Positions 1 through 64,000 of a stretch of DNA of 64,000 bases are shown one piece after another. The position numbers and the translations under genes were made by a program. Origin of the DNA: a virus; the IMG/VR virus record IMGVR_UViG_3300028374_000796; one strand, 5' to 3'. Positions within the stretch are counted from its first letter, which is position 1. Each line of letters opens with the position of its first letter. Under the pieces are notes generated by a model. That model ran no database searches and had not been told where the DNA came from. It saw only the letters and a list, made by a program, of their open reading frames with translations.

Positions 1-175
1 GCTTGTACTTGGCAGTAACTTTGCCAATCTTACCAACGATGGGGACTCCATCACTTTTGGAAGCTTTTTCTTTGAAAACACAACAAATCTTAGCTCCAAT
101 AAGATCTGCGTGGTACTTCATGTATGATTGAACAATATCGTTGACTTCGTCTGCAATCCAATAATCTTGTGCCAT
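1..175 (-). CDS. Putative phage metallopeptidase-like protein (partial, runs off window start)
   Basis: Not in the ORF track. ATG at 175 with AAGGAG RBS upstream. Reads MAQDYWIADEVNDIVQSYMKYHADLIGAKICCVFKEKASKSDGVPIVGKIGKVTAKYK, resembling the N-terminus of phage metallopeptidase-like proteins; the HExxH motif is not in the window. Confidence 0.6.
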   Translation of the reverse strand, partial: MAQDYWIADEVNDIVQSYMKYHADLIGAKICCVFKEKASKSDGVPIVGKIGKVTAKYK

Positions 176-211
176 AATAGTGGCTCCTTGTTTTTCGGTT
201 CGTGTTAATTA

Positions 212-967
212 TTACCCAAAAAGGGGTCCTGCTCTATTTGAACTATTGAGAGAGTAAAAAAGTTCCGATCCAAATTGTTGCCGGAAACTTTCTTCTCCCA
301 ATCTCTCCCATGAATCGGAAGGGTCACTTCCGCCATATGAGACTTTCTCAATGATATCGAAATCTCTCCGATATTCTCTATAAAACTTGTTAAAAAACTT
401 CTCCCCCTGTTCATCATGATCGAACATGATATGTACTCGATCTACATAACGTTTAAGAAATGTGATCTGTTCAGGGTTCAACGTAGCTGTACCACAACAC
501 AGTGTATTTGGAAAGACCCTTTGCATTGGAAACAGATCAAAGATCCCTTCCACCAAATAAACTTCTCTAGTCTCCCATATATGAGGCATGGCCACATTAG
601 TCCCAAAAAAGAGAGCGTCTATGTCTGCCCTCAGTGTATACAACTTCCAATAGTCTTTGATCTTGGGGTCTGGAGTTCTAATCTGAAGAGCCTTTTTAAT
701 TCCGATAGCATTGGTCATAGGGAAAAGGAGTTTACCTTTCAGCTTAACTCCTTTACCAGACTGCTTCCAATAATGCAACTCTTCTTCAGTTGCTTTCTTA
801 GGATCTATATAAGGAGGCCACTCATCTTCTGGGATGTATCCTAAGTTGAGGTCTGTAATTTGATCTTCTGAAACTCCTCGGGACGCCAGATATCTAAGAG
901 CTTTTTGGCTTTTAGATATGTGTTTTGCCCCTTCTTTAAAAATTTGGTCCAGATAAAACTTGCTCAT
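212..967 (-). CDS. dnaG: DnaG-like DNA primase catalytic core (TOPRIM), no N-terminal zinc-binding domain
   Basis: YLASRG, LGY, LLFP motifs; TOPRIM LVEGIFD and MFDHDEQG; DPSD near the C-terminus. Confidence 0.85.
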   Translation of the reverse strand: MSKFYLDQIFKEGAKHISKSQKALRYLASRGVSEDQITDLNLGYIPEDEWPPYIDPKKATEEELHYWKQSGKGVKLKGKLLFPMTNAIGIKKALQIRTPDPKIKDYWKLYTLRADIDALFFGTNVAMPHIWETREVYLVEGIFDLFPMQRVFPNTLCCGTATLNPEQITFLKRYVDRVHIMFDHDEQGEKFFNKFYREYRRDFDIIEKVSYGGSDPSDSWERLGEESFRQQFGSELFYSLNSSNRAGPLFG

Positions 968-1224
968 TTCATTTCTCTCGTACTAATCGTTTTAGATATT
1001 CGTCTAATTCTTTTTCTGTCAATAACCTTTTCTGTGACTCTAACAACTCCTTCCAAGAAAGTAGAAGAATTACTGGACCTTGTGAGAAGTTTTAAACTGC
1101 ATTCGTTATTGGGTTCTAAAACCATAATACAGTCTTTGATATTTAATCCTTTAAGGCGTGCTTTGAACCCTGTAGCATCTATGCTAGTAAGGTCTTCTGT
1201 ATTTTGGAAACGATAATTACTCAT
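964..1224 (-). CDS. Hypothetical protein
   Basis: 86-aa ORF overlapping both neighbours in operon fashion. Confidence 0.65.
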   Translation of the reverse strand: MSNYRFQNTEDLTSIDATGFKARLKGLNIKDCIMVLEPNNECSLKLLTRSSNSSTFLEGVVRVTEKVIDRKRIRRISKTISTREMK

Positions 1225-1960
1225 TTGCAGACTCAGTATTATTATCCTCTTCCTCTACCTCTTCCCCTACTTCTTCTTCGGTTTCGTGCTCTGGCTCGGG
1301 GAGACGGACTACGACCACCCCTCTTTCTGCATTATGAAGGAAAATAGTAATATTCGTGTCAATTCTAGTTAATATCCCCACAAACGAGGGGTGCGCCGAA
1401 AAAACAATATAGGGTCCTAGAAATTCATTTAAGAATACTGGTCTGGTATCTAGCATCCCAACAACAAAATGCTCTTTTTCCCACTCTTTTAGAGTATTCA
1501 GATCCGGAAGTTCGGAAACTCCACCCTTACCTGAGGGATGAACCAATATACCAGTTTCTTGAAGGGCTTTATATCCTCTAGGACCACACATGATTTGAAA
1601 CATGGAGAGATCATAGGTCAAAAAATACTCTTTGATGTCGTCGATCTCATTTCGAGTAAATGAATCCATCATGGCTACGCCGCCCCACTTATTTTCACAA
1701 CCCTCTATAAATATCTGGTCGACCAATTCTGCATGAAACGCATCTTCATCCTGAGGCTCTAATTCAAAGAAATTGGTAGGGACACCTACCTTAGCGTTTC
1801 CTACACACTGAACCTTACCACGGGAAGTAGACACAAAAAAACTGTCTAGATCCTGATGAGGATTCATACGCATAGTGAGGGGAGTTTTTAATCCCGCCTT
1901 CTTCTCTTTCATTTTCTTGCGATGAACTTCCGTCGAAAGAAATTTAGTGAGTGCTGACAT
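1217..1960 (-). CDS. Hypothetical protein with acidic C-terminal tail
   Basis: 247-aa ORF in the co-directional operon; no family recognised. Confidence 0.8.
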   Translation of the reverse strand: MSALTKFLSTEVHRKKMKEKKAGLKTPLTMRMNPHQDLDSFFVSTSRGKVQCVGNAKVGVPTNFFELEPQDEDAFHAELVDQIFIEGCENKWGGVAMMDSFTRNEIDDIKEYFLTYDLSMFQIMCGPRGYKALQETGILVHPSGKGGVSELPDLNTLKEWEKEHFVVGMLDTRPVFLNEFLGPYIVFSAHPSFVGILTRIDTNITIFLHNAERGVVVVRLPEPEHETEEEVGEEVEEEDNNTESANE

Positions 1961-1966
1961 TAGTAA

Positions 1967-2434
1967 TTACCCCAGTCCCATATTTCGGATTGCACAACTT
2001 ATTCGATGAAGTTGAAAAACGAACCAGACCCAAAAGGCTTGATACCATTTTTGGTCCCAACTATAAACCTTCTCTTCTAGAACCCACTGTAATGCAGCTA
2101 TGTCCTTATAGCTGTTGGCCACCACAACTTCATCTTCCAGTTTTTCTTCAAAGTCACTTTGAATGCTTTCCCTAGTATTTTTACAGGAAAAATAAGGACA
2201 GTTCTTGGCGGTTTCTTCATCATCGCAGATAAAACCTTGCCATTCCTCTGGGTTCTCCGCAGCAAGTAGACATAAACCTATCTCCACTTCCTCTCCCTCT
2301 TCATTGGTGGAAGTATGTCTATAGTTGTTTACACAGTTCTTAGGACACTGGCTCAATTTTTCCTTGTACTGACGAGACAGATACTTTCTCTTTACGGTTC
2401 TTAACTTCTTTTTAACTTCTTTATTAGAATGCAT
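1967..2434 (-). CDS. Hypothetical Cys-rich protein
   Basis: 155 aa; CPxNC, C, C, CPxFxC pattern and a hydrophobic C-terminus. Confidence 0.75.
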   Translation of the reverse strand: MHSNKEVKKKLRTVKRKYLSRQYKEKLSQCPKNCVNNYRHTSTNEEGEEVEIGLCLLAAENPEEWQGFICDDEETAKNCPYFSCKNTRESIQSDFEEKLEDEVVVANSYKDIAALQWVLEEKVYSWDQKWYQAFWVWFVFQLHRISCAIRNMGLG

Positions 2435-2447
2435 CTTATCCCTTTCA

Positions 2448-3080
2448 TTAATTTGACTGTTTCGATAAAACTAAGGCTCCAGAATTATCTAAAGTAGCTT
2501 CATAGGCGGTGTCTGCATATTCCAGAAAACTTTTGTTGTGCGTTATCAGCAATACATCTATATCTAACTCATCACACATTTTCTGAATAAATTCTCCGGC
2601 ATTTGGAACATAATCAGAAGATAAAGCCGCAAGACTTTCATCCAATATCAAGTATCGTGCTAATTTCTTTTTCAGAAGCACCAGAAGGCGCAGGAGAAGA
2701 CTTTCGACGCTTGTTACCCCACCGCCAAAGCTTTGAAGACACTGACCTCTAATACCATCCTCAACCGTTTCAAAATCAACCCAGACCTTCCCCCTTTTCT
2801 GGTCTACGGCAACATCAAAAGATATATCCTGATCATGGAAAATTGTCTGTAAACCTTCGGTGACGATTTCAGAAAAACTCTCTGCATATTTATGAACGTA
2901 TTTGTCAAGTAAGAATTTGAATAATTCTTCTACTTTTTCTAAAACTAAAATCTCTTCCCTAGATTCTTCTATCTCTTCTTTATAGGATTTTTCTTGTTTT
3001 ACCAATACATCATAGGTGGCCGAAACTCTATCAGACCGCTTTATCAGATCTTCGTATTTATTTAGGTCTTCATCAAGCAT
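2448..3080 (-). CDS. sbcC: SbcC/Rad50-like ABC ATPase, C-terminal half
   Basis: Coiled coil, then signature QSFGGG, Walker B LILDE, D-loop SLAALS and H-loop LITHN; no Walker A. Start placed at MLDED (3080) because the upstream GTG lies within a terminator. Confidence 0.85.
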   Translation of the reverse strand: MLDEDLNKYEDLIKRSDRVSATYDVLVKQEKSYKEEIEESREEILVLEKVEELFKFLLDKYVHKYAESFSEIVTEGLQTIFHDQDISFDVAVDQKRGKVWVDFETVEDGIRGQCLQSFGGGVTSVESLLLRLLVLLKKKLARYLILDESLAALSSDYVPNAGEFIQKMCDELDIDVLLITHNKSFLEYADTAYEATLDNSGALVLSKQSN

Positions 3081-3093
3081 TATTATAACTCCA

Positions 3094-3131
3094 AAAAAGC
3101 CCCCTCCCACTCTTTAAAGAAGGAGGAGGCC
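3094..3131 (-). terminator. Rho-independent terminator after the clamp gene
   Basis: Minus strand GGCCTCCTCC...GGGAGGGGGC followed by TTTTTT. Confidence 0.6.
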
Positions 3132-3137
3132 ATTCAC

Positions 3138-4289
3138 TTATAGTATGATGTCTTCTCTGAGAGTCATCAAGCAAACCTTAGTATCGCCTTCGGGAGTTTC
3201 CTCATAGAATTTGAGGTACTTCTCTGTAGGACTATATGCCAGATGAAAATCTTCTCCAAAAGATCCCAGTGCTTTCGTCAACAAAGGGTGTGCTGCTGAA
3301 AATTCCAAGTCAGCCTGACCTCTGGACCGATTACAGGGAACAGAAACCGTTGCGTTTTTTCTTTCCGCAAAAGTTCTCATACTCATATTGAGTACCGCAG
3401 TGTCTCCCGTACCCGTAACTTTTAGCTTCAAATACTTATCATTTTCATCTGCGGTAGCTAGAAGAGCGCCGATTGCTTGCTTCAGACGATCTTTATCTAG
3501 CGACCAAACATCTTCCTCTACCAACGTATCAGGAATTCCTTTGAACAAGGGAAGGTCATGACGTTGTTTAGAAAAACCAAAGAAAGAACCGGGGCTAGTT
3601 TCGAAAAAGAACACGGTATCTGTAGCTCGGATTTTAACTCGAAAGTCATCTTCTTGCCTTTTCAAATAAGTACGGGCAGGAGCGATCTGTTCTTGACCAA
3701 TCTTCCAACCTGTATCAAGTTTGGGGCAACAATACAGCGCCATTAGTTTGGCGTCCGTACCAAAAAATTGACCGTCCCTTACCTGTGCTACTTTCAACTT
3801 TCCAGTTGGGTCTGAATTCGTAATAGAATCCGATACCATAGGAGAAACAAAACCAAGGGACTCTAGAATGGTTCCTACTTCTATCTCAGAAACAACCTCA
3901 GAGTTCTTATAAGCGGTTTCAAATCGCTTGGAGGGGAACTTGTTGTGGTCCTTAATGGAAGGGAAAGGACTTTCTACAGAGCCACATTTGAAAGTAACTT
4001 GATCCCCATTCAACCCAATCTCAATAGTATCTTCGATGACGTTAGAAATCCATTTAGAAAGACGAGACTCTTTTACCGCAAAAACTCCCTCACCTTTGGT
4101 TTCTTCTACGCCATCTTCGTCAGTGAGAACGATATTGGTATAGACCTGATTATTAGAGGCTTTGATTGTAAGCTTGTTTTCTTCTACTTTAAACAGGATC
4201 GAAGACGTGATCTCTCCATCTTTTTGTACAGATGAAGACAATACTTTCAGGCAATCCTGCAATACATTTTTATTAATTACTACTCTCAT
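3138..4289 (-). CDS. dnaN: DNA polymerase III beta-like sliding clamp
   Basis: 383 aa; N-terminus MRVVINKNVLQDCLKVLSS and ILFKVEENKLTIKASN; GTD motif; size and pattern match the beta clamp. Confidence 0.75.
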   Translation of the reverse strand: MRVVINKNVLQDCLKVLSSSVQKDGEITSSILFKVEENKLTIKASNNQVYTNIVLTDEDGVEETKGEGVFAVKESRLSKWISNVIEDTIEIGLNGDQVTFKCGSVESPFPSIKDHNKFPSKRFETAYKNSEVVSEIEVGTILESLGFVSPMVSDSITNSDPTGKLKVAQVRDGQFFGTDAKLMALYCCPKLDTGWKIGQEQIAPARTYLKRQEDDFRVKIRATDTVFFFETSPGSFFGFSKQRHDLPLFKGIPDTLVEEDVWSLDKDRLKQAIGALLATADENDKYLKLKVTGTGDTAVLNMSMRTFAERKNATVSVPCNRSRGQADLEFSAAHPLLTKALGSFGEDFHLAYSPTEKYLKFYEETPEGDTKVCLMTLREDIIL

Positions 4290-4333
4290 GGTAGTCTCCT
4301 ATGCTTCTTTTACTAGTAATGATGATGAGGGGT

Positions 4334-4606
4334 TTAATTGTCATATTTAGACAAGGAATCTTCCACTTCGGAAAGGGCAGTCTCGAAAACTGCGATCTTT
4401 CCATTCAAGATCCTCTTTTTCTCTACGATCAAGTCCGGTAGGTCTTCCAATGAGAATCCCTTTGCCTCTGCTTTTTCATTGAGCTTTTTCAACTTTTCTT
4501 GGGCAGCATTAAGGACTGCCATTTTCTGAGCACGATCGTTAACCAACCGTTCTCTCTTTTCCTTAGCTTTTTTGATTCTATCTTCAAACTCTTTCTGTTC
4601 ACTCAT
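4334..4606 (-). CDS. Small coiled-coil protein
   Basis: 90 aa, K/E-rich heptads. Confidence 0.75.
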   Translation of the reverse strand: MSEQKEFEDRIKKAKEKRERLVNDRAQKMAVLNAAQEKLKKLNEKAEAKGFSLEDLPDLIVEKKRILNGKIAVFETALSEVEDSLSKYDN

Positions 4607-4637
4607 TTAGTATTCCTCTTCATTTCTTTGGGGTAAA

Positions 4638-5537
4638 TTACTCGGATTTCAGACTATCAAACCCAATATGTGTTGGGCCTTTCTTCTTAAAATCTGCTTC
4701 GATTTGAGGTTTTTTGCTATTACTAGCCCTCTTTATCTTATTAGCTCTCTTCTGACTTTGACGCTCACTACAGATTTGTTCATAAGGACACCATTGACAG
4801 TGTGAATAATGTGGGTTAGCCTTGAAACGTCTTTTACGGATATCTTCAATGACTTCCTCGATTTCCATTTTTAATTCTTTGATCTTAGCCCGCTCTACTG
4901 GAATCCAATCCATTGCTAGTTCGGGATCATCTGCAAAACGATAAAAATAAAAACCCATTTTATCTGGTAGCTTTTTATAGCGGAGATAAAACATTAGGGC
5001 ATAATAATATAGCTGTTGAACATCTACATATTTTTCGCGATGCTTCGAGGCTTTTCCATCAAGTAAAAGAACTTGTCCATCTTGGCGGCGGATAATAAAG
5101 TCGATATATCCCAACAAAAAATCCGAGGATCCAAAACGAACTTTAATATTCACTTCGCTCTTAGCATAAGGACCTAAGAAACCTTCTCTCTTGATCCCTT
5201 CCAGCACTTTTGGTACAATCTCATAACACTCTTTAAGAGGTTCTGTTGAAGTAGCAAAACGACATCGAGGATCATTGAAATCCACATAATTATCCGCAAG
5301 GAACTCATAGTAATACTTCTCAGTACGTTCAATTAGCGTGTCAGAGGTTTTTCCACCTCTTCTCCACAACTCATCGTTGTAAAAATCTTCATAAACCCTC
5401 TGAACTACCGATCCAATAATAGCATTATGCTTTGAATCCTTGACAGGAGGTTCTTGTTTTTTTACACGCTTCAAGTCATATTGCTTAGAGCAAGTTTTAT
5501 ATTGTTTAAACGCGCTATATGATAACCATATACCCAT
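4638..5537 (-). CDS. PD-(D/E)XK nuclease (RecB/AddB/Cas4-like)
   Basis: LSYSAF..C N-terminus; GYID...LLDGK; QLYYY; C-terminal CQWCPYEQIC. Confidence 0.85.
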   Translation of the reverse strand: MGIWLSYSAFKQYKTCSKQYDLKRVKKQEPPVKDSKHNAIIGSVVQRVYEDFYNDELWRRGGKTSDTLIERTEKYYYEFLADNYVDFNDPRCRFATSTEPLKECYEIVPKVLEGIKREGFLGPYAKSEVNIKVRFGSSDFLLGYIDFIIRRQDGQVLLLDGKASKHREKYVDVQQLYYYALMFYLRYKKLPDKMGFYFYRFADDPELAMDWIPVERAKIKELKMEIEEVIEDIRKRRFKANPHYSHCQWCPYEQICSERQSQKRANKIKRASNSKKPQIEADFKKKGPTHIGFDSLKSE

Positions 5538-5596
5538 ATTAGTTTACCTCTTAAAAGACACTTCCTAAACGTATAGGCGTGCCGGTTCAATTCCAC

Positions 5597-7039
5597 TCAA
5601 TTATCTTTAGGACTGGTCATAAAAAATTCTCCAATTCCCATTTCATCTGGTAATTCTTCTTCTGACTCCAAAGGAACATAGCGATCATCCCATTGATCAT
5701 AGGTTTCCCTAGTATATTCTGCTAATCGTTCTTCTGCGATTTGGGCATACTCAGGATTAAGTTCTACTCCCACGGAATCCCTACCTAATTTTAGGGACAC
5801 AAGTGCTGTGGTAGCTGCTCCCATAAAAGGATCGAGTACCGTACAAGGGACTATCTTGTGGTCTTCACAGGTACAGGTAGGTTCCCACCCTTTCTCTGTT
5901 CCTTTATAATTTTGGGAAGCAGAGTGCCCTTTTTTAAGTCGAGTGCCGTCATCGTTTTCGAGATCTATTTCTGAGGTTTCAAAACCGCCACCCTTGGTTT
6001 GAGGGGTAGGAACTCCTTTTTTACCAAGGATACCTTCAGGGTTTCCGGGATGATCCATTTGACGGACATAAGGTGCGCCGCATTGAGAACAACATCCTTT
6101 CTCAGAAGTTCCCGCTTTCACACAAGGTTCTACTAACGATTCAGGTGCCGTTGCGAAATGAGCACCCCTATAAGAACTTGTTCCTATACACCAAACGTTT
6201 CTTCGGTTCCGTCCCCCAGCTACAGGAGACATAGAGGGCATACTTACTCCATTTCCTGAATACGCCATATTTTCACTGTCCGCATAACTACCCACGTGTC
6301 CCATCTCTTTTCTTTCTTCCCAGGATCCCCTTCCGTCAATTGCAGTAGCGGGTGTTTCCCTAATAGCAACATGGTCGTAGAAATATTTTTCAGACTTGGT
6401 TAGGAGGAAAAGGGACTCCGAGGATGTAGTGCATCGATCCTGGACTGATTCCGGCATACAAGTACCAACATGTAAATTCATGTTGTCTAATGCTGCTCGG
6501 GCTTTTTCGGGAGAGATTCCTGCCATTCTCATGGCCTTCCAAGCTTCATCTTGAAAATCATCCTGACCACTTATACCCTTTGCCCATGTTATTTCTTGTC
6601 GGAGATACCAACCGTCTGCTTGTAATGCAAAAGCAGCGCGCCAGGGAATACCAATGAGATCTTTTGGTTTGATCACACTGTGCCCCCCTAAATTGGCAGA
6701 GGCGGATTCAAAATGATATTTGCTTTCATCATTTTTTCCACTTACATTTCCGTTATGAGACTTGACTGTCTTACGGTTTCCCCTTGAGTATGAGTCCCCT
6801 ATATTCAACCAAAGAGTTCCATCCCCTCTTAGAACTCTTCTTGCTTCTCTCATTACTTCTGTGAGTGCAGCAACAAATTCTTCGGGGCTTGGCTCCATAC
6901 CTATCTGAGCATCGTTTCCATAATTTCTAAGCCCAAAATACGGTGGGCTTGTCCAAATCATATGAACACTTTCATCTTCCAGAGTCTTTAACTGCTCTCG
7001 ACAATCCCCTACCAATATTTTCCAGTCTTTTTTTGTCAC
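5597..7039 (-). CDS. Site-specific DNA methyltransferase, N4-C/N6-A family, beta order
   Basis: TSPPY motif IV near the N-terminus, HFATAP, VLDPFMGAATT motif I near the C-terminus; Cys-rich insertion CCSQCG...CTC. Confidence 0.9.
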   Translation of the reverse strand: MTKKDWKILVGDCREQLKTLEDESVHMIWTSPPYFGLRNYGNDAQIGMEPSPEEFVAALTEVMREARRVLRGDGTLWLNIGDSYSRGNRKTVKSHNGNVSGKNDESKYHFESASANLGGHSVIKPKDLIGIPWRAAFALQADGWYLRQEITWAKGISGQDDFQDEAWKAMRMAGISPEKARAALDNMNLHVGTCMPESVQDRCTTSSESLFLLTKSEKYFYDHVAIRETPATAIDGRGSWEERKEMGHVGSYADSENMAYSGNGVSMPSMSPVAGGRNRRNVWCIGTSSYRGAHFATAPESLVEPCVKAGTSEKGCCSQCGAPYVRQMDHPGNPEGILGKKGVPTPQTKGGGFETSEIDLENDDGTRLKKGHSASQNYKGTEKGWEPTCTCEDHKIVPCTVLDPFMGAATTALVSLKLGRDSVGVELNPEYAQIAEERLAEYTRETYDQWDDRYVPLESEEELPDEMGIGEFFMTSPKDN

Positions 7040-7050
7040 GATAATCTCTC

Positions 7051-7506
7051 TTAATCCTTTAAAGCGAAAACAGCATGTTTATGTCTCCAAACTTTATAGT
7101 TTGATCCGGTGAGTGTCTGGAGGTTTTTGACAGTGAATCCCTTTTGGAACGTTCCTGTTCTAGTTAAAATGCCATCATTGAAAGGAGTACCATTCCCTGT
7201 AGGGATATTTTTTGGATGTCTGACTGCAATTAATACCTTGGTTCCCAACTTATTGAGATCCGATATAACTTCTTCTCGTTCCTGAGGATCCTCTATGACG
7301 TTAAGAACATAAGAACAAAGGACCCAATCAAAGTGACCTTTAGGTCGATCTGGAAAGTAATGAGGATCATATCCTAGAACTTCCCAACCGCCCTCAGAAA
7401 AGGCTTCGATGTCTTTGCCATGTCCACAACCATAATCCAAAATAAAGGAAGGTTCTTCGTTCTCCATAAGCCATCGACAAGGCATTGAGGCATTGCTTCT
7501 ACGCAT
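7051..7506 (-). CDS. Class I SAM-dependent methyltransferase
   Basis: ILDYGCGHGKD, GYDP, FDWVLCSYVLNVI motifs. Confidence 0.75.
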   Translation of the reverse strand: MRRSNASMPCRWLMENEEPSFILDYGCGHGKDIEAFSEGGWEVLGYDPHYFPDRPKGHFDWVLCSYVLNVIEDPQEREEVISDLNKLGTKVLIAVRHPKNIPTGNGTPFNDGILTRTGTFQKGFTVKNLQTLTGSNYKVWRHKHAVFALKD

Positions 7507-7531
7507 AGCAGTTTTGTATCAGGGAATAATA

Positions 7532-8512
7532 TCAGTCATTATCTAACATCGCGTCTTCGAGATACTTAATTGCTTTGCTCTGTACTTCACCTCTAAAAGA
7601 TGAAAGCGATCGGATGGTGGTAAAAATATCATCCTCATCCTCATCTTCTGCGCTAGCAGTTAAAGAGGAGATGAATTGGTCGATATCTCTTTTCTCATTT
7701 TCGAGACGGCGGTGTCTCTCTAGATCAAAAATGTTATCGCTATCTTCCACTTCATACTCAATAGCTTCAGTATTAATAGAGACAATTCCTTCCACATCTT
7801 TGCCTATCTCAATATATCCGAAACGTGGAATGCGAGTCAGGTTATCCTGTACCAAAGAACCCCGAGTCATTGACCCTAGATTCATAAAGGTAGTTCCCTG
7901 AACCTTCTGAATACCTTGGTCCACATGAAGGTGGCCAAATACAAATAAGTCTGGGCTGCATTCCGATAGGTCAAAATAGGAAAGGCTTTCTTCTGTGCCC
8001 GCAAATAGTAACTCTCCTTTGGGAGTTGCACTTGCATGAACACAGGCGATCAAAACATCCTCATCTCCCCTATCAACATCAAAATCCTTTGGTTCATAAT
8101 CGCTTCTATAGGGGAATCCCAGAACTCTCACTTTCAGATCCCCATCTTCAAAAAGGTGATCTGTCATCTGCGTAAAAATGCCTGCGGAGAAAAGAACCTG
8201 TAGAGGTTGCCTTTCCAAATAATTGATATTGTTATAGGGAAAATCATGGTTGCCGGGATTCTCATAGATCGGACAGTCATAAAACTGACGATGCAAATCA
8301 ATAACCCTTCTCACCATTTCATGCGAGTTCTTAGTAGCTGCTTTAGCATGGAAGAAATCACCATTGTCTAGAACAGCATCACAGCCCTTACTAGAGGCAA
8401 AGATCCCCACTTGCTTGAGCTTGTCTAGGCAAGTGGTTAAGTAATCGTCTACGCGGCTCTGAGGGGCTTTGTCATGGACATGACAGTCTGTACGCACTGT
8501 AAATTTAATCAT
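7532..8512 (-). CDS. sbcD: SbcD/Mre11-like metallophosphoesterase nuclease
   Basis: TDCH, NGDFFH, PGNHD, CVH and GHLH motifs; adjacent to the SbcC N-half. Confidence 0.9.
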   Translation of the reverse strand: MIKFTVRTDCHVHDKAPQSRVDDYLTTCLDKLKQVGIFASSKGCDAVLDNGDFFHAKAATKNSHEMVRRVIDLHRQFYDCPIYENPGNHDFPYNNINYLERQPLQVLFSAGIFTQMTDHLFEDGDLKVRVLGFPYRSDYEPKDFDVDRGDEDVLIACVHASATPKGELLFAGTEESLSYFDLSECSPDLFVFGHLHVDQGIQKVQGTTFMNLGSMTRGSLVQDNLTRIPRFGYIEIGKDVEGIVSINTEAIEYEVEDSDNIFDLERHRRLENEKRDIDQFISSLTASAEDEDEDDIFTTIRSLSSFRGEVQSKAIKYLEDAMLDND

Positions 8513-9684
8513 TCCCCTACCTCAACTCCACAGACGGGACATTCTCCCGCGTCTACTAATATAGAATGTACTTCGTTGGCTACATCTTCTATATCCGAAT
8601 TCAACGTTTCAATTTCGGACTTTAATTGGGGTATCGAATCCAAACATCGCTGAGAATCTTCTAATAATTCTTCCAATTCTTGATATTCATCATAAAGCTC
8701 TTGAATATCATTAGGCTCTGGGATATCAATATCAACTAGGCCGTCATAAATAGCCACATCTTTTTGAGCAGAGGTAACATGACTTTGGAAAACCGTTAAC
8801 GTTCTTAGGAGGTTGATCAAATCAGCTTCATCGAAAGTTGGAATTTCAATATTGGAAAGACCCTCATATCTCTCCACAATCAAGGTCTGTTCTGACGATA
8901 TATCGTAAAAAGCTTCAAAAGCTTTGAGAGCAGAAAGGATACTGTCTCCATCCCATTTAGGAATAACTAATTCTTCTAATCCGGTAAGGGACGTTACAAT
9001 GAGATCAGCTTCATCTTTCTCTTCTTTAAGGGTATCTAGGTGACGAATGTCTTCTTTAAATTCGCCTATATCATGATGCTGTGTTTTTAATTCTTCTACT
9101 TGTCTCATATCGTCCTCTAACTCGTCATAATTCTTTAACTCTTCTTGCGTGGACGCCAGATCCTTTTCTCTTAGTCGTACTACTGAGTCCAGGTTCTTAC
9201 GGTCTTTCTGGCAATTTCGGAAAGCTACTTGAACCTCAGACAGACGCCCAATATCTGAAATAATCTCAGCTGCTTCGGATCCTGTAACTTTTGAAGGGTC
9301 CAAAAGAAAAATTGGATTAAACTGAGAAGCTACTTGAACACTGATCTTGGACCTACTAGATTCGATATCTCTAAACCCAGCTTCCCCAATATGTTCGGGT
9401 GATCCACGTCCAACATTTTCTAATTTTTCCCCATTAATTTCATAGTCGTTATGCCCTCCCCCTTTTTTCCAAAGGAGATCTATTTCAGGACATTGGATAT
9501 GAACTTCGGTATGGTGTTCATCTTTACGAACAAAGGAATCACCTTCCAGATTAGTAAGAGCGCCGTCTATGGCTCTAACAATTGCACTTTTCCCTATATT
9601 AGAACGCCCTACAATGGTAGTGAAACCCTTGATCTCTAAGTCTACTTCTTTGATACTTTGAAAATTTTTAATCTTTACTTTCAT
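8509..9684 (-). CDS. sbcC: SbcC/Rad50-like ATPase, N-terminal half ending in a CxxC hook
   Basis: IKNFQS, Walker A GRSNIGKS, Q-loop SQF, coiled coil, C-terminal CPVC. Confidence 0.88.
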   Translation of the reverse strand: MKVKIKNFQSIKEVDLEIKGFTTIVGRSNIGKSAIVRAIDGALTNLEGDSFVRKDEHHTEVHIQCPEIDLLWKKGGGHNDYEINGEKLENVGRGSPEHIGEAGFRDIESSRSKISVQVASQFNPIFLLDPSKVTGSEAAEIISDIGRLSEVQVAFRNCQKDRKNLDSVVRLREKDLASTQEELKNYDELEDDMRQVEELKTQHHDIGEFKEDIRHLDTLKEEKDEADLIVTSLTGLEELVIPKWDGDSILSALKAFEAFYDISSEQTLIVERYEGLSNIEIPTFDEADLINLLRTLTVFQSHVTSAQKDVAIYDGLVDIDIPEPNDIQELYDEYQELEELLEDSQRCLDSIPQLKSEIETLNSDIEDVANEVHSILVDAGECPVCGVEVGE

Positions 9685-9714
9685 GATAGTGATCCCTCTT
9701 TTCTAATTACATAA

Positions 9715-9748
9715 AAATCCCCCACACCCATAAAGGCATGGGGGATTT
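9715..9748 (-). terminator. Terminator-like hairpin after recA
   Basis: AAATCCCCCA / TGGGGGATTT inverted repeat with a T-run on the minus strand. Confidence 0.55.
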
Positions 9749-9755
9749 AAAAGAA

Positions 9756-12194
9756 TCACTCGTCCTGATCTTCATCGTCTCCCATATCATGTTCTTCTAC
9801 CATGATATCGTCATCGCTTACCTTACCCGCCTTCTTAAAACCTTTGGAGAAGGAAGCAACTTGCTTAACGATCTCCTGGAAATCATCGGGATTTTCCAAT
9901 AGATATTCACGAAGGTTTTCCTTACCTTGTTGCTTGACTTCTTCGCCTTGCGCGTTGGTGAACGTGTACCAAGCTCCACCTCTCTGTAGGACATTTCGAG
10001 AGTCTGCGATGTCAATAACAGAACGGACATTATCAATACCCTCTCCATAGCGGATTACGAACTCCCCACTATGTCCCTGATGCCGACTAACTTTGTTCTT
10101 GACATTCTTGGCACGAACAATATTGGAAATAGGCTGCTTGTCACTTTTACCTGTCATCTCATTTTCAACCTGAGAATATTCAGTTCTGCAACGTTTGACC
10201 ATCAGTCTCAGAGAAGCATAGTATTTGAGAGCACGCCCTCCACTAGTTTCTTCGTCAGGACCCGTATCATACATGGAAGTCTTGATTCTTGACCTCAACT
10301 GATTGATATAAATTAGAGCAGTTCCGCTTTCCTCAATCCCTTTTACAATCTTGGGAAGAAAGGAACTCTGGAGACGGGCAATGTGACCAAGCTGACCTGT
10401 AGAAGAAACGTCGTTATCTTCAATGTCTTTTTGGGGCTTCATAGCAGCCACAGAGTCAACGATAATTAAATCAACCCCACTCTCTGCCATCGCCTTGATG
10501 ATCTCGGCACCTTCCTCCCAGTGAAGAGGCTGGACCAATAGAAAGTTTTCACTTTGGATATCCAAACCCAAATCCGCAGCATAAGTAGGAGCGAAAGCGT
10601 GCTCATAATCTAGAAAACAAACAGACCCTCCTTCTTTCTGACATTGAATGGCAGTGTGAATGGCAACCGTGGTATTATGACTAATGAATCCATTGGACCA
10701 GAACGAGTGAGTTTCTGGAAGGCTCACGTCGAAAGTGGGAACATCTTCTTCGGTATCAATAGAGACAACAGGGGAAAAGAAATAGTCCTTATCCAAAAGA
10801 TCCTGCAACTGGCGCGCTACTCTCATCCCTTCTGGATTAGTTCGACCCTCTAAAACTTCCAATATAGAAGCTAGACGAGTTCGGGAAGGATTAGCTCTTC
10901 CTGACATATAGTCACCAAAGAGACGATTATCGCTTCTATTGGTTCCCTCAGTATGAGTATAAAGAGTTTTCAGAAGACCACTAATATTAGGTACGCCGTC
11001 AACATTGGAATTGAAAGGTCGATCACTAAAATTAGCAATAGACTCTTTTCGTTGTTCCGAAATGAATCCAATCTCTTCTGCATATCGAGAGGCATATTCT
11101 CCTGCCCAGGTCAATCTCCAATAGTCATTATCCGGGTAGTTTTTCACCTTCTTCTCACTGAGGACACTAAGGTATCCCATAGAAAGGAGAATCAATTGAA
11201 CTTGATCCAAAAGCTCTTTGCTAGCAGAAGTTACTTCGATAGCTCTCTTAGTAGAGTCAATATGGCATTCTAAGTCCACATAAGCTCTCAGAAACGCTTC
11301 CTGAACTTTGCGAGTACCTTGACGTACGCAAAAGGGAACTTCCTTTTCAGAAGCTACCACGTAGTCCAGACCATATTTGGTTGCTACCTTATCTCTAAGA
11401 GATGTAGAATTGATATGATGGTCAATTGTATCGGAATCAGATTTGGAATAGGAAAGGATCGGGGTAGAGGACCCAAATAGATTCTTAGTAATCTGATAAT
11501 AATCCGAAATAATGTCTTCGTCGCTATTGGAAAAACCAATGCGATCTTCAGAAGTAAGGGAACCGTCCGCTACCAAGTATCCCAACCAGCGAGATTCTTC
11601 TTCTGAGATTTCACATTTGGAAGGAAAATTTCCTTTGGACATTAGGACCAAAGCATCTCCTACTCTAATATCTTCTGCATTCTTCCAGACGATATTTCCT
11701 TCAGGGGACATAACTCTGAGAGGATGATTTCCAGTTACTCCAACTTTCATTCCCAGTTGGTTCTGGATGTCAAAGACTTTCTGTTCACCATTCCAGGTCA
11801 AATGAGAAGTGGATTCCATTTCGCCATTTTCATTTAGAAGACGAACTTCGTGTTCTTCGATCTTCTCAGTAGTTTCGATAGGCTTTCCGCATTTCTCGAA
11901 AAGTTCTTCGATAGTAAGCATTCCATATTCGGAATGAACGTAAGTGCCCGCACGGACGCATTTTCCCGAGCCTTCTGGGCCGAAGATCTCAGTGATCCTC
12001 CCCCTTGGGATTCCAGGACACCTCTTCTCACCGCCTTCGGTTCGATATCCACCAATAAGGTAATCTAACACAATAGAACCCGTAGGAATGCAAGGAATTG
12101 GCTCTGTGCCATCCCCCATTTCTACAACGGATTTTTTCATGTCAACAATTTTACTTTTCTTTAGGGATTTGAGAGCTTTTTGAAGATTGCTCAT
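9756..12194 (-). CDS. recA: RecA recombinase containing an intein
   Basis: IPTGSIVLD, GRITEIFGPEGSGK|intein|TT, FLDYEHA, IIVDSVAA, INQLR, GGRALKYYASLR, KNKV, GAWY. Confidence 0.95.
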   Translation of the reverse strand: MSNLQKALKSLKKSKIVDMKKSVVEMGDGTEPIPCIPTGSIVLDYLIGGYRTEGGEKRCPGIPRGRITEIFGPEGSGKCVRAGTYVHSEYGMLTIEELFEKCGKPIETTEKIEEHEVRLLNENGEMESTSHLTWNGEQKVFDIQNQLGMKVGVTGNHPLRVMSPEGNIVWKNAEDIRVGDALVLMSKGNFPSKCEISEEESRWLGYLVADGSLTSEDRIGFSNSDEDIISDYYQITKNLFGSSTPILSYSKSDSDTIDHHINSTSLRDKVATKYGLDYVVASEKEVPFCVRQGTRKVQEAFLRAYVDLECHIDSTKRAIEVTSASKELLDQVQLILLSMGYLSVLSEKKVKNYPDNDYWRLTWAGEYASRYAEEIGFISEQRKESIANFSDRPFNSNVDGVPNISGLLKTLYTHTEGTNRSDNRLFGDYMSGRANPSRTRLASILEVLEGRTNPEGMRVARQLQDLLDKDYFFSPVVSIDTEEDVPTFDVSLPETHSFWSNGFISHNTTVAIHTAIQCQKEGGSVCFLDYEHAFAPTYAADLGLDIQSENFLLVQPLHWEEGAEIIKAMAESGVDLIIVDSVAAMKPQKDIEDNDVSSTGQLGHIARLQSSFLPKIVKGIEESGTALIYINQLRSRIKTSMYDTGPDEETSGGRALKYYASLRLMVKRCRTEYSQVENEMTGKSDKQPISNIVRAKNVKNKVSRHQGHSGEFVIRYGEGIDNVRSVIDIADSRNVLQRGGAWYTFTNAQGEEVKQQGKENLREYLLENPDDFQEIVKQVASFSKGFKKAGKVSDDDIMVEEHDMGDDEDQDE
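10674..11960 (-). mobile_element. Intein (429 aa) with LAGLIDADG homing endonuclease in the RecA P-loop
   Basis: Begins CVRAGT after GSGK; block B VTGNHP; LGYLVADG and FLRAYVDLE motifs; ends TFDVSLPETHSFWSNGFISHN|T. Confidence 0.93.
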
Positions 12195-12287
12195 AATATT
12201 CCTCGTTTCGTTTTAGTTCTGTGATGGGTTCTTGACTTTTGCTGTCATTACCCTTAACGTATTAGACCTATCTAAATATGCCAATCT

Positions 12288-12953
12288 TTATTCATCATCT
12301 TTATCAGTATCATAAAGATAATCATATTTAGATGTGTCTAGTTGATAATGCTTGTCTCCTTCTTGATAGATAATTCCCACTTTATCTACCCTTCCGGTAT
12401 CCTGTTTAGTTACAGTCTTAGCAAACATGTGGTGTTCTCGGGGAGTCAAGTCTTCTTCTTCGATTTCTTCTAAAAGAAAGAGCCTAAATCTCCATGCAAG
12501 CCAACCAATAATAATAGCATCTGCAATATTATGGTTCATTCTAGTTTGAGCATCTAAAAGCATCTTAGCTGCATCTACCATATCGCTTTTGAACATTTTT
12601 CCGGAATCGTCTAAAATACCTCTAGCATACGATTTAATTCTTGTGGGAAGAAACGTTGCAAAAGGGATTCGATGATTAAAACAGATCTCAGAAAATGAGA
12701 TCCAAATAGGGTATAGACCTGCGGACCATGAAGCATTATGAGGAGGTATTTCAATCCCAACATAGTCGGGCTTGTATTTCTCTACTACTTCCTTTATTCC
12801 TTCTCTTAGCTTGGCATAGCGAACAACAAAAAACTCTTTGGACTTCGTTTTAATACGGCCAGAATCAATGAGACGATCCTCACCTTGTTTGGACATATCA
12901 AGTACCGCCCATCCAGTGTCCGTTAAACTTGGGTCTATCCCCATTACGATCAT
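12288..12953 (-). CDS. ruvC: RuvC-like Holliday junction resolvase
   Basis: MGIDPSLTDTGW, VGIE, K..M and NIADA acidic catalytic pattern. Confidence 0.85.
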   Translation of the reverse strand: MIVMGIDPSLTDTGWAVLDMSKQGEDRLIDSGRIKTKSKEFFVVRYAKLREGIKEVVEKYKPDYVGIEIPPHNASWSAGLYPIWISFSEICFNHRIPFATFLPTRIKSYARGILDDSGKMFKSDMVDAAKMLLDAQTRMNHNIADAIIIGWLAWRFRLFLLEEIEEEDLTPREHHMFAKTVTKQDTGRVDKVGIIYQEGDKHYQLDTSKYDYLYDTDKDDE

Positions 12954-12964
12954 AAATCAGATCC

Positions 12965-13219
12965 TCATAACTTCCTGAAAGCTTTGCTAAACAGGTTAGG
13001 TTGGTTTCGGCGTTCCCACTCTTCCCTCATAAGGTCAACGACCTTGTGTGTAGGATGAAAGGGGAACTCTCTTTCCTCATAAGAATCTTCCAGTGCCGAA
13101 ACTGTCTGATTATATAGCTCTTTATCAGATATCGCAGCGAAGCGAAGCCTCTTATTGTACTCTTCTTTTAGATGATTAAGATGAGAAGGGTTGGTCGCGT
13201 TTAGTATCGTTTTGGGCAT
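12965..13219 (-). CDS. Hypothetical protein
   Basis: 84-aa ORF in the operon. Confidence 0.65.
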   Translation of the reverse strand: MPKTILNATNPSHLNHLKEEYNKRLRFAAISDKELYNQTVSALEDSYEEREFPFHPTHKVVDLMREEWERRNQPNLFSKAFRKL

Positions 13220-13259
13220 AATAGTGGCCCCTCGTATTTGTTTTAGGATAAAAGAAAAA

Positions 13260-13282
13260 GGGGAACCCGGTGCGGGCTCCCC
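13260..13282 (-). terminator. Terminator
   Basis: GGGGAACCCG-GTG-CGGGCTCCCC hairpin followed by CTTTTTCTTTT on the minus strand. Confidence 0.65.
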
Positions 13283-13300
13283 TTAAGAGTAAACTTTAGC

Positions 13301-13969
13301 TTACTCAATTCCCGCCATCAGGTCGTCATAATCAACGTCTGAGGAGGCATCTGGGGCAGGTGAAACATCGTCCCCAAAGTGGTCCTTCAATTCGTCAATT
13401 GGAACTTCTCTCCCGATAGAGAGACGATCTTCCATCGCCTCGACAGTTTCGAGAATCTCCTGACGGAGTGTATCTCGTTGCTGCCAAATTGCTTCTTTTG
13501 GCGAAATTCGGAAAGTTAATTTCTGAAAGGTGTCATCCTCGCAGTCGACTTTCAGATCATATTTGGTAAGAGGGAAGTCCCCATGTAGATTTGCCATCTT
13601 ACGGTATTTATCTTCCCCGAAAGTCCATGGCTTAACATCGTACTCAAAAGGCTTAATAGGATTGCCTTGTCGATCCGTGCGATATTGCACGATAAAGGTT
13701 CCAATTTTTCTTTTGGGGGGTCCCAACTTAGATCGAAGGTAATCATTATCTAGGATATATCCTTTACCCTTAACATAATGAATCTCCTCTGCTACCATCT
13801 TTGGAGTATCCTCGTCACTCATTCTCAATTCGCCGGTTTGTTCATCCTTGTAAAACCAGCAAAACGAAATGAGGTCGGTTCTGTTACGCTCTCCTCGATA
13901 GTATTCAATGTCTCCACCAGACATAATCTTTTTGTCGTTTTTTCCAAATCCAATCAAATTGCTACTCAT
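13301..13969 (-). CDS. Probable single-stranded DNA-binding protein
   Basis: Aromatic-rich core, DLKVDCEDDTFQKLTF, acidic C-terminus (DVDYDDLMAGIE); located among recombination genes. Confidence 0.6.
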   Translation of the reverse strand: MSSNLIGFGKNDKKIMSGGDIEYYRGERNRTDLISFCWFYKDEQTGELRMSDEDTPKMVAEEIHYVKGKGYILDNDYLRSKLGPPKRKIGTFIVQYRTDRQGNPIKPFEYDVKPWTFGEDKYRKMANLHGDFPLTKYDLKVDCEDDTFQKLTFRISPKEAIWQQRDTLRQEILETVEAMEDRLSIGREVPIDELKDHFGDDVSPAPDASSDVDYDDLMAGIE

Positions 13970-14186
13970 GGTTCATCTCCACGAAATGTGACTTTGCTAG
14001 GTTAGGACGGGGCATAGTATGCAGGTCTTTACCATTGCTTATTCACTTGTTTTTTATTATCCTCTTTCGAGGCTGACCAACCTTTTGTTGGTCTATTATA
14101 GTAACTATCAACACTTAATTGATATTCACTTTTTATGACTTTTTTTACACTTTATTTTAGTGTCATGTTGGAAGTCACTTCAGGGA

Positions 14187-14450
14187 TCAGACTTCTTCTG
14201 TTTCCGCATCTTCTTCAGAATTTTGATCTTCTACGCAACATGCGAGTCGAAGATCAACATTTACGGGGTCTTGCTCTCCCTTAGAGATAGCAAGGACTTC
14301 GCCCCTGGCTGCGTGAGCAGCTTTCTTAACTGTCATAAGAGCTTTGCGTGCTCTAGTAGCAGAAACCTTCGTCTTAGCCGAGTAGGCGTCTCTAAGGTCG
14401 TCTGCTGCTTCTTCGAGTGCTTCGATCAATTGTTCCACTGATGTTGCCAT
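14187..14450 (-). CDS. Histone H1-like (Hc1-family-like) small protein
   Basis: KVSATRARKALMTVKKAAHAARGE resembles the Hc1 core (xKAAxxRxRxxxxxLxKxxKxxR); acidic tail. Confidence 0.55.
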   Translation of the reverse strand: MATSVEQLIEALEEAADDLRDAYSAKTKVSATRARKALMTVKKAAHAARGEVLAISKGEQDPVNVDLRLACCVEDQNSEEDAETEEV

Positions 14451-14569
14451 GGTATTACTCCTGTTGTTATTTTAACTTTTCATTATATGCTCTACACAGT
14501 TTCTATGTAAGCACTACCCGAACGATTCAATGACATTCGGATATTCCAAATAAACCTAAAAAACTGCTC

Positions 14570-15283
14570 TTAAATGCCGCTTAGTAGGTCTTCTACATCT
14601 ACTTCATCTTCAAATACGGCAGACGATTCCTTACTGGGATTAGCATCCATCCCTTCCAAAACCGTATCGAAATCCGTATCATCTTTTTCACCTTCGCCCC
14701 CAAACAATTCATCATAATCTTCGGGAACTTCGGAGTTCTCTTCTACGGGCAGCATGGTATCAAGATCAATATCTTCATCCTTCATGGGAGTTGAGGAATC
14801 TGATTGGTCTCCCCAATCTCCACCGATCTTAATCTCGTCCTCTACCAATCTAATTTGAAGTCTTACATCTCTGTTAATATCTTTCAGTTCTCTAAGTTTA
14901 GATTTAATGATCGTTTCTACATGTCCCAAATCCGTCAGGTTGGCATTACAATCATTAATCTCATCTTTGAGATCTTGAAGAAGATCGCCTACTTTGGCTT
15001 CTCGGTCTCTAACCGATGAAAGAGAAGTGACCTTAGTGTCATTAGACATTAAATCATTGGACTTCATTTCATACTCAGCTTCCAACTTTCCAAGTTGTCT
15101 TTCATATTTAAGCTGCTCCCGGCTTACTTCCCGCTCAAACTTCTGAATCGTATTTGTCATATTGCGAGTTTCTGCTACCATGTTGTTTAGAAATTTTGGA
15201 CCCCTTTGAATCGGGTCATAATCTAAATCAACATTGGATTCTTCAATTATTTCAAAAATATCTTCTATGCGTTTATCGTCCAC
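14570..15283 (-). CDS. Coiled-coil protein with acidic tail (possible recombination mediator, UvsY-like)
   Basis: Long heptad region plus D/E-rich C-terminus; function inferred only from context. Confidence 0.6.
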   Translation of the reverse strand: MDDKRIEDIFEIIEESNVDLDYDPIQRGPKFLNNMVAETRNMTNTIQKFEREVSREQLKYERQLGKLEAEYEMKSNDLMSNDTKVTSLSSVRDREAKVGDLLQDLKDEINDCNANLTDLGHVETIIKSKLRELKDINRDVRLQIRLVEDEIKIGGDWGDQSDSSTPMKDEDIDLDTMLPVEENSEVPEDYDELFGGEGEKDDTDFDTVLEGMDANPSKESSAVFEDEVDVEDLLSGI

Positions 15284-15656
15284 TCTCTACCTCCATCGCA
15301 GTTTCTTTCAGGGCGTCGGTATTTACCTCTGATTTCTTCTGCAAATTTTCAATGAGCATCCCATAATTTTTGGACACTGCATTCTGTTCCACCTGAATTT
15401 CTCTGAGATCAACGGATCTTCTAGATCCTAAATCTGCGTACAAATCTTTAGTTACTCGTTCCGCTAAGATAGCCTCTGCCATCCTAGCTTCCTCCATTGA
15501 CCAACCCTCATCTTCACCACACTTAACCGTGTATGAGACGAATGAAGAGCTCTTGATACCACTATTACGGGTTTCAAGGGAAAAGGAAGACGTTATTGTC
15601 TCCACTCTCATGCTATCTTTAATTGTATTGGGGTCTAAAGGTTTTGTAGAAGTCAT
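15273..15656 (-). CDS. Hypothetical protein
   Basis: 127-aa ORF with GAGG RBS, in the operon. Confidence 0.7.
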   Translation of the reverse strand: MTSTKPLDPNTIKDSMRVETITSSFSLETRNSGIKSSSFVSYTVKCGEDEGWSMEEARMAEAILAERVTKDLYADLGSRRSVDLREIQVEQNAVSKNYGMLIENLQKKSEVNTDALKETAMEVESGR

Positions 15657-15719
15657 CTTATCCTCTCGTTATAATTCGTGTAGTGACGCATCACCACAGG
15701 AACGAATGAGAGGGGTTGA

Positions 15720-16537
15720 TTACTTCCCAAAAAGTTCAGAAAGTTCTACTTCTTCGGGGATCTCATCTTCGCTTTCTAAGGGTATATAATGTTCATCTAA
15801 TTGATCATACGTTTCTCTAGTATATTCAGCTAAACGATCTTCTGCTATTTGAGCGTACTCAGGATTCAATTCAATTCCGATCGAGTTTCTACCTAACTTC
15901 TCAGCGACAAGTGCAGTTGTAGCTGCTCCCATGAAAGGGTCTAAGACTGTACAAGGGATAGGTTCATTAGGTTCACATTCGCAAGTAGCTTTCCAACCTT
16001 TTTTAATAACCTGCTCTAAAGGTGCTCCACATTCAACGCAGCATCCACCTGCTGACGTTCCTATCTCGATGCATTTCGTTACTAGTGCTTCGGGTGCCGT
16101 AGCAAAATGAGTGCCCCTGAAAGGCTTTGTGGGGATACACCATACATTGCGTAGATTTCGTTTTGGGGTCATTTCACATTGATCTTCATTTCCTCTAACC
16201 ACATTAGCACCTTTATAGGATAAGCGCGCCTGTCTCTTAAAACCATTTCCAGAAGGAGGGTCACTTACGCTTGCTTCTTTAGCTGCGATATAGTCATAAA
16301 AATATTTGCTTGACTTTGAAAATAGGAACAGATGTTCATGCGCACTTGAAGGACGATCTCGGACTGATTCAGGCATTGGGTTTCCAGCGTAAAGATCAAG
16401 ATCTTTCGTCATTCTAGTAGCTACTTCCGGACTGACTCCGTTATTGATAGCTACTTCATAAACCCTTTGAGCGAAGTCATCTTGACCACTAATTCCTTTG
16501 GCCCATATAATATTTTCCAGCTTTTTTTATCCGTCAC
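15720..16537 (-). pseudogene. Internally deleted, frameshifted paralog of the 5597-7039 DNA methyltransferase
   Basis: GTG at 16537 reads MTDKKSWKILYG (paralog MTKKDWKILVG). A different frame then reads WAKGISGQDDF...MPESVRDR...VLDPFMGAATT. The SPPY region is missing. Confidence 0.8.
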
Positions 16538-16907
16538 TTGAACCTTCCGGGTTTAGCATGTGTTCTAGTACCTCAATACTTCTTTTGGTATTAGACGGAG
16601 TGTCGCGCTTTCCGATCCGGTCCATTAACCCTTCAACCACTTCTGAAAAATTAGGGTGTCTTTCACCTTCAGAACTCACAGAATACCAATGACTATACCC
16701 CTCCCTATCCCTATAAAGGGAACCTCCAAATAATTGGAGAGATCCTGCCCAGGTTTGTGAAGCGATGTGAAAATCTAAACTGAACTTAACTAACTGGTCC
16801 AGTGTTACATTATATATTTCTATATTACTAAATTCTAGGTTTTCTTCTATTGTTACTCTACAGTTAGGATAGTGATCTTCCCTGTAGTTTTTGATCCTAT
16901 CTTTCAT
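16527..16907 (-). CDS. Hypothetical protein
   Basis: 126 aa, GAGG RBS. Confidence 0.7.
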   Translation of the reverse strand: MKDRIKNYREDHYPNCRVTIEENLEFSNIEIYNVTLDQLVKFSLDFHIASQTWAGSLQLFGGSLYRDREGYSHWYSVSSEGERHPNFSEVVEGLMDRIGKRDTPSNTKRSIEVLEHMLNPEGSSDG

Positions 16908-16913
16908 TTTCCC

Positions 16914-19136
16914 TCACTTGATAAGTTTTCTTAATTTCTCTCCGAATGCGGTATTTCTTTGGGACACTTCGTCATTTTGAATTGCTCTTCTCAGCGCCGA
17001 CCATTCCCCGAAAATAAATACCTTCTTTTTGGCTCGGGTAACCGCAGTATAAAGTAGGTTTCTTTGAAGCTGAATGGAGAACTTGCGATGGAAGGGGAAA
17101 ATTACATAGTCATATTCTTGTCCCTGGGCGCGGTGGATTGTGACTGCATATGAGAGCATAAGCAGACCTTTCGCTTTCTCATAAGGTATGTCGAGAAGCC
17201 GGGGAGAAGGCTCATCAAAAAGCTTGGTTCTGATTTTCTTAGCTTTTTTGTCTACCTCATAAATCTTTCCCACTTCTCCATTGAACACATCCAGATTATA
17301 GTCATTTTCCACGATCATTATTCGATCTTCCTCTCGAAAGAACTTGCCCTTACCCAAATTGACTTCTCTTTGACTCTGTCTTGGATTAAGAGACTCTTTA
17401 ATCTTCTCATTTAAAATATCAACTCCCAAAGGACCTTTGTAAGTAGGACTAAATACCTGGAAAGTGGCGTCACCTTTACCCTTGTAAATCTTCTCTACTA
17501 CATGAAGAATCCCCGACACAATTTTATCAGGGTCACTTTCTTCGATGAATCTGAAATCGGTTTTGGAAACCGTTGGGTCCCCAATCAACAGTTCCTTTCC
17601 TTGTTTGATTCTATGAGCGTTAACGACAATATCCGAAGCGCCCTGTTGACGGAAAATTTCGGTTAGATTAACTCTGTGAATTTTTCCGGAGTTAATCATT
17701 TCATGCAAAACATTGCCTGCACCCACTGAGGGTAGTTGATTATCATCCCCCACAAATACCAGAATGGTAGAAGGTTTAAGGGCAGATAACAGATGATACA
17801 TCAAGTTCTGGTCTAACATTGAAATTTCATCAATGAGAACGGCGTCCGTAACATACTTGTTTTTCTCATTGAACTTCCAGCTTCCGTCTGGAGAATATCC
17901 AAGGGTCCTGTGAATGGTACCTGCGTCTTCCCCTACGACGGTAGAGAGTCGTTTAGCAGCAATTCCAGTAGGACTCATCAGTTTGAATTTCTTGCCGCTT
18001 TGTTTGAAAAGGCGGACAAGAGCCTTGGAAACGGTAGTTTTCCCTGTGCCCGGCCCCCCTGTTACTAGCAAAACCTTGTTCTCATTTAAGTCTCTAATAG
18101 CGCTTTCTTGCTCGTCACTAAACTGGAATTTATAAATCCGTTGATATTCTTCAATAAAATCATCGGTATTGATTTTGAGATCGTGGTCGTCGTCACTAAA
18201 TTCTGAGAGCATACGAGCACAGTTCATCTCTACTTCATAATTCCATTTCAGATAGACCCGATCATCTTCCAATACAATTCGGTCTTTTGCCTCTCTTTCT
18301 TTTAGTGCAGCTTCCACATCGTTCTGTCCTAAGAATCTTCCAAAGGGCTCTATACCCTTCTTAGCAGGCATTCGATTAAGAGCCTTGTGTAGACCACTCT
18401 TATTTAGATAAAGGTGCCCTCGTTGCTCTGAGGCCACTGTGATAAGGTATTCAAGGAGGGAAGCGATCCGAAACTCTGAATCGGGTGCAAATCCCATCTG
18501 CAAAGCAATCTTATCTGCGGCAGGAAATGATACGTTTTCAACTAGGGCTAACTCATAAGGATTATTCTGGATAATATCCAGTGTCTTCTCGCCCAATGTA
18601 GCATAAATGCTTTTGACTAAATACGAAGGTAAACCCATTCCCAAAAGAGCCTGAGATACCTTACCAAACATTCGGGCTTGTCTCCATTCCCTAGCAATGG
18701 CTTCTGCTTTCGTATCAGATAGAAAATCTAAATCCCGCAAAGCGTCAGGTTCATTATCAAGGATATCAAATACTTCATCCTCCCCGAAGTGCCCAACGAT
18801 CTTACCTGCTACAACAGGACCCACTGAGGGCAACTGTGCTGCAATATAACCTTCTTTGGCTTCTCGACCGTCATAGATAGGTTCATAGGATTCTGCTTTA
18901 AACGTATATCCATATTTCGGGTGTTTTTCCCACTCTCCTTTAACTTTTATTTCAACTCCAGGATAGATACGAGGGCTGAAAAAATAGCCTTTGATCTTGG
19001 CATTTTTACCATTACCTGCATCAAGGTTGAGAGCCTGAAAAATATAAAAGTCCGAATCCTTATCTGAAAAGTAAACTTTAGTTACTCGGGCGCGAAAAGA
19101 TTTGGTACGGGTTTGTGATAGGCTGGAAAAATTCAT
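16914..19136 (-). CDS. recD2: RecD2-like SF1B helicase
   Basis: N-terminal OB and HhH domains (LPSVGPVVA, NPYEL..V..VSFPAADKIA); GGPGTGKT, APT-like SPTGIAA, IDE, GDDNQLPSVG, YAVTIHRAQG, LLYTAVTRAK. Confidence 0.92.
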   Translation of the reverse strand: MNFSSLSQTRTKSFRARVTKVYFSDKDSDFYIFQALNLDAGNGKNAKIKGYFFSPRIYPGVEIKVKGEWEKHPKYGYTFKAESYEPIYDGREAKEGYIAAQLPSVGPVVAGKIVGHFGEDEVFDILDNEPDALRDLDFLSDTKAEAIAREWRQARMFGKVSQALLGMGLPSYLVKSIYATLGEKTLDIIQNNPYELALVENVSFPAADKIALQMGFAPDSEFRIASLLEYLITVASEQRGHLYLNKSGLHKALNRMPAKKGIEPFGRFLGQNDVEAALKEREAKDRIVLEDDRVYLKWNYEVEMNCARMLSEFSDDDHDLKINTDDFIEEYQRIYKFQFSDEQESAIRDLNENKVLLVTGGPGTGKTTVSKALVRLFKQSGKKFKLMSPTGIAAKRLSTVVGEDAGTIHRTLGYSPDGSWKFNEKNKYVTDAVLIDEISMLDQNLMYHLLSALKPSTILVFVGDDNQLPSVGAGNVLHEMINSGKIHRVNLTEIFRQQGASDIVVNAHRIKQGKELLIGDPTVSKTDFRFIEESDPDKIVSGILHVVEKIYKGKGDATFQVFSPTYKGPLGVDILNEKIKESLNPRQSQREVNLGKGKFFREEDRIMIVENDYNLDVFNGEVGKIYEVDKKAKKIRTKLFDEPSPRLLDIPYEKAKGLLMLSYAVTIHRAQGQEYDYVIFPFHRKFSIQLQRNLLYTAVTRAKKKVFIFGEWSALRRAIQNDEVSQRNTAFGEKLRKLIK

Positions 19137-19283
19137 TTAGTGACCATTACCTGTGAGATCTTATTGGAGATGTTAAAAATATCTAATTCTTTAACGCTTT
19201 AGAAAGGGATCCTGTTCCAAAAAAGGGTGAAGACCTTTTCCAGATCTCCACCCTTCTTATCCCCTCATTCCTGTAGTTAAATC

Positions 19284-19475
19284 TTAACGAGAAACACTTA
19301 CACTTGTACTTGTATTTGGAGGTACCAAAAAGTCTTGACCCAGATAATAGACCGTACCCTGTCCAAGTGAATCCGCAATGGCCATTTGAACATCAGCATC
19401 TTTATGAAGACGTAAATATTCCAAATAGGTGGGAGTCAACTGTGTTCTAATGGCTTCGATACCTTCTGCTCCTTT
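19284..19475 (-). pseudogene. Startless 63-codon gene fragment, possibly an SPFH/band-7-type C-terminus
   Basis: Open frame KGAEGIEAIRTQLTPTYLEYLRLHKDADVQMAIADSLGQGTVYYLGQDFLVPP..., in frame immediately after the RNA ligase TAA. Confidence 0.45.
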
Positions 19476-20555
19476 TTAATTATACTCAGTTGCTTCGCCA
19501 CCACGTACCAGATAAGATTCTGATACGTTTTTCAAAATTACACGTCCCAGTCGCGGGTGCTGGCGTTCCTTGATAGGTTTAATTACTACACCTTCACGGA
19601 TATGAAGTTCATCCCCTGTAACTTGTTCTTGACCATCAGTGATATCCTCCAATACTTCTTCGGAGAAGGGACCTCTATAGAGAACAGGAACTCCAGGAAT
19701 ATCATACGTTTCCAGAAAAGCGTCTAAGTCTTCTACGTTCAAATAATGACCATCGCTTTCGTATCCAATATGAACATCGAAAACTGCAAGCCCGATCTCA
19801 GAGGAGTTTCCGCCGTATGAGAGGTCCTGGATACCATAAACTTCGCCAAGAATAAAGACCGGTTTTCCGTAGAACTCTACAGCTTGTTCTAATTTCTTGG
19901 GAAGACCCTGCTGTCGGGCAGCTTTCAGATACAGGTTATCTTTGTTTGCAGTAGAGTTAGGCTTGAATACCAGACCTTTAGAACCTAATCCTTTAGAGGC
20001 GACCACTAGGGGACCATACTCGGGATCCTGATCTTCTTCAAGAAGAAAACCTGCTTGAAAATTTGTACCGTGAATTTTTTCTGTAATACAAACTTCTTCT
20101 CCGTCTTCCAGTACCTCTGGAAACCGTTTGATATTTTCAAGATCGTATTTCATGGTTTTGGCAGGTCCCAAGGCATATACCTCACCACCCATATCCAAAG
20201 GAATCTTCGGGACGTATTTTTCGATTCCCAGTTCTTCGGCCACATCCTGACCTTCCTCCCATTCGGATCTGGCTGGGTAGCAAAGTCCCTGTGAAAGAAC
20301 ACCACGTAATCGAGCAGCCTTAACTCTATTGCCCTTAGATCCAGCTAATTTCCCTTCCAAACCCATTTCTTTCAAAATAGGATTAGGGACAATAGATCCT
20401 TCTGGAAAATAGGCAACAAGATCCCCATCCTTGAATTGGTCTTTTCCGACAATAGACTTGAAATTGGTACCAACGATTTGAGCAATTTCAAGTCGGTCAG
20501 CATTGGGATGATTTTCAATACGAACTTTAACTACTTCTACTACAAATTCTGCCAT
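19476..20555 (-). CDS. RNA ligase (Rnl2/DRB0094-like) with N-terminal OB domain
   Basis: HPNADRLEIA N-terminus; motif I TEKIHGTN; GEVYG, AVFDV, REGVVIKP, ILKNVS. Confidence 0.9.
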   Translation of the reverse strand: MAEFVVEVVKVRIENHPNADRLEIAQIVGTNFKSIVGKDQFKDGDLVAYFPEGSIVPNPILKEMGLEGKLAGSKGNRVKAARLRGVLSQGLCYPARSEWEEGQDVAEELGIEKYVPKIPLDMGGEVYALGPAKTMKYDLENIKRFPEVLEDGEEVCITEKIHGTNFQAGFLLEEDQDPEYGPLVVASKGLGSKGLVFKPNSTANKDNLYLKAARQQGLPKKLEQAVEFYGKPVFILGEVYGIQDLSYGGNSSEIGLAVFDVHIGYESDGHYLNVEDLDAFLETYDIPGVPVLYRGPFSEEVLEDITDGQEQVTGDELHIREGVVIKPIKERQHPRLGRVILKNVSESYLVRGGEATEYN

Positions 20556-20575
20556 TTTACTACCTACTATTATCT

Positions 20576-21226
20576 TTATGTCAATAAGTTATTCAAATCT
20601 CCACTCATCTCCCTAAGGAACTCTTTTGCTCCGATGACCGCCTCTTTTTCATTTTTATAAGAATTACTAGTTTCTAAGGCATACGTAGGGAAACTTATAG
20701 AAAGGACCACTTCATCCTTCCTCCTCTTAAATCGAATTTGAGGCATCAAGGTAGAAGACCTTACATCATATTGTCCAGAATTACCAGAGGAAAAATTAAA
20801 TCTAGCAGGATCCATTTTTCCATTCCACAGAGCCAGCCTAAGATTTTGGATCTCCGTACCGTTTTTAAGGTCTTTATCATGGCTTCCATCTTCTCTCATG
20901 ACTAAGGTAGCTTCTCTAGGATATATAATAGTACGGTTACTATCCTTGGGATCTCTAGCAGATAAAAGACCCTTTATCCATTCACCACTTACCACAAGTA
21001 AGGTTCCTTTGGATAAATTTTTTGTCTTTTTCACTAAGCAAACGATATCATTCCTCTTGGGATCCTTAGAACCGTCTGCATACAAAAGATCATCTCCTTC
21101 TGGAACATAACTATACCAAGTAGGATGTCCAAAAAAGATTTTATGACATTGAGTACAGATAGTCTCCATTGGTGAGCACCAACCATAAGAACAGCGGATA
21201 CATCTATGGTGATAAGGATTTGTCAT
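20576..21226 (-). CDS. Hypothetical protein with N-terminal CxxC...CxxC
   Basis: 216-aa ORF; CIRC, CTQC. Confidence 0.7.
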   Translation of the reverse strand: MTNPYHHRCIRCSYGWCSPMETICTQCHKIFFGHPTWYSYVPEGDDLLYADGSKDPKRNDIVCLVKKTKNLSKGTLLVVSGEWIKGLLSARDPKDSNRTIIYPREATLVMREDGSHDKDLKNGTEIQNLRLALWNGKMDPARFNFSSGNSGQYDVRSSTLMPQIRFKRRKDEVVLSISFPTYALETSNSYKNEKEAVIGAKEFLREMSGDLNNLLT

Positions 21227-21441
21227 AGGTTGCGATCCCTTCGTTGGACCTCTTTTACCACACTATCCTCAGGTAATCGATCTGCCATGACTCTGGGGCA
21301 TGAGATATATTCAGGAGGGTCATCGCTATATCGTGCGATCAAAGAACTATGACACGAATAGAGGTCATAAGTTAGGCCTCCGTGTTCATACTCACCAAGG
21401 AAAGTACATTTATCACAATCATGTTCGTAATTCTTTTTCAT
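21223..21441 (-). CDS. Small hypothetical phage protein
   Basis: HDCDKC..LG..DLYSC..IARYSDD pattern; overlaps its neighbours. Confidence 0.7.
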   Translation of the reverse strand: MKKNYEHDCDKCTFLGEYEHGGLTYDLYSCHSSLIARYSDDPPEYISCPRVMADRLPEDSVVKEVQRRDRNL

Positions 21442-23400
21442 TCAACTTTTCTCCATCATAGCAAAAAGCTCATCTTCTCCAATGATGGGAGTCTCATACT
21501 TATGAGCTTTTTTAGCCTTGGATGAAGTAGAAGTCTTATCATTACATACTAAATAGGTCAAGCTCTGTGAGACACTTTTCTTCACATCCCCACCATTATC
21601 CTTGATCATCTTCTCGATGACCTTACGAGGCTTGTCCAGCTTTCCAGTAATACAAAAAGACATACCTTTCAAAGGACCTGCATTGGAAACGATGCTCACA
21701 TAGTTTAGCAAATCTTCAATCATGTCTTCCCGATCTTTTAATCCTTGAACCAGTGAAGAGGCTTTCCCTTCCCCAACTCCTCGGGCGGCAGAAATTTGAA
21801 GTACCGAAGAAGTTCGGATTTGGTCCAATGTATCCTGACCCGATTTCATGACCTTCTTAATGGTACTATTTGAACAGATTGGAATATTGAGTCCTCCCAA
21901 AAACTGATCCAAAGTGACCTCAGTTCTGGAATGCAAAAGGTCCAATAGCTTATTGGCAGTTTTCAACCCTACAATAGCTCCTCCCGTATTTTGAAGATTA
22001 GCAATGTCATCAGGATCTAATCGGTAGAGATCTGCAATCGTAGTAACCAAACCTTCTTCTACCAGAGCGTTTAAGACGAACTCTCCCCAGTCCAAAAGGT
22101 CAAGGGAAGCTACCCATGCCTTTAGAGTGCCGGATACCCTAGAAGGGCATTCAGGAGACTCACATGCGAGATATTTACCGTCTACTACCAACGTAGAAGA
22201 ACAGGACGGACAGTGTGTAGGGATATCAAGGATCCCTTCCGAATTTTTCTTAATGACTTCTTGAACTCTGGGGATCACGTCATTAGCCCTTTTTACCAGA
22301 ATATCATCTCCAATATTCAACCCTAATTGTTGGATATAAGAAACATTGTACAAAGAAGCTCTTTGCACTTCAGCGCCTACCAACGTTACCAGGTCAAAAA
22401 CAGCGACAGGGGTTACTCTTCCCGTATTACCCACTTGCCAGATTACTTCTTGGAGAGTAGATGGTGCCACTTCTGCGCTAAATTTAAGAGCGACAGATCC
22501 GTGTGGACGTCGGTTTCGATCCCCTGCCCGATTAAAAACCTTTTGGTCGTGATATCGAATGACCAGACCATCAATTTCATAGAACAATTCATCCCTGTGA
22601 TGGTCTTCATAGGCGACATAGACCTCTCCAATTTCTTCCATAGACAAAGGACCTCCATGTCCTGGAGTCATTAGATCACAAGAATCAATGAAGATAAACT
22701 TTTCGGTTTGATCTTCAAAGTTGTAACCGTCAATGAAAGCTTCGTAGACATAGACCGAAAGATATTCGCACCTTTTTGCTTTTTCACGAGACTCTACTCT
22801 GGCCAGACCTGATGCAGCATTTCGGGGATTAGAATAATCTTCAAAATGAACATCAAACCAGTCGTGCGTTAGGACGATCTCTCCCCGAAAAGTGCCGGTA
22901 ATGGGTTTAGACTGTGGATTAGGGGGTTCAATATGACGGGGAACTCCACGCATCAAAACTACGTTGGCTATGATATCTTCTCCAAGGTGGCCGTCTCCCC
23001 TAGTAACCGCAGAAACCAATTTACCTTTTTCATATTGAAGAGCAATAGAAATTCCATCCATTTTCTCGGACCAGAAAAGGACTTTTTCTTCGGAAAGATC
23101 TGAGGCTTGTGATCTTAGAGCAGGGCCGCTCGATTCCAACCATTTGCTCATATCCTCTAGTGAGTTAGCCTTGTTTAGCGAACCCATAGGAATAACATGA
23201 GGAACTTTTTTCCACTTGGTCTTAGTGTCTGCTTGCGCTCCGACATTAGCGAGGATTGAGGAATCGGGATGAAGGTCTCGGAGTTCATCTTCTAGAGCAT
23301 CGAAAGCTTGGTCACTGATCTCAGGATCATCGTTATAGTACGCTTCTCGATGGTACTCAATCAGTTGCTCTAGCTCTTCAATTCTATTTTGATCACTCAT
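21442..23400 (-). CDS. ligA: NAD+-dependent DNA ligase
   Basis: YYNDDPEISDQAFD, EKMDG, TRGDG, RGE, NPRNAASG, IDGLV, VALKF, zinc finger CPSC...C...C, HhH, BRCT (FCITG). Confidence 0.95.
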   Translation of the reverse strand: MSDQNRIEELEQLIEYHREAYYNDDPEISDQAFDALEDELRDLHPDSSILANVGAQADTKTKWKKVPHVIPMGSLNKANSLEDMSKWLESSGPALRSQASDLSEEKVLFWSEKMDGISIALQYEKGKLVSAVTRGDGHLGEDIIANVVLMRGVPRHIEPPNPQSKPITGTFRGEIVLTHDWFDVHFEDYSNPRNAASGLARVESREKAKRCEYLSVYVYEAFIDGYNFEDQTEKFIFIDSCDLMTPGHGGPLSMEEIGEVYVAYEDHHRDELFYEIDGLVIRYHDQKVFNRAGDRNRRPHGSVALKFSAEVAPSTLQEVIWQVGNTGRVTPVAVFDLVTLVGAEVQRASLYNVSYIQQLGLNIGDDILVKRANDVIPRVQEVIKKNSEGILDIPTHCPSCSSTLVVDGKYLACESPECPSRVSGTLKAWVASLDLLDWGEFVLNALVEEGLVTTIADLYRLDPDDIANLQNTGGAIVGLKTANKLLDLLHSRTEVTLDQFLGGLNIPICSNSTIKKVMKSGQDTLDQIRTSSVLQISAARGVGEGKASSLVQGLKDREDMIEDLLNYVSIVSNAGPLKGMSFCITGKLDKPRKVIEKMIKDNGGDVKKSVSQSLTYLVCNDKTSTSSKAKKAHKYETPIIGEDELFAMMEKS

Positions 23401-23440
23401 TATAGATTTTTCCTTTATTTTGAATTCAATTATACCTGTG

Positions 23441-23472
23441 CCCTATATACCCTGGTTCTAGGAAAATTACAA
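23441..23472 (-). promoter_or_regulatory. Sigma70-like promoter, CCAGGG-TATATA family copy A
   Basis: TTGTAA-17 nt-TATATA with spacer ending CCAGGG; 40 nt upstream of ligA. Confidence 0.75.
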
Positions 23473-23541
23473 GCTCCAAATAAAAAACCGCCCCTCATCC
23501 CTAAGGATGGAAGCGGCTTAGTAGGTATAGACTCGAAAACT

Positions 23542-23946
23542 TTAGATGCGAGACTGTTCTTTATACAGTTCAATCATATCCACGATCTTACCTGCTGCGA
23601 ACGTCTCACCAGTACGGGAGGGATCATTCACACTTCGGGGTCCGGTTCCGGAAATCTGTACGATCACGGTGCCTTCGTCGAACCGGACAGAATATTTCAT
23701 CTGACGAGGATCGAAAGATACCTCAGTGTCCTGACCGCGATAAGATACTATATAATGATGTCTTCCGACCTTTTTAACGGATCTCATAGCCTCTTGTTTC
23801 TTTTCCTCACGATATTTGATATAAGCGGGATCCCAGTCTTCTTCTGAAGCGTTAACTTCGACCGCTGCAATAATTTTTTGGAGATGAGGTCTAAGTTCAG
23901 GGGTATCAGAACCCAAACGAATAAGTTGGTTTTTCAAGTTTGACAT
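23542..23946 (-). CDS. Hypothetical protein with shared N-terminal leader
   Basis: Begins MSNLKNQLIRLGSDTPELRPHL. Confidence 0.8.
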   Translation of the reverse strand: MSNLKNQLIRLGSDTPELRPHLQKIIAAVEVNASEEDWDPAYIKYREEKKQEAMRSVKKVGRHHYIVSYRGQDTEVSFDPRQMKYSVRFDEGTVIVQISGTGPRSVNDPSRTGETFAAGKIVDMIELYKEQSRI

Positions 23947-23995
23947 AGGAAGCGTCCTTTGGTTAAGTATAAAGTAGTACTACATAAAAGCTAAA

Positions 23996-25456
23996 TTACA
24001 GGTTCAATAGATCCATTATTTCATCCACCCTATTAGAAGTTTCAGGATCTTCATCGTCATTAGAATCATCGTCTAACATTTGATCGAAAGTGTCCTTGAT
24101 TTCTTCTTCTTTTTGATGCGCATCAAATTCCTTCTGGAAGTCATCAAACCACTCATCTTTCTCCATAGGTTCCTGAGGAACATCGACCACTTTGTGGCCA
24201 TCTCTAACTTCTTTATAGAAAATATACTTGACAGGAACCTTGCGTATTCTTAACTCTCTCGCAATGGCTAACCTGTGGTTTCCTTCTCCAACTTTCGCGT
24301 ATCCGTTCTTTCCGAAAATAACAATAACGGGCTGTTGATCTTTTCTCCATCCGTTCTTAGCCATATCTTCTTTGATGGCATCCCATTTCTGAGGTCCCGG
24401 CAGGTCTACGTCTTTTCCGTCAACGAGCGCCCACCCTGCTCTTGCTGTGGATCGGGTCCAAGTATACTCTCGTAACTGCCAAAGCTCTCTGGGGGAATGA
24501 TAGGCATGGATATGAGCATCATAGGTTTGATCAGATTCTAATGCCCATCTCTCCGCAACTTCCTCCAGTGAAAGATTCTCTTTGCGTGGATCATAATAGT
24601 CGTTACGGGCTACAATAACCCTTTCAGCTATTCTGGTAGCCATAAAATGTTGGGAAGCAATCCTAGAAGCTACAGATTTCTTATTTAGAGTTCCCATAGG
24701 CTTTCCTTCCTTTATATAATGCTCTTCAAACCCAGGAACAAGATACTGATTCCGTAAAGTTGCATCTTCATGGCCTAACTCTTTGCAAACCTCTTCAAGG
24801 GCTTTTTTGAACTCTTGTTCTAGAAGTTCTTTTTTCTCTTTTTTATCAGAAGGAAGATTTGGACCCTTTTTTCGCACTTCTTTAAGAGCCTCCCGCATTA
24901 GATCGTTCGCATGATATCCTCGAATATCCTTGGCAGTGATATCAAATTCTTCCAAATAGTTGTTTACGTCGGCAGCGCGAATACAAAGAGAATCGTCTTC
25001 GTCTCCCTCACATTCAAATATAGAGTCATCTTTGGACAGATTTTTTAAACGTTCTTTCAGTACCTTAACTAGCTGTTTATCATTAACAGTTTTGTCCTGT
25101 TTGACCCCTGATTTTCCTACATATTTAATCTTGGCTTTACCCTTGGAAAAAGTAACATGCTTCTTTCTCCAGGTCGTTGTTCCAAAATGACCATGATCAT
25201 CTGCGCTATCTAAATTACCCACCCTAGAGTAGGTTTCATCCATGAGTCCTACTGCCAGTGCTTTCATTCGCACCTTCCAGTCATCTGACTTCAGGTCTTC
25301 TTTTACCTTCTTTCGGATCTTGGAAATAGATGAATCAAGTTTTTCCACTTGATCTGCTTTTGCCTTATTACGTTCTTTGATCTGGTAATTTGAATACTCA
25401 TAAACAGTATCCCCACTTTCAGTGGTCTTTTTAGATTTGTATTGGGTCTTTGGCAT
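23996..25456 (-). CDS. Type IB DNA topoisomerase fused to a ParB/Srx-like domain
   Basis: RVGN, YVGKSG, KDIRGYHAN, LGH...LRNQY catalytic set; C-terminal PVIV...GEGNHRL. Start placed at MPKTQY. Confidence 0.85.
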   Translation of the reverse strand: MPKTQYKSKKTTESGDTVYEYSNYQIKERNKAKADQVEKLDSSISKIRKKVKEDLKSDDWKVRMKALAVGLMDETYSRVGNLDSADDHGHFGTTTWRKKHVTFSKGKAKIKYVGKSGVKQDKTVNDKQLVKVLKERLKNLSKDDSIFECEGDEDDSLCIRAADVNNYLEEFDITAKDIRGYHANDLMREALKEVRKKGPNLPSDKKEKKELLEQEFKKALEEVCKELGHEDATLRNQYLVPGFEEHYIKEGKPMGTLNKKSVASRIASQHFMATRIAERVIVARNDYYDPRKENLSLEEVAERWALESDQTYDAHIHAYHSPRELWQLREYTWTRSTARAGWALVDGKDVDLPGPQKWDAIKEDMAKNGWRKDQQPVIVIFGKNGYAKVGEGNHRLAIARELRIRKVPVKYIFYKEVRDGHKVVDVPQEPMEKDEWFDDFQKEFDAHQKEEEIKDTFDQMLDDDSNDDEDPETSNRVDEIMDLLNL

Positions 25457-25463
25457 AATAAAT

Positions 25464-25670
25464 TTACTGGTTGCGGAGTATATCTGCCAAGGCATCTAGC
25501 TCTTTTAATCCAACAACGGTACAACGGACCTCTTTATCGAGATACTGGGCTAGGACCTCTTCTAAGTCTACCAGGGTTCCGTCTACCTGTTCGATTTGAT
25601 AAGGGCCATCTTCTTCTTTTCGGAGATAGCCTTCTAATAGATGTCCTAATGATGAGGGAAACTGACTCAT
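25464..25670 (-). CDS. Small hypothetical protein
   Basis: 68 aa with AAGGA RBS. Confidence 0.6.
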   Translation of the reverse strand: MSQFPSSLGHLLEGYLRKEEDGPYQIEQVDGTLVDLEEVLAQYLDKEVRCTVVGLKELDALADILRNQ

Positions 25671-25697
25671 AAAAATTCCTTTACTTGTAGTATCTAA

Positions 25698-26093
25698 TTA
25701 GTTGTAAACTTCAATGCTAGGCAGCTGAATAGCCATTTTAGCTGTATCTCCCCTTTCAATTAAGGTAACAACATCTTTCCAGGCGGAGTCTTCGATCTTC
25801 ATGTTCGCAGCTTTTTCAATTTCCGAACGAAGACCTGAAAGCCCTTTAGTTGTGATAGTAGTTTCCGAGCTATTATGTGTAATTCTCCATTCCGCATCTT
25901 TAGGAATAGGATCCCCAATTCGATGATCTCGATTCATGGGACCTCCAATCCAAATATGTATTTGGTTTTGTGAATTTACTCTTAAAGGTTTAAGAGCAGT
26001 CTTCTCCAGTGTAGCTAGAACAGGACGGAGGTGATATCTCAACTCAGGGTTAGTTGATCCTAGTTTAATAAGTTGTTCTTTTAGATTAGTCAT
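25698..26093 (-). CDS. Hypothetical protein with shared N-terminal leader
   Basis: From the second Met: MTNLKEQLIKLGSTNPELRYHLRPVLATLEKTA; GAGG RBS upstream of 26093. Confidence 0.8.
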   Translation of the reverse strand: MTNLKEQLIKLGSTNPELRYHLRPVLATLEKTALKPLRVNSQNQIHIWIGGPMNRDHRIGDPIPKDAEWRITHNSSETTITTKGLSGLRSEIEKAANMKIEDSAWKDVVTLIERGDTAKMAIQLPSIEVYN

Positions 26094-26161
26094 TTTAGCC
26101 TCTTTTTTAGGCACAAAAAGGAAAGGAACAGTATTTCTACTGTCCCTTTAATATTAATTCT

Positions 26162-26356
26162 TTATTCAGCATCTTCCGCTGGTAGCTCAGGTGCTTCAAC
26201 AACAACTTCTTCTTCGCTATCAAGAAGCTCCTCAACTTTTTCAAAGGCTGCATCAAAAGCGCCAAGGAAGTAGGAAGCTCCCATAACAACTGCTACGACG
26301 ATAGAGGCTAGAAGTTTACGAGATTTGATTTCCTGTACTATTTTACTGAGATTCAT
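26162..26356 (-). CDS. Small single-TM membrane protein
   Basis: KSRK followed by hydrophobic LLASIVVAVVMGASYFLGAF and an acidic tail; GGAG RBS. Confidence 0.65.
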   Translation of the reverse strand: MNLSKIVQEIKSRKLLASIVVAVVMGASYFLGAFDAAFEKVEELLDSEEEVVVEAPELPAEDAE

Positions 26357-26423
26357 AATATCTCCATAAGAGAAAAGGGAAGTGGTAATACTATCCCTCC
26401 CTCATTATGAAAAGAATATCAAA

Positions 26424-29400
26424 TTAGCCACAAGAGCCATTTCCACAATCTAGGCATTTGTCGCAGCCTCCCTCGTAAATCAGATTCGGAGAGCCACATG
26501 CCTCACACTCTTTTCCAACCACTACCGTACCGTCCTCGATGTGAGACGTAAGAAACTTACGGGCGGCAGTGAGGGTAGAGGCGATATAATCGCCTTCGAT
26601 GTCTGTGAGTGCATGTACGACGGACACAATACCAATATTATGCCTGAGAGCCATACCAATCATCTTACAGAGACGAACATGATGGAGATCGTCTTTGATC
26701 TTTTCCAACTGTTCATATACCAGATCAAAGTCAACCCCTTTTCCAATAAGGAGCTTGGTTACACTTTTAACAGCTCTATTTAGAGAAACATATTCTCCAT
26801 CTGCCATGTCATTTGTATGAACCCAAAAAGCAATTGGAAACTGATCATCATCGGGGAGATAGGAAAGATGAAGATAATATTTATTACCTTCTGCTTTTAC
26901 TTTTACCGTATCGCCGTTACTGAATTTGGGAGGCAATTTAGTATCCCTTACGATAACACCTTCGTCGGTAATCTCAGCGTCTTCGTCCAGTAAGCCCCTC
27001 TCTTTAAGTAATTCAGAGAGTGAACTAGCTGTAGATTTAGAGGTTGGTTCGGATCCCGAAACTGCCAGTACGTTTTCCATGATCCCATCTCTGTAGGTAG
27101 TGAAGCCTACCAACTTGGCTTTCCATGCCTGAACATAGAGATCTTTGAACTCATCAAAGGGATAGTTCTTTGGTAAGTTACAGGTTTTAGATACTGACTG
27201 ATCACAGCTTTCTTGGATAAGAGCTTGGACTTGAACATGCTCATTTACTTTAAGGTCTTGCGCTGTTGACAAATATTCTGCGTCCTGATCGATATCATTG
27301 GGAAAATGTTTTAGGACCCAACTATATCCATAGTCCTGTACTTTCTCTACAAAGCACAGTCCTCGGTTATGAGGTTCATAGTGCCACATCCTTCCGTTAT
27401 ACTCCCCTCTCCATGCGGTAGAATCTCCAACTTCCACTTCTTCAAGGATGTCTTTTACATTGTCCCTTGTCAGACCGTGGGGCCACTTATCTGAAATTAC
27501 AGTTCGATCATATCCGAAAGAGAAGACCGGCTCAATTCCATTTGATACCATATCACAAATAACTGATGAGTTCCCTAGAGGCGGATTCGTCAGTCTTTTA
27601 GCATTCCTGAGACCATATTGACGAACCAATTCTTTGGTGCTGTCCGCTGCGGTACAGTAGTCCTTGAAATAAGGAGTATCCAGATATTTTTCCTCATACA
27701 TTGGGAAAGGACCACGTTCTCTAGCCAAAAGAGCAGATGCTCTAAGGGTTTCATCATCCTTAGCCTGTTGAATTCTACGGACAAATTCATTACCTCCATC
27801 CCCACCATAGCGGATCCCCATCATAAACATGGCAGATCCCAGACCATTCACTCCCATTCCATATTGACGGATGTTTTTAAGTGCCCAATCATATGCAGGA
27901 AGAGGAACCGCGCCGATATCATTCACATTATCTAACATTCGTGCAAAGGTATTAATAGCGTCTCTATAGCCTTCATAATCAAAAGACCTATCATCCCTTA
28001 CAAATCTAGTGAGATTGACTGAGCCTAGCAGACAGACCGTTGTAAACCCGATGAGGTGGTTATCAAAATCTCCCATATAAGGTTCTAGATAGGGGGCTGG
28101 TTTGTATCCTTTATCCAAGTAGGAAGTTCCTGGAATTTCGCCACACCCTCTAGATACAATACCGTGCGTATTCCAGTCATCAGACTTAGGTTCATATAAA
28201 TCGTAAACTGTATCCTTTCCATCTAGTTCAATGGATTCTATTTTCACCTTCCACTTTGTTCCAGTTAACTGCCTACCGCATACAATACTCTCTAACTGAT
28301 CATGTTTATCCGGGTGTGAAATACCTCCGGTAAACCTATAAACAGCCTCAATACAATCATTAGTTAAATGACCTTCATACACATCGTGATTCCGAACAAC
28401 CTCTCTACCATAGATCGACCGAAGATCGCCCGCCTTAGCCACCTCATACAATTTATAATCAGCACCAGAGATCAAGCAAACTTCTCTAAAAAAGTTGTGC
28501 AATTTTTGACTAGTGCTTTTAAAACGGATGGACGGATATCGACTTGAACGATTAACATTACCATCAGAACTAATTAATCCATCTAGAACCCCAGAGAGAA
28601 ACTCTGAGTTACTATTCAACCACCATTCAGGGGGACATTTCTCATGAGAATATTGAAGGTTATCAAGACCTACTTTTTCAAAAAATTCAGAAGCTGCCTT
28701 AGACTGCACCCTCAAGTGCATCGCATTTCCTTCTGCGCTGTGGTCTTCACAAAAAGTCATTCCTGCCTTTTCCAAAGCCCCCGTAAGATAAGAATTATCT
28801 TCGACTGAATTGGCAGACAAAATAAACCTTTTAAGTTCCGACCGACAACCATCCCCCAACCAATATCCCGCTAGAAATCCATCGTTCCTAGTAAGATCTA
28901 TTCTGTTAGTAGTTTTAAACCGATAAGGCTGCTTTCTAACATAATCCCCGACTTTCAAATCCTTTAGGCGGACGGTATTATCCCATTTTTTACGGCAATT
29001 TGAATTCTGCATAACATGGAAAATATGTCCTTCAGTTACACGAAGAGAAGTACCGTCTGAAAACTTCACTAAATACACGGGACAGTCCTCATGTACTTCT
29101 ATTTCCTGAACAGGATCAAAACCTAAAGATGTTTGGATTTTATCTCCAACCTTAACATCTTCAACAGGGACAAGACCTTTCTCCGTAGCAACTAAAGTAC
29201 CTTTAGCAACGCAGGGATTACTTGCAGTAACAGGACCTAGATACACCAGGGGATTTTGACGATTCATATTGTCAAAGAAAAGAACGCCGGGTTCTGCTCG
29301 GTTATAAGTAGACTCCATAATAAGATCGTAGAGTTCTACTGCTTTTACCTGCTTATAGGTCTTTCCTTCAAAATGAAGGTCATACATGGTATCGTTTTCT

Positions 29401-30251
29401 ACAGCTTCCATGAAGGCATCATCTACCAGAACGCTGATATTGAATTTCGTGAGCTTTCCACTTTCTTGCTTGGCTCTTACGAATTCTTCAATGTCGGGAT
29501 GCCAGATAGGAAGGGCGGCTAACATAGCGCCTTTCCGGGGCATAACTTTTTCGATTCGATCCTGCGTATCATCGTCCAGATGATTAGTTAGACGATCCTC
29601 GTAGCCATCATTATCTCCTTTAACGATCATAGCAGACATTTTGTCCCATAGTTCCATATAAGAAACTACTCCGGGATGACGAATGCCAACCCCTTTGATC
29701 AGAGTTCCACGGGGACGAATGAATCCAAAATTGATTCCGTATCCGCCTTCGCTTTTTAGAGTGTCTGCTGCTTCCAGTAGAGACAAGAAAATATTAGTGA
29801 GAGAATCCGGTGTTTGATCCGTTTCCATATCACAAACGATCTTAGCATCTGTATTAGGAACGCTCTTTGCGTAAGAAATCTTAGCGTCAGAAACAGGAGA
29901 ATTTATGAAGCAATTAAGTAGAGTTGCTTTATCAAAGATTGTTCCTGCATTCGCAGTAATACGTCCCCCTGTGGTGCATTTAAGGCCGTCTGCGACCCAT
30001 CGTTCCCCTTCCAGATCTACATAAAAGTCTTCACCACCTTTGTCAGATTCCTTAGCAGGTTTAAAATCCACCAACGTTTTCAAAAATCGATCGTACCATA
30101 CTTCTACTTCTTTTTCTGTAGCTTCATAATGGGATCTTTCCACTTCTGCCAGGGCCCTAGCAACTCTTTGAAAAGTTTCAAGGGGTGTTTCGTCTCCGAA
30201 TCTATATTTAGTCTCCCAGTTTTCGCGTGCTAAAAGGGTTTTAAAAATCAT
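26424..30251 (-). CDS. nrdJ: Class II (B12-dependent) ribonucleotide reductase with intein
   Basis: GGRITANAG, NCF, RPRG loop, RAEPGV, SNP|intein|CGE, CLLGSVNL, DQSVSKTCN; C-terminal TSCPD-like region and zinc ribbon; no ATP cone. Confidence 0.92.
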   Translation of the reverse strand: MIFKTLLARENWETKYRFGDETPLETFQRVARALAEVERSHYEATEKEVEVWYDRFLKTLVDFKPAKESDKGGEDFYVDLEGERWVADGLKCTTGGRITANAGTIFDKATLLNCFINSPVSDAKISYAKSVPNTDAKIVCDMETDQTPDSLTNIFLSLLEAADTLKSEGGYGINFGFIRPRGTLIKGVGIRHPGVVSYMELWDKMSAMIVKGDNDGYEDRLTNHLDDDTQDRIEKVMPRKGAMLAALPIWHPDIEEFVRAKQESGKLTKFNISVLVDDAFMEAVENDTMYDLHFEGKTYKQVKAVELYDLIMESTYNRAEPGVLFFDNMNRQNPLVYLGPVTASNPCVAKGTLVATEKGLVPVEDVKVGDKIQTSLGFDPVQEIEVHEDCPVYLVKFSDGTSLRVTEGHIFHVMQNSNCRKKWDNTVRLKDLKVGDYVRKQPYRFKTTNRIDLTRNDGFLAGYWLGDGCRSELKRFILSANSVEDNSYLTGALEKAGMTFCEDHSAEGNAMHLRVQSKAASEFFEKVGLDNLQYSHEKCPPEWWLNSNSEFLSGVLDGLISSDGNVNRSSRYPSIRFKSTSQKLHNFFREVCLISGADYKLYEVAKAGDLRSIYGREVVRNHDVYEGHLTNDCIEAVYRFTGGISHPDKHDQLESIVCGRQLTGTKWKVKIESIELDGKDTVYDLYEPKSDDWNTHGIVSRGCGEIPGTSYLDKGYKPAPYLEPYMGDFDNHLIGFTTVCLLGSVNLTRFVRDDRSFDYEGYRDAINTFARMLDNVNDIGAVPLPAYDWALKNIRQYGMGVNGLGSAMFMMGIRYGGDGGNEFVRRIQQAKDDETLRASALLARERGPFPMYEEKYLDTPYFKDYCTAADSTKELVRQYGLRNAKRLTNPPLGNSSVICDMVSNGIEPVFSFGYDRTVISDKWPHGLTRDNVKDILEEVEVGDSTAWRGEYNGRMWHYEPHNRGLCFVEKVQDYGYSWVLKHFPNDIDQDAEYLSTAQDLKVNEHVQVQALIQESCDQSVSKTCNLPKNYPFDEFKDLYVQAWKAKLVGFTTYRDGIMENVLAVSGSEPTSKSTASSLSELLKERGLLDEDAEITDEGVIVRDTKLPPKFSNGDTVKVKAEGNKYYLHLSYLPDDDQFPIAFWVHTNDMADGEYVSLNRAVKSVTKLLIGKGVDFDLVYEQLEKIKDDLHHVRLCKMIGMALRHNIGIVSVVHALTDIEGDYIASTLTAARKFLTSHIEDGTVVVGKECEACGSPNLIYEGGCDKCLDCGNGSCG
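28146..29213 (-). mobile_element. Intein (356 aa) with LAGLIDADG endonuclease and atypical C-terminus
   Basis: Starts CVAKGTLV after NP; block B VTEGH; FLAGYWLGDG and LDGLISSDG motifs; ends VYDLYEPKSDDWNTHGIVSRG|CGE. Confidence 0.9.
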
Positions 30252-30310
30252 ACGTGTGACTCCGTGTGGACAGATTTTTTCTACTGCCCTATCTATATAA
30301 AGGTTGTCGT

Positions 30311-31282
30311 TCAGTTGTGAATAATGAAACTCTGGAGTAAAAGGCGTCCGGGTTTCCCCATTTTGGACTTCGCTTCTACGTCGCAGATAGTTCGATATGC
30401 CTTAAGCAATTCTTCGATGTTGCGGGTACTAATCTGGTCAGATACTTTATTGTCAAAAATCCATTTGGATAAACCAAGTTCTGCTGCTATCTGACTGTCA
30501 CCTGTTCCTGCATCTCTTAGGGATCTAGCTTTCAGGAGGTTCTCTATTCTATCAAAGAATCCTCGAATTATTACTAACTCGGATCGGACCCACTGTGTCT
30601 CAGGGGTCTTTTCAAAATGACGGGCCATAAATTGGAGGGCAACATTCTTATTTCCCAATCCCCAATGCCGTACAATCTCAAAAGGAGATAAAGCACTTTG
30701 ACTATAAAGAACCGCCTGAATATCCTCAGGCTCGATGATTTTCCTCTCGCCACAATAGATAGCTACTTTATCTAATTCATTAGAAAGAGAAGGGAGAGAA
30801 TTACCGACATTCATTACAATGGCTTCTGCAAAATCCTTTTTAAGTCGTAACCCTCTTTGGTTTGCTTCTTCCACTAACCATTCTCCCAGATTCCAGTCTT
30901 TAATCGTGTCACATTTAAGGGTATCAACGACTTTAAGAGACTTAAACCATTTCGCATCTCTCCCCCGATCGGTAGAGACAAAAACTACCACTTTATCCGT
31001 AGAAGGATTTTTGCAGTAGGCTTTTAGAAGTTTCTGGTTTTTTATTTTATTAGCATCCCTAACTACTATTAGTTTTTTCATAGAAAGAAAAGAGGCAGTT
31101 GCCTCTAAAAGGGCAGGTTCTAGCTCCTCATCGTCATCGCCGCCAACATAGGATTCATAATGGTGATTCGGAAGAAGAATTTTGGCTCTAGCTAATTCTC
31201 TATCCTTAAAAAAAGATTCATTACCTAGAAATGAAACGACTTTAGGTTCGGAACTCCAATCTATTTTTTTAATTGTCATCAT
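30311..31282 (-). CDS. holA: DNA polymerase III delta-like clamp-loader subunit
   Basis: FLGNESF, SFLSMKKLIVVR, VGNSLPSLSNELDKVAIY, I...DI. Confidence 0.8.
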   Translation of the reverse strand: MMTIKKIDWSSEPKVVSFLGNESFFKDRELARAKILLPNHHYESYVGGDDDEELEPALLEATASFLSMKKLIVVRDANKIKNQKLLKAYCKNPSTDKVVVFVSTDRGRDAKWFKSLKVVDTLKCDTIKDWNLGEWLVEEANQRGLRLKKDFAEAIVMNVGNSLPSLSNELDKVAIYCGERKIIEPEDIQAVLYSQSALSPFEIVRHWGLGNKNVALQFMARHFEKTPETQWVRSELVIIRGFFDRIENLLKARSLRDAGTGDSQIAAELGLSKWIFDNKVSDQISTRNIEELLKAYRTICDVEAKSKMGKPGRLLLQSFIIHN

Positions 31283-32294
31283 TAAGCCCCTCTCTTCCTG
31301 TAAGGATCGCATTCTGTAATTGATGAGAAAAAGCCAACCCTCGTCGGTCTCTTAGATCATGCAAATTTTTGAAAGCATCAAACACTCGATAGGATTTATC
31401 TTCCCAGTCCTCTTTAATAAAGAGAACGTCTTCTAGACGATCTTGATTCAGGATTTTTTCTATATTTTCTTCCAACAAAAGAACATCGTGAACGATCCCA
31501 AATAAGAAATCAAAAAATAAGGGTTGGTCATCTTCTGGAATTTTCCCTATAAATTTTAGAACTATGTGGACGGGAGTCCTTCTTAGATTTTTGAAAAGAC
31601 TGAAAGCTCGATTCCTTAGTTCAAACCCCGTAAGGGATTCCTCTTTGGAGGGCTGTACTAACCTCAGGGCGCGATCTAAAGAACCCGAGCATAATCGAGA
31701 GGCAAGTATCTTTTCGTCTTCATCGAGTTCTTCTGGAGCGTCCAGAAGGTCATAGATGATGTCGTCACTCAATGGAGCGAAATGAGTGGTCACTGTTCGG
31801 GATCTAAGAGTAGGGAAAACCAGTTCCAAATTGGTTACCGTGAAGATAAAAAGTGTATCCTCGAAACCATCCTCAATCGTTTTTAGGAGAGCATCACTTT
31901 GTTTATGCGAAGGAAAGTCCTGAATATCACCAAAAATGATAACCCGCTTTCGGGCTTCTGCTCTGGGCTTATTAGCCTCCTCCAATGATTCACGAATTAC
32001 ATCTATCTTAAAAGAAGATTCATCCTCTTCTTTTTTGAAAACATGGATATCAGGATGTGTGCCAGAATCAACCATTGAAATTAATCTCTGGTCTGTTTCA
32101 AAATCTCCGGTCATATTAATATGCTTTGCGTATTGCAGGGCGCAAAATAATTTCCCTGTACCCTCTCTACCGTAAAAAAGTAATGCTTTTGGCCATTTCT
32201 TATTTGAGTGTAGATCTTTTAGATATGAGACAGTTTGGGACTGTCCCTTTACCTTATCTAAAGGGTAAATATTTTTTGAGGATGATGAATTCAT
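31269..32294 (-). CDS. holB: DNA polymerase III delta'-like clamp-loader subunit
   Basis: KGQ, ALLFYGREGTGK, HPDI, DALLKTIED, PTLRSR; degenerate Walker B. Confidence 0.82.
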   Translation of the reverse strand: MNSSSSKNIYPLDKVKGQSQTVSYLKDLHSNKKWPKALLFYGREGTGKLFCALQYAKHINMTGDFETDQRLISMVDSGTHPDIHVFKKEEDESSFKIDVIRESLEEANKPRAEARKRVIIFGDIQDFPSHKQSDALLKTIEDGFEDTLFIFTVTNLELVFPTLRSRTVTTHFAPLSDDIIYDLLDAPEELDEDEKILASRLCSGSLDRALRLVQPSKEESLTGFELRNRAFSLFKNLRRTPVHIVLKFIGKIPEDDQPLFFDFLFGIVHDVLLLEENIEKILNQDRLEDVLFIKEDWEDKSYRVFDAFKNLHDLRDRRGLAFSHQLQNAILTGREGLNDDN

Positions 32295-32384
32295 ATTCGT
32301 AGGTCTTAAAGAGTAATATCGTGGGTAGTGTTCTACTACCTCCAGAACTACTCAGACCTACCCTTTGTTCCAAACCAAAATACA

Positions 32385-32414
32385 AAATCCCAAGCCGTAT
32401 ATGACTTGGGATTT
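32385..32414 (-). terminator. Terminator-like hairpin
   Basis: AAATCCCAAG / CTTGGGATTT inverted repeat. Confidence 0.55.
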
Positions 32415-32440
32415 CTAACTAGATGATATGTAAAAAGATT

Positions 32441-32719
32441 TTACATACTAAATGAACCACCTTTGGAAATGGTCCAGGACCCATTGCATTCACTACATCT
32501 ATATCGTACCCACTTCCGATCCCTAGGATCTTCCGTCATAAGAGCGCTATCACCTTCGCAGTCTGCCCTGGCCCTACAAGATACATGTACAATTCTCTGC
32601 TCAAGTAACTGACGCTGACCAAAAATCTTCTCAGGATCTTTGGAGGGTTCCTCTACCTCAGTCTCTTCTTCAGTTTCTTCCTCAATTTCTTGCGATTCTG
32701 TTTTATCTTCTTCGCTCAT
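32441..32719 (-). CDS. Small zinc-binding protein with acidic N-terminus
   Basis: CRARADC ... CSEC. Confidence 0.7.
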   Translation of the reverse strand: MSEEDKTESQEIEEETEEETEVEEPSKDPEKIFGQRQLLEQRIVHVSCRARADCEGDSALMTEDPRDRKWVRYRCSECNGSWTISKGGSFSM

Positions 32720-32732
32720 AATGGATTATACC

Positions 32733-33068
32733 TCATAATTCCTCAAAAGGAGGAAATTTTTGATTAACTGCATCTCTAACTAATTCTTCAAAAGCCTCCA
32801 TGTCCTGTCGGTCCCAGGCCCTTCGGAGGCTCGCATTAAATGGAGGGTTTTCAAAAAGGTCTAAAAGTCTATCAAAATCTGCTCGGGTGATCTTCTCCTG
32901 CTGGTTAGAATTAGAGGGAGAAAATAAAACAAATCCTCTTTTGGGAGAAAAATTAACCGCCCAATCTTCACTAGACTTAAAAAAAGATTTGGCAAATTTT
33001 AAAACGATCGGATATGCTTTGTCCTGTGACAAGGACTGCGTATATCGCATTTTTTTAGATTCGGACAT
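32733..33068 (-). CDS. Hypothetical protein
   Basis: 111-aa ORF in the operon. Confidence 0.65.
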   Translation of the reverse strand: MSESKKMRYTQSLSQDKAYPIVLKFAKSFFKSSEDWAVNFSPKRGFVLFSPSNSNQQEKITRADFDRLLDLFENPPFNASLRRAWDRQDMEAFEELVRDAVNQKFPPFEEL

Positions 33069-33113
33069 AAAAACCTTGCTCTTATTTAGATACCTAAGTA
33101 TAAAATTAGAACT

Positions 33114-33773
33114 TTATGAATCATTGTCCGGTCTATTTTTCATTTCCTGGAGCTTTTCCTCAGCATGTGCGTACAGAATCTCTGCCACTGCAATATATGA
33201 AATTACTTTTTGCTCGTCATCCCAATGCGAGGTTGAATAAAGAAATTCTGCGGTGATTTCCGAAATAGATTTGGCCGCAGAATCGAGTCTCTGCTCTAAT
33301 ACTTTTTTCACTTCCAGAACGGTTTCCATATTCGAGGTATGAATAGGATAAACGCCGAAAGGATATTGAAGTCTGGCGAGTGTTAATTGATCCTCGTTTT
33401 CAGTATCTTCAAATTCTGAAAATATATCCTGAAAAACGTCTTCCCTAATTTCGGGAGTAATGTCATCAAACCTGGTATATGGATCCCCTCCAATATGAGA
33501 CTGCATTAGATGATCAAGACGATCCAGTGTGTCTTTTTGAAGGAAAACAGGAACTCGATTATCAGAAACGTGTGAAGGAATGAATGGACGTTCTCCCGAG
33601 GATGCGATGAAAAAAGAATCAGGGAAATTATTATAAATATCATTGACCGCAGTCAATCCTAGATTGAACTCTTTTACCATTCGTTTCAAAAGGGTAACTC
33701 GGTCGCCTTTATAATTATCTTCCCAAAACTTCATCTGTTTGGGGCTAACTTTAACTTTTAATGAACTGGACAT
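33114..33773 (-). CDS. Hypothetical protein
   Basis: 219-aa ORF with GGAG RBS. Confidence 0.75.
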   Translation of the reverse strand: MSSSLKVKVSPKQMKFWEDNYKGDRVTLLKRMVKEFNLGLTAVNDIYNNFPDSFFIASSGERPFIPSHVSDNRVPVFLQKDTLDRLDHLMQSHIGGDPYTRFDDITPEIREDVFQDIFSEFEDTENEDQLTLARLQYPFGVYPIHTSNMETVLEVKKVLEQRLDSAAKSISEITAEFLYSTSHWDDEQKVISYIAVAEILYAHAEEKLQEMKNRPDNDS

Positions 33774-33861
33774 TGCCTAACTCTCCGTAGCAGGTGATTA
33801 CTTAATTTTTCTGAGATTAAATTATCATGATCGAAGGGAAAAATCAAGGATCAATAGAGGA

Positions 33862-34092
33862 TCAATCGACAACCTCAAGAACCACCCTCTGAGTATAAGG
33901 AACTCCTGCGCTACTATCATAAACATGAAGATGATCAACCACCTTAAACAAGCCTTTAATTTTTCCAAAGGTAGGAATTGTAAAAGATAAATGGATTCGA
34001 TCATCCAGATATAGGGCGGGAAGCTCAATAGTATAAGCTTCCTCACCCCATACCGTTGGGGATAAAATCTCTGTTTTAATTAAAGCGTTCAT
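33862..34092 (-). CDS. Small hypothetical protein
   Basis: 76 aa; ATGA-type overlap with the upstream gene. Confidence 0.6.
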   Translation of the reverse strand: MNALIKTEILSPTVWGEEAYTIELPALYLDDRIHLSFTIPTFGKIKGLFKVVDHLHVYDSSAGVPYTQRVVLEVVD

Positions 34093-35375
34093 TTTTTAAT
34101 AAAGACTTCAGACACATCAGGATCGGTCTTCCAAAGTTTCTCCAAATCCTCGTTTTGGTATTCAGTAAGGTCATCTTCGTCGACACCCTCAAAACTTTCG
34201 GCAGTAGAGCTTGGGGTTGTCGACTGATTTCCTTCAAACAGGAAGGTGAAATTGCCGTCACCGTCTTCCTGGATCTCAGTAACCGACATGGCATATTGAG
34301 CGTCTGCTCTTTTCCTAGAAGAGAATTTAGGAATCTTGATATCCAACATACCTTGATCGATCATATCATTAAGCATGTTGACCATCTGTTCCCTACCAAC
34401 GGTCACATTGGTAGTTACAGTCGAAGGTACGATGGTAGTTACAGGACCTTTCTCTACAACTTTGGGGGCGCTTGAAACTCTTTCCAAGAAAGGCTTGTTC
34501 TTACTTTCACTATTTCCAAACCTTGAATTGGGCGAAGTAGCTTTTACTCCTTCCATCGAAGATGTGAAGGCCTTCTCATTTTTAGCTTCCTTCTTGGGAG
34601 TTGTGGGGGCAGTAGGGGTAGCGACGACGCTTTGCCTTAACTCTGAAATGGAAAAAGTGTTTCCTTTTCCATTGAATTTTTTATTGAAAAGTGTCTCCAT
34701 CCTATCTTCAAAATCTTTTTCGGTATCTTGAATCCCTTTGATAAGGTCTTCACTCTGAGAGTCTATATCCCCTTCAGTAAACAGTTCACTGAACATTTTT
34801 CTAGCTTTTTCCCCTGTATATGTATAAACTTTAGGAGTCTCTACGTCTACGTCTAACGTGTCTGAAAAGAACTGAAGGGCTTGGCCTTCTAATGCTTCTT
34901 TAAGTCGGTTACGGTTTCCCTCAGAAAGCCCAGGAACATTATCAATGGTGTTTCGAAGGTCCTGTTCATGGTCTACATCATCACCTTCAAATATAGCAAG
35001 CTTTTCGATGAGAACAAAATCTTTGAGAACGTCTAATAAGACCTCCAGATTATCTGCATCTTCATAGTTTCTCAGATGCTCGATTTCGATAAACTCGGCC
35101 ACTTCTTCAAAATAGGAAGATAATTTCTTTTTAAGATCCCTGTGCGTCTTAGGAATTCGTTCCAAAGACATTTCCGGTACTTCACCTTTATAGATGCCCA
35201 GGTTATTATAAATTCTCTTAAATTCAAAGACATTATAACGAATATCCTCCATGTTGACAACATTGATTAGAGATTCTAGTTCGCCCAGAAAATCTAACTG
35301 TGCTGTACTTACAGTGACCTTATCATGTTTAAGTTCATCTACGGCTTCTACCAGGTTTTCAGTGTCTCTTTGCAT
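34089..35375 (-). CDS. Hypothetical protein
   Basis: 428 aa, AAGGAG RBS; helical N-terminus, T/P/S-rich linker. Confidence 0.8.
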   Translation of the reverse strand: MQRDTENLVEAVDELKHDKVTVSTAQLDFLGELESLINVVNMEDIRYNVFEFKRIYNNLGIYKGEVPEMSLERIPKTHRDLKKKLSSYFEEVAEFIEIEHLRNYEDADNLEVLLDVLKDFVLIEKLAIFEGDDVDHEQDLRNTIDNVPGLSEGNRNRLKEALEGQALQFFSDTLDVDVETPKVYTYTGEKARKMFSELFTEGDIDSQSEDLIKGIQDTEKDFEDRMETLFNKKFNGKGNTFSISELRQSVVATPTAPTTPKKEAKNEKAFTSSMEGVKATSPNSRFGNSESKNKPFLERVSSAPKVVEKGPVTTIVPSTVTTNVTVGREQMVNMLNDMIDQGMLDIKIPKFSSRKRADAQYAMSVTEIQEDGDGNFTFLFEGNQSTTPSSTAESFEGVDEDDLTEYQNEDLEKLWKTDPDVSEVFIKK

Positions 35376-35406
35376 AATATCGTACTCCTTTCTATTTTAG
35401 GATAAA

Positions 35407-35970
35407 TTAAGATTCTTCATTAATGTGAACTGGGTCGGTCACAGCTAAGTTCGTTGTTGCTTTCTTGAAAAGTCCTCGGTCTTTTAAGTGAAGGACAAAC
35501 TCCTGAACACTCTTAGCGTCTCTTAGAGACGAGCTTTCCTGACGCAACTTTTTAAGAAGGTCAATAGAAAATACGATTTTATGCTCTTCATAAATAAGAG
35601 CGGCTACATCTCTAACTAAATGATCTTCTCCATCATTTTCCTGAGAAGATATGAAAGTAAAAGGTTCTTCAACCCCCCCGCTTTCAACTCTCATTCGATC
35701 ATAACAAAAAACGATCTCGTTATGATCTTCATTTTTATCAATCTGAATCTCTCGAAAAACAAAGAATACATCTCCATCACATAAACGATCGGGACTGGGA
35801 GGAGTTTCAGGTAGGATGGTTAGATCAACAGGACATTCATTATCATTAGGATCTGTATTCCTTTGTAACCACATAAGTAATTGTGCAAACCTACCCTGTG
35901 AAAAGGGAACTAATAATGAACCCACTCTTTTGACTTCTAAATTTTTTCGTTTGGATTTAGATTCCTTCAT
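35407..35970 (-). CDS. Hypothetical protein
   Basis: 187-aa ORF in the operon. Confidence 0.75.
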   Translation of the reverse strand: MKESKSKRKNLEVKRVGSLLVPFSQGRFAQLLMWLQRNTDPNDNECPVDLTILPETPPSPDRLCDGDVFFVFREIQIDKNEDHNEIVFCYDRMRVESGGVEEPFTFISSQENDGEDHLVRDVAALIYEEHKIVFSIDLLKKLRQESSSLRDAKSVQEFVLHLKDRGLFKKATTNLAVTDPVHINEES

Positions 35971-35978
35971 AATACTAG

Positions 35979-36251
35979 TTACTCCTTGATATCTAGAATG
36001 ATCGCTCGATTCCTTCTACCACCAATAGCGTTGAAGATAGTTTTCATACTTTCAATGATGATTCCACCTCTCCCAATAATTTTTCCTCTATCATCAGGAA
36101 CTACATCAATAGAAAGAACTGTAGTAGAAGAAGTTTCTGTTACTTCTATCTCTACTTCCTCAGGAACGGCTACTAAATTTTTAATGATATTTTCAAGCAG
36201 AAGCTCAGGACTTTCAGGATCTTCAAATTCGTACATCATTTTGGACTCCAA
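35979..36251 (-). CDS. khpA: KH-domain RNA-binding protein, KhpA/UPF0109 family
   Basis: IIKNLVAVPEEV, DDRGKIIGRGG (GxxG loop), size about 90 aa. Confidence 0.88.
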   Translation of the reverse strand: MESKMMYEFEDPESPELLLENIIKNLVAVPEEVEIEVTETSSTTVLSIDVVPDDRGKIIGRGGIIIESMKTIFNAIGGRRNRAIILDIKE

Positions 36252-36379
36252 GTGTAGATTATTTTCGTCTTATCAAGAAGACTCATGTCCTCTCTCACTA
36301 TACTATACGATGAAATTTAGAATAGCACCTGAAAAAAGACAAAATAATCCATCTAACTTATCAAAAAATCGTAAAATCT

Positions 36380-37520
36380 AATGATAGCACATACATTTAA
36401 CCCCAACCACAATACTCTCTAACAAGATCCTAGTTTTAGAATCTTGTTTTTATCTATCTTCTACTTCGATACAACCTCTATCAAAACTCATTTTCATTTC
36501 TATCTACTTCATTACTTTCGAGAACAACCGTTTACTACTTTTACTTCATCTACTTCATTTACAACTATAAACACCGTTAACACTAATGCTACCGCTGTTA
36601 TTACTATTTCTACTGTTATACTTACTTCTGGTTCTACACTTGCTTTTACTTCTGGTTCTACTTATACTGCTGTTTTTACTTTTGCTTTTACTTCTGGTTC
36701 TACTTATACTGCTGTTTTTACTTTTGCTTTTACTTTTGCTTTAGCTTCTATAGTATTTACTGTATTTTTGGTAATGGAAAAAGAGTTTCACTCTCTCTTT
36801 ATATTCTATATTACTATCATATATATTAGATATAATATTAGATAAGTATATAGAAGAAGGAAGAAGGTTACTATTATTAGAATAGAATCCTTCTCTGATA
36901 AAGATACTAGGATCAATCCTCTTAGTTGTGTTTGTATATGTTGTCATATTACACTCTGTTAGAAATTGACCTGAATTACTTAACCCTTAGAAATTTCTTC
37001 TTAGCAGTCTACTCAGTCCTTACTGAGTTCCATGTCCTAAAAAGTTTTAACAAGTCATGAAAACTATTTTTCAATGCCGGTCTTCTTCTTACGAAGATCC
37101 ATGCGGCCTAATTCTTCTTGTCTGATCTTTTCCTTATTACGAGAAAAGGATAAACGAAAAGAAGATGAGACTTGAAATCTCTTTGGGAGTCACTGAGAGG
37201 ATAATTCTTAGTAAGAAGACTCTCAGTCTCTCTCATCGGTTTTTTTCTGAATTAGGGAAATCGGTAAACCCTTTAACTCTGATTCTTCTTACTAGGGATT
37301 GATCAGAGCTGCTTCTATGATCTTAGAACAAAATGAAAGGGAATAAACATTCCCACTAAATTCCAAACTACTTACTAGAACCTTCTGACAGGCTTCTGAA
37401 GCTATTCTTAGTAGAAGGACGATATAGGAGCCCCGTTTTCTATAGAAAAGCGTTAGAAGGGACGTGAGAGTAGTTATTCTTTTTATATCTAATCACTTCT
37501 AGTAGTGACGGGAACCCCTT
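36380..37520. other. Gene-poor AT-rich region; candidate replication origin or control region
   Basis: About 1.1 kb without a convincing gene at a strand switch; repeated TTCTTCTTA(C/G)TAG-like motifs and hairpins. Confidence 0.4.
36621..36745. repeat. 42-bp tandem duplication with partial copies in a pyrimidine-rich tract
   Basis: GCTTTTACTTCTGGTTCTACTTATACTGCTGTTTTTACTTTT at 36642-36683 and 36684-36725, flanked by partial units. Confidence 0.9.
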
Positions 37521-37552
37521 TTTCTAAATTTCATCTATCTAGAGTTTTCTGA

Positions 37553-38497
37553 ATGTCAAACCTAAAAGAACAACTTATTCGACTTGGATCTAAAAATCCT
37601 GAACTAAGGGATCACCTTCGTTCTGTCTTATCTGCACTTCCTTATGATTTTGAGGATTATGATGGTACTATCGAAAAGTTCGAGGATAGTGTCCATGCCC
37701 TTAATGCTCTGGTAACTTATATGAGAGGACAGGAATGGCGTCGAGCTATGAAATGGTATGAACGTCTTCCACGATCTACTCAAGAAAAAGTTCCTTCTAA
37801 AGTCCTCAATCGTATTCGTGACGGAATTGAACAAACCGAAATGTCTTTGGATCAACCACGAGCTTCTTTGAAACAGTCGGTGAGTTTGGTAGGAATGAAA
37901 ACTCCCTGGGGTCCTGCACAAAACGTTAATGAGATCGACGGCACCAAACTTTTCTTTGTAGATACCCTAGGACACGGGGGAATGGCTGTAGGAGGTTCTT
38001 ATTTGAAAGGACTAAGTTCTCAGGCGAAGACAGAAGGAATCCTTCAGGGAGGTTTCTACTGGTTTGAGGAAGATATTGCCTGGATGCTTCCAGTTTATGA
38101 AAGCGATGAAATCCTAAGAGCATGGCACCAGAAGTTTGGGTCTACCCTTACTAGGGATAAACTAGAAGAACAAATCGCACGGTGGTTTCCCAAGTACCTT
38201 GAAAACCATAGAAAAGCTTCTAGGAGAAGAGTAGCCATGAAGATTCCGAAGTTCGGAGATAGATATCTCGATACGTTCTTTCGTGAAAAGGATCTTAGAG
38301 AGCGTAGATATGAAGTAGAAGCCCCAGACGGAACTCCACACTCCATTCCCACTGGCGTTGTACTAGAGTATATTGCACAGACTCATGGGCGTGAAAGAGA
38401 ACAGATCAAAGATATTGTTAGAAATCTGGATCTAAGAAACGGCGATTTTTACCATTTCTTTGAGCACCTAGCAAAAGCAATTGCTGCCAACTACTAA
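37553..38497 (+). CDS. Modular protein with shared leader (three small domains)
   Basis: MSNLKEQLIRLGSKNPELRDHL leader; internal TPWGPAQ..FFVDTLGHGG module; C-terminal LDTFFREK...HFFEHLA module. Confidence 0.85.
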   Translation: MSNLKEQLIRLGSKNPELRDHLRSVLSALPYDFEDYDGTIEKFEDSVHALNALVTYMRGQEWRRAMKWYERLPRSTQEKVPSKVLNRIRDGIEQTEMSLDQPRASLKQSVSLVGMKTPWGPAQNVNEIDGTKLFFVDTLGHGGMAVGGSYLKGLSSQAKTEGILQGGFYWFEEDIAWMLPVYESDEILRAWHQKFGSTLTRDKLEEQIARWFPKYLENHRKASRRRVAMKIPKFGDRYLDTFFREKDLRERRYEVEAPDGTPHSIPTGVVLEYIAQTHGREREQIKDIVRNLDLRNGDFYHFFEHLAKAIAANY

Positions 38498-38513
38498 ACT
38501 CTATAGCGGTCTA

Positions 38514-38560
38514 AAATAAAAAACCCCGATCCTTTGAAATGAGGATCGGGGTTTTTATTT
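38514..38560. terminator. Bidirectional terminator between convergent genes
   Basis: AAATAAAAAACCCCGATCCT ... AGGATCGGGGTTTTTATTT. Confidence 0.9.
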
Positions 38561-38579
38561 GTGAGATTCCTAGTCTAAC

Positions 38580-39050
38580 TTAGACGTTCGGAAACCTAAC
38601 TGAGGGGGCCGGAGAGACGACCGAGATGACATCCTCTACTCGTTCCCGCTGCAAAGGTGTGAGGGCACTGAGCGCCTTCTCATAATCTTCCTCGACCTTA
38701 AATGAAGTTACCTCCCGGAAGATGGCATTGAACTCGGTTTCGGACAGTACATCATTGTCCCGAATTTCCAGAACCGTTTCCGTATCATTCGACCTCACCA
38801 TAATACGATCGGAGGTAAAGACCACCTGGACATTGCCGTCCGGAGTTTCGATCTCTACCGTTTCACGGGCTTCGCCTGCGATCATACTGGCATAGGACCG
38901 AAGTTCTTCTTTGGCTTCGTCCAACTCTTTTTTGAGCTTCTTGATCTTCGAGTTGACTCGAATGCCTTCCTGAGCAACCGAAATAATATCGGCACTCTCG
39001 TTTCCTTCTACTTCGTTTCTGTTCATTTCGTTTTCGTTCAGTTCTGACAT
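38580..39050 (-). CDS. Hypothetical protein with N-terminal coiled coil
   Basis: Start at MSELNEN with AAGGAG RBS. Confidence 0.8.
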   Translation of the reverse strand: MSELNENEMNRNEVEGNESADIISVAQEGIRVNSKIKKLKKELDEAKEELRSYASMIAGEARETVEIETPDGNVQVVFTSDRIMVRSNDTETVLEIRDNDVLSETEFNAIFREVTSFKVEEDYEKALSALTPLQRERVEDVISVVSPAPSVRFPNV

Positions 39051-39111
39051 GTGCTTCTCCTTTTGATGTGTTAACAATATCAAGGGGGAACATCCCCCAC
39101 GACGTATTGTA

Positions 39112-39139
39112 AGAATACAGACATTTTTTAGAAAGTCAA
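39112..39139 (-). promoter_or_regulatory. Sigma70-like promoter
   Basis: TTGACT-16 nt-TATTCT upstream of 39050. Confidence 0.5.
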
Positions 39140-39147
39140 GCCTTTTA

Positions 39148-39867
39148 TTATTTGACCCATTCTTCTAGATCGGTGCCCATCACATTATCTCGCATTTTCT
39201 TAACATTTTTCATTTTACTTTCCATGTCATTAAATTTGAGAGCTTTGGCATCTTTCTTCTCTTCTTGCTCTGCCAATCGGGTCAGGATTTTATTACGAGC
39301 TTCTGCACAGGCAGAAGAAAGTCTACAGTGTTTCGTACATTCCTCATCTGTCTCATCGAAATATCCCCAACACTGGTCTTCTACATATTCCTGTTGACGA
39401 TGAAATTCCGATTCAGTAATATCTAGGTCGGGATCTCGGGCCACAATAGTAGCTACGCCTTCCCGAACGTTGATCACATCCACGCCCACCACTGGGATTC
39501 CATCTCCATCCTCAGAAGACGAAGGCGATTGTCCAGTTACAATCCGAAGTACCTGATCATATTGACTAGTAGATACCAGAGGTTTGATGTCCGAAAGAAT
39601 TGGCTCATCCCCTTGCATCAGATCCCGATCTTCAAAAATTGAAGAAGGCCTGAAACCCGAGTCAAGCCTGACCAAGAATTTGACGATATCAGGAAGGGAA
39701 TAACCACTTTTTCTTCCATCATCAGGATCCTTCACCTTCCCCATAAGGTTGGGATAGTCGTGAGAGAATCGGCTCACTTGACTATAATTAATACCCAAGA
39801 GTTGTGAAACTTCATCAGGTCGTACAAAGTTAACGCCATTTTTTTCAAAAATCGTGCTCATTTTCAA
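39148..39867 (-). CDS. HTH (MerR/excisionase-like) N-terminus plus Cys-cluster C-terminus
   Basis: VRPDEVSQLLGINYSQVSR...GYSLPDI; CWGYFD...C...C...C. Confidence 0.7.
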   Translation of the reverse strand: MKMSTIFEKNGVNFVRPDEVSQLLGINYSQVSRFSHDYPNLMGKVKDPDDGRKSGYSLPDIVKFLVRLDSGFRPSSIFEDRDLMQGDEPILSDIKPLVSTSQYDQVLRIVTGQSPSSSEDGDGIPVVGVDVINVREGVATIVARDPDLDITESEFHRQQEYVEDQCWGYFDETDEECTKHCRLSSACAEARNKILTRLAEQEEKKDAKALKFNDMESKMKNVKKMRDNVMGTDLEEWVK

Positions 39868-39905
39868 TACCTCTATTATGCTTTCGTTGAATTACCTCTG
39901 CCAAT

Positions 39906-39934
39906 ATCTTACAGGAACTCGACGGTTACTGCAA
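39906..39934 (-). promoter_or_regulatory. Sigma70-like promoter
   Basis: TTGCAG-17 nt-TAAGAT upstream of 39867. Confidence 0.5.
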
Positions 39935-39941
39935 GGTGATT

Positions 39942-42314
39942 TTATCCCTCAGAAAGAAGCCGTCTCATCTGGTCAAAGATGAATTGTGTCATAAGGGCGG
40001 GAAAACTATCCATATCAGACACATACAAAGAGTTAGGATATTTTTCAACATACCTAGCTTCATATCCAACCCCAATAAACATGACTTCTACGTCTTGTGT
40101 TTGTAGGGTTTCAATCTGACGCTCCATAATGTGGAAATAGTCTTCGTGGGTCCAGGAGGTATCGGTATAGCAGGGATACCCGTCTGTAACTACAAACATG
40201 ATCTTCTGGTCTTCCAACCTCTGCATCAATCTATTTCCGCAGAACTCGATAGCATCGGGAAGCGGAGTCAAACCGTAAGCTTCCGTTTGCGTCAGTTTAC
40301 GGTAAGAGTTGATATTGAAAGGTTCATCAAAGGATCGAAAGACACGATATCGACAACCATTGGTTCTCGAAAACTTTTTATTAACGTTTCTCCTAAATTC
40401 GCGAGTATCTTTCGACGGATTCTGTTTGAGATAGTCCCTGAGAGCATTATTTTCGTTCGTGGTGAATCCAATAATCTCAAGGGGAACTCTCAGTTCTCCG
40501 ATGGTCAGAGCCAGAGTAGCTAGAATCTGTCTTGCAGTTCCCAGGTATGAACACATGCTTTGACTTTCATCCAACACTAGAGATACCGCAGAATTTCGAC
40601 GATTTGATTTGACTTTTTTCATAAAAGGTCGTGGTCGTTTTTTATACACCACCTCAGAGATAGATCTTGACGAGAGCCGCCGACCTTTTTCCTGACGATG
40701 TTTCATTCTACTTTTTTTCTGTCCCCGGAAGAAACTCACCATTCGTGGACGAATATAGAGGGTATCCCTTTTCGTTTTATCTGCAATTTTATTGTAGATA
40801 TCGATCTCTCTCTGGGTTCCTTTAGGCTCCAGATGAATAATGGTATCTACATCTCTGGAAAACGGCAGAACCGATGGAGGCGCGTCTGGCGTAGACTGGT
40901 CATCCCACTCTTGCTTAAGGGCAGAATTGGTGTCCTTCATCCCATTGAATTGAGCGTCGTTATCGCTGAGATCGTCCAAAATATTTTGGTCAATATCCTC
41001 TAGATCGTCCTCATCCTGATCTTCTGCTTCTTCAGGGTCCCCAGATTCAATGGAGTTTTGCTCATCTCCATCTCCCCCTTTCGGAGCTTCATTATTTGCG
41101 TCGGGATCCTCTTCTGCTTCTGAATCCCCGTCGCCAGTGTCGTCTCCATCGTCATCTCCATCAGAATCTTCTTCTTCCTCATCATCGCCAGATCCACCGG
41201 ATCCTTCTTCTTCCTCATCACTTTCCTCATCATCGCCAGACCCGGTATCTTGCTCGTCCCCCTCTTCATCACCCTCACCATCCTCAGGATCCCCAGGGTC
41301 CGGAGAATTGCCCCCACCAGAGCCGGGCATAGGTTGCCCTTGCCCATTTCCACTGGGCCCTTGCCCCGGCTGAGTAGGACCTTGCTGATTTTGCTGTTGC
41401 TGTTGAGCCTCGACAAGCTCAAAAAGATCTGCAATAATCGCAACGGACCTTAGAGCCAACTCAAAAACATCGTAAGAAGACGTAGTTTTATCCGAATCCT
41501 TGATGATATCTTTGAATAGAGTGTCTACAATACGAACTACATCTTCATTATAATCATCAAAAGGAGCATTAAAGAGATGATGCTCGATTTTGTCCCGTAA
41601 GTAACATGTCAGGTGATCCATGGCACTAAAAGACTTTAAGGGCTCCCCTGTATAGGGATTAATCAAGGGTTCCCCATCATCATCCTTGATAGGATGACCA
41701 TTATCGTCAACCATAGGACTGTTTAGAGGACGATATCGACGGGCATATTTCTCCCGTTCCCAGACCAATTCATGAACCGCCTGAATTCGATCTTGCGCAC
41801 CTCTAAATTCTTTGATACCCAAACGCTCGATATAGGCATCCTCAAAAATATTATTCAGCTTTTTGAGGGTATTATGTCTGGCACCATAATTGACCTCTGG
41901 ATCAAAATACTTATCCATGATCTGGGCCATTTTTCGCGTATTAAGCTTCGTCCCTCGTTCTGTGTAGAGAGAGTGAAAAGCTTCATGAAGAATGCCGCCG
42001 TCCAATTGATTAATATACCGCTGAGTGACCCAGGTAGGGGTCTCAGCAATTACAATTTTGTTAACTCTTTGAATTTTCCCCTTAGCATTTCTCCAGACTT
42101 TTTCGACTTCCTTAATTCCAAAAGTTTGCGGATTTTCTTTCTTACAAAATTTGGTAAATTCAACCATCCAATAGATGGTTGGAAAATCATTGGCATTGTA
42201 GAAATCCGATCCGACACTTTGAACCGTGACATCGCTATCTTTCAAGATTCCCCGAGTCAAAGCCTGGTGGCCCGACTTGAAGATCGATCCCCGCATTTTC
42301 TTTTGTTTTGGCAT
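39942..42314 (-). CDS. CobT-like vWA protein with HExxH N-domain and acidic low-complexity linker
   Basis: LHEAFH...NIFEDAYIE; Q/G/D/E-rich linker; MIDAS DESQS, TP and VTDG motifs. Confidence 0.88.
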   Translation of the reverse strand: MPKQKKMRGSIFKSGHQALTRGILKDSDVTVQSVGSDFYNANDFPTIYWMVEFTKFCKKENPQTFGIKEVEKVWRNAKGKIQRVNKIVIAETPTWVTQRYINQLDGGILHEAFHSLYTERGTKLNTRKMAQIMDKYFDPEVNYGARHNTLKKLNNIFEDAYIERLGIKEFRGAQDRIQAVHELVWEREKYARRYRPLNSPMVDDNGHPIKDDDGEPLINPYTGEPLKSFSAMDHLTCYLRDKIEHHLFNAPFDDYNEDVVRIVDTLFKDIIKDSDKTTSSYDVFELALRSVAIIADLFELVEAQQQQQNQQGPTQPGQGPSGNGQGQPMPGSGGGNSPDPGDPEDGEGDEEGDEQDTGSGDDEESDEEEEGSGGSGDDEEEEDSDGDDDGDDTGDGDSEAEEDPDANNEAPKGGDGDEQNSIESGDPEEAEDQDEDDLEDIDQNILDDLSDNDAQFNGMKDTNSALKQEWDDQSTPDAPPSVLPFSRDVDTIIHLEPKGTQREIDIYNKIADKTKRDTLYIRPRMVSFFRGQKKSRMKHRQEKGRRLSSRSISEVVYKKRPRPFMKKVKSNRRNSAVSLVLDESQSMCSYLGTARQILATLALTIGELRVPLEIIGFTTNENNALRDYLKQNPSKDTREFRRNVNKKFSRTNGCRYRVFRSFDEPFNINSYRKLTQTEAYGLTPLPDAIEFCGNRLMQRLEDQKIMFVVTDGYPCYTDTSWTHEDYFHIMERQIETLQTQDVEVMFIGVGYEARYVEKYPNSLYVSDMDSFPALMTQFIFDQMRRLLSEG

Positions 42315-42445
42315 TATTACTCCACTTCACTACACAAAATTACAACTGTCTAGCGCCATATTTGCATAAGACGGTCTGACTGTCAAGGTAAGATGGTGAA
42401 AAGTGAGATGATGAGAAAATACTTTTCACCATCTCACTTTTCGTT

Positions 42446-43651
42446 TTACATCATGATATCCATGGCACGCTTAATCACCGCTTGTCGTGTGGTAAGATCA
42501 TACCATTCTAGCCAATCCTTCGCAGCATCTTTCATCATATCGTCATAAGGCTTATTGTCATTTTCGGCGTAAAGCTCTTCTGCGCTCTGCATCCATTGCA
42601 CAAGACGACGGTGAGAGAACGATGCGAAAATATCATTGTTTTTGATCATTTCCCGAATGGAAGCGGTTACTTGCATGACACGCCCAAATTCCTTAGGAAT
42701 GGTATCTGCCAACACCGGGAATTTCTTTTTGAGAATTGCTTCCTCTTCTTCCGGCTCCAGAAAATGAAACTGGATAACCCGTTGGAAACGATCCAAAATC
42801 GACTCGTCCATTTCCTGTACAGAAGAGTAATATCCCGTCATATCACCACGACCCGCAGAGTTGGCGGTTGCGACAATTCGAGTGTCAGGGTGAACCTGTA
42901 CGTTGATTCCCAGTTCTGGAATGAACACGTTCTGCGAATTATCTTCTAGAACGTGTCTCAAAACCTCGTGATATTCCGCAGGAGCGCGATCAATATCATC
43001 AATCAAGCAAACAACCCCTCGGCGTTCGCCATCAGGACCAACCCGACCCTCAAGGTCTTTAAGCAGTTTGCCTTTGATAAACTTGGTAACGTTGTTTCCA
43101 GTAGCTTTATCAATGACAACGGCCTCTTTCCCCAGATAAAGTTCGGGGTCCAAACCTTCCCGCATAGGATAGTGGGAAGCTTCCATGTTCAGGTCATGGG
43201 TCAGAGCACGCACAACTGCGGACTTACCAGATCCTGCGGGACCATAGATGAAAATAGACTTTCGATTGTATTTGAGAGCGCGTGCAAAACGCTCAGTAGA
43301 CGCGGATGCGTCTCCCTTTCGGGGATAGGAATATTGAAAAGGTCGATTGAATTTGTCTAGAACTTCACCTTCGTTCCGTTCCAGTTGAATTCCTCCCACT
43401 TTAATGATATCATCAAAGCGTTTCGTACCTTTTCTTTCAGGTGCATTATTATTGAAAGCTTCCCATACGGAATTGGAAGCGATAGGACTATCACTTCCAA
43501 ATTCCTCCAAATAATCTCCTAAAACCATCGAATGTGCATCATTCAGGTGGTCTTTCAGGAAATGGTATTTTGTGAGGGGAAGACCTTTCTTCGCACAAAC
43601 AAGACATTTAACTTTAGGACTAAGGGCGCTTAAACTCATTACAAACTCCAC
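42446..43651 (-). CDS. MoxR/CobS/CbbQ-type AAA+ ATPase with N-terminal C2H2-like finger
   Basis: CLVC...HLNDAH; GPAGSGKS; LIDDIDRA; VATAN; ILDRF; SHRRL. Confidence 0.9.
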   Translation of the reverse strand: MEFVMSLSALSPKVKCLVCAKKGLPLTKYHFLKDHLNDAHSMVLGDYLEEFGSDSPIASNSVWEAFNNNAPERKGTKRFDDIIKVGGIQLERNEGEVLDKFNRPFQYSYPRKGDASASTERFARALKYNRKSIFIYGPAGSGKSAVVRALTHDLNMEASHYPMREGLDPELYLGKEAVVIDKATGNNVTKFIKGKLLKDLEGRVGPDGERRGVVCLIDDIDRAPAEYHEVLRHVLEDNSQNVFIPELGINVQVHPDTRIVATANSAGRGDMTGYYSSVQEMDESILDRFQRVIQFHFLEPEEEEAILKKKFPVLADTIPKEFGRVMQVTASIREMIKNNDIFASFSHRRLVQWMQSAEELYAENDNKPYDDMMKDAAKDWLEWYDLTTRQAVIKRAMDIMM

Positions 43652-43710
43652 AGCTTTGATTTCTGAGGCAACTTATTACCTCAAGTAGTACCAATAAATA
43701 CGGACCACTA

Positions 43711-43739
43711 TCTATACCCTGGAGTTTGCAATATTTCAA
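43711..43739 (-). promoter_or_regulatory. CCAGGG-TATA family promoter, copy B
   Basis: TTGAAA-17 nt (ending CTCCAGGG)-TATAGA upstream of the AAA gene. Confidence 0.7.
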
Positions 43740-43785
43740 GTCCTTTTTACAAAAAAGACCAAAAAAGTTTAATTAGTCCTAAAAT

Positions 43786-44763
43786 TCACCCGGCCATCAG
43801 TTCCATAGCATGAGGTTTCAGGTCTTTTAGAAGGTCCTGCAATTTGTCTATATAGTAATAGACTTTTCGGGGGGAATCCACACCAATGGCTTCATAAAGA
43901 GGTAGGGTCTGGACTCGTCCCTTGTCTCTATTGAAAAACGTGATTTCTCTTCTCGCGAGATCTGTTCTACTTTTAAAATCTGGCTCTTCCTTGATCGCTT
44001 TCCAGATTCGTAGGATTTTTTCATCGCCGCGACTTTGAATATATTTATCGATTTTTCTCAGAAAATCTCTAATTTCCGCACTTCCTTCCGACAGACTCAT
44101 CCAAGAAGACGCTTCGGATCTGGTCATTGGGTTCATTTCTAAAAGGTTTAGAACAATATTAGAATCTCCTCCTTCAGGATTTGAATCGAAATTATCGGAA
44201 GTATCAAAAGGAACCTGGTGATAACCTCCATCTCCCATAGGTCCTCGCTGCCTTTGCTGAAATTTACGATCTTTATTATGTGCTTTATCGTTTACTTGCT
44301 TTCTCAAAAGCTTTTCCATATCAAGTGCATCTTTCCCTTCTTCTCTCCAGTCTTTAATCTGTTGCGCTAAATTTCCCTGAGACCATTGTCCTTTACTAAA
44401 GTCAAGATTCCCCGTATCCTGGTCTACGTCAAAGGAATCCAGATTTTGACCTAACAGAATATCCTGAAAAACTGCGGACATTACTTGCTCTTCATATTTG
44501 GTGTCCCATTTCATTTCAATGGCGATCCTTTTTACGGTATTAATAAAGATGGATCCCCAAGGAAGGTCCGGAGGATTCTCCAGTCCTGCACTTCTAAAAT
44601 GTTGCGCCACCGCTATATTAATGGTGTTTTTATCATAGTCCGCAGTTTTCATGCGACCTAAGTGAGCGATCCTCATAAGAGCATAAGCCACTTTCACAGG
44701 CTCGTCGATAGTCTGTGAAACTTGAGAAGTAGCTTGTCGAAGCATCTGTTTAATTTTTAGCAT
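43786..44763 (-). CDS. Hypothetical protein, possibly a divergent sigma-like regulator
   Basis: 325 aa; N-terminal ALMRIAHLGRMKTA segment; AVFQDILL region-2-like; C-terminal HTH-like. Sigma similarity is weak. Confidence 0.7.
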   Translation of the reverse strand: MLKIKQMLRQATSQVSQTIDEPVKVAYALMRIAHLGRMKTADYDKNTINIAVAQHFRSAGLENPPDLPWGSIFINTVKRIAIEMKWDTKYEEQVMSAVFQDILLGQNLDSFDVDQDTGNLDFSKGQWSQGNLAQQIKDWREEGKDALDMEKLLRKQVNDKAHNKDRKFQQRQRGPMGDGGYHQVPFDTSDNFDSNPEGGDSNIVLNLLEMNPMTRSEASSWMSLSEGSAEIRDFLRKIDKYIQSRGDEKILRIWKAIKEEPDFKSRTDLARREITFFNRDKGRVQTLPLYEAIGVDSPRKVYYYIDKLQDLLKDLKPHAMELMAG

Positions 44764-44792
44764 TATCTATTCCTATTGAGAGCGTAAAGCGA

Positions 44793-44821
44793 TTGACAGG
44801 CAACCCTCTATCTGTTAGTAA
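44793..44821 (+). promoter_or_regulatory. Sigma70-like promoter
   Basis: TTGACA-17 nt-TAGTAA upstream of 44871. Confidence 0.55.
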
Positions 44822-44870
44822 AGGATGACGAAGTGTTTTCATACCTACCCTAATAGAAAAGGATTACCAA

Positions 44871-45404
44871 ATGTCAGATGTTCAACCGTTAGCGCCTTAT
44901 ATCAAATTAGAGGATGGATTAGAGGAAATGAAAGGACATAAGACCTCAAAATCCTATATTACTGCTCTAATGAATATTTATGTTAGAGATACTCCCTTTC
45001 AACAATTGCAGATCGTAGATTTGCATCAAAAGGTTCAGAGTCTTGTCCCAGGGGAGATTACTTATTCTTCAAATACCATTAGTCGGCAACTTCGACGATT
45101 CCGAAAGGAAGACTTGGTAGTTATTTTCGATGATCATGAAGATGATTTGCCTCAGGAAAGGCTGTTTGTCTGGGCACAGGCTGTGCCAGATTTTGCAAAG
45201 GAAGTACAGGAAAAAGAAAACGAGCAAGAAGCAATTGATAATGAAGAATTGGATCGACTTTTGGAACAAGCAGAGCAACAAACCAAAAAATTGGTGCTTT
45301 CAGATGATGACTCTTCTGAAAGCAAAAAATATTCTGCTAGAAAGAGAAATCCGGCCACACCTTTTTTCAAAGCTCTTTTCCGTAAGCTACTGGGCACTCC
45401 TTAA
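44871..45404 (+). CDS. Hypothetical protein with winged-HTH-like segment
   Basis: YSSNTISRQLRRFRKEDLV; AAGGA RBS. Confidence 0.7.
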   Translation: MSDVQPLAPYIKLEDGLEEMKGHKTSKSYITALMNIYVRDTPFQQLQIVDLHQKVQSLVPGEITYSSNTISRQLRRFRKEDLVVIFDDHEDDLPQERLFVWAQAVPDFAKEVQEKENEQEAIDNEELDRLLEQAEQQTKKLVLSDDDSSESKKYSARKRNPATPFFKALFRKLLGTP

Positions 45405-45937
45405 TTATTATGTCCGGAAGCCCACAGAGACGCTGTATCTTTGAGTTTCTTTCGTTCCTTATCCACTCGATAAAACGAAACATTCAGGATTTCAGCGATC
45501 TCTGTTTTTGTGTATCCCATAGAGGTTAGCATTAATAATCTCTTTGGGATCACATCCTCATCATCGAGATTCCTCTCGACATAATCTACAAAATCTGAAA
45601 CGTATCCGCCTTCCTCGTTTGGAGGGGAAACCCATTCTTTCGAGGAAGGAACTGCTATCTGATGTTCAAAAGATAAGGCATTTTTAAGGGGGGATCTTTT
45701 ATCTTTTCGCAATCCAGAGCTAAATACTCCAGAAGCTACTAGATAGATATAATGGGAGATTGAAGATTTTGAGGAATCGTAAGGCGCAGATGTATTTAGT
45801 TTGACGATCTTTTTGCAGACATCCTGTACCAGATCGTCTGCGTCGGACCCCCATACTGGAAATTTTGCTCTCACAATTCGGGAAACATCTTCGTAATGTT
45901 TGGTTAAATCTAGTCCTAATTTTATGGTCTTCATCAT
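45401..45937 (-). CDS. ECF-like RNA polymerase sigma factor
   Basis: DADDLVQDV (region 2), YD..KSSISHYIY, GYTKTEIAEILNVS (region 4). Confidence 0.75.
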   Translation of the reverse strand: MMKTIKLGLDLTKHYEDVSRIVRAKFPVWGSDADDLVQDVCKKIVKLNTSAPYDSSKSSISHYIYLVASGVFSSGLRKDKRSPLKNALSFEHQIAVPSSKEWVSPPNEEGGYVSDFVDYVERNLDDEDVIPKRLLMLTSMGYTKTEIAEILNVSFYRVDKERKKLKDTASLWASGHNN

Positions 45938-46018
45938 ATAGTTCTTGTTTTAGAATGTAGTTGTTGCTTTCACCTGAAATAACAACTGACTAACCAAACA
46001 TAATTCAAGAGGACTAAA

Positions 46019-46621
46019 ATGAGTAAAGTATCCCAAGAAAAAGTTGATACCCTCCTTGCAGATATGAAGGAAAAGCTCCCCGACTATAAAATTATTTATA
46101 AAGATGAACCCTTACCAAAAGTATGGTACGTCCGATTTATAATGTTTATGGCATCTCTCTGGGGATTTTTCAATCGAGGTTTCCGAAAAGCCTGGAATAC
46201 TAGAATTTCCAATGGGATTGGAGACTATATTATATTCCCTTCCCGAGAAACGCACGGCGACTTGAGAGATTTTAAAACCTACATGATTCTCAGGCATGAA
46301 TATGTTCACCTATTGGATTCTAAAAAATACGGTCTTTGGTTCCAACTGACTTATGGTTTATTGCCTTTACCTATTTTATTGTCGGGCAGAGCACACTGGG
46401 AATTAAGGGGATACTCTCAAAACTTGATTGTTCTTCATGAGGAAGGTAGAACGATTTCTGATAAATATCTAGATAGTGTTGCATCCCAATTCTGGAAACC
46501 TCTTTATTTCTGGATGTATCCCTTTCCAGGCTCCATTAAGAAAAAGCTCCGTAAAATACGAGACGGCATAGAAGCCGGGGAGATTAAAGGTTTCAATCCT
46601 GACATTAAACTCTGGGATTGA
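46019..46621 (+). CDS. HExxH zinc-peptidase-like protein
   Basis: LRHEYVHL followed by WELRGY (third ligand E); aromatic/hydrophobic stretches. Confidence 0.7.
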   Translation: MSKVSQEKVDTLLADMKEKLPDYKIIYKDEPLPKVWYVRFIMFMASLWGFFNRGFRKAWNTRISNGIGDYIIFPSRETHGDLRDFKTYMILRHEYVHLLDSKKYGLWFQLTYGLLPLPILLSGRAHWELRGYSQNLIVLHEEGRTISDKYLDSVASQFWKPLYFWMYPFPGSIKKKLRKIRDGIEAGEIKGFNPDIKLWD

Positions 46622-46671
46622 ACCCCTACATTCAACCCATTGGATCCGTGCCTCCAAGGCTATTACTTCTT

Positions 46672-47049
46672 TTAGAGGGCTTTTCTTTCCTCAGATTCTT
46701 TCATGGATTCTTGAATTGGAAGTCGCGATACTTTTTCGGCGGTAAGGTATTCGCTGGCTTCCTTTTGAGAAAGAATTACCAAACAAATAGGTTTAGGACG
46801 TACCCATTTTTCCCATTTATTGAGGATCGTTTTAAACAGTTCTTGTAATTCTTCCAGATTATCGGAAGTTTCATAGAAATTATATTTGTAGGGAAACCAG
46901 GTAGGGAAATCCCCATTCCTTTTCTTAATCCTAGCCAGTGCATATTTCTTTCCCTTAAAGTCACTTTCTTTGACCTCCATATAAAGGGATTCTTTTTGCT
47001 GATCCTCGGTAGTTATGTCAACCTTAAGTGTTTTGATTAAATCAAACAT
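46672..47049 (-). CDS. Hypothetical protein
   Basis: 125 aa with AAGG RBS. Confidence 0.65.
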   Translation of the reverse strand: MFDLIKTLKVDITTEDQQKESLYMEVKESDFKGKKYALARIKKRNGDFPTWFPYKYNFYETSDNLEELQELFKTILNKWEKWVRPKPICLVILSQKEASEYLTAEKVSRLPIQESMKESEERKAL

Positions 47050-47173
47050 GGTGGTCGCCTTCTCTCAATGGTCAAAATTCAAAAGGAACTCTATAGGAAT
47101 CTAGAGTTAAGGTCAAGCTTGCTTCTCACTCTAGAACCTGATACATTATGAAAAGGCATGTAACTTTCTATAA

Positions 47174-47470
47174 ATGAGAAGTAGTATTATGACGACAAGC
47201 AGAGATCCGATAAAAGAATGCTTTAACGATAGCGCTGAATTTGGTCTTTTCAAAGATGGAGATCTGATTGTAAGTTCCAGTGATCCTGAAGAATTAGAAA
47301 TGTATATCAGTGTCCGCAGTAAAATGCCTTTTCCTGTTCCAACCTTTACCATAGAGGAATTAGAAACTTCTGAAAATGCGGTAGAAGAAGACTCTCAGGA
47401 ACCTGATGTAGAAAAAGAAAAGGCTATCCTAGTAGATCCTGAGGAGGATAAGGAAGAAGATAGTACTTGA
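47174..47470 (+). CDS. Small acidic hypothetical protein
   Basis: 98 aa; E/D-rich C-terminal half. Confidence 0.6.
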   Translation: MRSSIMTTSRDPIKECFNDSAEFGLFKDGDLIVSSSDPEELEMYISVRSKMPFPVPTFTIEELETSENAVEEDSQEPDVEKEKAILVDPEEDKEEDST

Positions 47471-47495
47471 CATAGGAATAAATATCCTCTAATCT
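47467..47495 (+). promoter_or_regulatory. Sigma70-like promoter of the tmRNA-like RNA
   Basis: TTGACA-17 nt-TAATCT, ending 17 nt upstream of the GGGGGTG 5' end. Confidence 0.7.
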
Positions 47496-47512
47496 TGGTT
47501 GGAAGTGACAAA

Positions 47513-47641
47513 GGGGGTGTACTGGTTTCGACTTGGATGTTGAGGCTAATGTAGCATTCAGGAGTTGATCGAACGGCTCCTTAAAAAATCGATCCGTTTA
47601 TAATTGCATCAATCTTCGTTTCCTCCCTACCCGGGAGGATG
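47513..47641 (+). ncRNA. ssrA: tmRNA 5' portion (acceptor 5' strand, D-loop mimic, pseudoknot 1, resume codon); no 3' tRNA-like half
   Basis: GGGGGTGTACTGGTTTCGAC 5' end; pk1 stems AGGAG/CTCCT and GATCGA/TCGATC; ATAATT-GCA resume context at 47606; then a TCCTCCC/GGGAGGA hairpin. Confidence 0.8.
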
Positions 47642-47644
47642 ATT

Positions 47645-49339
47645 CTACCTGTTCAAAAACCAGTTTATAATAAACCAGACCTCATCCAACCCTAGGATGG
47701 GGTCTTTTATTAGGGGCCTATTATACCATGCTATTTGAAAATAAGAACTATCCCGACACTCTCCTATCTGTACGGGACCGTCTTTTTGTATTTCAAAGGT
47801 TCTTTCCACCTCCTCGGGTGGTGTTCCAAACTCCGTAACGACTTCACCACCTCCTTGAAGCGTCTTATACAGATCGATATCTGTAACTTCATCGGGAGAG
47901 GAGGAATACACCTCATTTATGATAGCGTCTAGGATAAACTCTCCTCCCACAGTCTGCCCTCTCAGTAGGATAGAAAAAGCATCGTTTCCGTCAAAAGCCT
48001 CCTTAAAAATAGCAGTACGGTGTTGGGATGTGCATCCATTTGTAGTGATTACAAGGTCTTTTTTGGACCGATCAGTTGGGGAAGTTCGGATCCTCATTAC
48101 AAGTCCGTTATTCCCTGCCTTGAAGATCTTGCAATTGCCTTTTATCCTACCTGATATAAATATTGTATATTCTGAATTTGCTAAGAGAGACCCTAAAGGA
48201 GCAGTAGAACCAATCCCATCTTTTGGATATTGTAGTGCAGGGCCTCCTCCATAATAATCTTTTCTATACTTGGGCCTCAACTCCAAATCTACATGAGAAG
48301 AAAAATCTCTATTGCTATCTGAATTGGAAGCTATTCCTTTCCATGTGGGAACTCGATCGCAGTCGTCAAAATTTTCCTCAGAAGGGTTTGTGGCGGTGTG
48401 CCAAGAGATAACTCCCAGAAGATCTCCAGGATCGTGAGTAGGAATAGCTGTACTCGACGACAAGCTCTTTGATGTCTGCGCACCTGTTCTGATAACTCTT
48501 CCTACAGACTCCGTATCTGAAAGGCTCTGAAGAGTTGAGGAAGACCGAAATTTACCCTCCAAATTAGATGCTATTTGTCTTAGTTCATATTGATATGGCT
48601 TTTTCCTGAGAATTAACATATCTGCAATGTCAGCATCAAGCAATCCATGCCTATCGTGATACCCTAATTGGACCAGACCCGCAGTATTTAATTTTAAGGA
48701 AGACCCTGATACCAAATAAGGGGCATGAGCTTTTAAATCAAAATAAGCCTTTTCATTTAAATTAGGACCAAACGAAAATGAATAGAGTTTCCATTCTCCA
48801 ACCTGAGCCTCAGTTCGGTAGCGGGCACTTCCTTCCCCGGACCTTAATTGTAATTCTACCATATCTCCATTTAGAAAAAGATCTGCGGACGCCGTCCCCA
48901 CTCGAAAAAGAGTTCCTATCCTTATTGGAATCCTAAGTTGATCATTTATGGGATAGGGACGAATACGTACTAGAGCCAGAACTGTTATACTAGTAGTGGA
49001 ATTCTTAACGTGCCTAGCATCTATAATTTCATTGGAGGATAAAAAGTCACCCCTTTCAGAATCGAATTCTAAATAGGACAATGCTTTATGATAATCTCGA
49101 AGAAGCCGTGGACCGGGATTTATGAAGGATGTTAGAGCTAAAGGACCTTCAAAAATTTCGGAATCTATATGTCCGAAATTCTTTTCTACCTCATTTACAT
49201 TATATCGTGCTAGCATATTTCCTGAATATGTGGTAGATATAGTAGTAGAAATAGATCTTGTGGAGACTGAAACAACCGATCCAAAGTTTTCAGAAGAGGA
49301 GATCGAGATTAATTGGGATTTACCTGTAACATTTGCCAT
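47645..49339 (-). CDS. Protein with probable LamG/concanavalin-like beta-sandwich domains (possible virion protein)
   Basis: Two beta-rich repeats ending ...LGY...IADMLIL and ...IGE...IAWYNRPL; family similarity is moderate. Confidence 0.65.
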   Translation of the reverse strand: MANVTGKSQLISISSSENFGSVVSVSTRSISTTISTTYSGNMLARYNVNEVEKNFGHIDSEIFEGPLALTSFINPGPRLLRDYHKALSYLEFDSERGDFLSSNEIIDARHVKNSTTSITVLALVRIRPYPINDQLRIPIRIGTLFRVGTASADLFLNGDMVELQLRSGEGSARYRTEAQVGEWKLYSFSFGPNLNEKAYFDLKAHAPYLVSGSSLKLNTAGLVQLGYHDRHGLLDADIADMLILRKKPYQYELRQIASNLEGKFRSSSTLQSLSDTESVGRVIRTGAQTSKSLSSSTAIPTHDPGDLLGVISWHTATNPSEENFDDCDRVPTWKGIASNSDSNRDFSSHVDLELRPKYRKDYYGGGPALQYPKDGIGSTAPLGSLLANSEYTIFISGRIKGNCKIFKAGNNGLVMRIRTSPTDRSKKDLVITTNGCTSQHRTAIFKEAFDGNDAFSILLRGQTVGGEFILDAIINEVYSSSPDEVTDIDLYKTLQGGGEVVTEFGTPPEEVERTFEIQKDGPVQIGECRDSSYFQIAWYNRPLIKDPILGLDEVWFIINWFLNR

Positions 49340-49453
49340 GATGAAAGATCCTTATAAAATGACTTGCAAATGATAAAATTCTAGGATATGGTACCAGAAT
49401 CAGAATAATACTTCCTTTACTTATAGGAAGAGACCTGGAATTAAATAATAACG

Positions 49454-50767
49454 TTGGAGAAGTTAATGAAGTGGAGTATTGCTCTTAGTCAGTATTTGGG
49501 ATCGAAAGCTGTGGTAGACAAGATCAATCTGCCTCAGAAGTATTATAATATGGTCGATTCCTCTCTAAAGGAGTTGGAAAAATGGTCCACTACATTCAAA
49601 GGTCTGGAGGTCGATAAACCACACACTTATTTCCAGACAGGATTAAATGTGATGAGGAAGATCTCCGTTCCCGAGGAAGAGATCAAAGTCCATACTAAAA
49701 GTCTAATTGTCCGGTATGCAGAGAAAAAAGACTTTGTACGTCTGGAAAACTGCAATACTTTTTTATACTATCAGGATATCATCCGGCGTAATTATAAAAA
49801 AGCGGTCCCTATTATTGAGGGAGACAAGGGAGTTTTCCAGGTAATCCCCATGGACAGCGGAGAAAATTTCCATTTCTATGAACTGAATAAGAAAGACTCC
49901 GAAATGGAATACCTTCCTTTTCTTCCAGATATGACAAAAAAACCCAACCGAAGGCTCGCAGTAGAAAAGTCACTTGCCTCTTTATATTGGGAAAATAGAC
50001 AGATCCTCAAACTTGATTTGAGAAATGATGTCATTGAATTCGATGATGTAGACCACATTGATAGGAAATATGAAGGGGAACTCACCAGCGTTTCGGGTAA
50101 TCTGCTTAGGTGTAGAGACAATGGGATACGGAGGGCTATGCTGTTCCAGGGACCTCCTGGAACGGGCAAGAGTACGCTGGTAGGAAACATTGCAGAGGTA
50201 ATTTCAAAAAGAACAGTGATTCTTACGCATTCCTTTATGGAATGGGTTAATGAGCACCAATGGGATACTCTTCTACGGATTCTTCAACCCGAGATGATTA
50301 TCGTTGATGACATTGATCGCATTTCAAGGGTTATGGAACGGAAGTTGTCTCTTTTCGAGGATCATTACTGTAAAGTTCCTTTCATTCTTATGACTTCGAA
50401 TCATTATAATTTGCTGCCCGATGCTTTTAAACGGCCCGGAAGAATTGATGAGATCATTGAAATGCAAAATCCGGTTCGGAAAATTAGATACGAGGTTATC
50501 CGTTCGATCGCAATGCAGGAGAATATGGAAGTTCCAGATAATCGAATGTCTATTCTTGATGAAATTCACGAAGAATATGCAGGTGCTTATATCGTAGAGC
50601 TTTTGCGTAGAGTAAAAGCTTATGGGTGGGACTATCAAATCCCCGCATATGACTTAACTTTCCGGGAATTAAAAGAAGAAACCCGCGAAAAATGGAATCG
50701 GGGTCCAACAACGGTAAAGATCGATTCGGATGATGACGAACTAGAGGGAGTTGAGGAGACAGTATGA
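49454..50767 (+). CDS. AAA+ ATPase (classic clade, BCS1/FtsH-like), paralog 1
   Basis: TTG start; GPPGTGKS, IIVDDID, MTSN, RPGRID. Confidence 0.88.
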   Translation: MEKLMKWSIALSQYLGSKAVVDKINLPQKYYNMVDSSLKELEKWSTTFKGLEVDKPHTYFQTGLNVMRKISVPEEEIKVHTKSLIVRYAEKKDFVRLENCNTFLYYQDIIRRNYKKAVPIIEGDKGVFQVIPMDSGENFHFYELNKKDSEMEYLPFLPDMTKKPNRRLAVEKSLASLYWENRQILKLDLRNDVIEFDDVDHIDRKYEGELTSVSGNLLRCRDNGIRRAMLFQGPPGTGKSTLVGNIAEVISKRTVILTHSFMEWVNEHQWDTLLRILQPEMIIVDDIDRISRVMERKLSLFEDHYCKVPFILMTSNHYNLLPDAFKRPGRIDEIIEMQNPVRKIRYEVIRSIAMQENMEVPDNRMSILDEIHEEYAGAYIVELLRRVKAYGWDYQIPAYDLTFRELKEETREKWNRGPTTVKIDSDDDELEGVEETV

Positions 50768-52125
50768 GTTATTGGACATCATTTATAGGATGTATAGTTG
50801 CGTCAAAAGTGTTAGTAGACGAAACCAAAATTCCATATCAGTTTTATGAAGCCCTTAAACCTACTGTTTCTGAGATCGAGTCGTGGTCTCAGACTTTTGG
50901 TTCCCTTGAAATAGATAAACCTCACACCTGGGTCAAAACGGGTATGAAAGTGTTAGAAAGAGTCTCACATGTTCGGGATCCTTATAGTAAAATATCAACC
51001 GATTTGATTTCAGAGTCCATGCGTAGATTAGAACATGGATACATAAATTTTGAGGCGGTATCCGATATCATTAGGGAAGCCGTTTTGGAGGCAGACATTA
51101 AGTTGATTTTTGAAGACAAACCCTACCGTCTTTACCATGTGGCTCTTCCTAATAAAACTTCCATGTTTATGAGAACTAGTTGGTCTTATAAAGAATATAT
51201 GACCAATAAAAAAGATACTACGGGATTGGAATGTAAATTTTTTCTTCCTTCTAATATCAAGAAACTTAAACCGGTGTTAGAAGGAATTGGAGATTTGTTC
51301 TGGGAGACTAGAAAGCATCTAGTTTTAGATAAGGTGTCCAGTTACAAAGAGATCTCTTATAAACCTCTTGAAGTAGAAAATAGAGGATATGACGGCGACG
51401 CTTTCGACTACATAGAAGAATGGAAAACTTTTAGGGAAGCTGGGGTTCGCAGGTGTGTACTACTTCAAGGCGATCCAGGGACAGGTAAAAGTACGCTGGC
51501 CCGTGACGCTGCAGCACAGCTCTCTAAAAGAACCCTTCACCTTACCTCAGATTTCTTACTAAACATCGCACGAGATGAATGGAGCATTCTAAACCGAACG
51601 TTACGTCCTGACGTGATCGTAGCAGATGATATTGACCGCATCAGTCATGACCACCTTGCTAATCGACTTCATCTATTTGAAGATGCCTATCATCAAGTTC
51701 CCTTGACTATTTTCACTGCTAACCACTATACTAACCTTCCTGACGCTTTTCTAAGACCGGGAAGGATCGACCAAATATTAGAGCTAGATGGCCCCGATGA
51801 TAGCAGAAAAGCGGAAATATTGAAATCCTTAGCAGCAAAAGAAGGAGTTTTAGATATCCCTAAAGAGAAGATGAAAATACTTCTCAGGGTGTATCAGAAT
51901 TACTCCGGTGCTTATGTGGTAGAATATCTTAGAAGAGTTAAGGTCCTCGGTTGGGATTATCAGATCCCTAAAAAGGACTTGACATTTCAGAAGATCTATG
52001 GTTTTGAAAATGATTTAGAAAACGAAACTTCGCAGGAGAACCTCGTATCTTTTAGGGTTCATTCTGAAGAAGATCGAGACTCAGGACGGAAAACTCTAAA
52101 TATCAACCCGGTCACACTAAATTAA
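50764..52125 (+). CDS. AAA+ ATPase, paralog 2
   Basis: GDPGTGKS, IVADDID, FTAN, RPGRID; 4-nt overlap with paralog 1. Confidence 0.88.
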   Translation: MSYWTSFIGCIVASKVLVDETKIPYQFYEALKPTVSEIESWSQTFGSLEIDKPHTWVKTGMKVLERVSHVRDPYSKISTDLISESMRRLEHGYINFEAVSDIIREAVLEADIKLIFEDKPYRLYHVALPNKTSMFMRTSWSYKEYMTNKKDTTGLECKFFLPSNIKKLKPVLEGIGDLFWETRKHLVLDKVSSYKEISYKPLEVENRGYDGDAFDYIEEWKTFREAGVRRCVLLQGDPGTGKSTLARDAAAQLSKRTLHLTSDFLLNIARDEWSILNRTLRPDVIVADDIDRISHDHLANRLHLFEDAYHQVPLTIFTANHYTNLPDAFLRPGRIDQILELDGPDDSRKAEILKSLAAKEGVLDIPKEKMKILLRVYQNYSGAYVVEYLRRVKVLGWDYQIPKKDLTFQKIYGFENDLENETSQENLVSFRVHSEEDRDSGRKTLNINPVTLN

Positions 52126-52128
52126 ACC

Positions 52129-52908
52129 TTGACAGAAAAAAGGATGTATGATATGTCGAGCCAAACTGAAGATGAAATTTTAGAGTTTTACCAAAGAAGG
52201 AACGAACTGCAACATGAGGTTATATTAGCAGTTCAAAATGGGGATCCCTTAGCTTATATTAATGTTTTTTCGGATAAAGTCCCAGAGATCGTTGAAATTG
52301 ATAAACAGATCTTTGCCTGGGAAAATCAAGGCAATACCTTGAAAGACTTGATTACTAAGGTCAGTCTAGTATCCTCTAGTTCTAATACCGAGTTTGATGA
52401 TTATGAAGGTAATCTTTGTGTAGAACTTATGAATCGGGGTTTCCATTCTTTAACCCCAGATAATAAAGATCGGAAACGAATTGAAGATATGCTGAAAAAA
52501 AGTAGTCCCGAAAGCGCTGCATCTCGAATGCAGCAGGCTACTTCTCATAAGGATAAACTTTTCCGAAGGGGAAAGGTGCTTATGGAAGTGGATAGACCAG
52601 ATCTGGCCAAAGGTTTTTGGACTCAATTGGGAACTGCATTCGGAGTTCCAGCGCCCAAGGCGTGGGGAGGTTCCGGGGTATCTCCTACAGGTCCTAGTAG
52701 CGTAAAAATAAAATCAAAATCTGATTATTCAGATGATGAGAAAATTGATTTTTTCGATTCTATGATGGAAGAGGTAACTTTCAGGTTTCGGGAAGTGGTA
52801 GAAAGAGGGGATGAAATAGAACCCAAAGCAATTTCTACTTTCATTAGGGCCACAACTATGTTAGGGTCAGAAGCGTCTAAGATTATTAACGAAAAACTCA
52901 ATTCGTGA
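52129..52908 (+). CDS. Hypothetical protein
   Basis: 259-aa ORF in the operon. Confidence 0.75.
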   Translation: MTEKRMYDMSSQTEDEILEFYQRRNELQHEVILAVQNGDPLAYINVFSDKVPEIVEIDKQIFAWENQGNTLKDLITKVSLVSSSSNTEFDDYEGNLCVELMNRGFHSLTPDNKDRKRIEDMLKKSSPESAASRMQQATSHKDKLFRRGKVLMEVDRPDLAKGFWTQLGTAFGVPAPKAWGGSGVSPTGPSSVKIKSKSDYSDDEKIDFFDSMMEEVTFRFREVVERGDEIEPKAISTFIRATTMLGSEASKIINEKLNS

Positions 52909-53609
52909 GAAATAAAATGAATAGCTGGAAAAACAAACTTAAAGATAGTCTTAAGAGCGGGTTGAATAAAGCAGTAGACCACGGTCTGGTTTCTACAGTT
53001 AATGCTGTAGGTTCTTTTAATGACAGACACCCCCAAGCAGGAAGAATTGCAGCACAGGCTGCGGGGTCAGTTGCTATTGCAGGACGCAAGGTAACTAAGG
53101 ATCAGATTTTAGGTGCCATGGGAAAATGCGGCAAAAGTGGTGCGGTTGGGGCTGTCATCGACGGTGCTCTAGGTGCGAGCCAAGCAGGAAAAATGTACTA
53201 TAATGGGTTGATTGGGAAAGATATTGTGTTCAAACATATCGCCCAAGAGGCAGGATGTGGTCTTATTTCCTCTGCCGCAGGAACCGCAGGAACCGTAACT
53301 TTTACCTTGATAACCGGATCAATGGGACCCGCTGCTTTAATTACAGGAATGGGTGCTTCCATAGGAACTCGATATATTTACCGTAATATAGTGGACACTG
53401 CCCTCCCTACCGTAGAAGATTTGGAAGAAGAAGAAAACGAAGACGATCTGAATGAGATCTTAGAGAAAATCGAGAACTCGTATCAGCGGCCTCCCTCATT
53501 AGATAATGATGATGATGATGATGATGAAAAAGAGGAAGTAGACGAAGCAGTAAGGGAAAAGGACGGGGCAGAAGCGACGATTAAGGGTATGATGTCCGAA
53601 TCAGAATAA
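52905..53609 (+). CDS. Glycine-zipper membrane protein with acidic tail
   Basis: GAVGAVIDGALG and AGTAGTVTFTLITGSMGPAALITGMGA repeats. Confidence 0.75.
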   Translation: MRNKMNSWKNKLKDSLKSGLNKAVDHGLVSTVNAVGSFNDRHPQAGRIAAQAAGSVAIAGRKVTKDQILGAMGKCGKSGAVGAVIDGALGASQAGKMYYNGLIGKDIVFKHIAQEAGCGLISSAAGTAGTVTFTLITGSMGPAALITGMGASIGTRYIYRNIVDTALPTVEDLEEEENEDDLNEILEKIENSYQRPPSLDNDDDDDDEKEEVDEAVREKDGAEATIKGMMSESE

Positions 53610-53645
53610 TGTTTCAAAACTTTACACGAAAGGTCCTAAATATCC

Positions 53646-53673
53646 TTGACTCAGAAATAATAGACCGTATTAT
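53646..53673 (+). promoter_or_regulatory. Sigma70-like promoter
   Basis: TTGACT-16 nt-TATTAT upstream of the GHKL gene. Confidence 0.5.
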
Positions 53674-53796
53674 TGATTTGCAACATGGAGATGAAAGGAA
53701 GTTGAGACTTCCGCTTAGTTTTTCTGTGAAAACAAACCTCACTTAATAAATGACTAAGCCTGAGCTTAGTCATGACTCTTCTAAAAAGGATACACC

Positions 53797-56061
53797 ATGA
53801 AGACTCGTGAGACTGTTAATCGTCTGTTAAAAGCCGAAAGTGAAGATGAAGTGTCGCAAATTATCCAGTCTGTTCCTGAGATGCGCAATGAGGAAAACTG
53901 GAATCCCTATGGCAACGTCGAAAATAACTTCGGGGTCATCGCCAACCAACAAAGCGATGCGCTCTCTGCATTGGTGGAGAAATTTGTAAACACAACAGAT
54001 GCTCTGATGATGCGCGTGTGCTATGAAAGGGGAATTCACCCGGAGAGTCCAGAAGCTCCAAAGTCTTTGCAGGAAGCCGCAGAATTTTTCTTTGGAGTTC
54101 CTAACGGGAGTCTGGCTAATGTTCCTGACCAGGAACGTCGAAGGGAATTGGCAGATAATGCCTTTCTGGTAGCCACTGGATCTCGTAGCAGGCCCACCTT
54201 GTCGATGATCGATAGAGGAGAGGGTCAGCATCCCCGAGACTTTGAAAGAACGTTTCTGAGCCTCCAGGCGTCCAATAAGCTTCGGATCCCTTTCGTACAG
54301 GGAAGGTTTAATATGGGAGGAACAGGCGCGCTTCCTTTCTGTGGACGTGAGGGGTATCAATTGATCCTCTCTCGTAGACATCCTAATACGGTGCTGGAAG
54401 GCGAAGAGAACCGATGGGGCTGGACTCTGGTAAAACGACGACCCCCTGCCAAAGACGAAAGATCTCCCTCCTATGTGTATTTTCGACTGAATGGCGAGAT
54501 CCCTTCTTTTAAGGCAGGGCCACTTCCTCTTATCCCCCAAGGGGAGGATCCACATGTTCGGGAGTTGGAAGGAGGATCCTATATCAAGATGTATGAATAT
54601 AAGGTATCCCCTGCCACAATCGTAACTGCGGATCTTTATCGTCGATTGAATCTTAAGCTGTTCTACCTACCGGTCCCTATCACGATGTATGAAGCGAGGG
54701 ATTATCAGTCGCATTCAAGGGCGGCTCTTCTGAGCGGACAACGAAATCGGATGGAAGATGTTCGTTTTCGTGAAGATGTTGTGGTACGTCCCGATTTTCC
54801 CATCGAGTCTCGCATTCAGATTCAGAAAGGAGAGTTCATCAACGTTAAGGCATGGCTTCTTAAAGAGGATGTGGTCACTTCTCGTTGGACCCGTCCCTCG
54901 GAAGCTATCTGTTTGACGGTGAATGGACAAACCCATGCCACCTATGATCGTCGTTTTTTCTCTCGCGATAGCGTCCAGAAGGACTATCTCAAAAATCATT
55001 TGATGGTTGAAGTGGATTGTTCGGATCTTTCTACGGATCTCATCAGTGATATTTTCATGGCCTCCAGAGATCGCATCCGAAACATCGAAGAGACTCACAA
55101 AATGGAGAAGGCTCTGGAGCGTATGTTTCGAGAAGATACGACGCTTCAAAAGTATGATACCCTCTGGCGTGAAAAGAAGTTGCGGGAGCGAATGGACGAA
55201 GGAAAGTCTGCTATCGAGATCCTGAAAGGTTTCATGGAAGCAAGTCCCGAGATCGCTGCCCTCCTTGGAAAAGGAAATATGCTGGACATCCCTAAGGGAA
55301 TGGAAACGGATGGCGTTACCCGCCCAGACGATCCCTTTCGGGGGGAGAAATTTCCCAGTCACTTGACCCTGCGCAAGCCGGATAACGGGGTATTAGAAAT
55401 CCCGGAAGGTAAATCTCGAAGCATCATTTATGAAACGGACGTCGAGAATTCCTATATGTCTCGACCTTTTAATCCTGGAACCCTTAATATTGTCAAAGGT
55501 TCCGATTGGGTCCAGACTTCCAGCCTTCGGAGTGGGAACCTTATTCTTAAAATTGTTCCACCCAAAGGATCAGAAGTTGGAGATCACACCGAAGTTGTTA
55601 TTCAACTATCCTCTCCACATGCGGGAGAAACTGGATATTTTGAACGGGCAGTCCAAATTGGAATTGTGGCGGTCATTGAGGATGAAGACAAAGAGCCGAA
55701 AGAACCCAAGGATCCCAAAGATAAATTGAACCTTCCCTTGATTACGGGTATTCGAGAAGATGAGTGGGAGATGTTCGGGTGGGATGAATATTCGGTAGCT
55801 ACTGTTAACACTTATGAGGGTGGGGCAGACATCTATGTCAACTTGGATAATAGGAATCTTCAACACACCCTCCGAAGTCGAGAATACGCGGGAAGGGAAG
55901 AACAGATCGAGAACCTATTCAAAATCGGAGTAGGACTCATCGCCTTCGGTTTGAAAAGCAGGGTAGGAGACGAGTTGCTGGAAGAGACGATGGAAAATGT
56001 TATGGCTACCATCGCATCCGTATGGCTCCCCACGGTCCTCAAACTTCGCCACCTGTTGTGA
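53797..56061 (+). CDS. GHKL (Hsp90/MORC-type) ATPase, paralog 1
   Basis: Bergerat motifs LVEKFVNTTDA, IDRGEG, QGRFNMGGTG; S5-like fold region; Ig-like C-terminal region; IYVNLDN. Confidence 0.8.
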   Translation: MKTRETVNRLLKAESEDEVSQIIQSVPEMRNEENWNPYGNVENNFGVIANQQSDALSALVEKFVNTTDALMMRVCYERGIHPESPEAPKSLQEAAEFFFGVPNGSLANVPDQERRRELADNAFLVATGSRSRPTLSMIDRGEGQHPRDFERTFLSLQASNKLRIPFVQGRFNMGGTGALPFCGREGYQLILSRRHPNTVLEGEENRWGWTLVKRRPPAKDERSPSYVYFRLNGEIPSFKAGPLPLIPQGEDPHVRELEGGSYIKMYEYKVSPATIVTADLYRRLNLKLFYLPVPITMYEARDYQSHSRAALLSGQRNRMEDVRFREDVVVRPDFPIESRIQIQKGEFINVKAWLLKEDVVTSRWTRPSEAICLTVNGQTHATYDRRFFSRDSVQKDYLKNHLMVEVDCSDLSTDLISDIFMASRDRIRNIEETHKMEKALERMFREDTTLQKYDTLWREKKLRERMDEGKSAIEILKGFMEASPEIAALLGKGNMLDIPKGMETDGVTRPDDPFRGEKFPSHLTLRKPDNGVLEIPEGKSRSIIYETDVENSYMSRPFNPGTLNIVKGSDWVQTSSLRSGNLILKIVPPKGSEVGDHTEVVIQLSSPHAGETGYFERAVQIGIVAVIEDEDKEPKEPKDPKDKLNLPLITGIREDEWEMFGWDEYSVATVNTYEGGADIYVNLDNRNLQHTLRSREYAGREEQIENLFKIGVGLIAFGLKSRVGDELLEETMENVMATIASVWLPTVLKLRHLL

Positions 56062-56073
56062 GAATATTAAAAA

Positions 56074-56101
56074 GAGAGGGGGTTTCCCCTCTCCCTTTTT
56101 T
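56074..56101 (+). terminator. Rho-independent terminator
   Basis: GAGAGGGG-GTTT-CCCCTCTC then CCTTTTTT. Confidence 0.8.
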
Positions 56102-56109
56102 ATTTTCAC

Positions 56110-56138
56110 TTGCACTAACCCTCACAATATGTTATACT
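56110..56138 (+). promoter_or_regulatory. Sigma70-like promoter with extended -10
   Basis: TTGCAC-17 nt-(TG)-TATACT. Confidence 0.7.
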
Positions 56139-56239
56139 AATTAAGTTAGTAGGAGACAGTGGACGTCTAAAGATCCCTCCTAACTCTGAAGTAAAAGGCG
56201 TATTAGTGGCGTGAATAGTTTACGTCGTTATTTTAGTAA

Positions 56240-56758
56240 ATGGAGTGTTGTATGAAGTGTTGGGAGATGATTTTTGGAGAAAATTGTTGGGATCGTGATA
56301 TTATCAACATCGTACAGAAAGAGCAGGTGCTAGATATCCCTAAATTGAGAATGAAAAATGCTTATGACCTGATAGCTATTATGAGGATTTTTCTCAAAAT
56401 AGCAGTGAAGCATAAACTGGGATTTGATCGGTGGATTTTTCTTGTGGAGCCTGTGACTAAAGATCCCCGATCCTATCGCATGGAAGTGGAGTCTTATCGT
56501 AAGATCAAATTACTAGCAGGACCCAGGAAGTTGGTCAAGGCTTCAACACAGGTTCAGGCAAACCTACAGGATATCCCCCTTACCCTCCGGTCGAAAATAA
56601 AACAGGACGTGGTGAACAGTATTCACGCCTACGATCAGATCGATAGCCAAGAGATTTATTCCAACAGTTCTAAGGCCATTTTCCAGATCAAACCTCCGTC
56701 CCTAGTTAAGAGAGAACGGATCCTTCGACGCCGGAAACAAGAAGTAGGACCCTCATAA
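56240..56758 (+). CDS. Hypothetical protein
   Basis: 172-aa ORF downstream of the promoter; true start uncertain. Confidence 0.6.
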   Translation: MECCMKCWEMIFGENCWDRDIINIVQKEQVLDIPKLRMKNAYDLIAIMRIFLKIAVKHKLGFDRWIFLVEPVTKDPRSYRMEVESYRKIKLLAGPRKLVKASTQVQANLQDIPLTLRSKIKQDVVNSIHAYDQIDSQEIYSNSSKAIFQIKPPSLVKRERILRRRKQEVGPS

Positions 56759-57124
56759 ATGTGTTATACGATATTAGTGAAAAGTGCTGAGGAGGAGGAA
56801 TACTACCATCTAATGCCGATGGAGTGGGTTCATCATGTTCAAATCCTCATAGATCTCGAAAGAGAATCTGCATCGTACCTGTCTGACTATGTCAAAAATA
56901 TATTTGAAAAGTTTTTCCCTAATAAGTGGAAAGAGATAACTTTTTATACGGAATGGTCCTGGTCGGTATTGATAGTTGGATACGAAGGCACTAAGATATA
57001 TCTACCCAAGGGAGTGCCTGAATGTGTTAGAACCTATGTCATTGCCTTGCTCTATATGTCCAAGGGTAGTGTAGCGGATTTTAATGAACTGTTAAAAAAT
57101 GAGAGAGCGAATTTCGATGTATGA
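56759..57124 (+). CDS. Hypothetical protein (paralog of 57099-57545)
   Basis: YYHLMPM...Y and YVIALLYM...DFNELL motifs. Confidence 0.65.
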   Translation: MCYTILVKSAEEEEYYHLMPMEWVHHVQILIDLERESASYLSDYVKNIFEKFFPNKWKEITFYTEWSWSVLIVGYEGTKIYLPKGVPECVRTYVIALLYMSKGSVADFNELLKNERANFDV

Positions 57125-57545
57125 CTATGAAAAAAGGTCACTCTGTATTCTTGAAGAAGGAAATGAGGGCAGGGTTATAAACCGCTATCATATTTTACCT
57201 TTTCCTTTGTTAGAACAGATTCAGGAAATCACAAGCCTTCACCAGTATTTCAGTGAAGCTTTAGACGAGTACGATTTTAAGATCCGGTATGGAAAATGGA
57301 ACTATAAATCTATCCAAGGAAAAGGTTATCAAATTGAGAACGTGAACTGGAATTCTCCTATTTATATTTTAGAGGAAGACCTTAATTTTGTATTGAGAAA
57401 AAATAAGGGAGATACAGTTGTTTATTGTTGGGATGCTAGAGTTTCTTTTTATCTGGCGGCAATTTACACAATGGCAGACAAAGATGAAGATGAATTTCAG
57501 AAATTGCTAATATCCGATTTGAAAAATTATCAGCACCTAGGTTGA
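57099..57545 (+). CDS. Hypothetical protein (paralog of 56759-57124)
   Basis: RYHILPF...Y and FYLAAIYTM...EFQKLL motifs. Confidence 0.65.
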   Translation: MRERISMYDYEKRSLCILEEGNEGRVINRYHILPFPLLEQIQEITSLHQYFSEALDEYDFKIRYGKWNYKSIQGKGYQIENVNWNSPIYILEEDLNFVLRKNKGDTVVYCWDARVSFYLAAIYTMADKDEDEFQKLLISDLKNYQHLG

Positions 57546-57614
57546 AAATGTATTTATGGTAACTGTATATAACGCTCCTCTTGAAGATGCTCCAACTCTT
57601 AAGAGGGATAGCGA

Positions 57615-57785
57615 ATGGAGCCTTACATATCAGGGAACTATATTTTCGTATCCACTCTGATCGATGTAAAAATATCCGCTTACTATGTAGATGATTTTAT
57701 AAGATATGGATATGACGGTTATGTAGCCTGGTCGGCGGGTGCCATGACTTGTAGAAGGTCGAACCCCCTAACTTTTTACTTGTAG
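57615..57785 (+). CDS. Small hypothetical protein (56 aa, below the ORF-track cutoff)
   Basis: GAGG RBS then MEPYISGNYIFVSTLIDVKISAYYVDDFIRYGYDGYVAWSAG... Confidence 0.45.
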   Translation: MEPYISGNYIFVSTLIDVKISAYYVDDFIRYGYDGYVAWSAGAMTCRRSNPLTFYL

Positions 57786-57847
57786 TCTAGGGCGGAATAT
57801 GATAGAGTAACGTGTCGGTTCCTTTTAAATAAGGGGAACCGACATCT

Positions 57848-57922
57848 AGGCGCGTAGCTCCAATTGGTAGAGCATCTGATTCCAAATCAGAGGGTTGTTG
57901 GGTTCGAGTCCCACCGCGCCTG
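57848..57922 (+). tRNA. trnW: tRNA-Trp (CCA), no encoded 3' CCA
   Basis: Acceptor AGGCGCG/CGCGCCT, D-stem GCTC/GAGC, anticodon arm TCTGA-TTCCAAA-TCAGA, T-loop TTCGAGT, discriminator G. Confidence 0.92.
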
Positions 57923-57955
57923 TTTAGTGACTAAAGTAAATGGAGTAAATACGAA

Positions 57956-59023
57956 ATGACAGTAAGACAAATGTTTATCCCGACGATTGGAACTGAGTTT
58001 CGAGTGGAAGAAGACTGGACCTTCGATCTCTACGCAGAGAGTCGCAACAACCCCCTCCGAAAAGCTCTGGGTTTAAGTAGAGCCTCTTATTCCACTTCCC
58101 CCACCTATGATAAGGTTACCCTCAAAAAAGGAATCACGTTGATAGTGGATCGGATCTATATCCGAAATAACGCTAAACAATATGATTCTATCACTTTCCG
58201 AATTGGAGATGTACCTGACGGCGTACCGAAAAAATTTCGCAAGAAAAGATTTTGGGCCAAATTAGGGGATATCAATAATATTCAATTCACTCCCGTATCT
58301 GGAGTGCCTAGATCGGATGGGTTGTTATTTGTTCTGTTGAAAGTATCCCCGAATACGTATCAAGCGCCTTCTAAGGGCTATGATAATACTTTCACCGAAT
58401 TAGACACTGCAAAAAATCATGTTATCGAGAAACATGAAAATCCAGAGAAAGCCTATATTTTTCAGGTACCTCCCGGAAAAGAATTCCCTGACAGTTACCA
58501 AAATCGAACATGGGGCGCAGGCATTCCTGGATACGATGTTAAGGGCATCGAATCTAAATATGACCTTGTATATGAACCCGTAGGTCCTTTGGGCAAAGGG
58601 CGGTCCGTAGACCTTCGTAGGTCACTATATAAAAGAAAGCATAGAGGAACCCCTAATGACCCCAGAGATTTTTTTATGGAGTCAGAAGATCGGGAAGCGA
58701 TCGAAGAAGCGGACTCTATCTATGTGATGGTAGATGACCTAAGAAGATCTTCAAGAAGCGATAAATCTAGCGATGCGTTCGGATCTGTCATATTTAGATC
58801 AGGATCTAAATGGCAGGCGCGCCTTACAGGTAAAATGCGGTTGGAAGCTCCAGATCTTCACAAAAAGATTTGTGATATCTGGGATACGGAGGGTTATATT
58901 CCCCTACGCACATTATCAGAAGGGGTATCGTTGTTGGAAGATTTTTTTGAAGAGAACCTAGACTCTTATGGTAAAGCTTTACCTCCAGTGGAAAGTTATA
59001 ATTATACCTACTGGCGATCTTAG
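57956..59023 (+). CDS. Hypothetical phage protein
   Basis: N-terminal domain FIPTIG..WTFDLY..RN..VDRIYIR..FWAKL; GGAG RBS. Confidence 0.8.
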   Translation: MTVRQMFIPTIGTEFRVEEDWTFDLYAESRNNPLRKALGLSRASYSTSPTYDKVTLKKGITLIVDRIYIRNNAKQYDSITFRIGDVPDGVPKKFRKKRFWAKLGDINNIQFTPVSGVPRSDGLLFVLLKVSPNTYQAPSKGYDNTFTELDTAKNHVIEKHENPEKAYIFQVPPGKEFPDSYQNRTWGAGIPGYDVKGIESKYDLVYEPVGPLGKGRSVDLRRSLYKRKHRGTPNDPRDFFMESEDREAIEEADSIYVMVDDLRRSSRSDKSSDAFGSVIFRSGSKWQARLTGKMRLEAPDLHKKICDIWDTEGYIPLRTLSEGVSLLEDFFEENLDSYGKALPPVESYNYTYWRS

Positions 59024-59025
59024 TG

Positions 59026-60078
59026 TTACAGATCAAATAAGAAAGGGAAGATGTGAGATCGAAGTTGAGGATTTTGTAATGCAGTCCTAGCTAGAACTCT
59101 TCTAATTGAAGATTCTTTCTTATCCTCATTGTCGCTTTCTTCCTTTTCTTTGTCATCTTTCTTTTTTTGCTTTTCTACGGTATCTTTCAATTCGTCGGGA
59201 ACTCCTTTTGCTAAGGTAGCTCTCAACCTTTTTAGGTCTATTTCTCCATTACTAACAAAAAGACGTAGGAATTTCATATGGCCTTCTGTGATCTGGAAGA
59301 AAAAACTTAAAATTTCATCCATCACGTCATCTGGAATAGGTTCGCCGTCTTTATCTGTATCCGTAAGCCATTTTTTAATTTTATCGTGATTGGTATCTTT
59401 ATTTAAAGGATCTAATCCTATTTTCTCCATCATTTTTTTGCTTTCCTCGCTAAGAGTTGCAGAAGATTCCGCAGCTTTTAATTCTGACAGCGCCTCTTTG
59501 AAAGTTTTATCATTTCTAGCGTCAATGGTGTCCATAAGATTGGTGAGTAGTTTCTCCCCTTCTTTTTCATTGAAAAGGGTGACAACCAATCCCATACACA
59601 TTTCTGCTAGTTCTCCAAAGGAAACTTCGTGATTGGTAAATTCTTTGAATTTCTGTTTAATGGTTGCCTTGGCCTTATTGATAGCGCCTTTTAATTTCCC
59701 TTTATTTTCTTTGATAAAATTCTTGGATTCTTCTTCCGCCTTTTCATCTTTCTCGTCAGTCTCATCGGAGTTTTCTTCCTCATCACCTTCTTCTTTATCT
59801 TCTTTATCTTTTTTAGACTCTTCAGATTTTTCGCTTTCTTGCCACTGCTTTTTGATCTGTAAGTACCTCTTGTGAGCGCCGGAGTCCCTGGGACTATTCT
59901 TCAGGGTTTTAACCAGAACCTTATCCGAACTATCTGTATCAGGATTGTTTACCTTCTCATTTAGAAGTTCTTCATAGGACATAGATTTGCTGGTTTTATT
60001 TACTAGAGGAAGTAAATGTGGACGCAACTCTGGAGTCTTATATGCCAGCCGGATAATTTCAGTTCTTAATTTGGACAT
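59026..60078 (-). CDS. Acidic/basic protein with the shared motif at both termini
   Basis: MSKLRTEIIRLAYKTPELRPHLLPLV N-terminus; IRRVLARTALQNPQLRSHIFPFL C-terminus. Confidence 0.85.
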   Translation of the reverse strand: MSKLRTEIIRLAYKTPELRPHLLPLVNKTSKSMSYEELLNEKVNNPDTDSSDKVLVKTLKNSPRDSGAHKRYLQIKKQWQESEKSEESKKDKEDKEEGDEEENSDETDEKDEKAEEESKNFIKENKGKLKGAINKAKATIKQKFKEFTNHEVSFGELAEMCMGLVVTLFNEKEGEKLLTNLMDTIDARNDKTFKEALSELKAAESSATLSEESKKMMEKIGLDPLNKDTNHDKIKKWLTDTDKDGEPIPDDVMDEILSFFFQITEGHMKFLRLFVSNGEIDLKRLRATLAKGVPDELKDTVEKQKKKDDKEKEESDNEDKKESSIRRVLARTALQNPQLRSHIFPFLFDL

Positions 60079-60137
60079 AAAAAACACACTTGAAGTATAG
60101 TGAAGTCTCCAAGTGTGTTCTTTATCAAAACATTAAT

Positions 60138-60536
60138 TCAAAGATCTATGATGTCCCTCCAGTCTTCGCCGGTTTCAGATCCCCACTGCTTACGGGGTGC
60201 AAGCAGGTGACCGTTCATGTTGTAGTCTGCTCCACAACATGTACAGGTGTTGGTGAATTTCACCAGAGCAACCTTAGACCCGCATTCTTCACACAAACCA
60301 ACTTTCGGGACCTTCGTTACCCGGACCTGACGAGTAACCCCTTTATTGACGATAGGCTGACTATGTGAGTTGGAAACGCATTTCTCATAGGCAGCTTTGG
60401 CAGCATCGGGAAGGCTGTCTACATCGACATTTCCGTTCTCATCGCAGCTAAAAGAGAACCCCCAACCCTCTTCCCCTTCCCAGTCGAAAGAGAGAGTATA
60501 GCTAATATGTTCAACTTTCTTTCGGTTTTGGATAAT
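60138..60536 (-). CDS. Zinc-ribbon phage protein with probable non-canonical ATT start (not in ORF track)
   Basis: Open frame IIQNRKKVEHISYTLSFDWEGEEGWGFSFSCDENG...CEECG...TNTCTCCGADYNMNG...QWGSETGE*; AGGA 6 nt before ATT; promoter copy C upstream. Confidence 0.75.
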   Translation of the reverse strand: MIQNRKKVEHISYTLSFDWEGEEGWGFSFSCDENGNVDVDSLPDAAKAAYEKCVSNSHSQPIVNKGVTRQVRVTKVPKVGLCEECGSKVALVKFTNTCTCCGADYNMNGHLLAPRKQWGSETGEDWRDIIDL

Positions 60537-60578
60537 TTTGATTCCTAGGGTGATAGAAAGTGATCCTTAACAACTTCA

Positions 60579-60610
60579 CCCTATATACCCTGGAGTCCTA
60601 GAAATTACAA
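60579..60610 (-). promoter_or_regulatory. CCAGGG-TATATA family promoter, copy C
   Basis: TTGTAA-17 nt-TATATA-GGG. Confidence 0.75.
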
Positions 60611-60761
60611 ATCTTTTTTAAATAATTCACATTTCCGGGAATTTATTATATAGAATCAAACGCTTCGATCAATGACCGTCCAAATATGGACCCGTCATAT
60701 GAATATATAACTTGCTTACAAAACGTAAGCCAACACGAAACTACACTAGTAGGTCTTTAGA

Positions 60762-63062
60762 ATGGCTGTAAAGAATACCACACCATCCTCAGTATCATCC
60801 TCCAAAACAACCCTAAGTTCAAATTACGATTTGAAAACCCTTCTCTCATTCGAGACAAAAGAGGAAGGTAGGCACCTTCAAAAATTGATCGAAAAGAATC
60901 CAGGGCTGGTTCAACATAAATATTTTGGGGATGAACCTAATAATGCGGGAAATATCCATTTAAATGGAAAACCCGAAGCAAGTGCAGGGGAACGAATCAC
61001 GAACGGATGTGATGCTAAAATTGAAGAAGCCATCTATAACGGACTGGCTGCTCAGTATGACAACCCTTTTGATATTGGAGAAGCAGTTTTCGACGCCAAT
61101 AAAACAGGGGTGTCCGTAGCATCTAGGCCAGTACACCTTCGATTGAAAGGAAAGTACGATAAAAAAGCGAAGTCAGTGACGATGGATGTGCGGGATTATG
61201 GAATAGGAATTCCAGTCAAACGCATGTTGAAAACTATTCTTAATTCCAAAAGTGGAACCAAATCAAGCGATCCTCGTTATATTGGCAGGTATGGTCATGG
61301 AGGGTCTACTACTTTCTCACATTCAAATTTCTCGATGGTAGTAAGCCGTCATATTAATTCTAAAAAGGTGGGAGTAGCTTTTGTCAAGTATTGCGCCCCC
61401 GGAGATATGAATCCCATTACGGGAGAGGAACAACGAAGGAGCGGGACATATCTAACATTAGTGGACCCTAATACGGGAGAGCCTTTCGTGTTCAACGCTT
61501 TTGATACCAATGGCAATGAGATCTTCAAGCCCGGCACGCATATTCGACATTTTGAATATGAGATGGATCCGAGGGACCTTGTTTTTTACAGCAAACCCAC
61601 CCGTCAAAAGTCTTCTCTTTATAAAACGATGAGGACGATGTTCCCTAACCCTCCAATTCCTTTTGCGGTTTTTGACGACCGCATGGGAGCAAAAGGGACT
61701 CAGCTTCATTATACGGTTTACGGATCCTTTCGTTCCCTTAGTAGTAATGTAAAAAAGAAGGTCGAATATGACAATTCCGCTACTGTTCCAGTTGGAAAGG
61801 GTAATATCAAACTCTACTGGTTTATTATCGACGAAGATTCCGTGCGTGATAATTATATCAATAATTTCGTCAACTATGGGTATTCGGGTAACGTATTTTT
61901 GAGCGGTCAGACCATCGAAACATTGCCAGCACAGATCGTTAGAGATTCTGGGATTCCCTTTTTGGAAAAAGGAATCGTTCTCTTTGCAGATCTCGATGGT
62001 CTCGACGATCGGACCAAAGATCGCGTGATGACTGCGACCAGAGAAAGTCTAAATACTAACTACCGAAATCTCATTCATGAACATCTGGTATCGCATCTCA
62101 AAGAAGATGATAGAGTGCAAGAAATCCATCAAGAAAGACGAAATAATCTAACTTCTACGCCTTCCAATCAGGATACCATCAAGCAGTTGAAGAAATATTT
62201 TGAGAACTACCTTACGGGTTCTGGAAATAGTAGAACTCCAAATCCTAATCCCAAACCTAAAGTTTCTCCTACCCCTATTGCGGTAGCAAATAGCTATATA
62301 AAGGTTATTTCCCCTAGACGGGCTTTGTATCCGGGCCAGAAATTTTCCATTAGGTTTCAGACCGATATCGATAATTCAAGGTTCGATCAGAATTTCTTTG
62401 AAATTACTGCTAAGGACCCTCAGGTTCTTGAGGTATCCAACTGGTCGATCAGTGATAACCAGAATGCAACACAGGGCCATAAAACACTGGCAGGTCTACA
62501 GGTTAACCCCGGCGCACAGGTAGGGGATTTCTCCACCATTACTTTGAAAGTGAAGCTACCTAACCAACAAGAAGTGGAAGTGGAAATAGCTTGTGCCATC
62601 GTGGAAAAACCGGATCCTAAGAAAACCAGTCAAAAGGTTCCGGATTTCGATGTGAAATGGGTTAATAAGAATCAAACAGACCTGATTAGAAATCTGGACC
62701 TTTTTGACGAGGATGGAAATGTCATGGAAGATAAGGTAGGTCACGTCGAGAGAGGTGGAGACGGTTCAATTACCGTTTACTTGGCGAGGTTCAACGAAGA
62801 AGTAGTTGCGGCGCTCAAAGCGATCGAAGATAATGGTACTGCTAAAACCCGATATGATCATTACCAGGAGTTTTTCCTGTCAGGATATTTTGACTTTCAG
62901 GTAGCAGCAGCTGCATCTGCATTTCTTCTCAAAGATGACGGGCAGATTCAAACTCCAAGCCCCAAAGATACCCCAGATACCGAATTGGAAACCGTAATGA
63001 AAAGCGCTGCTAGGAGCGCAGTAGCTTACTGGAAAGTAAATCTTCTAAAAATTGCAAATTAA
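60762..63062 (+). CDS. GHKL (Hsp90/MORC-type) ATPase, paralog 2
   Basis: GERITNGCDA, RDYGIG, IGRYGHGGST; same overall architecture as 53797-56061. Confidence 0.78.
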   Translation: MAVKNTTPSSVSSSKTTLSSNYDLKTLLSFETKEEGRHLQKLIEKNPGLVQHKYFGDEPNNAGNIHLNGKPEASAGERITNGCDAKIEEAIYNGLAAQYDNPFDIGEAVFDANKTGVSVASRPVHLRLKGKYDKKAKSVTMDVRDYGIGIPVKRMLKTILNSKSGTKSSDPRYIGRYGHGGSTTFSHSNFSMVVSRHINSKKVGVAFVKYCAPGDMNPITGEEQRRSGTYLTLVDPNTGEPFVFNAFDTNGNEIFKPGTHIRHFEYEMDPRDLVFYSKPTRQKSSLYKTMRTMFPNPPIPFAVFDDRMGAKGTQLHYTVYGSFRSLSSNVKKKVEYDNSATVPVGKGNIKLYWFIIDEDSVRDNYINNFVNYGYSGNVFLSGQTIETLPAQIVRDSGIPFLEKGIVLFADLDGLDDRTKDRVMTATRESLNTNYRNLIHEHLVSHLKEDDRVQEIHQERRNNLTSTPSNQDTIKQLKKYFENYLTGSGNSRTPNPNPKPKVSPTPIAVANSYIKVISPRRALYPGQKFSIRFQTDIDNSRFDQNFFEITAKDPQVLEVSNWSISDNQNATQGHKTLAGLQVNPGAQVGDFSTITLKVKLPNQQEVEVEIACAIVEKPDPKKTSQKVPDFDVKWVNKNQTDLIRNLDLFDEDGNVMEDKVGHVERGGDGSITVYLARFNEEVVAALKAIEDNGTAKTRYDHYQEFFLSGYFDFQVAAAASAFLLKDDGQIQTPSPKDTPDTELETVMKSAARSAVAYWKVNLLKIAN

Positions 63063-63064
63063 AT

Positions 63065-63096
63065 TTGTAATTTAGGAAAGACCAGGGTATATAGGG
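63065..63096 (+). promoter_or_regulatory. CCAGGG-TATATA family promoter, copy D
   Basis: TTGTAA-17 nt-TATATA-GGG directly after the GHKL stop. Confidence 0.75.
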
Positions 63097-63135
63097 TGAG
63101 TCGAGGGGAAACCCTCTTAATACTGGCAAGGGATA

Positions 63136-63377
63136 TTGGCCATAGGAATAGATAAAGGAACTCTGAACATAGTGGAGTTCGCCAATGGCATCGACCCCAA
63201 ACAGGCTAAAGCCCAAGGAGTCTGGTATGAAGTGCGCGGGATTGAAAGATCCCCTTTGGTCGACCCAATATGGACGTTAAAATAACGGACCATTTCAAAG
63301 TCTTGAAAGGAAAAGGTCAAAATCCTTTTGAGAGTGGTAACCGGATAATACCGAAGCAGCACGCTATTTTTACTTGA
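63136..63377 (+). CDS. Two small overlapping ORFs (49 and 35 aa) or one frameshifted gene
   Basis: TTG 63136-63285 (MAIGIDKGTLNIVEF...) and ATG 63270-63377 (MDVKITDHF...), between promoter D and a terminator. Confidence 0.35.
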
Positions 63378-63444
63378 TATACAAAACACCTCTCCTGCGA
63401 GGTGCAGAAAAATATGATTTTATGCAGGCACCTTCAAGATAGAG

Positions 63445-63488
63445 AAAAAAGGAAGATCCTTAGCAGATAGTTAAGGATCTTCTTTTTT
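63445..63488. terminator. Bidirectional-type terminator
   Basis: AAAAAAGGAAGATCCTTA ... TAAGGATCTTCTTTTTT. Confidence 0.8.
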
Positions 63489-63538
63489 GTTCTTATAAAT
63501 AGATCCAGTGTTAACGTTCCTAAGAGGCACTTACTATT

Positions 63539-64000
63539 ATGGTTAAAACAAACTCAAAATCTTTTCGTGATTTTCAAATGAAGGTTGATTCCTTTGAGGA
63601 CCAAATCGAAGAATTGATTGAAGGCATCGATTTGACCTCGGATAAAGTCAAAGACCTGAACTTTGACTTTGCCAATCTTATTCGAGAACTCAAAGAGGTC
63701 AAACATAGCGATGATGACTATAATATTGGAGAGTCGATTATGGACCATATGAAAATGGACCTCCAAAATGTTAATGACCTGACCCAAGGTTGGGACAAAC
63801 AAAAAAGAAATATCCTTCGCCTTCTTTCTTTCCTCCACGATATCGCCAAACCCGAGACATTTGAAATGCGAGGGGATAAGGCAACGTTCTATGGGCATCC
63901 TGATAGGGGCTATGAAGTATCTAAAGTTATCCTTGATCAGTTTACTGAGGAAACCGAAGAAATGCGAGAGTATGTAGCCAAGTTGGTGAAATATCATCAC
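63539..64000 (+). CDS. HD-domain protein (partial, runs off window end; not in ORF track)
   Basis: ATG 63539 or 63578; H...FLHDIAKP...FYGHPDRG...LVKYHH, typical of HD domains of RNA end-healing or CCA-type enzymes. Confidence 0.82.
   Translation, partial: MVKTNSKSFRDFQMKVDSFEDQIEELIEGIDLTSDKVKDLNFDFANLIRELKEVKHSDDDYNIGESIMDHMKMDLQNVNDLTQGWDKQKRNILRLLSFLHDIAKPETFEMRGDKATFYGHPDRGYEVSKVILDQFTEETEEMREYVAKLVKYHH

What the first reader, a model, noticed from the sequence alone, without database searches (positions are those of the whole stretch)
28146..29213. RNR intein ends in Ser-Arg-Gly, not His-Asn, at the catalytic cysteine
Seen: the intein has an intact Cys1, block B TxxH (VTEGH), two LAGLIDADG motifs and block F Asp (VYDL). 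Its last codons are TCT AGA GGG|TGT (SRG|C), and the block F His region reads SDDW. Several base changes separate this from CAY AAY, so a single read error is unlikely. Established: canonical splicing releases the intein by cyclisation of a terminal Asn (rarely Gln/Asp), and the +1 Cys here is the NPC|GE thiyl-radical Cys that class II RNR needs. Inference: this is either an unknown branch-resolution chemistry, a conditionally regulated or trans-assisted splice, or an RNR locked off by a dead intein. The RecA intein in the same window has a normal HN|T end, giving an internal control.
Basis: partly seen in the sequence, partly recalled or inferred. Interest (0 to 1): 0.85.

Follow-up and report, generated by a model that had tools for sequence, protein, structure and literature searches.

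The report
Glycine-ended intein in phage RNR
The self-splicing insert at the catalytic cysteine of this phage's B12-dependent ribonucleotide reductase belongs to a large, conserved clade of inteins that end in glycine instead of the asparagine held to be needed for the last cut, so it probably splices by a chemistry not yet described.

Summary
A 356-residue Hint plus LAGLIDADG insert (window 28146-29213, minus strand) lies exactly between NP and CGE of a class II RNR and ends Ser-Arg-Gly.

It is not a decayed copy. About 110 homologous inteins from phage-like contigs, bacteria and archaea all end in Gly at this site. A motif scan found 113 true copies in species genomes, and 103 cluster representatives among 1.84 billion proteins.

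The Gly-ended group is a single clade. It is nested among Asp-ended inteins that include the published Carboxydothermus hydrogenoformans (Chy) RIR1 intein. It carries its own residue set: Asp at the block F His position, Arg at the penultimate position, His at B:13 and Glu39.

HEN-less mini forms keep the same end. In five large genomes the intein-bearing gene is the only RNR found. In this phage lineage, exteins and intein are under purifying selection.

These inteins therefore almost certainly splice, using a final step that cannot be terminal-residue cyclisation. The chemistry itself is untested.

No paper I could search describes this. Three earlier follow-ups of this scan reached the same reading on other DNA.

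The parts
26424..30251 (-). Class II (adenosylcobalamin-type) ribonucleotide reductase precursor gene, 1275 aa, with one intein
   Evidence: ORF and translation. Pfam Ribonuc_red_lgC 6.4e-90 spanning aa 227-1053, interrupted by the insert.
29214..30251 (-). N-extein, aa 1-346, ending ...TASNP
   Evidence: Colinear with intein-less phage RDJL3 NrdJ up to ...ATNP.
28146..29213 (-). Intein, 356 aa, from Cys1 to Gly356
   Evidence: AlphaFold2 model with pLDDT 91 and pTM 0.90. Best Foldseek matches are the TliVMA, PI-SceI and PI-PfuI inteins.
28902..29213 (-). N-terminal splicing subdomain (intein aa 1-104): Cys1, Glu39, block B Thr60/His63, His66 (B:13)
   Evidence: Family conservation. The profile matches solved gp41-1 and DnaB inteins over this part.
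28272..28901 (-). LAGLIDADG homing endonuclease domain (intein aa about 105-314); acidic residues D121 and D217 and K303 are kept
   Evidence: Pfam LAGLIDADG_3 3e-09. Conservation in 96-103 of 103 homologs.
28146..28271 (-). C-terminal splicing subdomain (intein aa 315-356): VYDL with D338 (F:4), S-D345-D-W347, G351, V353, S354-R355-G356
28143..28184 (-). C-terminal junction motif SDDWNTHGIVSRG|C, including the +1 Cys of NPCGE
   Evidence: The same motif is present in 113 species genomes.
26424..28145 (-). C-extein, aa 703-1275 plus stop codon, starting CGEIPG and including the TVCLLGSVNL redox-Cys motif and a Cys-rich C-terminal tail
10674..11960 (-). Internal control: canonical 429-aa LAGLIDADG intein in the RecA P-loop, ending SHN|T

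Best explanation
This is a working, self-splicing class-1-like intein that belongs to a single-origin clade of RNR inteins ending in glycine ('G-type').

Shown here:
- The machinery for the first two steps is intact and invariant: Cys1, block B Thr-x-x-His, block F Asp (F:4) and the +1 Cys.
- The three residues that normally drive the last cut are replaced throughout the clade. Block F His (F:13) becomes Asp, penultimate His (G:6) becomes Arg, and terminal Asn (G:7) becomes Gly.
- Two further clade-specific residues accompany these changes: His at B:13 and Glu39.

Inferred:
- The N-extein is moved to Cys1 and then to Cys+1 as usual.
- The Gly356-Cys+1 bond of the branched intermediate is then cut without any terminal side-chain cyclisation.
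- My preferred version is that the relocated carboxylate of Asp345 occupies the space left by the missing Asn/Asp side chain. It would attack the Gly carbonyl to give a transient anhydride, or activate water as a general base. Arg355 and His66 would stabilise the oxyanion and protonate the leaving amine.
- The usual S-to-N shift then yields NPCGE and an active reductase.
- The homing endonuclease looks active, which explains the spread across bacteria, archaea and phages.
For: (1) Conservation. In 103 homologs found by homology search (23-75% identity), C1, T60, H63, D338, W347 and C+1 are invariant or nearly so. D345 is kept in 100 of 103 and G356 in 100 of 103; the other three are Asp-ended.
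(2) Breadth. 113 of 114 motif hits in species genomes are true copies. They come from Chloroflexota, Rokubacteria/Methylomirabilota, Patescibacteria, DPANN and halophilic archaea and others. A 45-residue C-terminal profile found 103 cluster representatives ending G|C[GSAF]E among 1.84 billion proteins.
(3) Single origin. G-type is monophyletic (112 of 112, support 0.95, long stem branch) and nested among Asp-ended inteins, with His-Asn-ended inteins as outgroup.
(4) Coupled residue changes in G-type / D-type / HN-type: position 345 D/L/H, 355 R/L or F/H, 356 G/D/N, 66 H/K/M, 39 E/Y/F.
(5) Mini-inteins of 131-167 aa without an endonuclease keep the same end. This includes a 147-aa one in a syntenic phage and all the Rokubacteria copies.
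(6) In five genomes of 1-10.4 Mb the only PF02867 match is the intein-bearing gene and no NRDD match is found. NrdR lies directly upstream in two bacterial loci.
(7) Window versus the related phage contig L116: pN is 0.15-0.24 while pS is saturated (0.8-1.0), in exteins, splicing domain and endonuclease alike.
(8) The fold is a normal endonuclease-bearing intein.
(9) Precedent, from my own memory. The related Chy RIR1 intein splices with a terminal Asp, and its Asp345Ala mutant still cleaved at the C-terminus (Amitai, Dassa, Pietrokovski 2004, J Biol Chem 279:3121). That paper is not held in the library. Its intein is identified here as P0208 aa 271-615, 345 aa, ending SLD|C.
Against: - No splicing experiment or proteomic evidence exists for any G-type intein. 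All support is comparative.
- The role of Asp345, Arg355 and His66 rests on alignment to positions whose canonical occupants act at the C-terminal junction (review PMC4031507). I could not inspect model coordinates.
- The genomes used for the sole-RNR test are MAGs, so a second RNR could be missing from a bin. One of them is a closed 5.4-Mb chromosome and another a 10.4-Mb contig.
- This phage's whole genome was not available, so a second phage or host RNR cannot be excluded for this particular copy.
Confidence: 0.8

Rival explanations
1. Same functional G-type intein, but with a different order of chemistry. The Gly356-Cys+1 bond itself undergoes an N-to-S acyl shift, as at a Hedgehog or intein N-terminal Gly|Cys junction. 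This frees the alpha-amine of Cys+1, which attacks the N-extein thioester on Cys1 directly. The intein is left thioester-linked to Cys+1 and is released by hydrolysis or by attack of its own Cys1, which could give a circular intein.
For: - Gly is invariant at -1 and Cys at +1 in all 112 G-type inteins. The module was found only before Cys (G|C[GSAF]E) among 1.84 billion representatives.
- Gly-Cys is a favoured sequence for N-to-S acyl shift (my knowledge of peptide chemistry).
- Ligation by direct aminolysis of the N-terminal thioester is the mechanism proposed for type A BIL domains (PMC4031507 section 8).
- C-terminal cleavage of the Chy Asp345Ala mutant cannot be explained by cyclisation (from memory of Amitai et al. 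2004).
Against: - It needs a rewired step order, whereas the clade arose from Asp-ended inteins by a few substitutions.
- The restriction to Cys+1 may simply reflect the single insertion site.
- It gives no special reason for Asp at the block F His position.
Confidence: 0.25
2. Splicing is conditional or assisted. The G-type intein stalls at the branched or precursor stage until a cellular factor, small thiol, redox change or protease resolves it, so that it acts as a switch on dNTP supply.
For: Cys1 and the catalytic Cys+1 are adjacent and could form a regulatory disulfide, as in other inteins (general knowledge). Nothing here rules out slow or regulated splicing.
Against: - No conserved neighbouring gene travels with the intein. 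The neighbours are Pol III delta/delta' in phages and NrdR in bacteria, and the downstream genes are unrelated.
- The clade lives in phages, bacteria and archaea, so a shared dedicated host factor is unlikely.
Confidence: 0.07
3. Dead intein. The insert cannot splice and this phage RNR, like its relatives, is inactive.
For: It lacks Asn, penultimate His and block F His, the three canonical step-3 residues. A phage RNR is an auxiliary gene that could be lost.
Against: - Every splice residue other than those three is invariant, in 112 inteins and 113 species genomes.
- Mini-inteins retain the motif.
- The intein-bearing gene is the sole RNR found in five genomes.
- Purifying selection acts on the exteins.
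- The RNR catalytic motifs are intact.
Confidence: 0.03
4. Wrong boundary or removal at the RNA level. The real excised segment differs, for example through cyclisation of the Ser/Asn/Gln at -3, or the insert is removed as an intron or by ribosomal bypass.
For: Position -3 is Ser (82%), Asn (12%) or Gln (5%) in G-type.
Against: - Cutting at -3 would leave Arg-Gly inside NPCGE, whereas the intein-less NrdJ aligns without a gap.
- Ser at -3 is shared with the Asp-ended family.
- There is no Rfam hit in 27500-30000.
- Conserved protein-level Hint residues make no sense for an RNA element.
Confidence: 0.02

Closest known systems
Chy RIR1 intein of Carboxydothermus hydrogenoformans NrdJ and its Asp-ended relatives (Amitai, Dassa, Pietrokovski 2004, J Biol Chem 279:3121; cited from memory, paper not held)
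   Same: - Same insertion site (NP|CGE).
- Homologous over the whole length, with a LAGLIDADG endonuclease.
- Shared C-terminal pattern: TW.T.G..S before the last two residues.
- No penultimate His and no block F His.
- The G-type clade nests among these inteins.
   Different: - Chy-type ends in Asp, which can cyclise to an anhydride, and has hydrophobic residues at the block F His position (Leu) and the penultimate position (Leu/Phe/Tyr).
- G-type ends in Gly and has Asp and Arg at those two positions, plus His at B:13 and Glu39.
Canonical class 1 inteins at the same RNR site (His-Asn-ended relatives P0118, P0141, P0165, P0236 etc.; Mth RIR1 from memory)
   Same: Cys1, block B TxxH, block F Asp, Cys+1, HINT fold and insertion at the radical Cys.
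   Different: They keep THSF...VHN|C, that is block F His, penultimate His and terminal Asn. G-type has SDTW...SRG|C.
[quoted passage not shown]
   Same: These are precedents in which a monophyletic intein lineage replaces a 'required' nucleophile with relocated residues (PMC4031507 section 8).
   Different: They alter steps 1-2 and keep Asn cyclisation. G-type keeps steps 1-2 and alters step 3, the step that all three described classes share.
Hedgehog Hint domains and bacterial intein-like (BIL) domains
   Same: They are Hint folds that work without a terminal Asn (Hog, type B BIL) and that process a Gly|Cys bond. Type A BILs ligate by aminolysis of a thioester.
   Different: They sit in non-conserved proteins, mostly cleave rather than splice, and lack a +1 nucleophile or block G. 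G-type sits in an essential active site and must ligate precisely.

Membership tests
Intein (class 1 protein splicing element) | In-frame insert at a conserved site of a host protein, with exteins colinear with intein-less homologs | tested here: met
   RDJL3 NrdJ aligns ...ATNP|CGEQP across a gap of exactly aa 347-702.
Intein (class 1 protein splicing element) | N-terminal Cys/Ser/Thr nucleophile | tested here: met
   Cys1 is invariant in 217 of 217 aligned inteins.
Intein (class 1 protein splicing element) | Block B Thr-x-x-His | tested here: met
   VTEGH in the window. T60 and H63 are invariant or nearly so.
Intein (class 1 protein splicing element) | Block F Asp (F:4) | tested here: met
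   VYDL; D338 is invariant.
Intein (class 1 protein splicing element) | +1 Cys/Ser/Thr on the C-extein | tested here: met
   Cys703 of CGE is invariant.
Intein (class 1 protein splicing element) | C-terminal Asn (or Gln/Asp/Glu) able to cyclise | tested here: not met
   Gly356 in the window and in 112 of 112 members of the clade.
Intein (class 1 protein splicing element) | Penultimate His (G:6) and block F His (F:13); common but not obligatory | tested here: not met
   Arg355 and Asp345 instead. About 5% of working inteins lack His G:6 (PMC4031507).
Intein (class 1 protein splicing element) | HINT fold | tested here: met
   AF2 model with pLDDT 91. Foldseek top hits are the TliVMA, PI-SceI and PI-PfuI inteins, E 5e-17 to 8e-14.
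Intein (class 1 protein splicing element) | Demonstrated excision and extein ligation | not testable with these tools
   Only indirect evidence: sole RNR in five genomes, purifying selection, mini-inteins.
Asp-ended Chy RIR1-type inteins | Sequence homology and same insertion site | tested here: met
   Reciprocal hits between the two families, and G-type nests within D-type in the tree.
Asp-ended Chy RIR1-type inteins | Terminal Asp flanked by hydrophobic G:6 and F:13 residues | tested here: not met
   Gly, Arg and Asp respectively.
LAGLIDADG homing endonuclease | Two LAGLIDADG helices with acidic catalytic residues | tested here: met
   PF14528 3e-09. D121 and D217 are kept in 96-98 of 103 homologs and K303 in 103 of 103. 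Nuclease activity was not tested.
Class II ribonucleotide reductase (NrdJ) | RNR barrel domain with NPCGE radical-Cys loop and redox Cys pair | tested here: met
   PF02867 6e-90. The spliced junction gives SNPCGEI. The LLNCF and TVCLLGSVNL motifs are present. Best phage matches are annotated as adenosylcobalamin-dependent RNR.

The most novel reading that the evidence does not exclude
Gly-ended RNR inteins form a fourth mechanistic class of protein splicing. The branched intermediate would be resolved with no cyclisable terminal residue. Cleavage would use a transplanted active site (Asp at the block F His position, Arg at G:6, His at B:13, Glu39) that acts on the Gly-Cys bond by carboxylate attack or hydrolysis. 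The alternative is an N-to-S shift at Gly|Cys followed by aminolysis, which could release a circular intein.
Probability: 0.6. Interest if true: 0.9.

Novelty: new variant of a known kind. Interest (0 to 1): 0.8.

Why it matters
Asn (or Gln/Asp) cyclisation is the one step shared by all three described intein classes. Reviews from 2014 and 2023 still present it as the way inteins leave the C-extein.

A large natural clade with no terminal side chain shows that peptide-bond cleavage in the HINT active site can be reached another way. It also supplies 131-147-aa mini versions that are easy to test.

A succinimide-free, Gly-ended intein would leave a plain Gly C-terminus, or a reactive acyl species. 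That would interest protein engineers working on traceless tags, C-terminal activation and cyclisation.

For biology, dNTP synthesis in many Chloroflexota, Rokubacteria, CPR bacteria, DPANN archaea and some large phages would depend on this reaction.

Tried and rejected
- Other reading frames around the junction give no His-Asn (read by hand).
- A sequence-profile search of the PDB matched only the N-terminal splicing part and the endonuclease. No solved structure covers this C-terminal block.
- Model coordinates are not exposed, so I could not measure distances between Asp345, Arg355, His66, Glu39 and the Gly-Cys bond.
- dN/dS could not be computed because synonymous sites are saturated. Only pN against pS is reported.
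- The window's whole genome is not held. The record behind L001 could not be searched.
- The Amitai 2004 paper is not in the library, so its content is cited from memory.
- Six literature searches found no description of a Gly-ended intein or of a fourth intein class.
- The C-terminal profile search found no G-type module outside the RNR catalytic-Cys site. The weaker hits were Asp-ended or His-Asn-ended inteins, or noise.
- One of the 114 motif hits (L026, a Mycobacterium MAG) was a chance match.
Full report
**What is there**

The window carries a 1275-codon ORF on the minus strand (26424-30251) that Pfam reads as a ribonucleotide reductase barrel (6e-90). It is interrupted by LAGLIDADG and Hint matches.

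The insert is residues 347-702 (window 29213..28146). It is flanked by TASNP|CVAKGTLV and NTHGIVSRG|CGEIPG.

An uninterrupted NrdJ from Roseobacter phage RDJL3 aligns ...ATNP straight onto CGEQP.

All listed features are present:
- Cys1.
- VTEGH (block B).
- Two LAGLIDADG motifs with their acidic residues.
- VYDL (block F Asp).
- SDDW where relatives have the block F His motif.
- TCT AGA GGG before TGT.

The same DNA is found base for base in other assemblies, and the identical protein is on 8 contigs. No Rfam family matches the region.

The RecA gene of the window (9756-12194, minus strand) holds a canonical 429-aa intein ending SHN|T. This phage therefore also carries an ordinary intein.

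**It is not a lone decayed copy**

A homology search with the intein alone returned about 120 proteins at 23-75% identity. They come from phage-like contigs, Patescibacteria, Chloroflexota and others.

In the 103 hits that cover both junctions, the end reads SD(T/D)W.T.G.V(S/N/Q)(R/Q/K/M)G|CGE in 100. The other three end in Asp.

The following are invariant or nearly so: Cys1, Thr60/His63, Asp338, Asp345, Trp347, Gly351, Gly356 and Cys+1. The endonuclease residues Asp121, Asp217 and Lys303 are also kept.

A degenerate DNA pattern for D.W.T.G.V..GCGE hit 114 places in one-genome-per-species bacterial and archaeal genomes. Of these, 113 are true copies in RNR genes. They occur in:
- Anaerolineae and other Chloroflexota.
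- Rokubacteria/Methylomirabilota.
- Patescibacteria.
- Acidobacteriota.
- MAGs labelled Gammaproteobacteria.
- Woesearchaeota/Nanoarchaeota, Aenigmatarchaeota, Halobacteriales and Thermoplasmata.

Nearly all are uncultured MAGs, which may be why the group escaped the curated intein lists.

A 45-residue profile of the C-terminal block was scored against 1.84 billion cluster representatives. It found 103 proteins ending G|C(G/S/A/F)E, and no G-type module in any other host protein.

**Relation to known inteins**

A second search, seeded with one of the Asp-ended outliers, recovered a sister family ending ...TW.T.G..S(L/F/Y)D|CGE.

This family includes the NrdJ of Carboxydothermus hydrogenoformans. 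Its intein is aa 271-615, 345 aa, ending SLD|C. That matches the published Chy RIR1 intein with C-terminal Asp345 (Amitai, Dassa and Pietrokovski 2004; from memory, the paper is not held).

In 219 proteins with an insert at NP|C, the ends were as follows:

| End type | Counts |
|---|---|
| Gly | RG 104, QG 6, KG 1, MG 1 |
| Asp | LD 59, FD 33, YD 2, MD 1 |
| His-Asn | HN 8 |
| Other | 4 |

I built a FastTree phylogeny of the 140-residue splicing domain from 217 sequences:
- The Gly-ended inteins form one clade (112 of 112, support 0.95, long stem).
- That clade lies inside a paraphyletic Asp-ended group, with nodes at 0.80-1.0.
- The His-Asn-ended inteins are the outgroup.

The likely history is therefore HN, then hydrophobic-Asp, then Arg-Gly, each arising once.

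**A coupled change of residues**

| Intein position | HN-type | Asp-type | Gly-type |
|---|---|---|---|
| 345 (aligned with the block F His of THSF) | His | Leu | Asp |
| 355 (G:6) | His | Leu/Phe | Arg |
| 356 (G:7) | Asn | Asp | Gly |
| 66 (B:13) | Met/Leu | Lys/Arg | His |
| 39 | Phe/Trp | Tyr | Glu |

The window's intein has all five Gly-type residues.

In canonical inteins, His F:13 and His G:6 act on the Asn and on the scissile bond (PMC4031507). The positions that changed are therefore the ones that surround the bond to be cut.

**Evidence that these inteins splice**

1. Endonuclease-free mini-inteins of 131-167 aa keep the same end.
   - There are 12 among the protein hits and about 29 of 104 species genomes, including every Rokubacteria copy.
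   - A syntenic relative of this phage (L117) has a 147-aa mini form ending ...SDDWNTQGIVSRG|CGEIP.
   - A mini-intein cannot spread by homing, so it persists only if it splices.
2. In five genomes, the only match to the RNR barrel family lies inside the intein-bearing locus, and no class III RNR is found.
   - The five include a closed 5.4-Mb Chloroflexia chromosome, a 10.4-Mb contig and a 1-Mb archaeon.
   - Two bacterial loci have NrdR directly upstream.
3. Between the window and the related phage contig L116, non-synonymous differences are 0.15-0.24 per site while synonymous sites are saturated (0.8-1.0).
   - This holds equally in N-extein, C-extein, splicing domain and endonuclease.
4. 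The AlphaFold2 model built with 105 family members is confident (pLDDT 91, pTM 0.90). It matches the endonuclease-bearing inteins TliVMA, PI-SceI and PI-PfuI.

**How it most likely works**

- Shown: the residues for thioester formation and transesterification are intact, and no terminal side chain exists to cyclise.
- Inferred: steps 1 and 2 run as in class 1.
- Step 3 is then done by the new residue set. The clade descends from inteins whose terminal Asp carboxylate does the cutting, and the Gly-type has an invariant Asp at the neighbouring block F position.
- I therefore favour a relocated carboxylate that attacks, or activates water on, the Gly356 carbonyl. Arg355 and His66 would help.
- The main rival is an N-to-S acyl shift at the Gly|Cys+1 bond, followed by aminolysis of the Cys1 thioester. 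That ligation route is the one proposed for type A BIL domains. It could release a circular intein.
- From memory, the Chy Asp345Ala mutant still cleaved at its C-terminus. If so, this lineage already had a cyclisation-independent route.
- None of this chemistry has been tested.

**Rejected readings**

- A dead intein or a locked RNR is contradicted by the points above.
- A wrong boundary, or cyclisation at -3, would leave Arg-Gly in the NPCGE loop. In addition, Ser at -3 is shared with the Asp-ended family.
- RNA-level removal has no support.
- A dedicated helper is unlikely, because no neighbouring gene is shared among phage, bacterial and archaeal loci.

**Novelty**

Reviews of 2014 and 2023 describe three classes that all finish by Asn cyclisation (or Gln/Asp/Glu). 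Six full-text searches found nothing on Gly-ended inteins.

Three earlier follow-ups of this scan, on other genomes, reported the same Gly-ended NrdJ clade. I saw them after reaching my reading, and my tests agree with them.

I class this as a new variant of a known kind, with a fair chance of being a new mechanistic class.

Noticed in passing
window 9756-12194 (-); intein 10674-11960: RecA is interrupted in its P-loop (GPEGSGK|C...SHN|TT) by a 429-aa LAGLIDADG intein with canonical ends. This phage therefore carries two endonuclease-bearing inteins in DNA-metabolism genes.
   Followed up: partly
L117:2001-5129 (Logan SRR33949953 contig, 54 kb) and L116:2001-5852 (ENA contig, 53.5 kb): Two syntenic relatives of this phage have the same gene order (Pol III delta', delta, then RNR). 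One has a full-length G-type intein at 73% identity. The other has a 147-aa mini G-type intein at the same site, which is a natural endonuclease deletion.
   Followed up: partly
L119, L120 (JGI 3300011189; Logan SRR5216652): The 5.8 kb around the RNR gene is identical base for base in other assemblies. The identical protein is recorded on 8 contigs of 50-200 kb, so this phage recurs in several samples.
   Followed up: partly
proteins P0273, P0286, P0299, P0308, P0319, P0329, P0336, P0344, P0304: G-type inteins also sit before CSE, CAE and CFE variants of the RNR radical-Cys motif, so the clade has invaded several RNR subfamilies.
   Followed up: no
window 30311-32294 (-), 16914-19136 (-), 21442-23400 (-), 5597-7039 (-), 39942-42314 (-): Replication and repair genes around the RNR: Pol III delta and delta' clamp-loader subunits, a RecD2-like helicase, an NAD-dependent DNA ligase with BRCT, an N6/N4 DNA methylase and a CobT-like VWA protein. 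The best phage matches to the RNR are only about 30% identical, so this is a poorly sampled large phage.
   Followed up: no
window 26424-26560 (-), C-terminal tail of the RNR: The RNR ends in a Cys-rich tail (CEACG...CDKCLDCGNGSCG) that looks like a zinc ribbon or redox tail. I did not examine it.
   Followed up: no
P0121, P0123, P0125, P0208: The Asp-ended sister family occurs in cultured thermophilic Firmicutes (Biomaibacter, Thermosediminibacter, Thermovorax, Carboxydothermus). That offers culturable controls for experiments on the Gly-ended clade.
   Followed up: no

Follow-up and report, generated by a model that had tools for sequence, protein, structure and literature searches.

A phage tmRNA gene front part joined to a solitary type I-E CRISPR repeat

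Background

Phage tmRNAs, solitary CRISPR repeats in viruses and CRISPR mini-arrays are each already known. The one-piece phage tmRNAs closest to the locus described here (RF00023; L002, L004, L006, L011, L013, L017, L023, L029, L031 and L022) are 438-482 nt long, with scores of 104-145 bits for those of the 36 IMG/VR loci that were tested with Rfam. After a common first 20 nt they carry the 5′ strand of helix P2, a covarying pseudoknot 1, an A-rich stretch and the resume codon GCA. The remainder of each gene comprises a tag of 33-35 codons ending in LLAA, LMAA or SLAA, three further pseudoknot regions, the 3′ strand of P2, the T-arm and CACCTCC(ACCA). SmpB and EF-Tu recognise the folded tRNA-like domain of tmRNA, for which both the T-arm and the acceptor 3′ strand are required.

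Known two-piece tmRNAs derive from a single permuted gene in which the acceptor piece comes first, and we know of no precedent for a trans-split tmRNA. In permuted forms (RF04321; reported by ARAGORN as 'tmRNA*' in L005, L008 and L012), the acceptor 5′ strand opens the coding piece, and the acceptor piece of the ARAGORN matches lies 100-280 nt upstream within the same gene. The tmRNA gene ssrA is also a rearrangement hotspot, where integration duplicates or replaces the ssrA 3′ end. Integration fragments of this kind place partial tmRNA genes beside mobile or defence-related DNA, and the A. baumannii ssrA archipelago includes a CRISPR-Cas island (10.1101/2023.09.20.558655).

Viral solitary repeat units, among them Racrs, are single full-length repeats outside arrays, located 3′ of a promoter-like site (Camara-Wilpert et al. 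2023, PMC10651486). A unit of this type matches a genuine repeat over its full length, and neither another full repeat nor a partial one of >70% occurs within 100 bp. Viral and cellular CRISPR mini-arrays (Shmakov et al. 2023, 10.1101/2023.03.03.530964) and CreA/CreR-type RNAs have one canonical repeat followed by about 32 nt and a degenerate repeat, the CreA/CreR spacer being partly complementary to a promoter by a PAM.

Here, we describe a locus that shares features with each of these systems (Table 1). It lies in the window, i.e., the whole 64-kb stretch of DNA from a giant lake phage that was analysed, which covers about a third of the >175-kb genome. A sequence-only reading had presented it as a promoter-driven half tmRNA, interpreted as a trans-split tmRNA, a decoy RNA or a relic truncated by the arrival of the convergent gene. 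Since the rest of the gene is replaced by a complete CRISPR repeat, the locus is most likely a rearranged remnant and not a working half tmRNA. A full-text literature search returned no report of a tmRNA gene that breaks off at its resume codon with a CRISPR repeat attached.

Table 1 Features of the locus, with positions in the window
Feature	Position	Strand	Basis and remarks
Sigma-70-like site TTGACA, 17 nt, TAATCT	47467-47495	+	Sequence; ends 17 nt 5′ of the tmRNA start
Acceptor-stem 5′ strand and D-loop-like segment (GGGGGTGTACTGGTTTCGAC)	47513-47532	+	20-mer identity; high Rfam alignment posterior probability
Helix P2 5′ strand, without 3′ partner	47533-47559	+	Colinear alignment with 11 full-length phage tmRNAs
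Pseudoknot 1	47560-47594	+	S1 47560-47564/47577-47581; S2 47567-47572/47589-47594
Resume-codon context ATAATT-GCA	47600-47608	+	Last tmRNA-homologous stretch
9-nt joint TCAATCTTC between tmRNA part and repeat	47609-47617	+	Sequence, alignment
Complete 29-nt type I-E CRISPR repeat GTTTCCTCCCTACCCGGGAGGATGATTCT	47618-47646	+	Stem 47621-47627/47633-47639
32 nt in spacer position	47647-47678	+	Geometry; also encodes the last 10-11 codons of P0001
11-bp terminator-like hairpin and TTTTATT	47677-47712	+	-18.1 kcal/mol, z -4.4; both sides U-rich
Convergent gene P0001, 564 aa	47645-49339	-	ORF; stop TAG

Results

tmRNA homology up to the resume codon

The 5′ end named by the sequence-only reading was borne out, as the same 20-mer begins the tmRNAs of 36 IMG/VR phage contigs. 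At these loci the tmRNA was complete wherever the DNA was long enough (two end early), and all intact relatives found in the comparison with related phages carried a full-length tmRNA of about 450 nt. The P2 5′ strand, pseudoknot 1, the A-rich stretch and GCA of the window were colinear with those of the one-piece relatives. Pseudoknot 1, which had been described as fully paired, kept 11 of 11 pairs. In the alignment with 11 full-length phage tmRNAs, 96% of its cells were paired and two-sided changes were found at 10 of the 11 pairs, covariation values that none of 500 shuffles reached.

The resume codon GCA (47606-47608) was located 93 nt from the 5′ end, as previously read. Homology did stop there: both Rfam and the alignment confined it to model positions 1-95, and the alignment displayed no similarity to the conserved tag regions of the relatives beyond GCA. 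The three further pseudoknot regions, P2 3′ strand, T-arm and CACCTCC(ACCA) of the relatives were all absent from the window after position 96. The frame opened by GCA (ASIFVSSLPGRMILPVQKPVYNKPDLIQP*, 29 aa) crosses the CRISPR repeat and has no Ala-rich end, in agreement with the earlier statement that it is not tag-like, whereas relatives end in LLAA, LMAA or SLAA.

The Rfam tmRNA model RF00023 scored 24 bits over 47513-47814 (E 9e-6, whole window), below its gathering score of 47, and 32.7 bits as a 3′-truncated match to the 5′ 105 nt alone (47513-47617). The corresponding 5′ part of intact relatives scored 43 and 67 bits. The 5′ acceptor strand, the D-loop-like GGTTTCGAC, the P2 5′ strand and pseudoknot 1 agreed with family membership, while the tRNA-like domain and the Ala-rich hydrophobic tag end were missing. 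On the best reading, the tmRNA part represents the first third of a one-piece tmRNA gene of phage type. The earlier argument that an intact pseudoknot 1 speaks against long decay was found to be weak, since the compensated changes could have arisen before the break and the 5′ part has a lower score than in relatives. ARAGORN and Rfam at default thresholds reported nothing at the remnant, which is a warning for annotation; ARAGORN also missed four intact phage tmRNAs of the same family.

The letters of the proposed TTGACA-17-TAATCT promoter are present, its -35 overlapping the stop codon of an upstream 98-aa ORF (47174-47470), but the site is at chance level (0.54 sites with at most one mismatch expected per window), matches the -10 at three of six positions and was unlisted by the promoter scan. 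The upstream GATCTTTGAAATTT motif, conserved in one-piece relatives, was missing from the window. The promoter region loosely resembled a CRISPR leader (TTGACA ... GTGAC).

A complete CRISPR repeat in place of the rest of the gene

The 7-bp GC hairpin noticed by the sequence-only reading exists, but its identity had been overlooked: it is a complete type I-E CRISPR repeat. The 7-bp stem and 5-nt loop are followed by (A)TGATTCT (-12.8 kcal/mol by folding), so that the stem-loop occupies the 3′ two-thirds of the repeat and precedes an 8-nt tail (the crRNA 5′ handle), as in type I-E. The type I-E analogy places the expected Cas6e cut after 47638. The window carried a single copy, in array orientation (leader to GTTTCC) and in sense for + strand transcripts.

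The repeat was identical (28/28) to the repeats of 61-nt-period arrays in the lake-phage contigs L039-L060, and identical over 29/29 to a T-ending variant in L045. An array with the identical repeat adjoins cas7, cas6e, cas5, cse1 and cse2 in L040, and in related contigs the 29-nt unit recurred with 32-nt spacers at a 61-nt period. In contigs of run X3, the stretch 47616/47618-47645 recurred, its copies separated by 31-33 other letters, and these contigs had the same depth as the phage. Both the repeat and the pseudoknot 1 36-mer were missing from IMG/VR, and spacers of the related arrays matched neither the window nor the tmRNA loci. Solitary copies of the repeat were common in related contigs (L039, L041/L049, L051, L057), some of them in functional-looking places, e.g., between two cistrons before a ribosome-binding site.

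Operationally, the window repeat is a viral solitary repeat unit as defined in PMC10651486: it lies 3′ of a promoter-like site and has no other repeat within 100 bp. A Racr-type decoy, i.e., a promoter-driven one-repeat RNA titrating the Cas6e and Cas7 proteins of a host whose type I-E system uses this repeat, would be in line with this definition, and Racrs work through Cas6 and through Cas7 binding sequence upstream of the repeat (PMC10651486). In this reading the tmRNA head would be just the upstream body coated by Cas7. We nevertheless regard such a decoy as quite unlikely. Unlike in Racrs, the phage clade itself encodes a Cascade and Cas6e matching the repeat, so that the putative inhibition by the window RNA would poison its own system. 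No array with the repeat core was found among 185,579 bacterial species representatives, which yielded single chance matches in nine unrelated genomes. The repeat also lies 122 nt past the -10, behind a long and structured RNA that includes 105 nt of tmRNA sequence, and a coding region abuts it on the other side.

Spacer-like stretch and terminator-like hairpin

The terminator-like hairpin starts exactly 32 nt past the repeat, a layout (last repeat, 32 nt, terminator hairpin) shared by L045 and L060. This arrangement recalls mini-arrays, with one canonical repeat, about 32 nt and a hairpin at the position of the degenerate repeat, and a clear mini-array is found directly upstream of cas7 in the relative L040. 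Unlike in mini-arrays, the second element of the window is weakly repeat-like, its best flank alignment score of 9 being borderline (95th percentile of random windows), and it sits inside the conserved C-terminus of P0001. As the "32-nt guide" and the hairpin belong to a coding sequence conserved at 70% identity, the resemblance to a crRNA may be fortuitous.

No target of the 32-nt stretch was detected in IMG/VR with every sixth base left free. Partial targets were absent from the window, where at every other site the first 15 nt had at least three mismatches. The partial complementarity to a promoter by a PAM that characterises CreA/CreR was likewise absent within the window.

Junctions and the convergent gene

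tmRNA homology stops 0-9 nt 5′ of the repeat, and the joint TCAATCTTC may represent the first letters of the tag frame that was lost. At the opposite end, the stop codon TAG of P0001 consists of the last two bases of the repeat and one more base. P0003, a 70%-identical homologue encoded on a 10.5-kb contig, is conserved with P0001 up to ...NR and then continues with YSE*, which makes P0001 three codons shorter. The end of homology 0-9 nt away and the three-codon loss give both flanks of the repeat a breakpoint-like look. P0001 possibly has a Laminin_G_3/concanavalin-like fold; it had no match in Pfam and PHROG.

An assembly chimera was ruled out, since independent contigs bridge both junctions: a contig of run X3 spans 47512-48286 and one of run X8 spans 47467-47617, with zero differences from the window. 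Contigs of four lake runs were at least 99% identical to the window, so that no population variation could be read. Three neighbouring proteins retrieved no close relatives from IMG/VR, nor did blastn from INPHARED. An attP-type fragment was rejected, since the part of ssrA found in integrative elements is the 3′ end and not the promoter-proximal 5′ end. Unlike ssrA integration fragments, the window keeps the 5′ end and the promoter, is broken at the resume codon and is partnered, within a lytic-type giant phage, by one CRISPR repeat.

These flanks bear on a dead relic, in which the tmRNA gene was destroyed and the repeat is a scar of the same rearrangement, with nothing expressed or used. The ordinary coding sequence 3′ of the repeat, the promoter no better than chance and the low score of the 5′ part (32.7 bits against 43-67 bits for intact relatives) all point in this direction. 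It is harder to reconcile with a sense-oriented repeat that matches the array repeats at 28/28 positions, with the 11/11 paired pseudoknot and unchanged first 20 nt, with a hairpin exactly 32 nt past the repeat as in L045 and L060, and with the functional-looking places of solitary repeats in relatives. We consider a dead relic unlikely. The relic proposed by the sequence-only reading came closest among its options; the truncation was apparently due to a CRISPR-repeat rearrangement and not to simple gene arrival. The convergent gene, whose arrival had been invoked, itself lost its last three codons.

Search for the missing 3′ half

Rfam, ARAGORN, pattern and blastn searches agreed with the sequence-only reading that the window contains no T-loop or acceptor half. 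ARAGORN, Rfam, pattern searches, a custom scan and blastn found neither a T-arm nor an acceptor 3′ strand in the 64-kb window. No acceptor piece emerged from it with Rfam at a permissive threshold, a T-loop pattern search or blastn with the 3′ halves of relatives, and the P2 5′ strand (47533-47559) had no 3′ partner with an adjacent T-arm. No T-arm with an acceptor 3′ strand that pairs with the 5′ GGGGGTG (with G3-U) and leads into A(CCA) was present in the 64 kb. When the 64 kb were scanned with a custom search for T-arms that precede a pairing 7-mer, one ACCA-ended match appeared, at 21585; it was rejected as being without a T-loop and antisense within a gene. In a duplex scan of the 64 kb, the top match (61081-61150) was within noise (z about -3.8 among about 8,500 windows). 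CACCTCC at 47807-47813 was discarded as an acceptor strand, for it has no preceding T-arm and T comes next. The intergenic interval 49340-49453, which separates the convergent gene from the next one, held no tRNA-like sequence, and the window ORFs tested included no SmpB gene.

With no P2 3′ strand, T-arm or acceptor 3′ strand, the RNA would have no tRNA-like fold, alanine charging or ribosome entry and is thus not a working tmRNA. A split tmRNA would need the coding piece, possibly matured by Cas6e, to pair with an acceptor piece elsewhere in the >175-kb genome, about a third of which was searched. Its RNA does start where permuted tmRNA coding pieces start, and the stop codon of the frame falls in the loop of the 47677-47705 hairpin. 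However, five methods revealed no acceptor piece in 64 kb, so this option of the sequence-only reading went unsupported there. RF04321 (tmRNA_permuted) gave 16.3 bits against a gathering score of 47, and ARAGORN, which detects permuted forms, reported none in the window. The DNA upstream is an ORF, where permuted genes carry their acceptor piece, and the 29-aa frame contains a CRISPR repeat and lacks the LAA-type end of relatives. A split tmRNA appears highly improbable.

A decoy acting on trans-translation, in which ribosome rescue during infection is blocked through binding of the tmRNA head to SmpB, ribosomes or precursors of host tmRNA, would be in line with the intact pseudoknot 1, resume context and 5′ 20-mer. 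Cas6e on the 3′ hairpin would perhaps stabilise this head, as a protein-bound 3′ hairpin may do for a small RNA. The T-arm and acceptor 3′ strand through which SmpB and EF-Tu act are nonetheless missing in the window, as is an SmpB gene among the ORFs tested, and the design was unseen in relatives; we judge this decoy very unlikely.

Discussion

The reading that we favour, with about an even chance of being right, is that the remnant of a tmRNA gene became fused to either a solitary repeat or a mini-array with one spacer, which Cas6e would cut. The gene would have been broken 0-9 nt past the resume codon and joined to a type I-E repeat of the phage clade's arrays, the other side of the repeat being joined directly to the 3′ end of P0001 with loss of its last three codons. 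A rearrangement involving CRISPR repeats would have deleted about 350 nt of the tmRNA gene, candidate routes being the collapse of a small array, spacer-target recombination or insertion of a solitary repeat.

The former tmRNA promoter, or read-through from the upstream genes, may now yield a repeat-bearing RNA. Its repeat hairpin would be bound by phage Cas6e, with cleavage after about 47638. The predicted 5′ product is a tmRNA head of about 126 nt ending in the Cas6e-bound hairpin, and the 3′ product, of about 70 nt, would be crRNA-shaped, with an 8-nt handle, a 32-nt guide and a terminator hairpin replacing the second repeat. The lack of a target for the guide in IMG/VR and the window, the borderline similarity between hairpin and repeat and the chance-level promoter weigh against this remnant and its processing, and the intact pseudoknot 1 and unchanged 20-nt 5′ end could mean selection on the tmRNA part. 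We see little prospect that the Cas6e cut instead matures the coding piece of a split tmRNA, with the acceptor piece elsewhere in the genome, perhaps beside another solitary repeat, or makes a stable, stop-less tmRNA mimic that traps host rescue.

The locus would show how phage CRISPR repeats take part in genome rearrangement. By coming to lie beside ordinary DNA, a repeat may give rise to a new 32-nt "guide" with no need for Cas1-Cas2. Together with the repeats that relatives carry between cistrons and before ribosome-binding sites, it suggests that the clade uses Cas6e sites as general RNA-processing signals.

Homology to the 5'-terminal part of phage tmRNA

All sequence features listed for the locus in the sequence-only reading were present in the window (Table). 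Judged from its alignment, the locus shows genuine homology to the 5'-terminal third of such a gene in phages, since it is colinear with its relatives up to the resume codon and has kept the pairing of pseudoknot 1. Run at gathering thresholds, Rfam reported solely a tRNA-Trp in the window, as did ARAGORN, while the Rfam tmRNA model matched at a permissive threshold (E-value 9e-6, whole window against all families). Good alignment was confined to model positions 1-95, covering the 5' acceptor strand, a D-loop-like segment, the 5' strand of P2, pseudoknot 1 and AUAAUUGCA. Beyond position 95 the alignment was filler across the antisense of a protein gene, and its terminal CACCUCC had no T-arm before it and a U after it. 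Scored alone as a 3'-truncated match, the 5' 105 nt obtained 32.7 bits, compared with 67 and 43 bits for the equivalent part of two intact phage tmRNAs. The promoter proposed earlier (TTGACA-17-TAATCT) was present, but amounted to no more than chance expectation.

The exact 20-mer GGGGGTGTACTGGTTTCGAC was found in 36 IMG/VR contigs, and every such locus reaching far enough held a complete tmRNA, some one-piece (438-482 nt), others permuted with the acceptor piece upstream. The closest family (L002, L004, L006, L011, L013, L017, L023, L029, L031 and L022) aligned colinearly with the window as far as the resume codon. Across the alignment, pseudoknot 1 was 96% paired with changes on both sides in 10 of its 11 pairs, a covariation that neither shuffles nor slid registers came near, and the window kept all 11 pairs, in agreement with the fully paired pseudoknot described from the sequence. 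Closest-family tmRNAs share this 5' part but are complete genes, in which GCA is followed by a conserved tag of 33-35 codons ending in LLAA, LMAA or SLAA. Translation from GCA in the window gave ASIFVSSLPGRMILPVQKPVYNKPDLIQP*, without similarity to that tag, so the claim that no tag-like frame follows also held. ARAGORN missed four intact phage tmRNAs from IMG/VR (L013, L022, L023, L029) that Rfam scored at 104-145 bits, and for the family members it did find, just the last 9-24 residues of the 33-35-codon tags were reported (counted from the aligned resume codon). A further feature common to the family is the motif GATCTTTGAAATTT, which directly precedes the mature 5' end.

The T-arm and acceptor half, reported as missing, was not recovered in the window by any of several methods. 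Pattern searches yielded no T-arm with acceptor strand and no P2 partner, Rfam run on the whole window at E<=10 no tmRNA 3' half, a custom scan (5-bp arm, 7-nt loop, then a 7-mer pairing with GGGGGUG) no acceptor half, blastn with the full sequences of ten relatives no 3' half, and a duplex-energy scan no P2 partner or acceptor strand. Neither the Rfam tmRNA models at gathering thresholds nor ARAGORN detected a full or split tmRNA within the 64-kb window. A split tmRNA is the least probable account, as its acceptor piece was not found within the window, which covers about a third of the genome, its tag frame crosses the CRISPR repeat and carries no degron, and we know of no precedent for separately encoded tmRNA pieces. 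A folded tRNA-like domain is required for alanylation and for the binding of EF-Tu and SmpB, so this RNA alone cannot be a tmRNA; because some defining tmRNA features were looked for and not found, the locus is not a functional member of the family. A decoy interfering with trans-translation is very improbable too, being without the domain recognised by SmpB and EF-Tu.

Coordinates of features at the locus and in related contigs (coordinates without prefix refer to the window)
Feature	Coordinates	Strand	Remark
Rfam tmRNA match, permissive threshold	47513-47814		24 bits; gathering score 47
Resume codon GCA	47606-47608		
CRISPR repeat GTTTCCTCCCTACCCGGGAGGATGATTCT	47618-47646		single copy in window
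Hairpin followed by TTTTATT	47677-47712		11 bp; -18.1 kcal/mol, z -4.4
CACCUCC	47807-47813		terminal in Rfam alignment
P0001, convergent gene (564 aa)	47645-49339	-	
Intergenic region, far side of P0001	49340-49453		nothing tRNA-like
Contig, lake run X8	47467-47617		no differences
Contig, lake run X3	47512-48286		no differences
Inverted repeats, GHKL ATPase gene	60577-60618; 63058-63098		~40 nt, promoter-like
Same inverted repeats in L041	L041:3757-3798, 4693-4733		88% identity; also in L049
Single repeat between ORFs	L049:2754-2782		identical in L041
Putative Cas6e site, region	L049:2740-2795		
tRNA gene with insertion, followed by repeat	L057:1630-1758	-	
Mini-array upstream of cas genes	L040:2532-2625		same sequence at L055:8104-

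A solitary type I-E CRISPR repeat

The 7-bp hairpin noticed after the resume codon was present, but its identity had been overlooked: it belongs to a complete CRISPR repeat. Contigs from four lake metagenome runs were compared over 46000-49500, and all were at least 99% identical to the window. In some contigs of run X3, position 47645 was followed by 31 or 33 unrelated letters and then by a return to 47616 or 47618, at a depth of 4.8 compared with 4.4-5.1 for the phage; as assembled, these back-joins are the signature of a CRISPR array with the repeat 47618-47645. The core CCTCCCTACCCGGGAGGA occurred in JGI metagenome contigs as arrays in which 3-7 copies recur every 61 nt exactly (a 29-nt repeat and a 32-nt spacer), located in lake-phage contigs and sharing a common leader. 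One of these contigs (L040) carried one array and one mini-array directly upstream of genes for Cas7 (PF09344, 2e-70), Cas6e (PF08798, 2e-22), Cas5 (PF09704, 3e-27), Cse1 (PF09481, 3e-40) and Cse2 (PF09485, 3e-11).

The window repeat was identical to the related-array repeats over 28/28 positions, and over 29/29 to a T-ending variant in the related contig L045. It forms a 7-bp stem closed by a 5-nt loop, leaving a tail on the 3' side, and is oriented in the direction of array transcription. The repeat was not found in IMG/VR. The locus falls within the definition of a viral solitary repeat unit (SRU) of type I-E, SRUs and RNA anti-CRISPRs (Racrs) being defined in PMC10651486. That the repeat acts as a Racr-type decoy against a host type I-E system is quite unlikely, given that a matching Cascade is encoded by the phage clade itself and that no array of this repeat was found among 185,579 species-representative genomes.

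Apparent breakpoints and the convergent gene

The repeat appears to have a breakpoint on either side. To its left, tmRNA homology stops at GCA, and 9 nt separate the two. To its right, the TAG stop of P0001 is formed by the last two bases of the repeat and the next base; if the repeat ended canonically in C rather than T, this codon would read TGG. The only non-identical homologue of P0001 among 5.8 billion proteins, P0003 (70% identity), is conserved with it as far as ...NR, beyond which it has YSE*; this indicates that the three final codons of P0001 were lost at the joint. An assembly chimera was ruled out by the independent X3 and X8 contigs bridging the structure. The P0001 protein had no Pfam or PHROG match; language-model and structure comparisons suggested Laminin_G_3/concanavalin-like phage proteins as look-alikes, a lead only.

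A second hairpin, of 11 bp with TTTTATT, lies exactly 32 nt past the repeat, inside the conserved C-terminal coding sequence of P0001 (KDPILGLDEVW), and the same geometry of last canonical repeat, 32 nt and terminator hairpin was found in the related contigs L045 and L060. Its similarity to the repeat reached only the 95th percentile of random windows. The 32-nt stretch had no match in IMG/VR with every sixth base left free, nor did any other part of the window match it partially, and spacers of the related arrays matched neither the window nor any tmRNA locus. On either strand this strong 11-bp hairpin is flanked by U-rich sequence, and it lies ~10 codons before the P0001 stop; if it were a bidirectional terminator, the P0001 mRNA would end before its own stop codon.

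Possible origin and processing

The observation is confirmed. Of the earlier proposal that a tmRNA relic was truncated by arrival of the convergent gene, the relic-type truncation is supported, but with the CRISPR repeat as a different and more interesting partner. We see an even chance that the locus combines a tmRNA remnant with a repeat possibly processed by Cas6e into a crRNA-shaped RNA; a silent relic is unlikely.

This composite of remnant and repeat is the best-supported account, and we infer its steps, including transcription and cleavage by Cas6e, as follows. A complete phage tmRNA gene, convergent with P0001, would have existed in the ancestor; a rearrangement in which CRISPR repeats took part would have cut it short, leaving a single repeat where the broken ends met. 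If the original promoter, or read-through from upstream, were still active, the repeat would be transcribed on the + strand. By analogy with type I-E systems, the phage Cas6e would bind it and cleave where the stem ends on its 3' side, after ~47638, giving a tmRNA head of 126 nt whose 3' hairpin is protein-bound and a crRNA-shaped RNA composed of an 8-nt handle, a 32-nt guide and the terminator hairpin. Virus-borne mini-arrays serve in inter-viral conflict, and by analogy sibling phages with an intact gene end and without the repeat could possibly be targets of this RNA, if Cascade were to load it.

Solitary repeats and gene content of the clade

Repeats standing alone are a common trait of this phage clade. 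The single repeat shared by L049 and L041 separates two ORFs on the same strand: the stop of a 95-aa ORF lies 11 nt upstream of it, and AAGGAACAAA-ATG of a 274-aa ORF follows at once. This repeat looks like a Cas6e processing site within an operon mRNA. Single repeats were located near tRNA clusters in L039 and L051, where tRNAs with insertions were also observed. L057 had one repeat directly after a tRNA gene, ~40 nt on, and another strain or sample (L045) had three; this tRNA gene has a ~58-nt insertion, scored 41 bits with the Rfam tRNA model and was missed by ARAGORN. In the L040 mini-array, which precedes cas7-cas6e-cas5-cse1-cse2, a canonical repeat and a short spacer are followed by a degenerate second repeat with its loop enlarged to 16 nt; the mini-array is a candidate for a cas-regulating crRNA-like RNA.

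Runs containing the stretch were lake and salt-lake metagenomes. Gene content of the window was large-phage-like, with CobS/CobT-like AAA and VWA proteins (PHROG matches) and a sigma factor, as well as paired AAA+ ATPases and one tRNA-Trp. The inverted repeats flanking the GHKL ATPase gene, which recur in CRISPR-bearing contigs, are a putative clade-wide regulatory motif.
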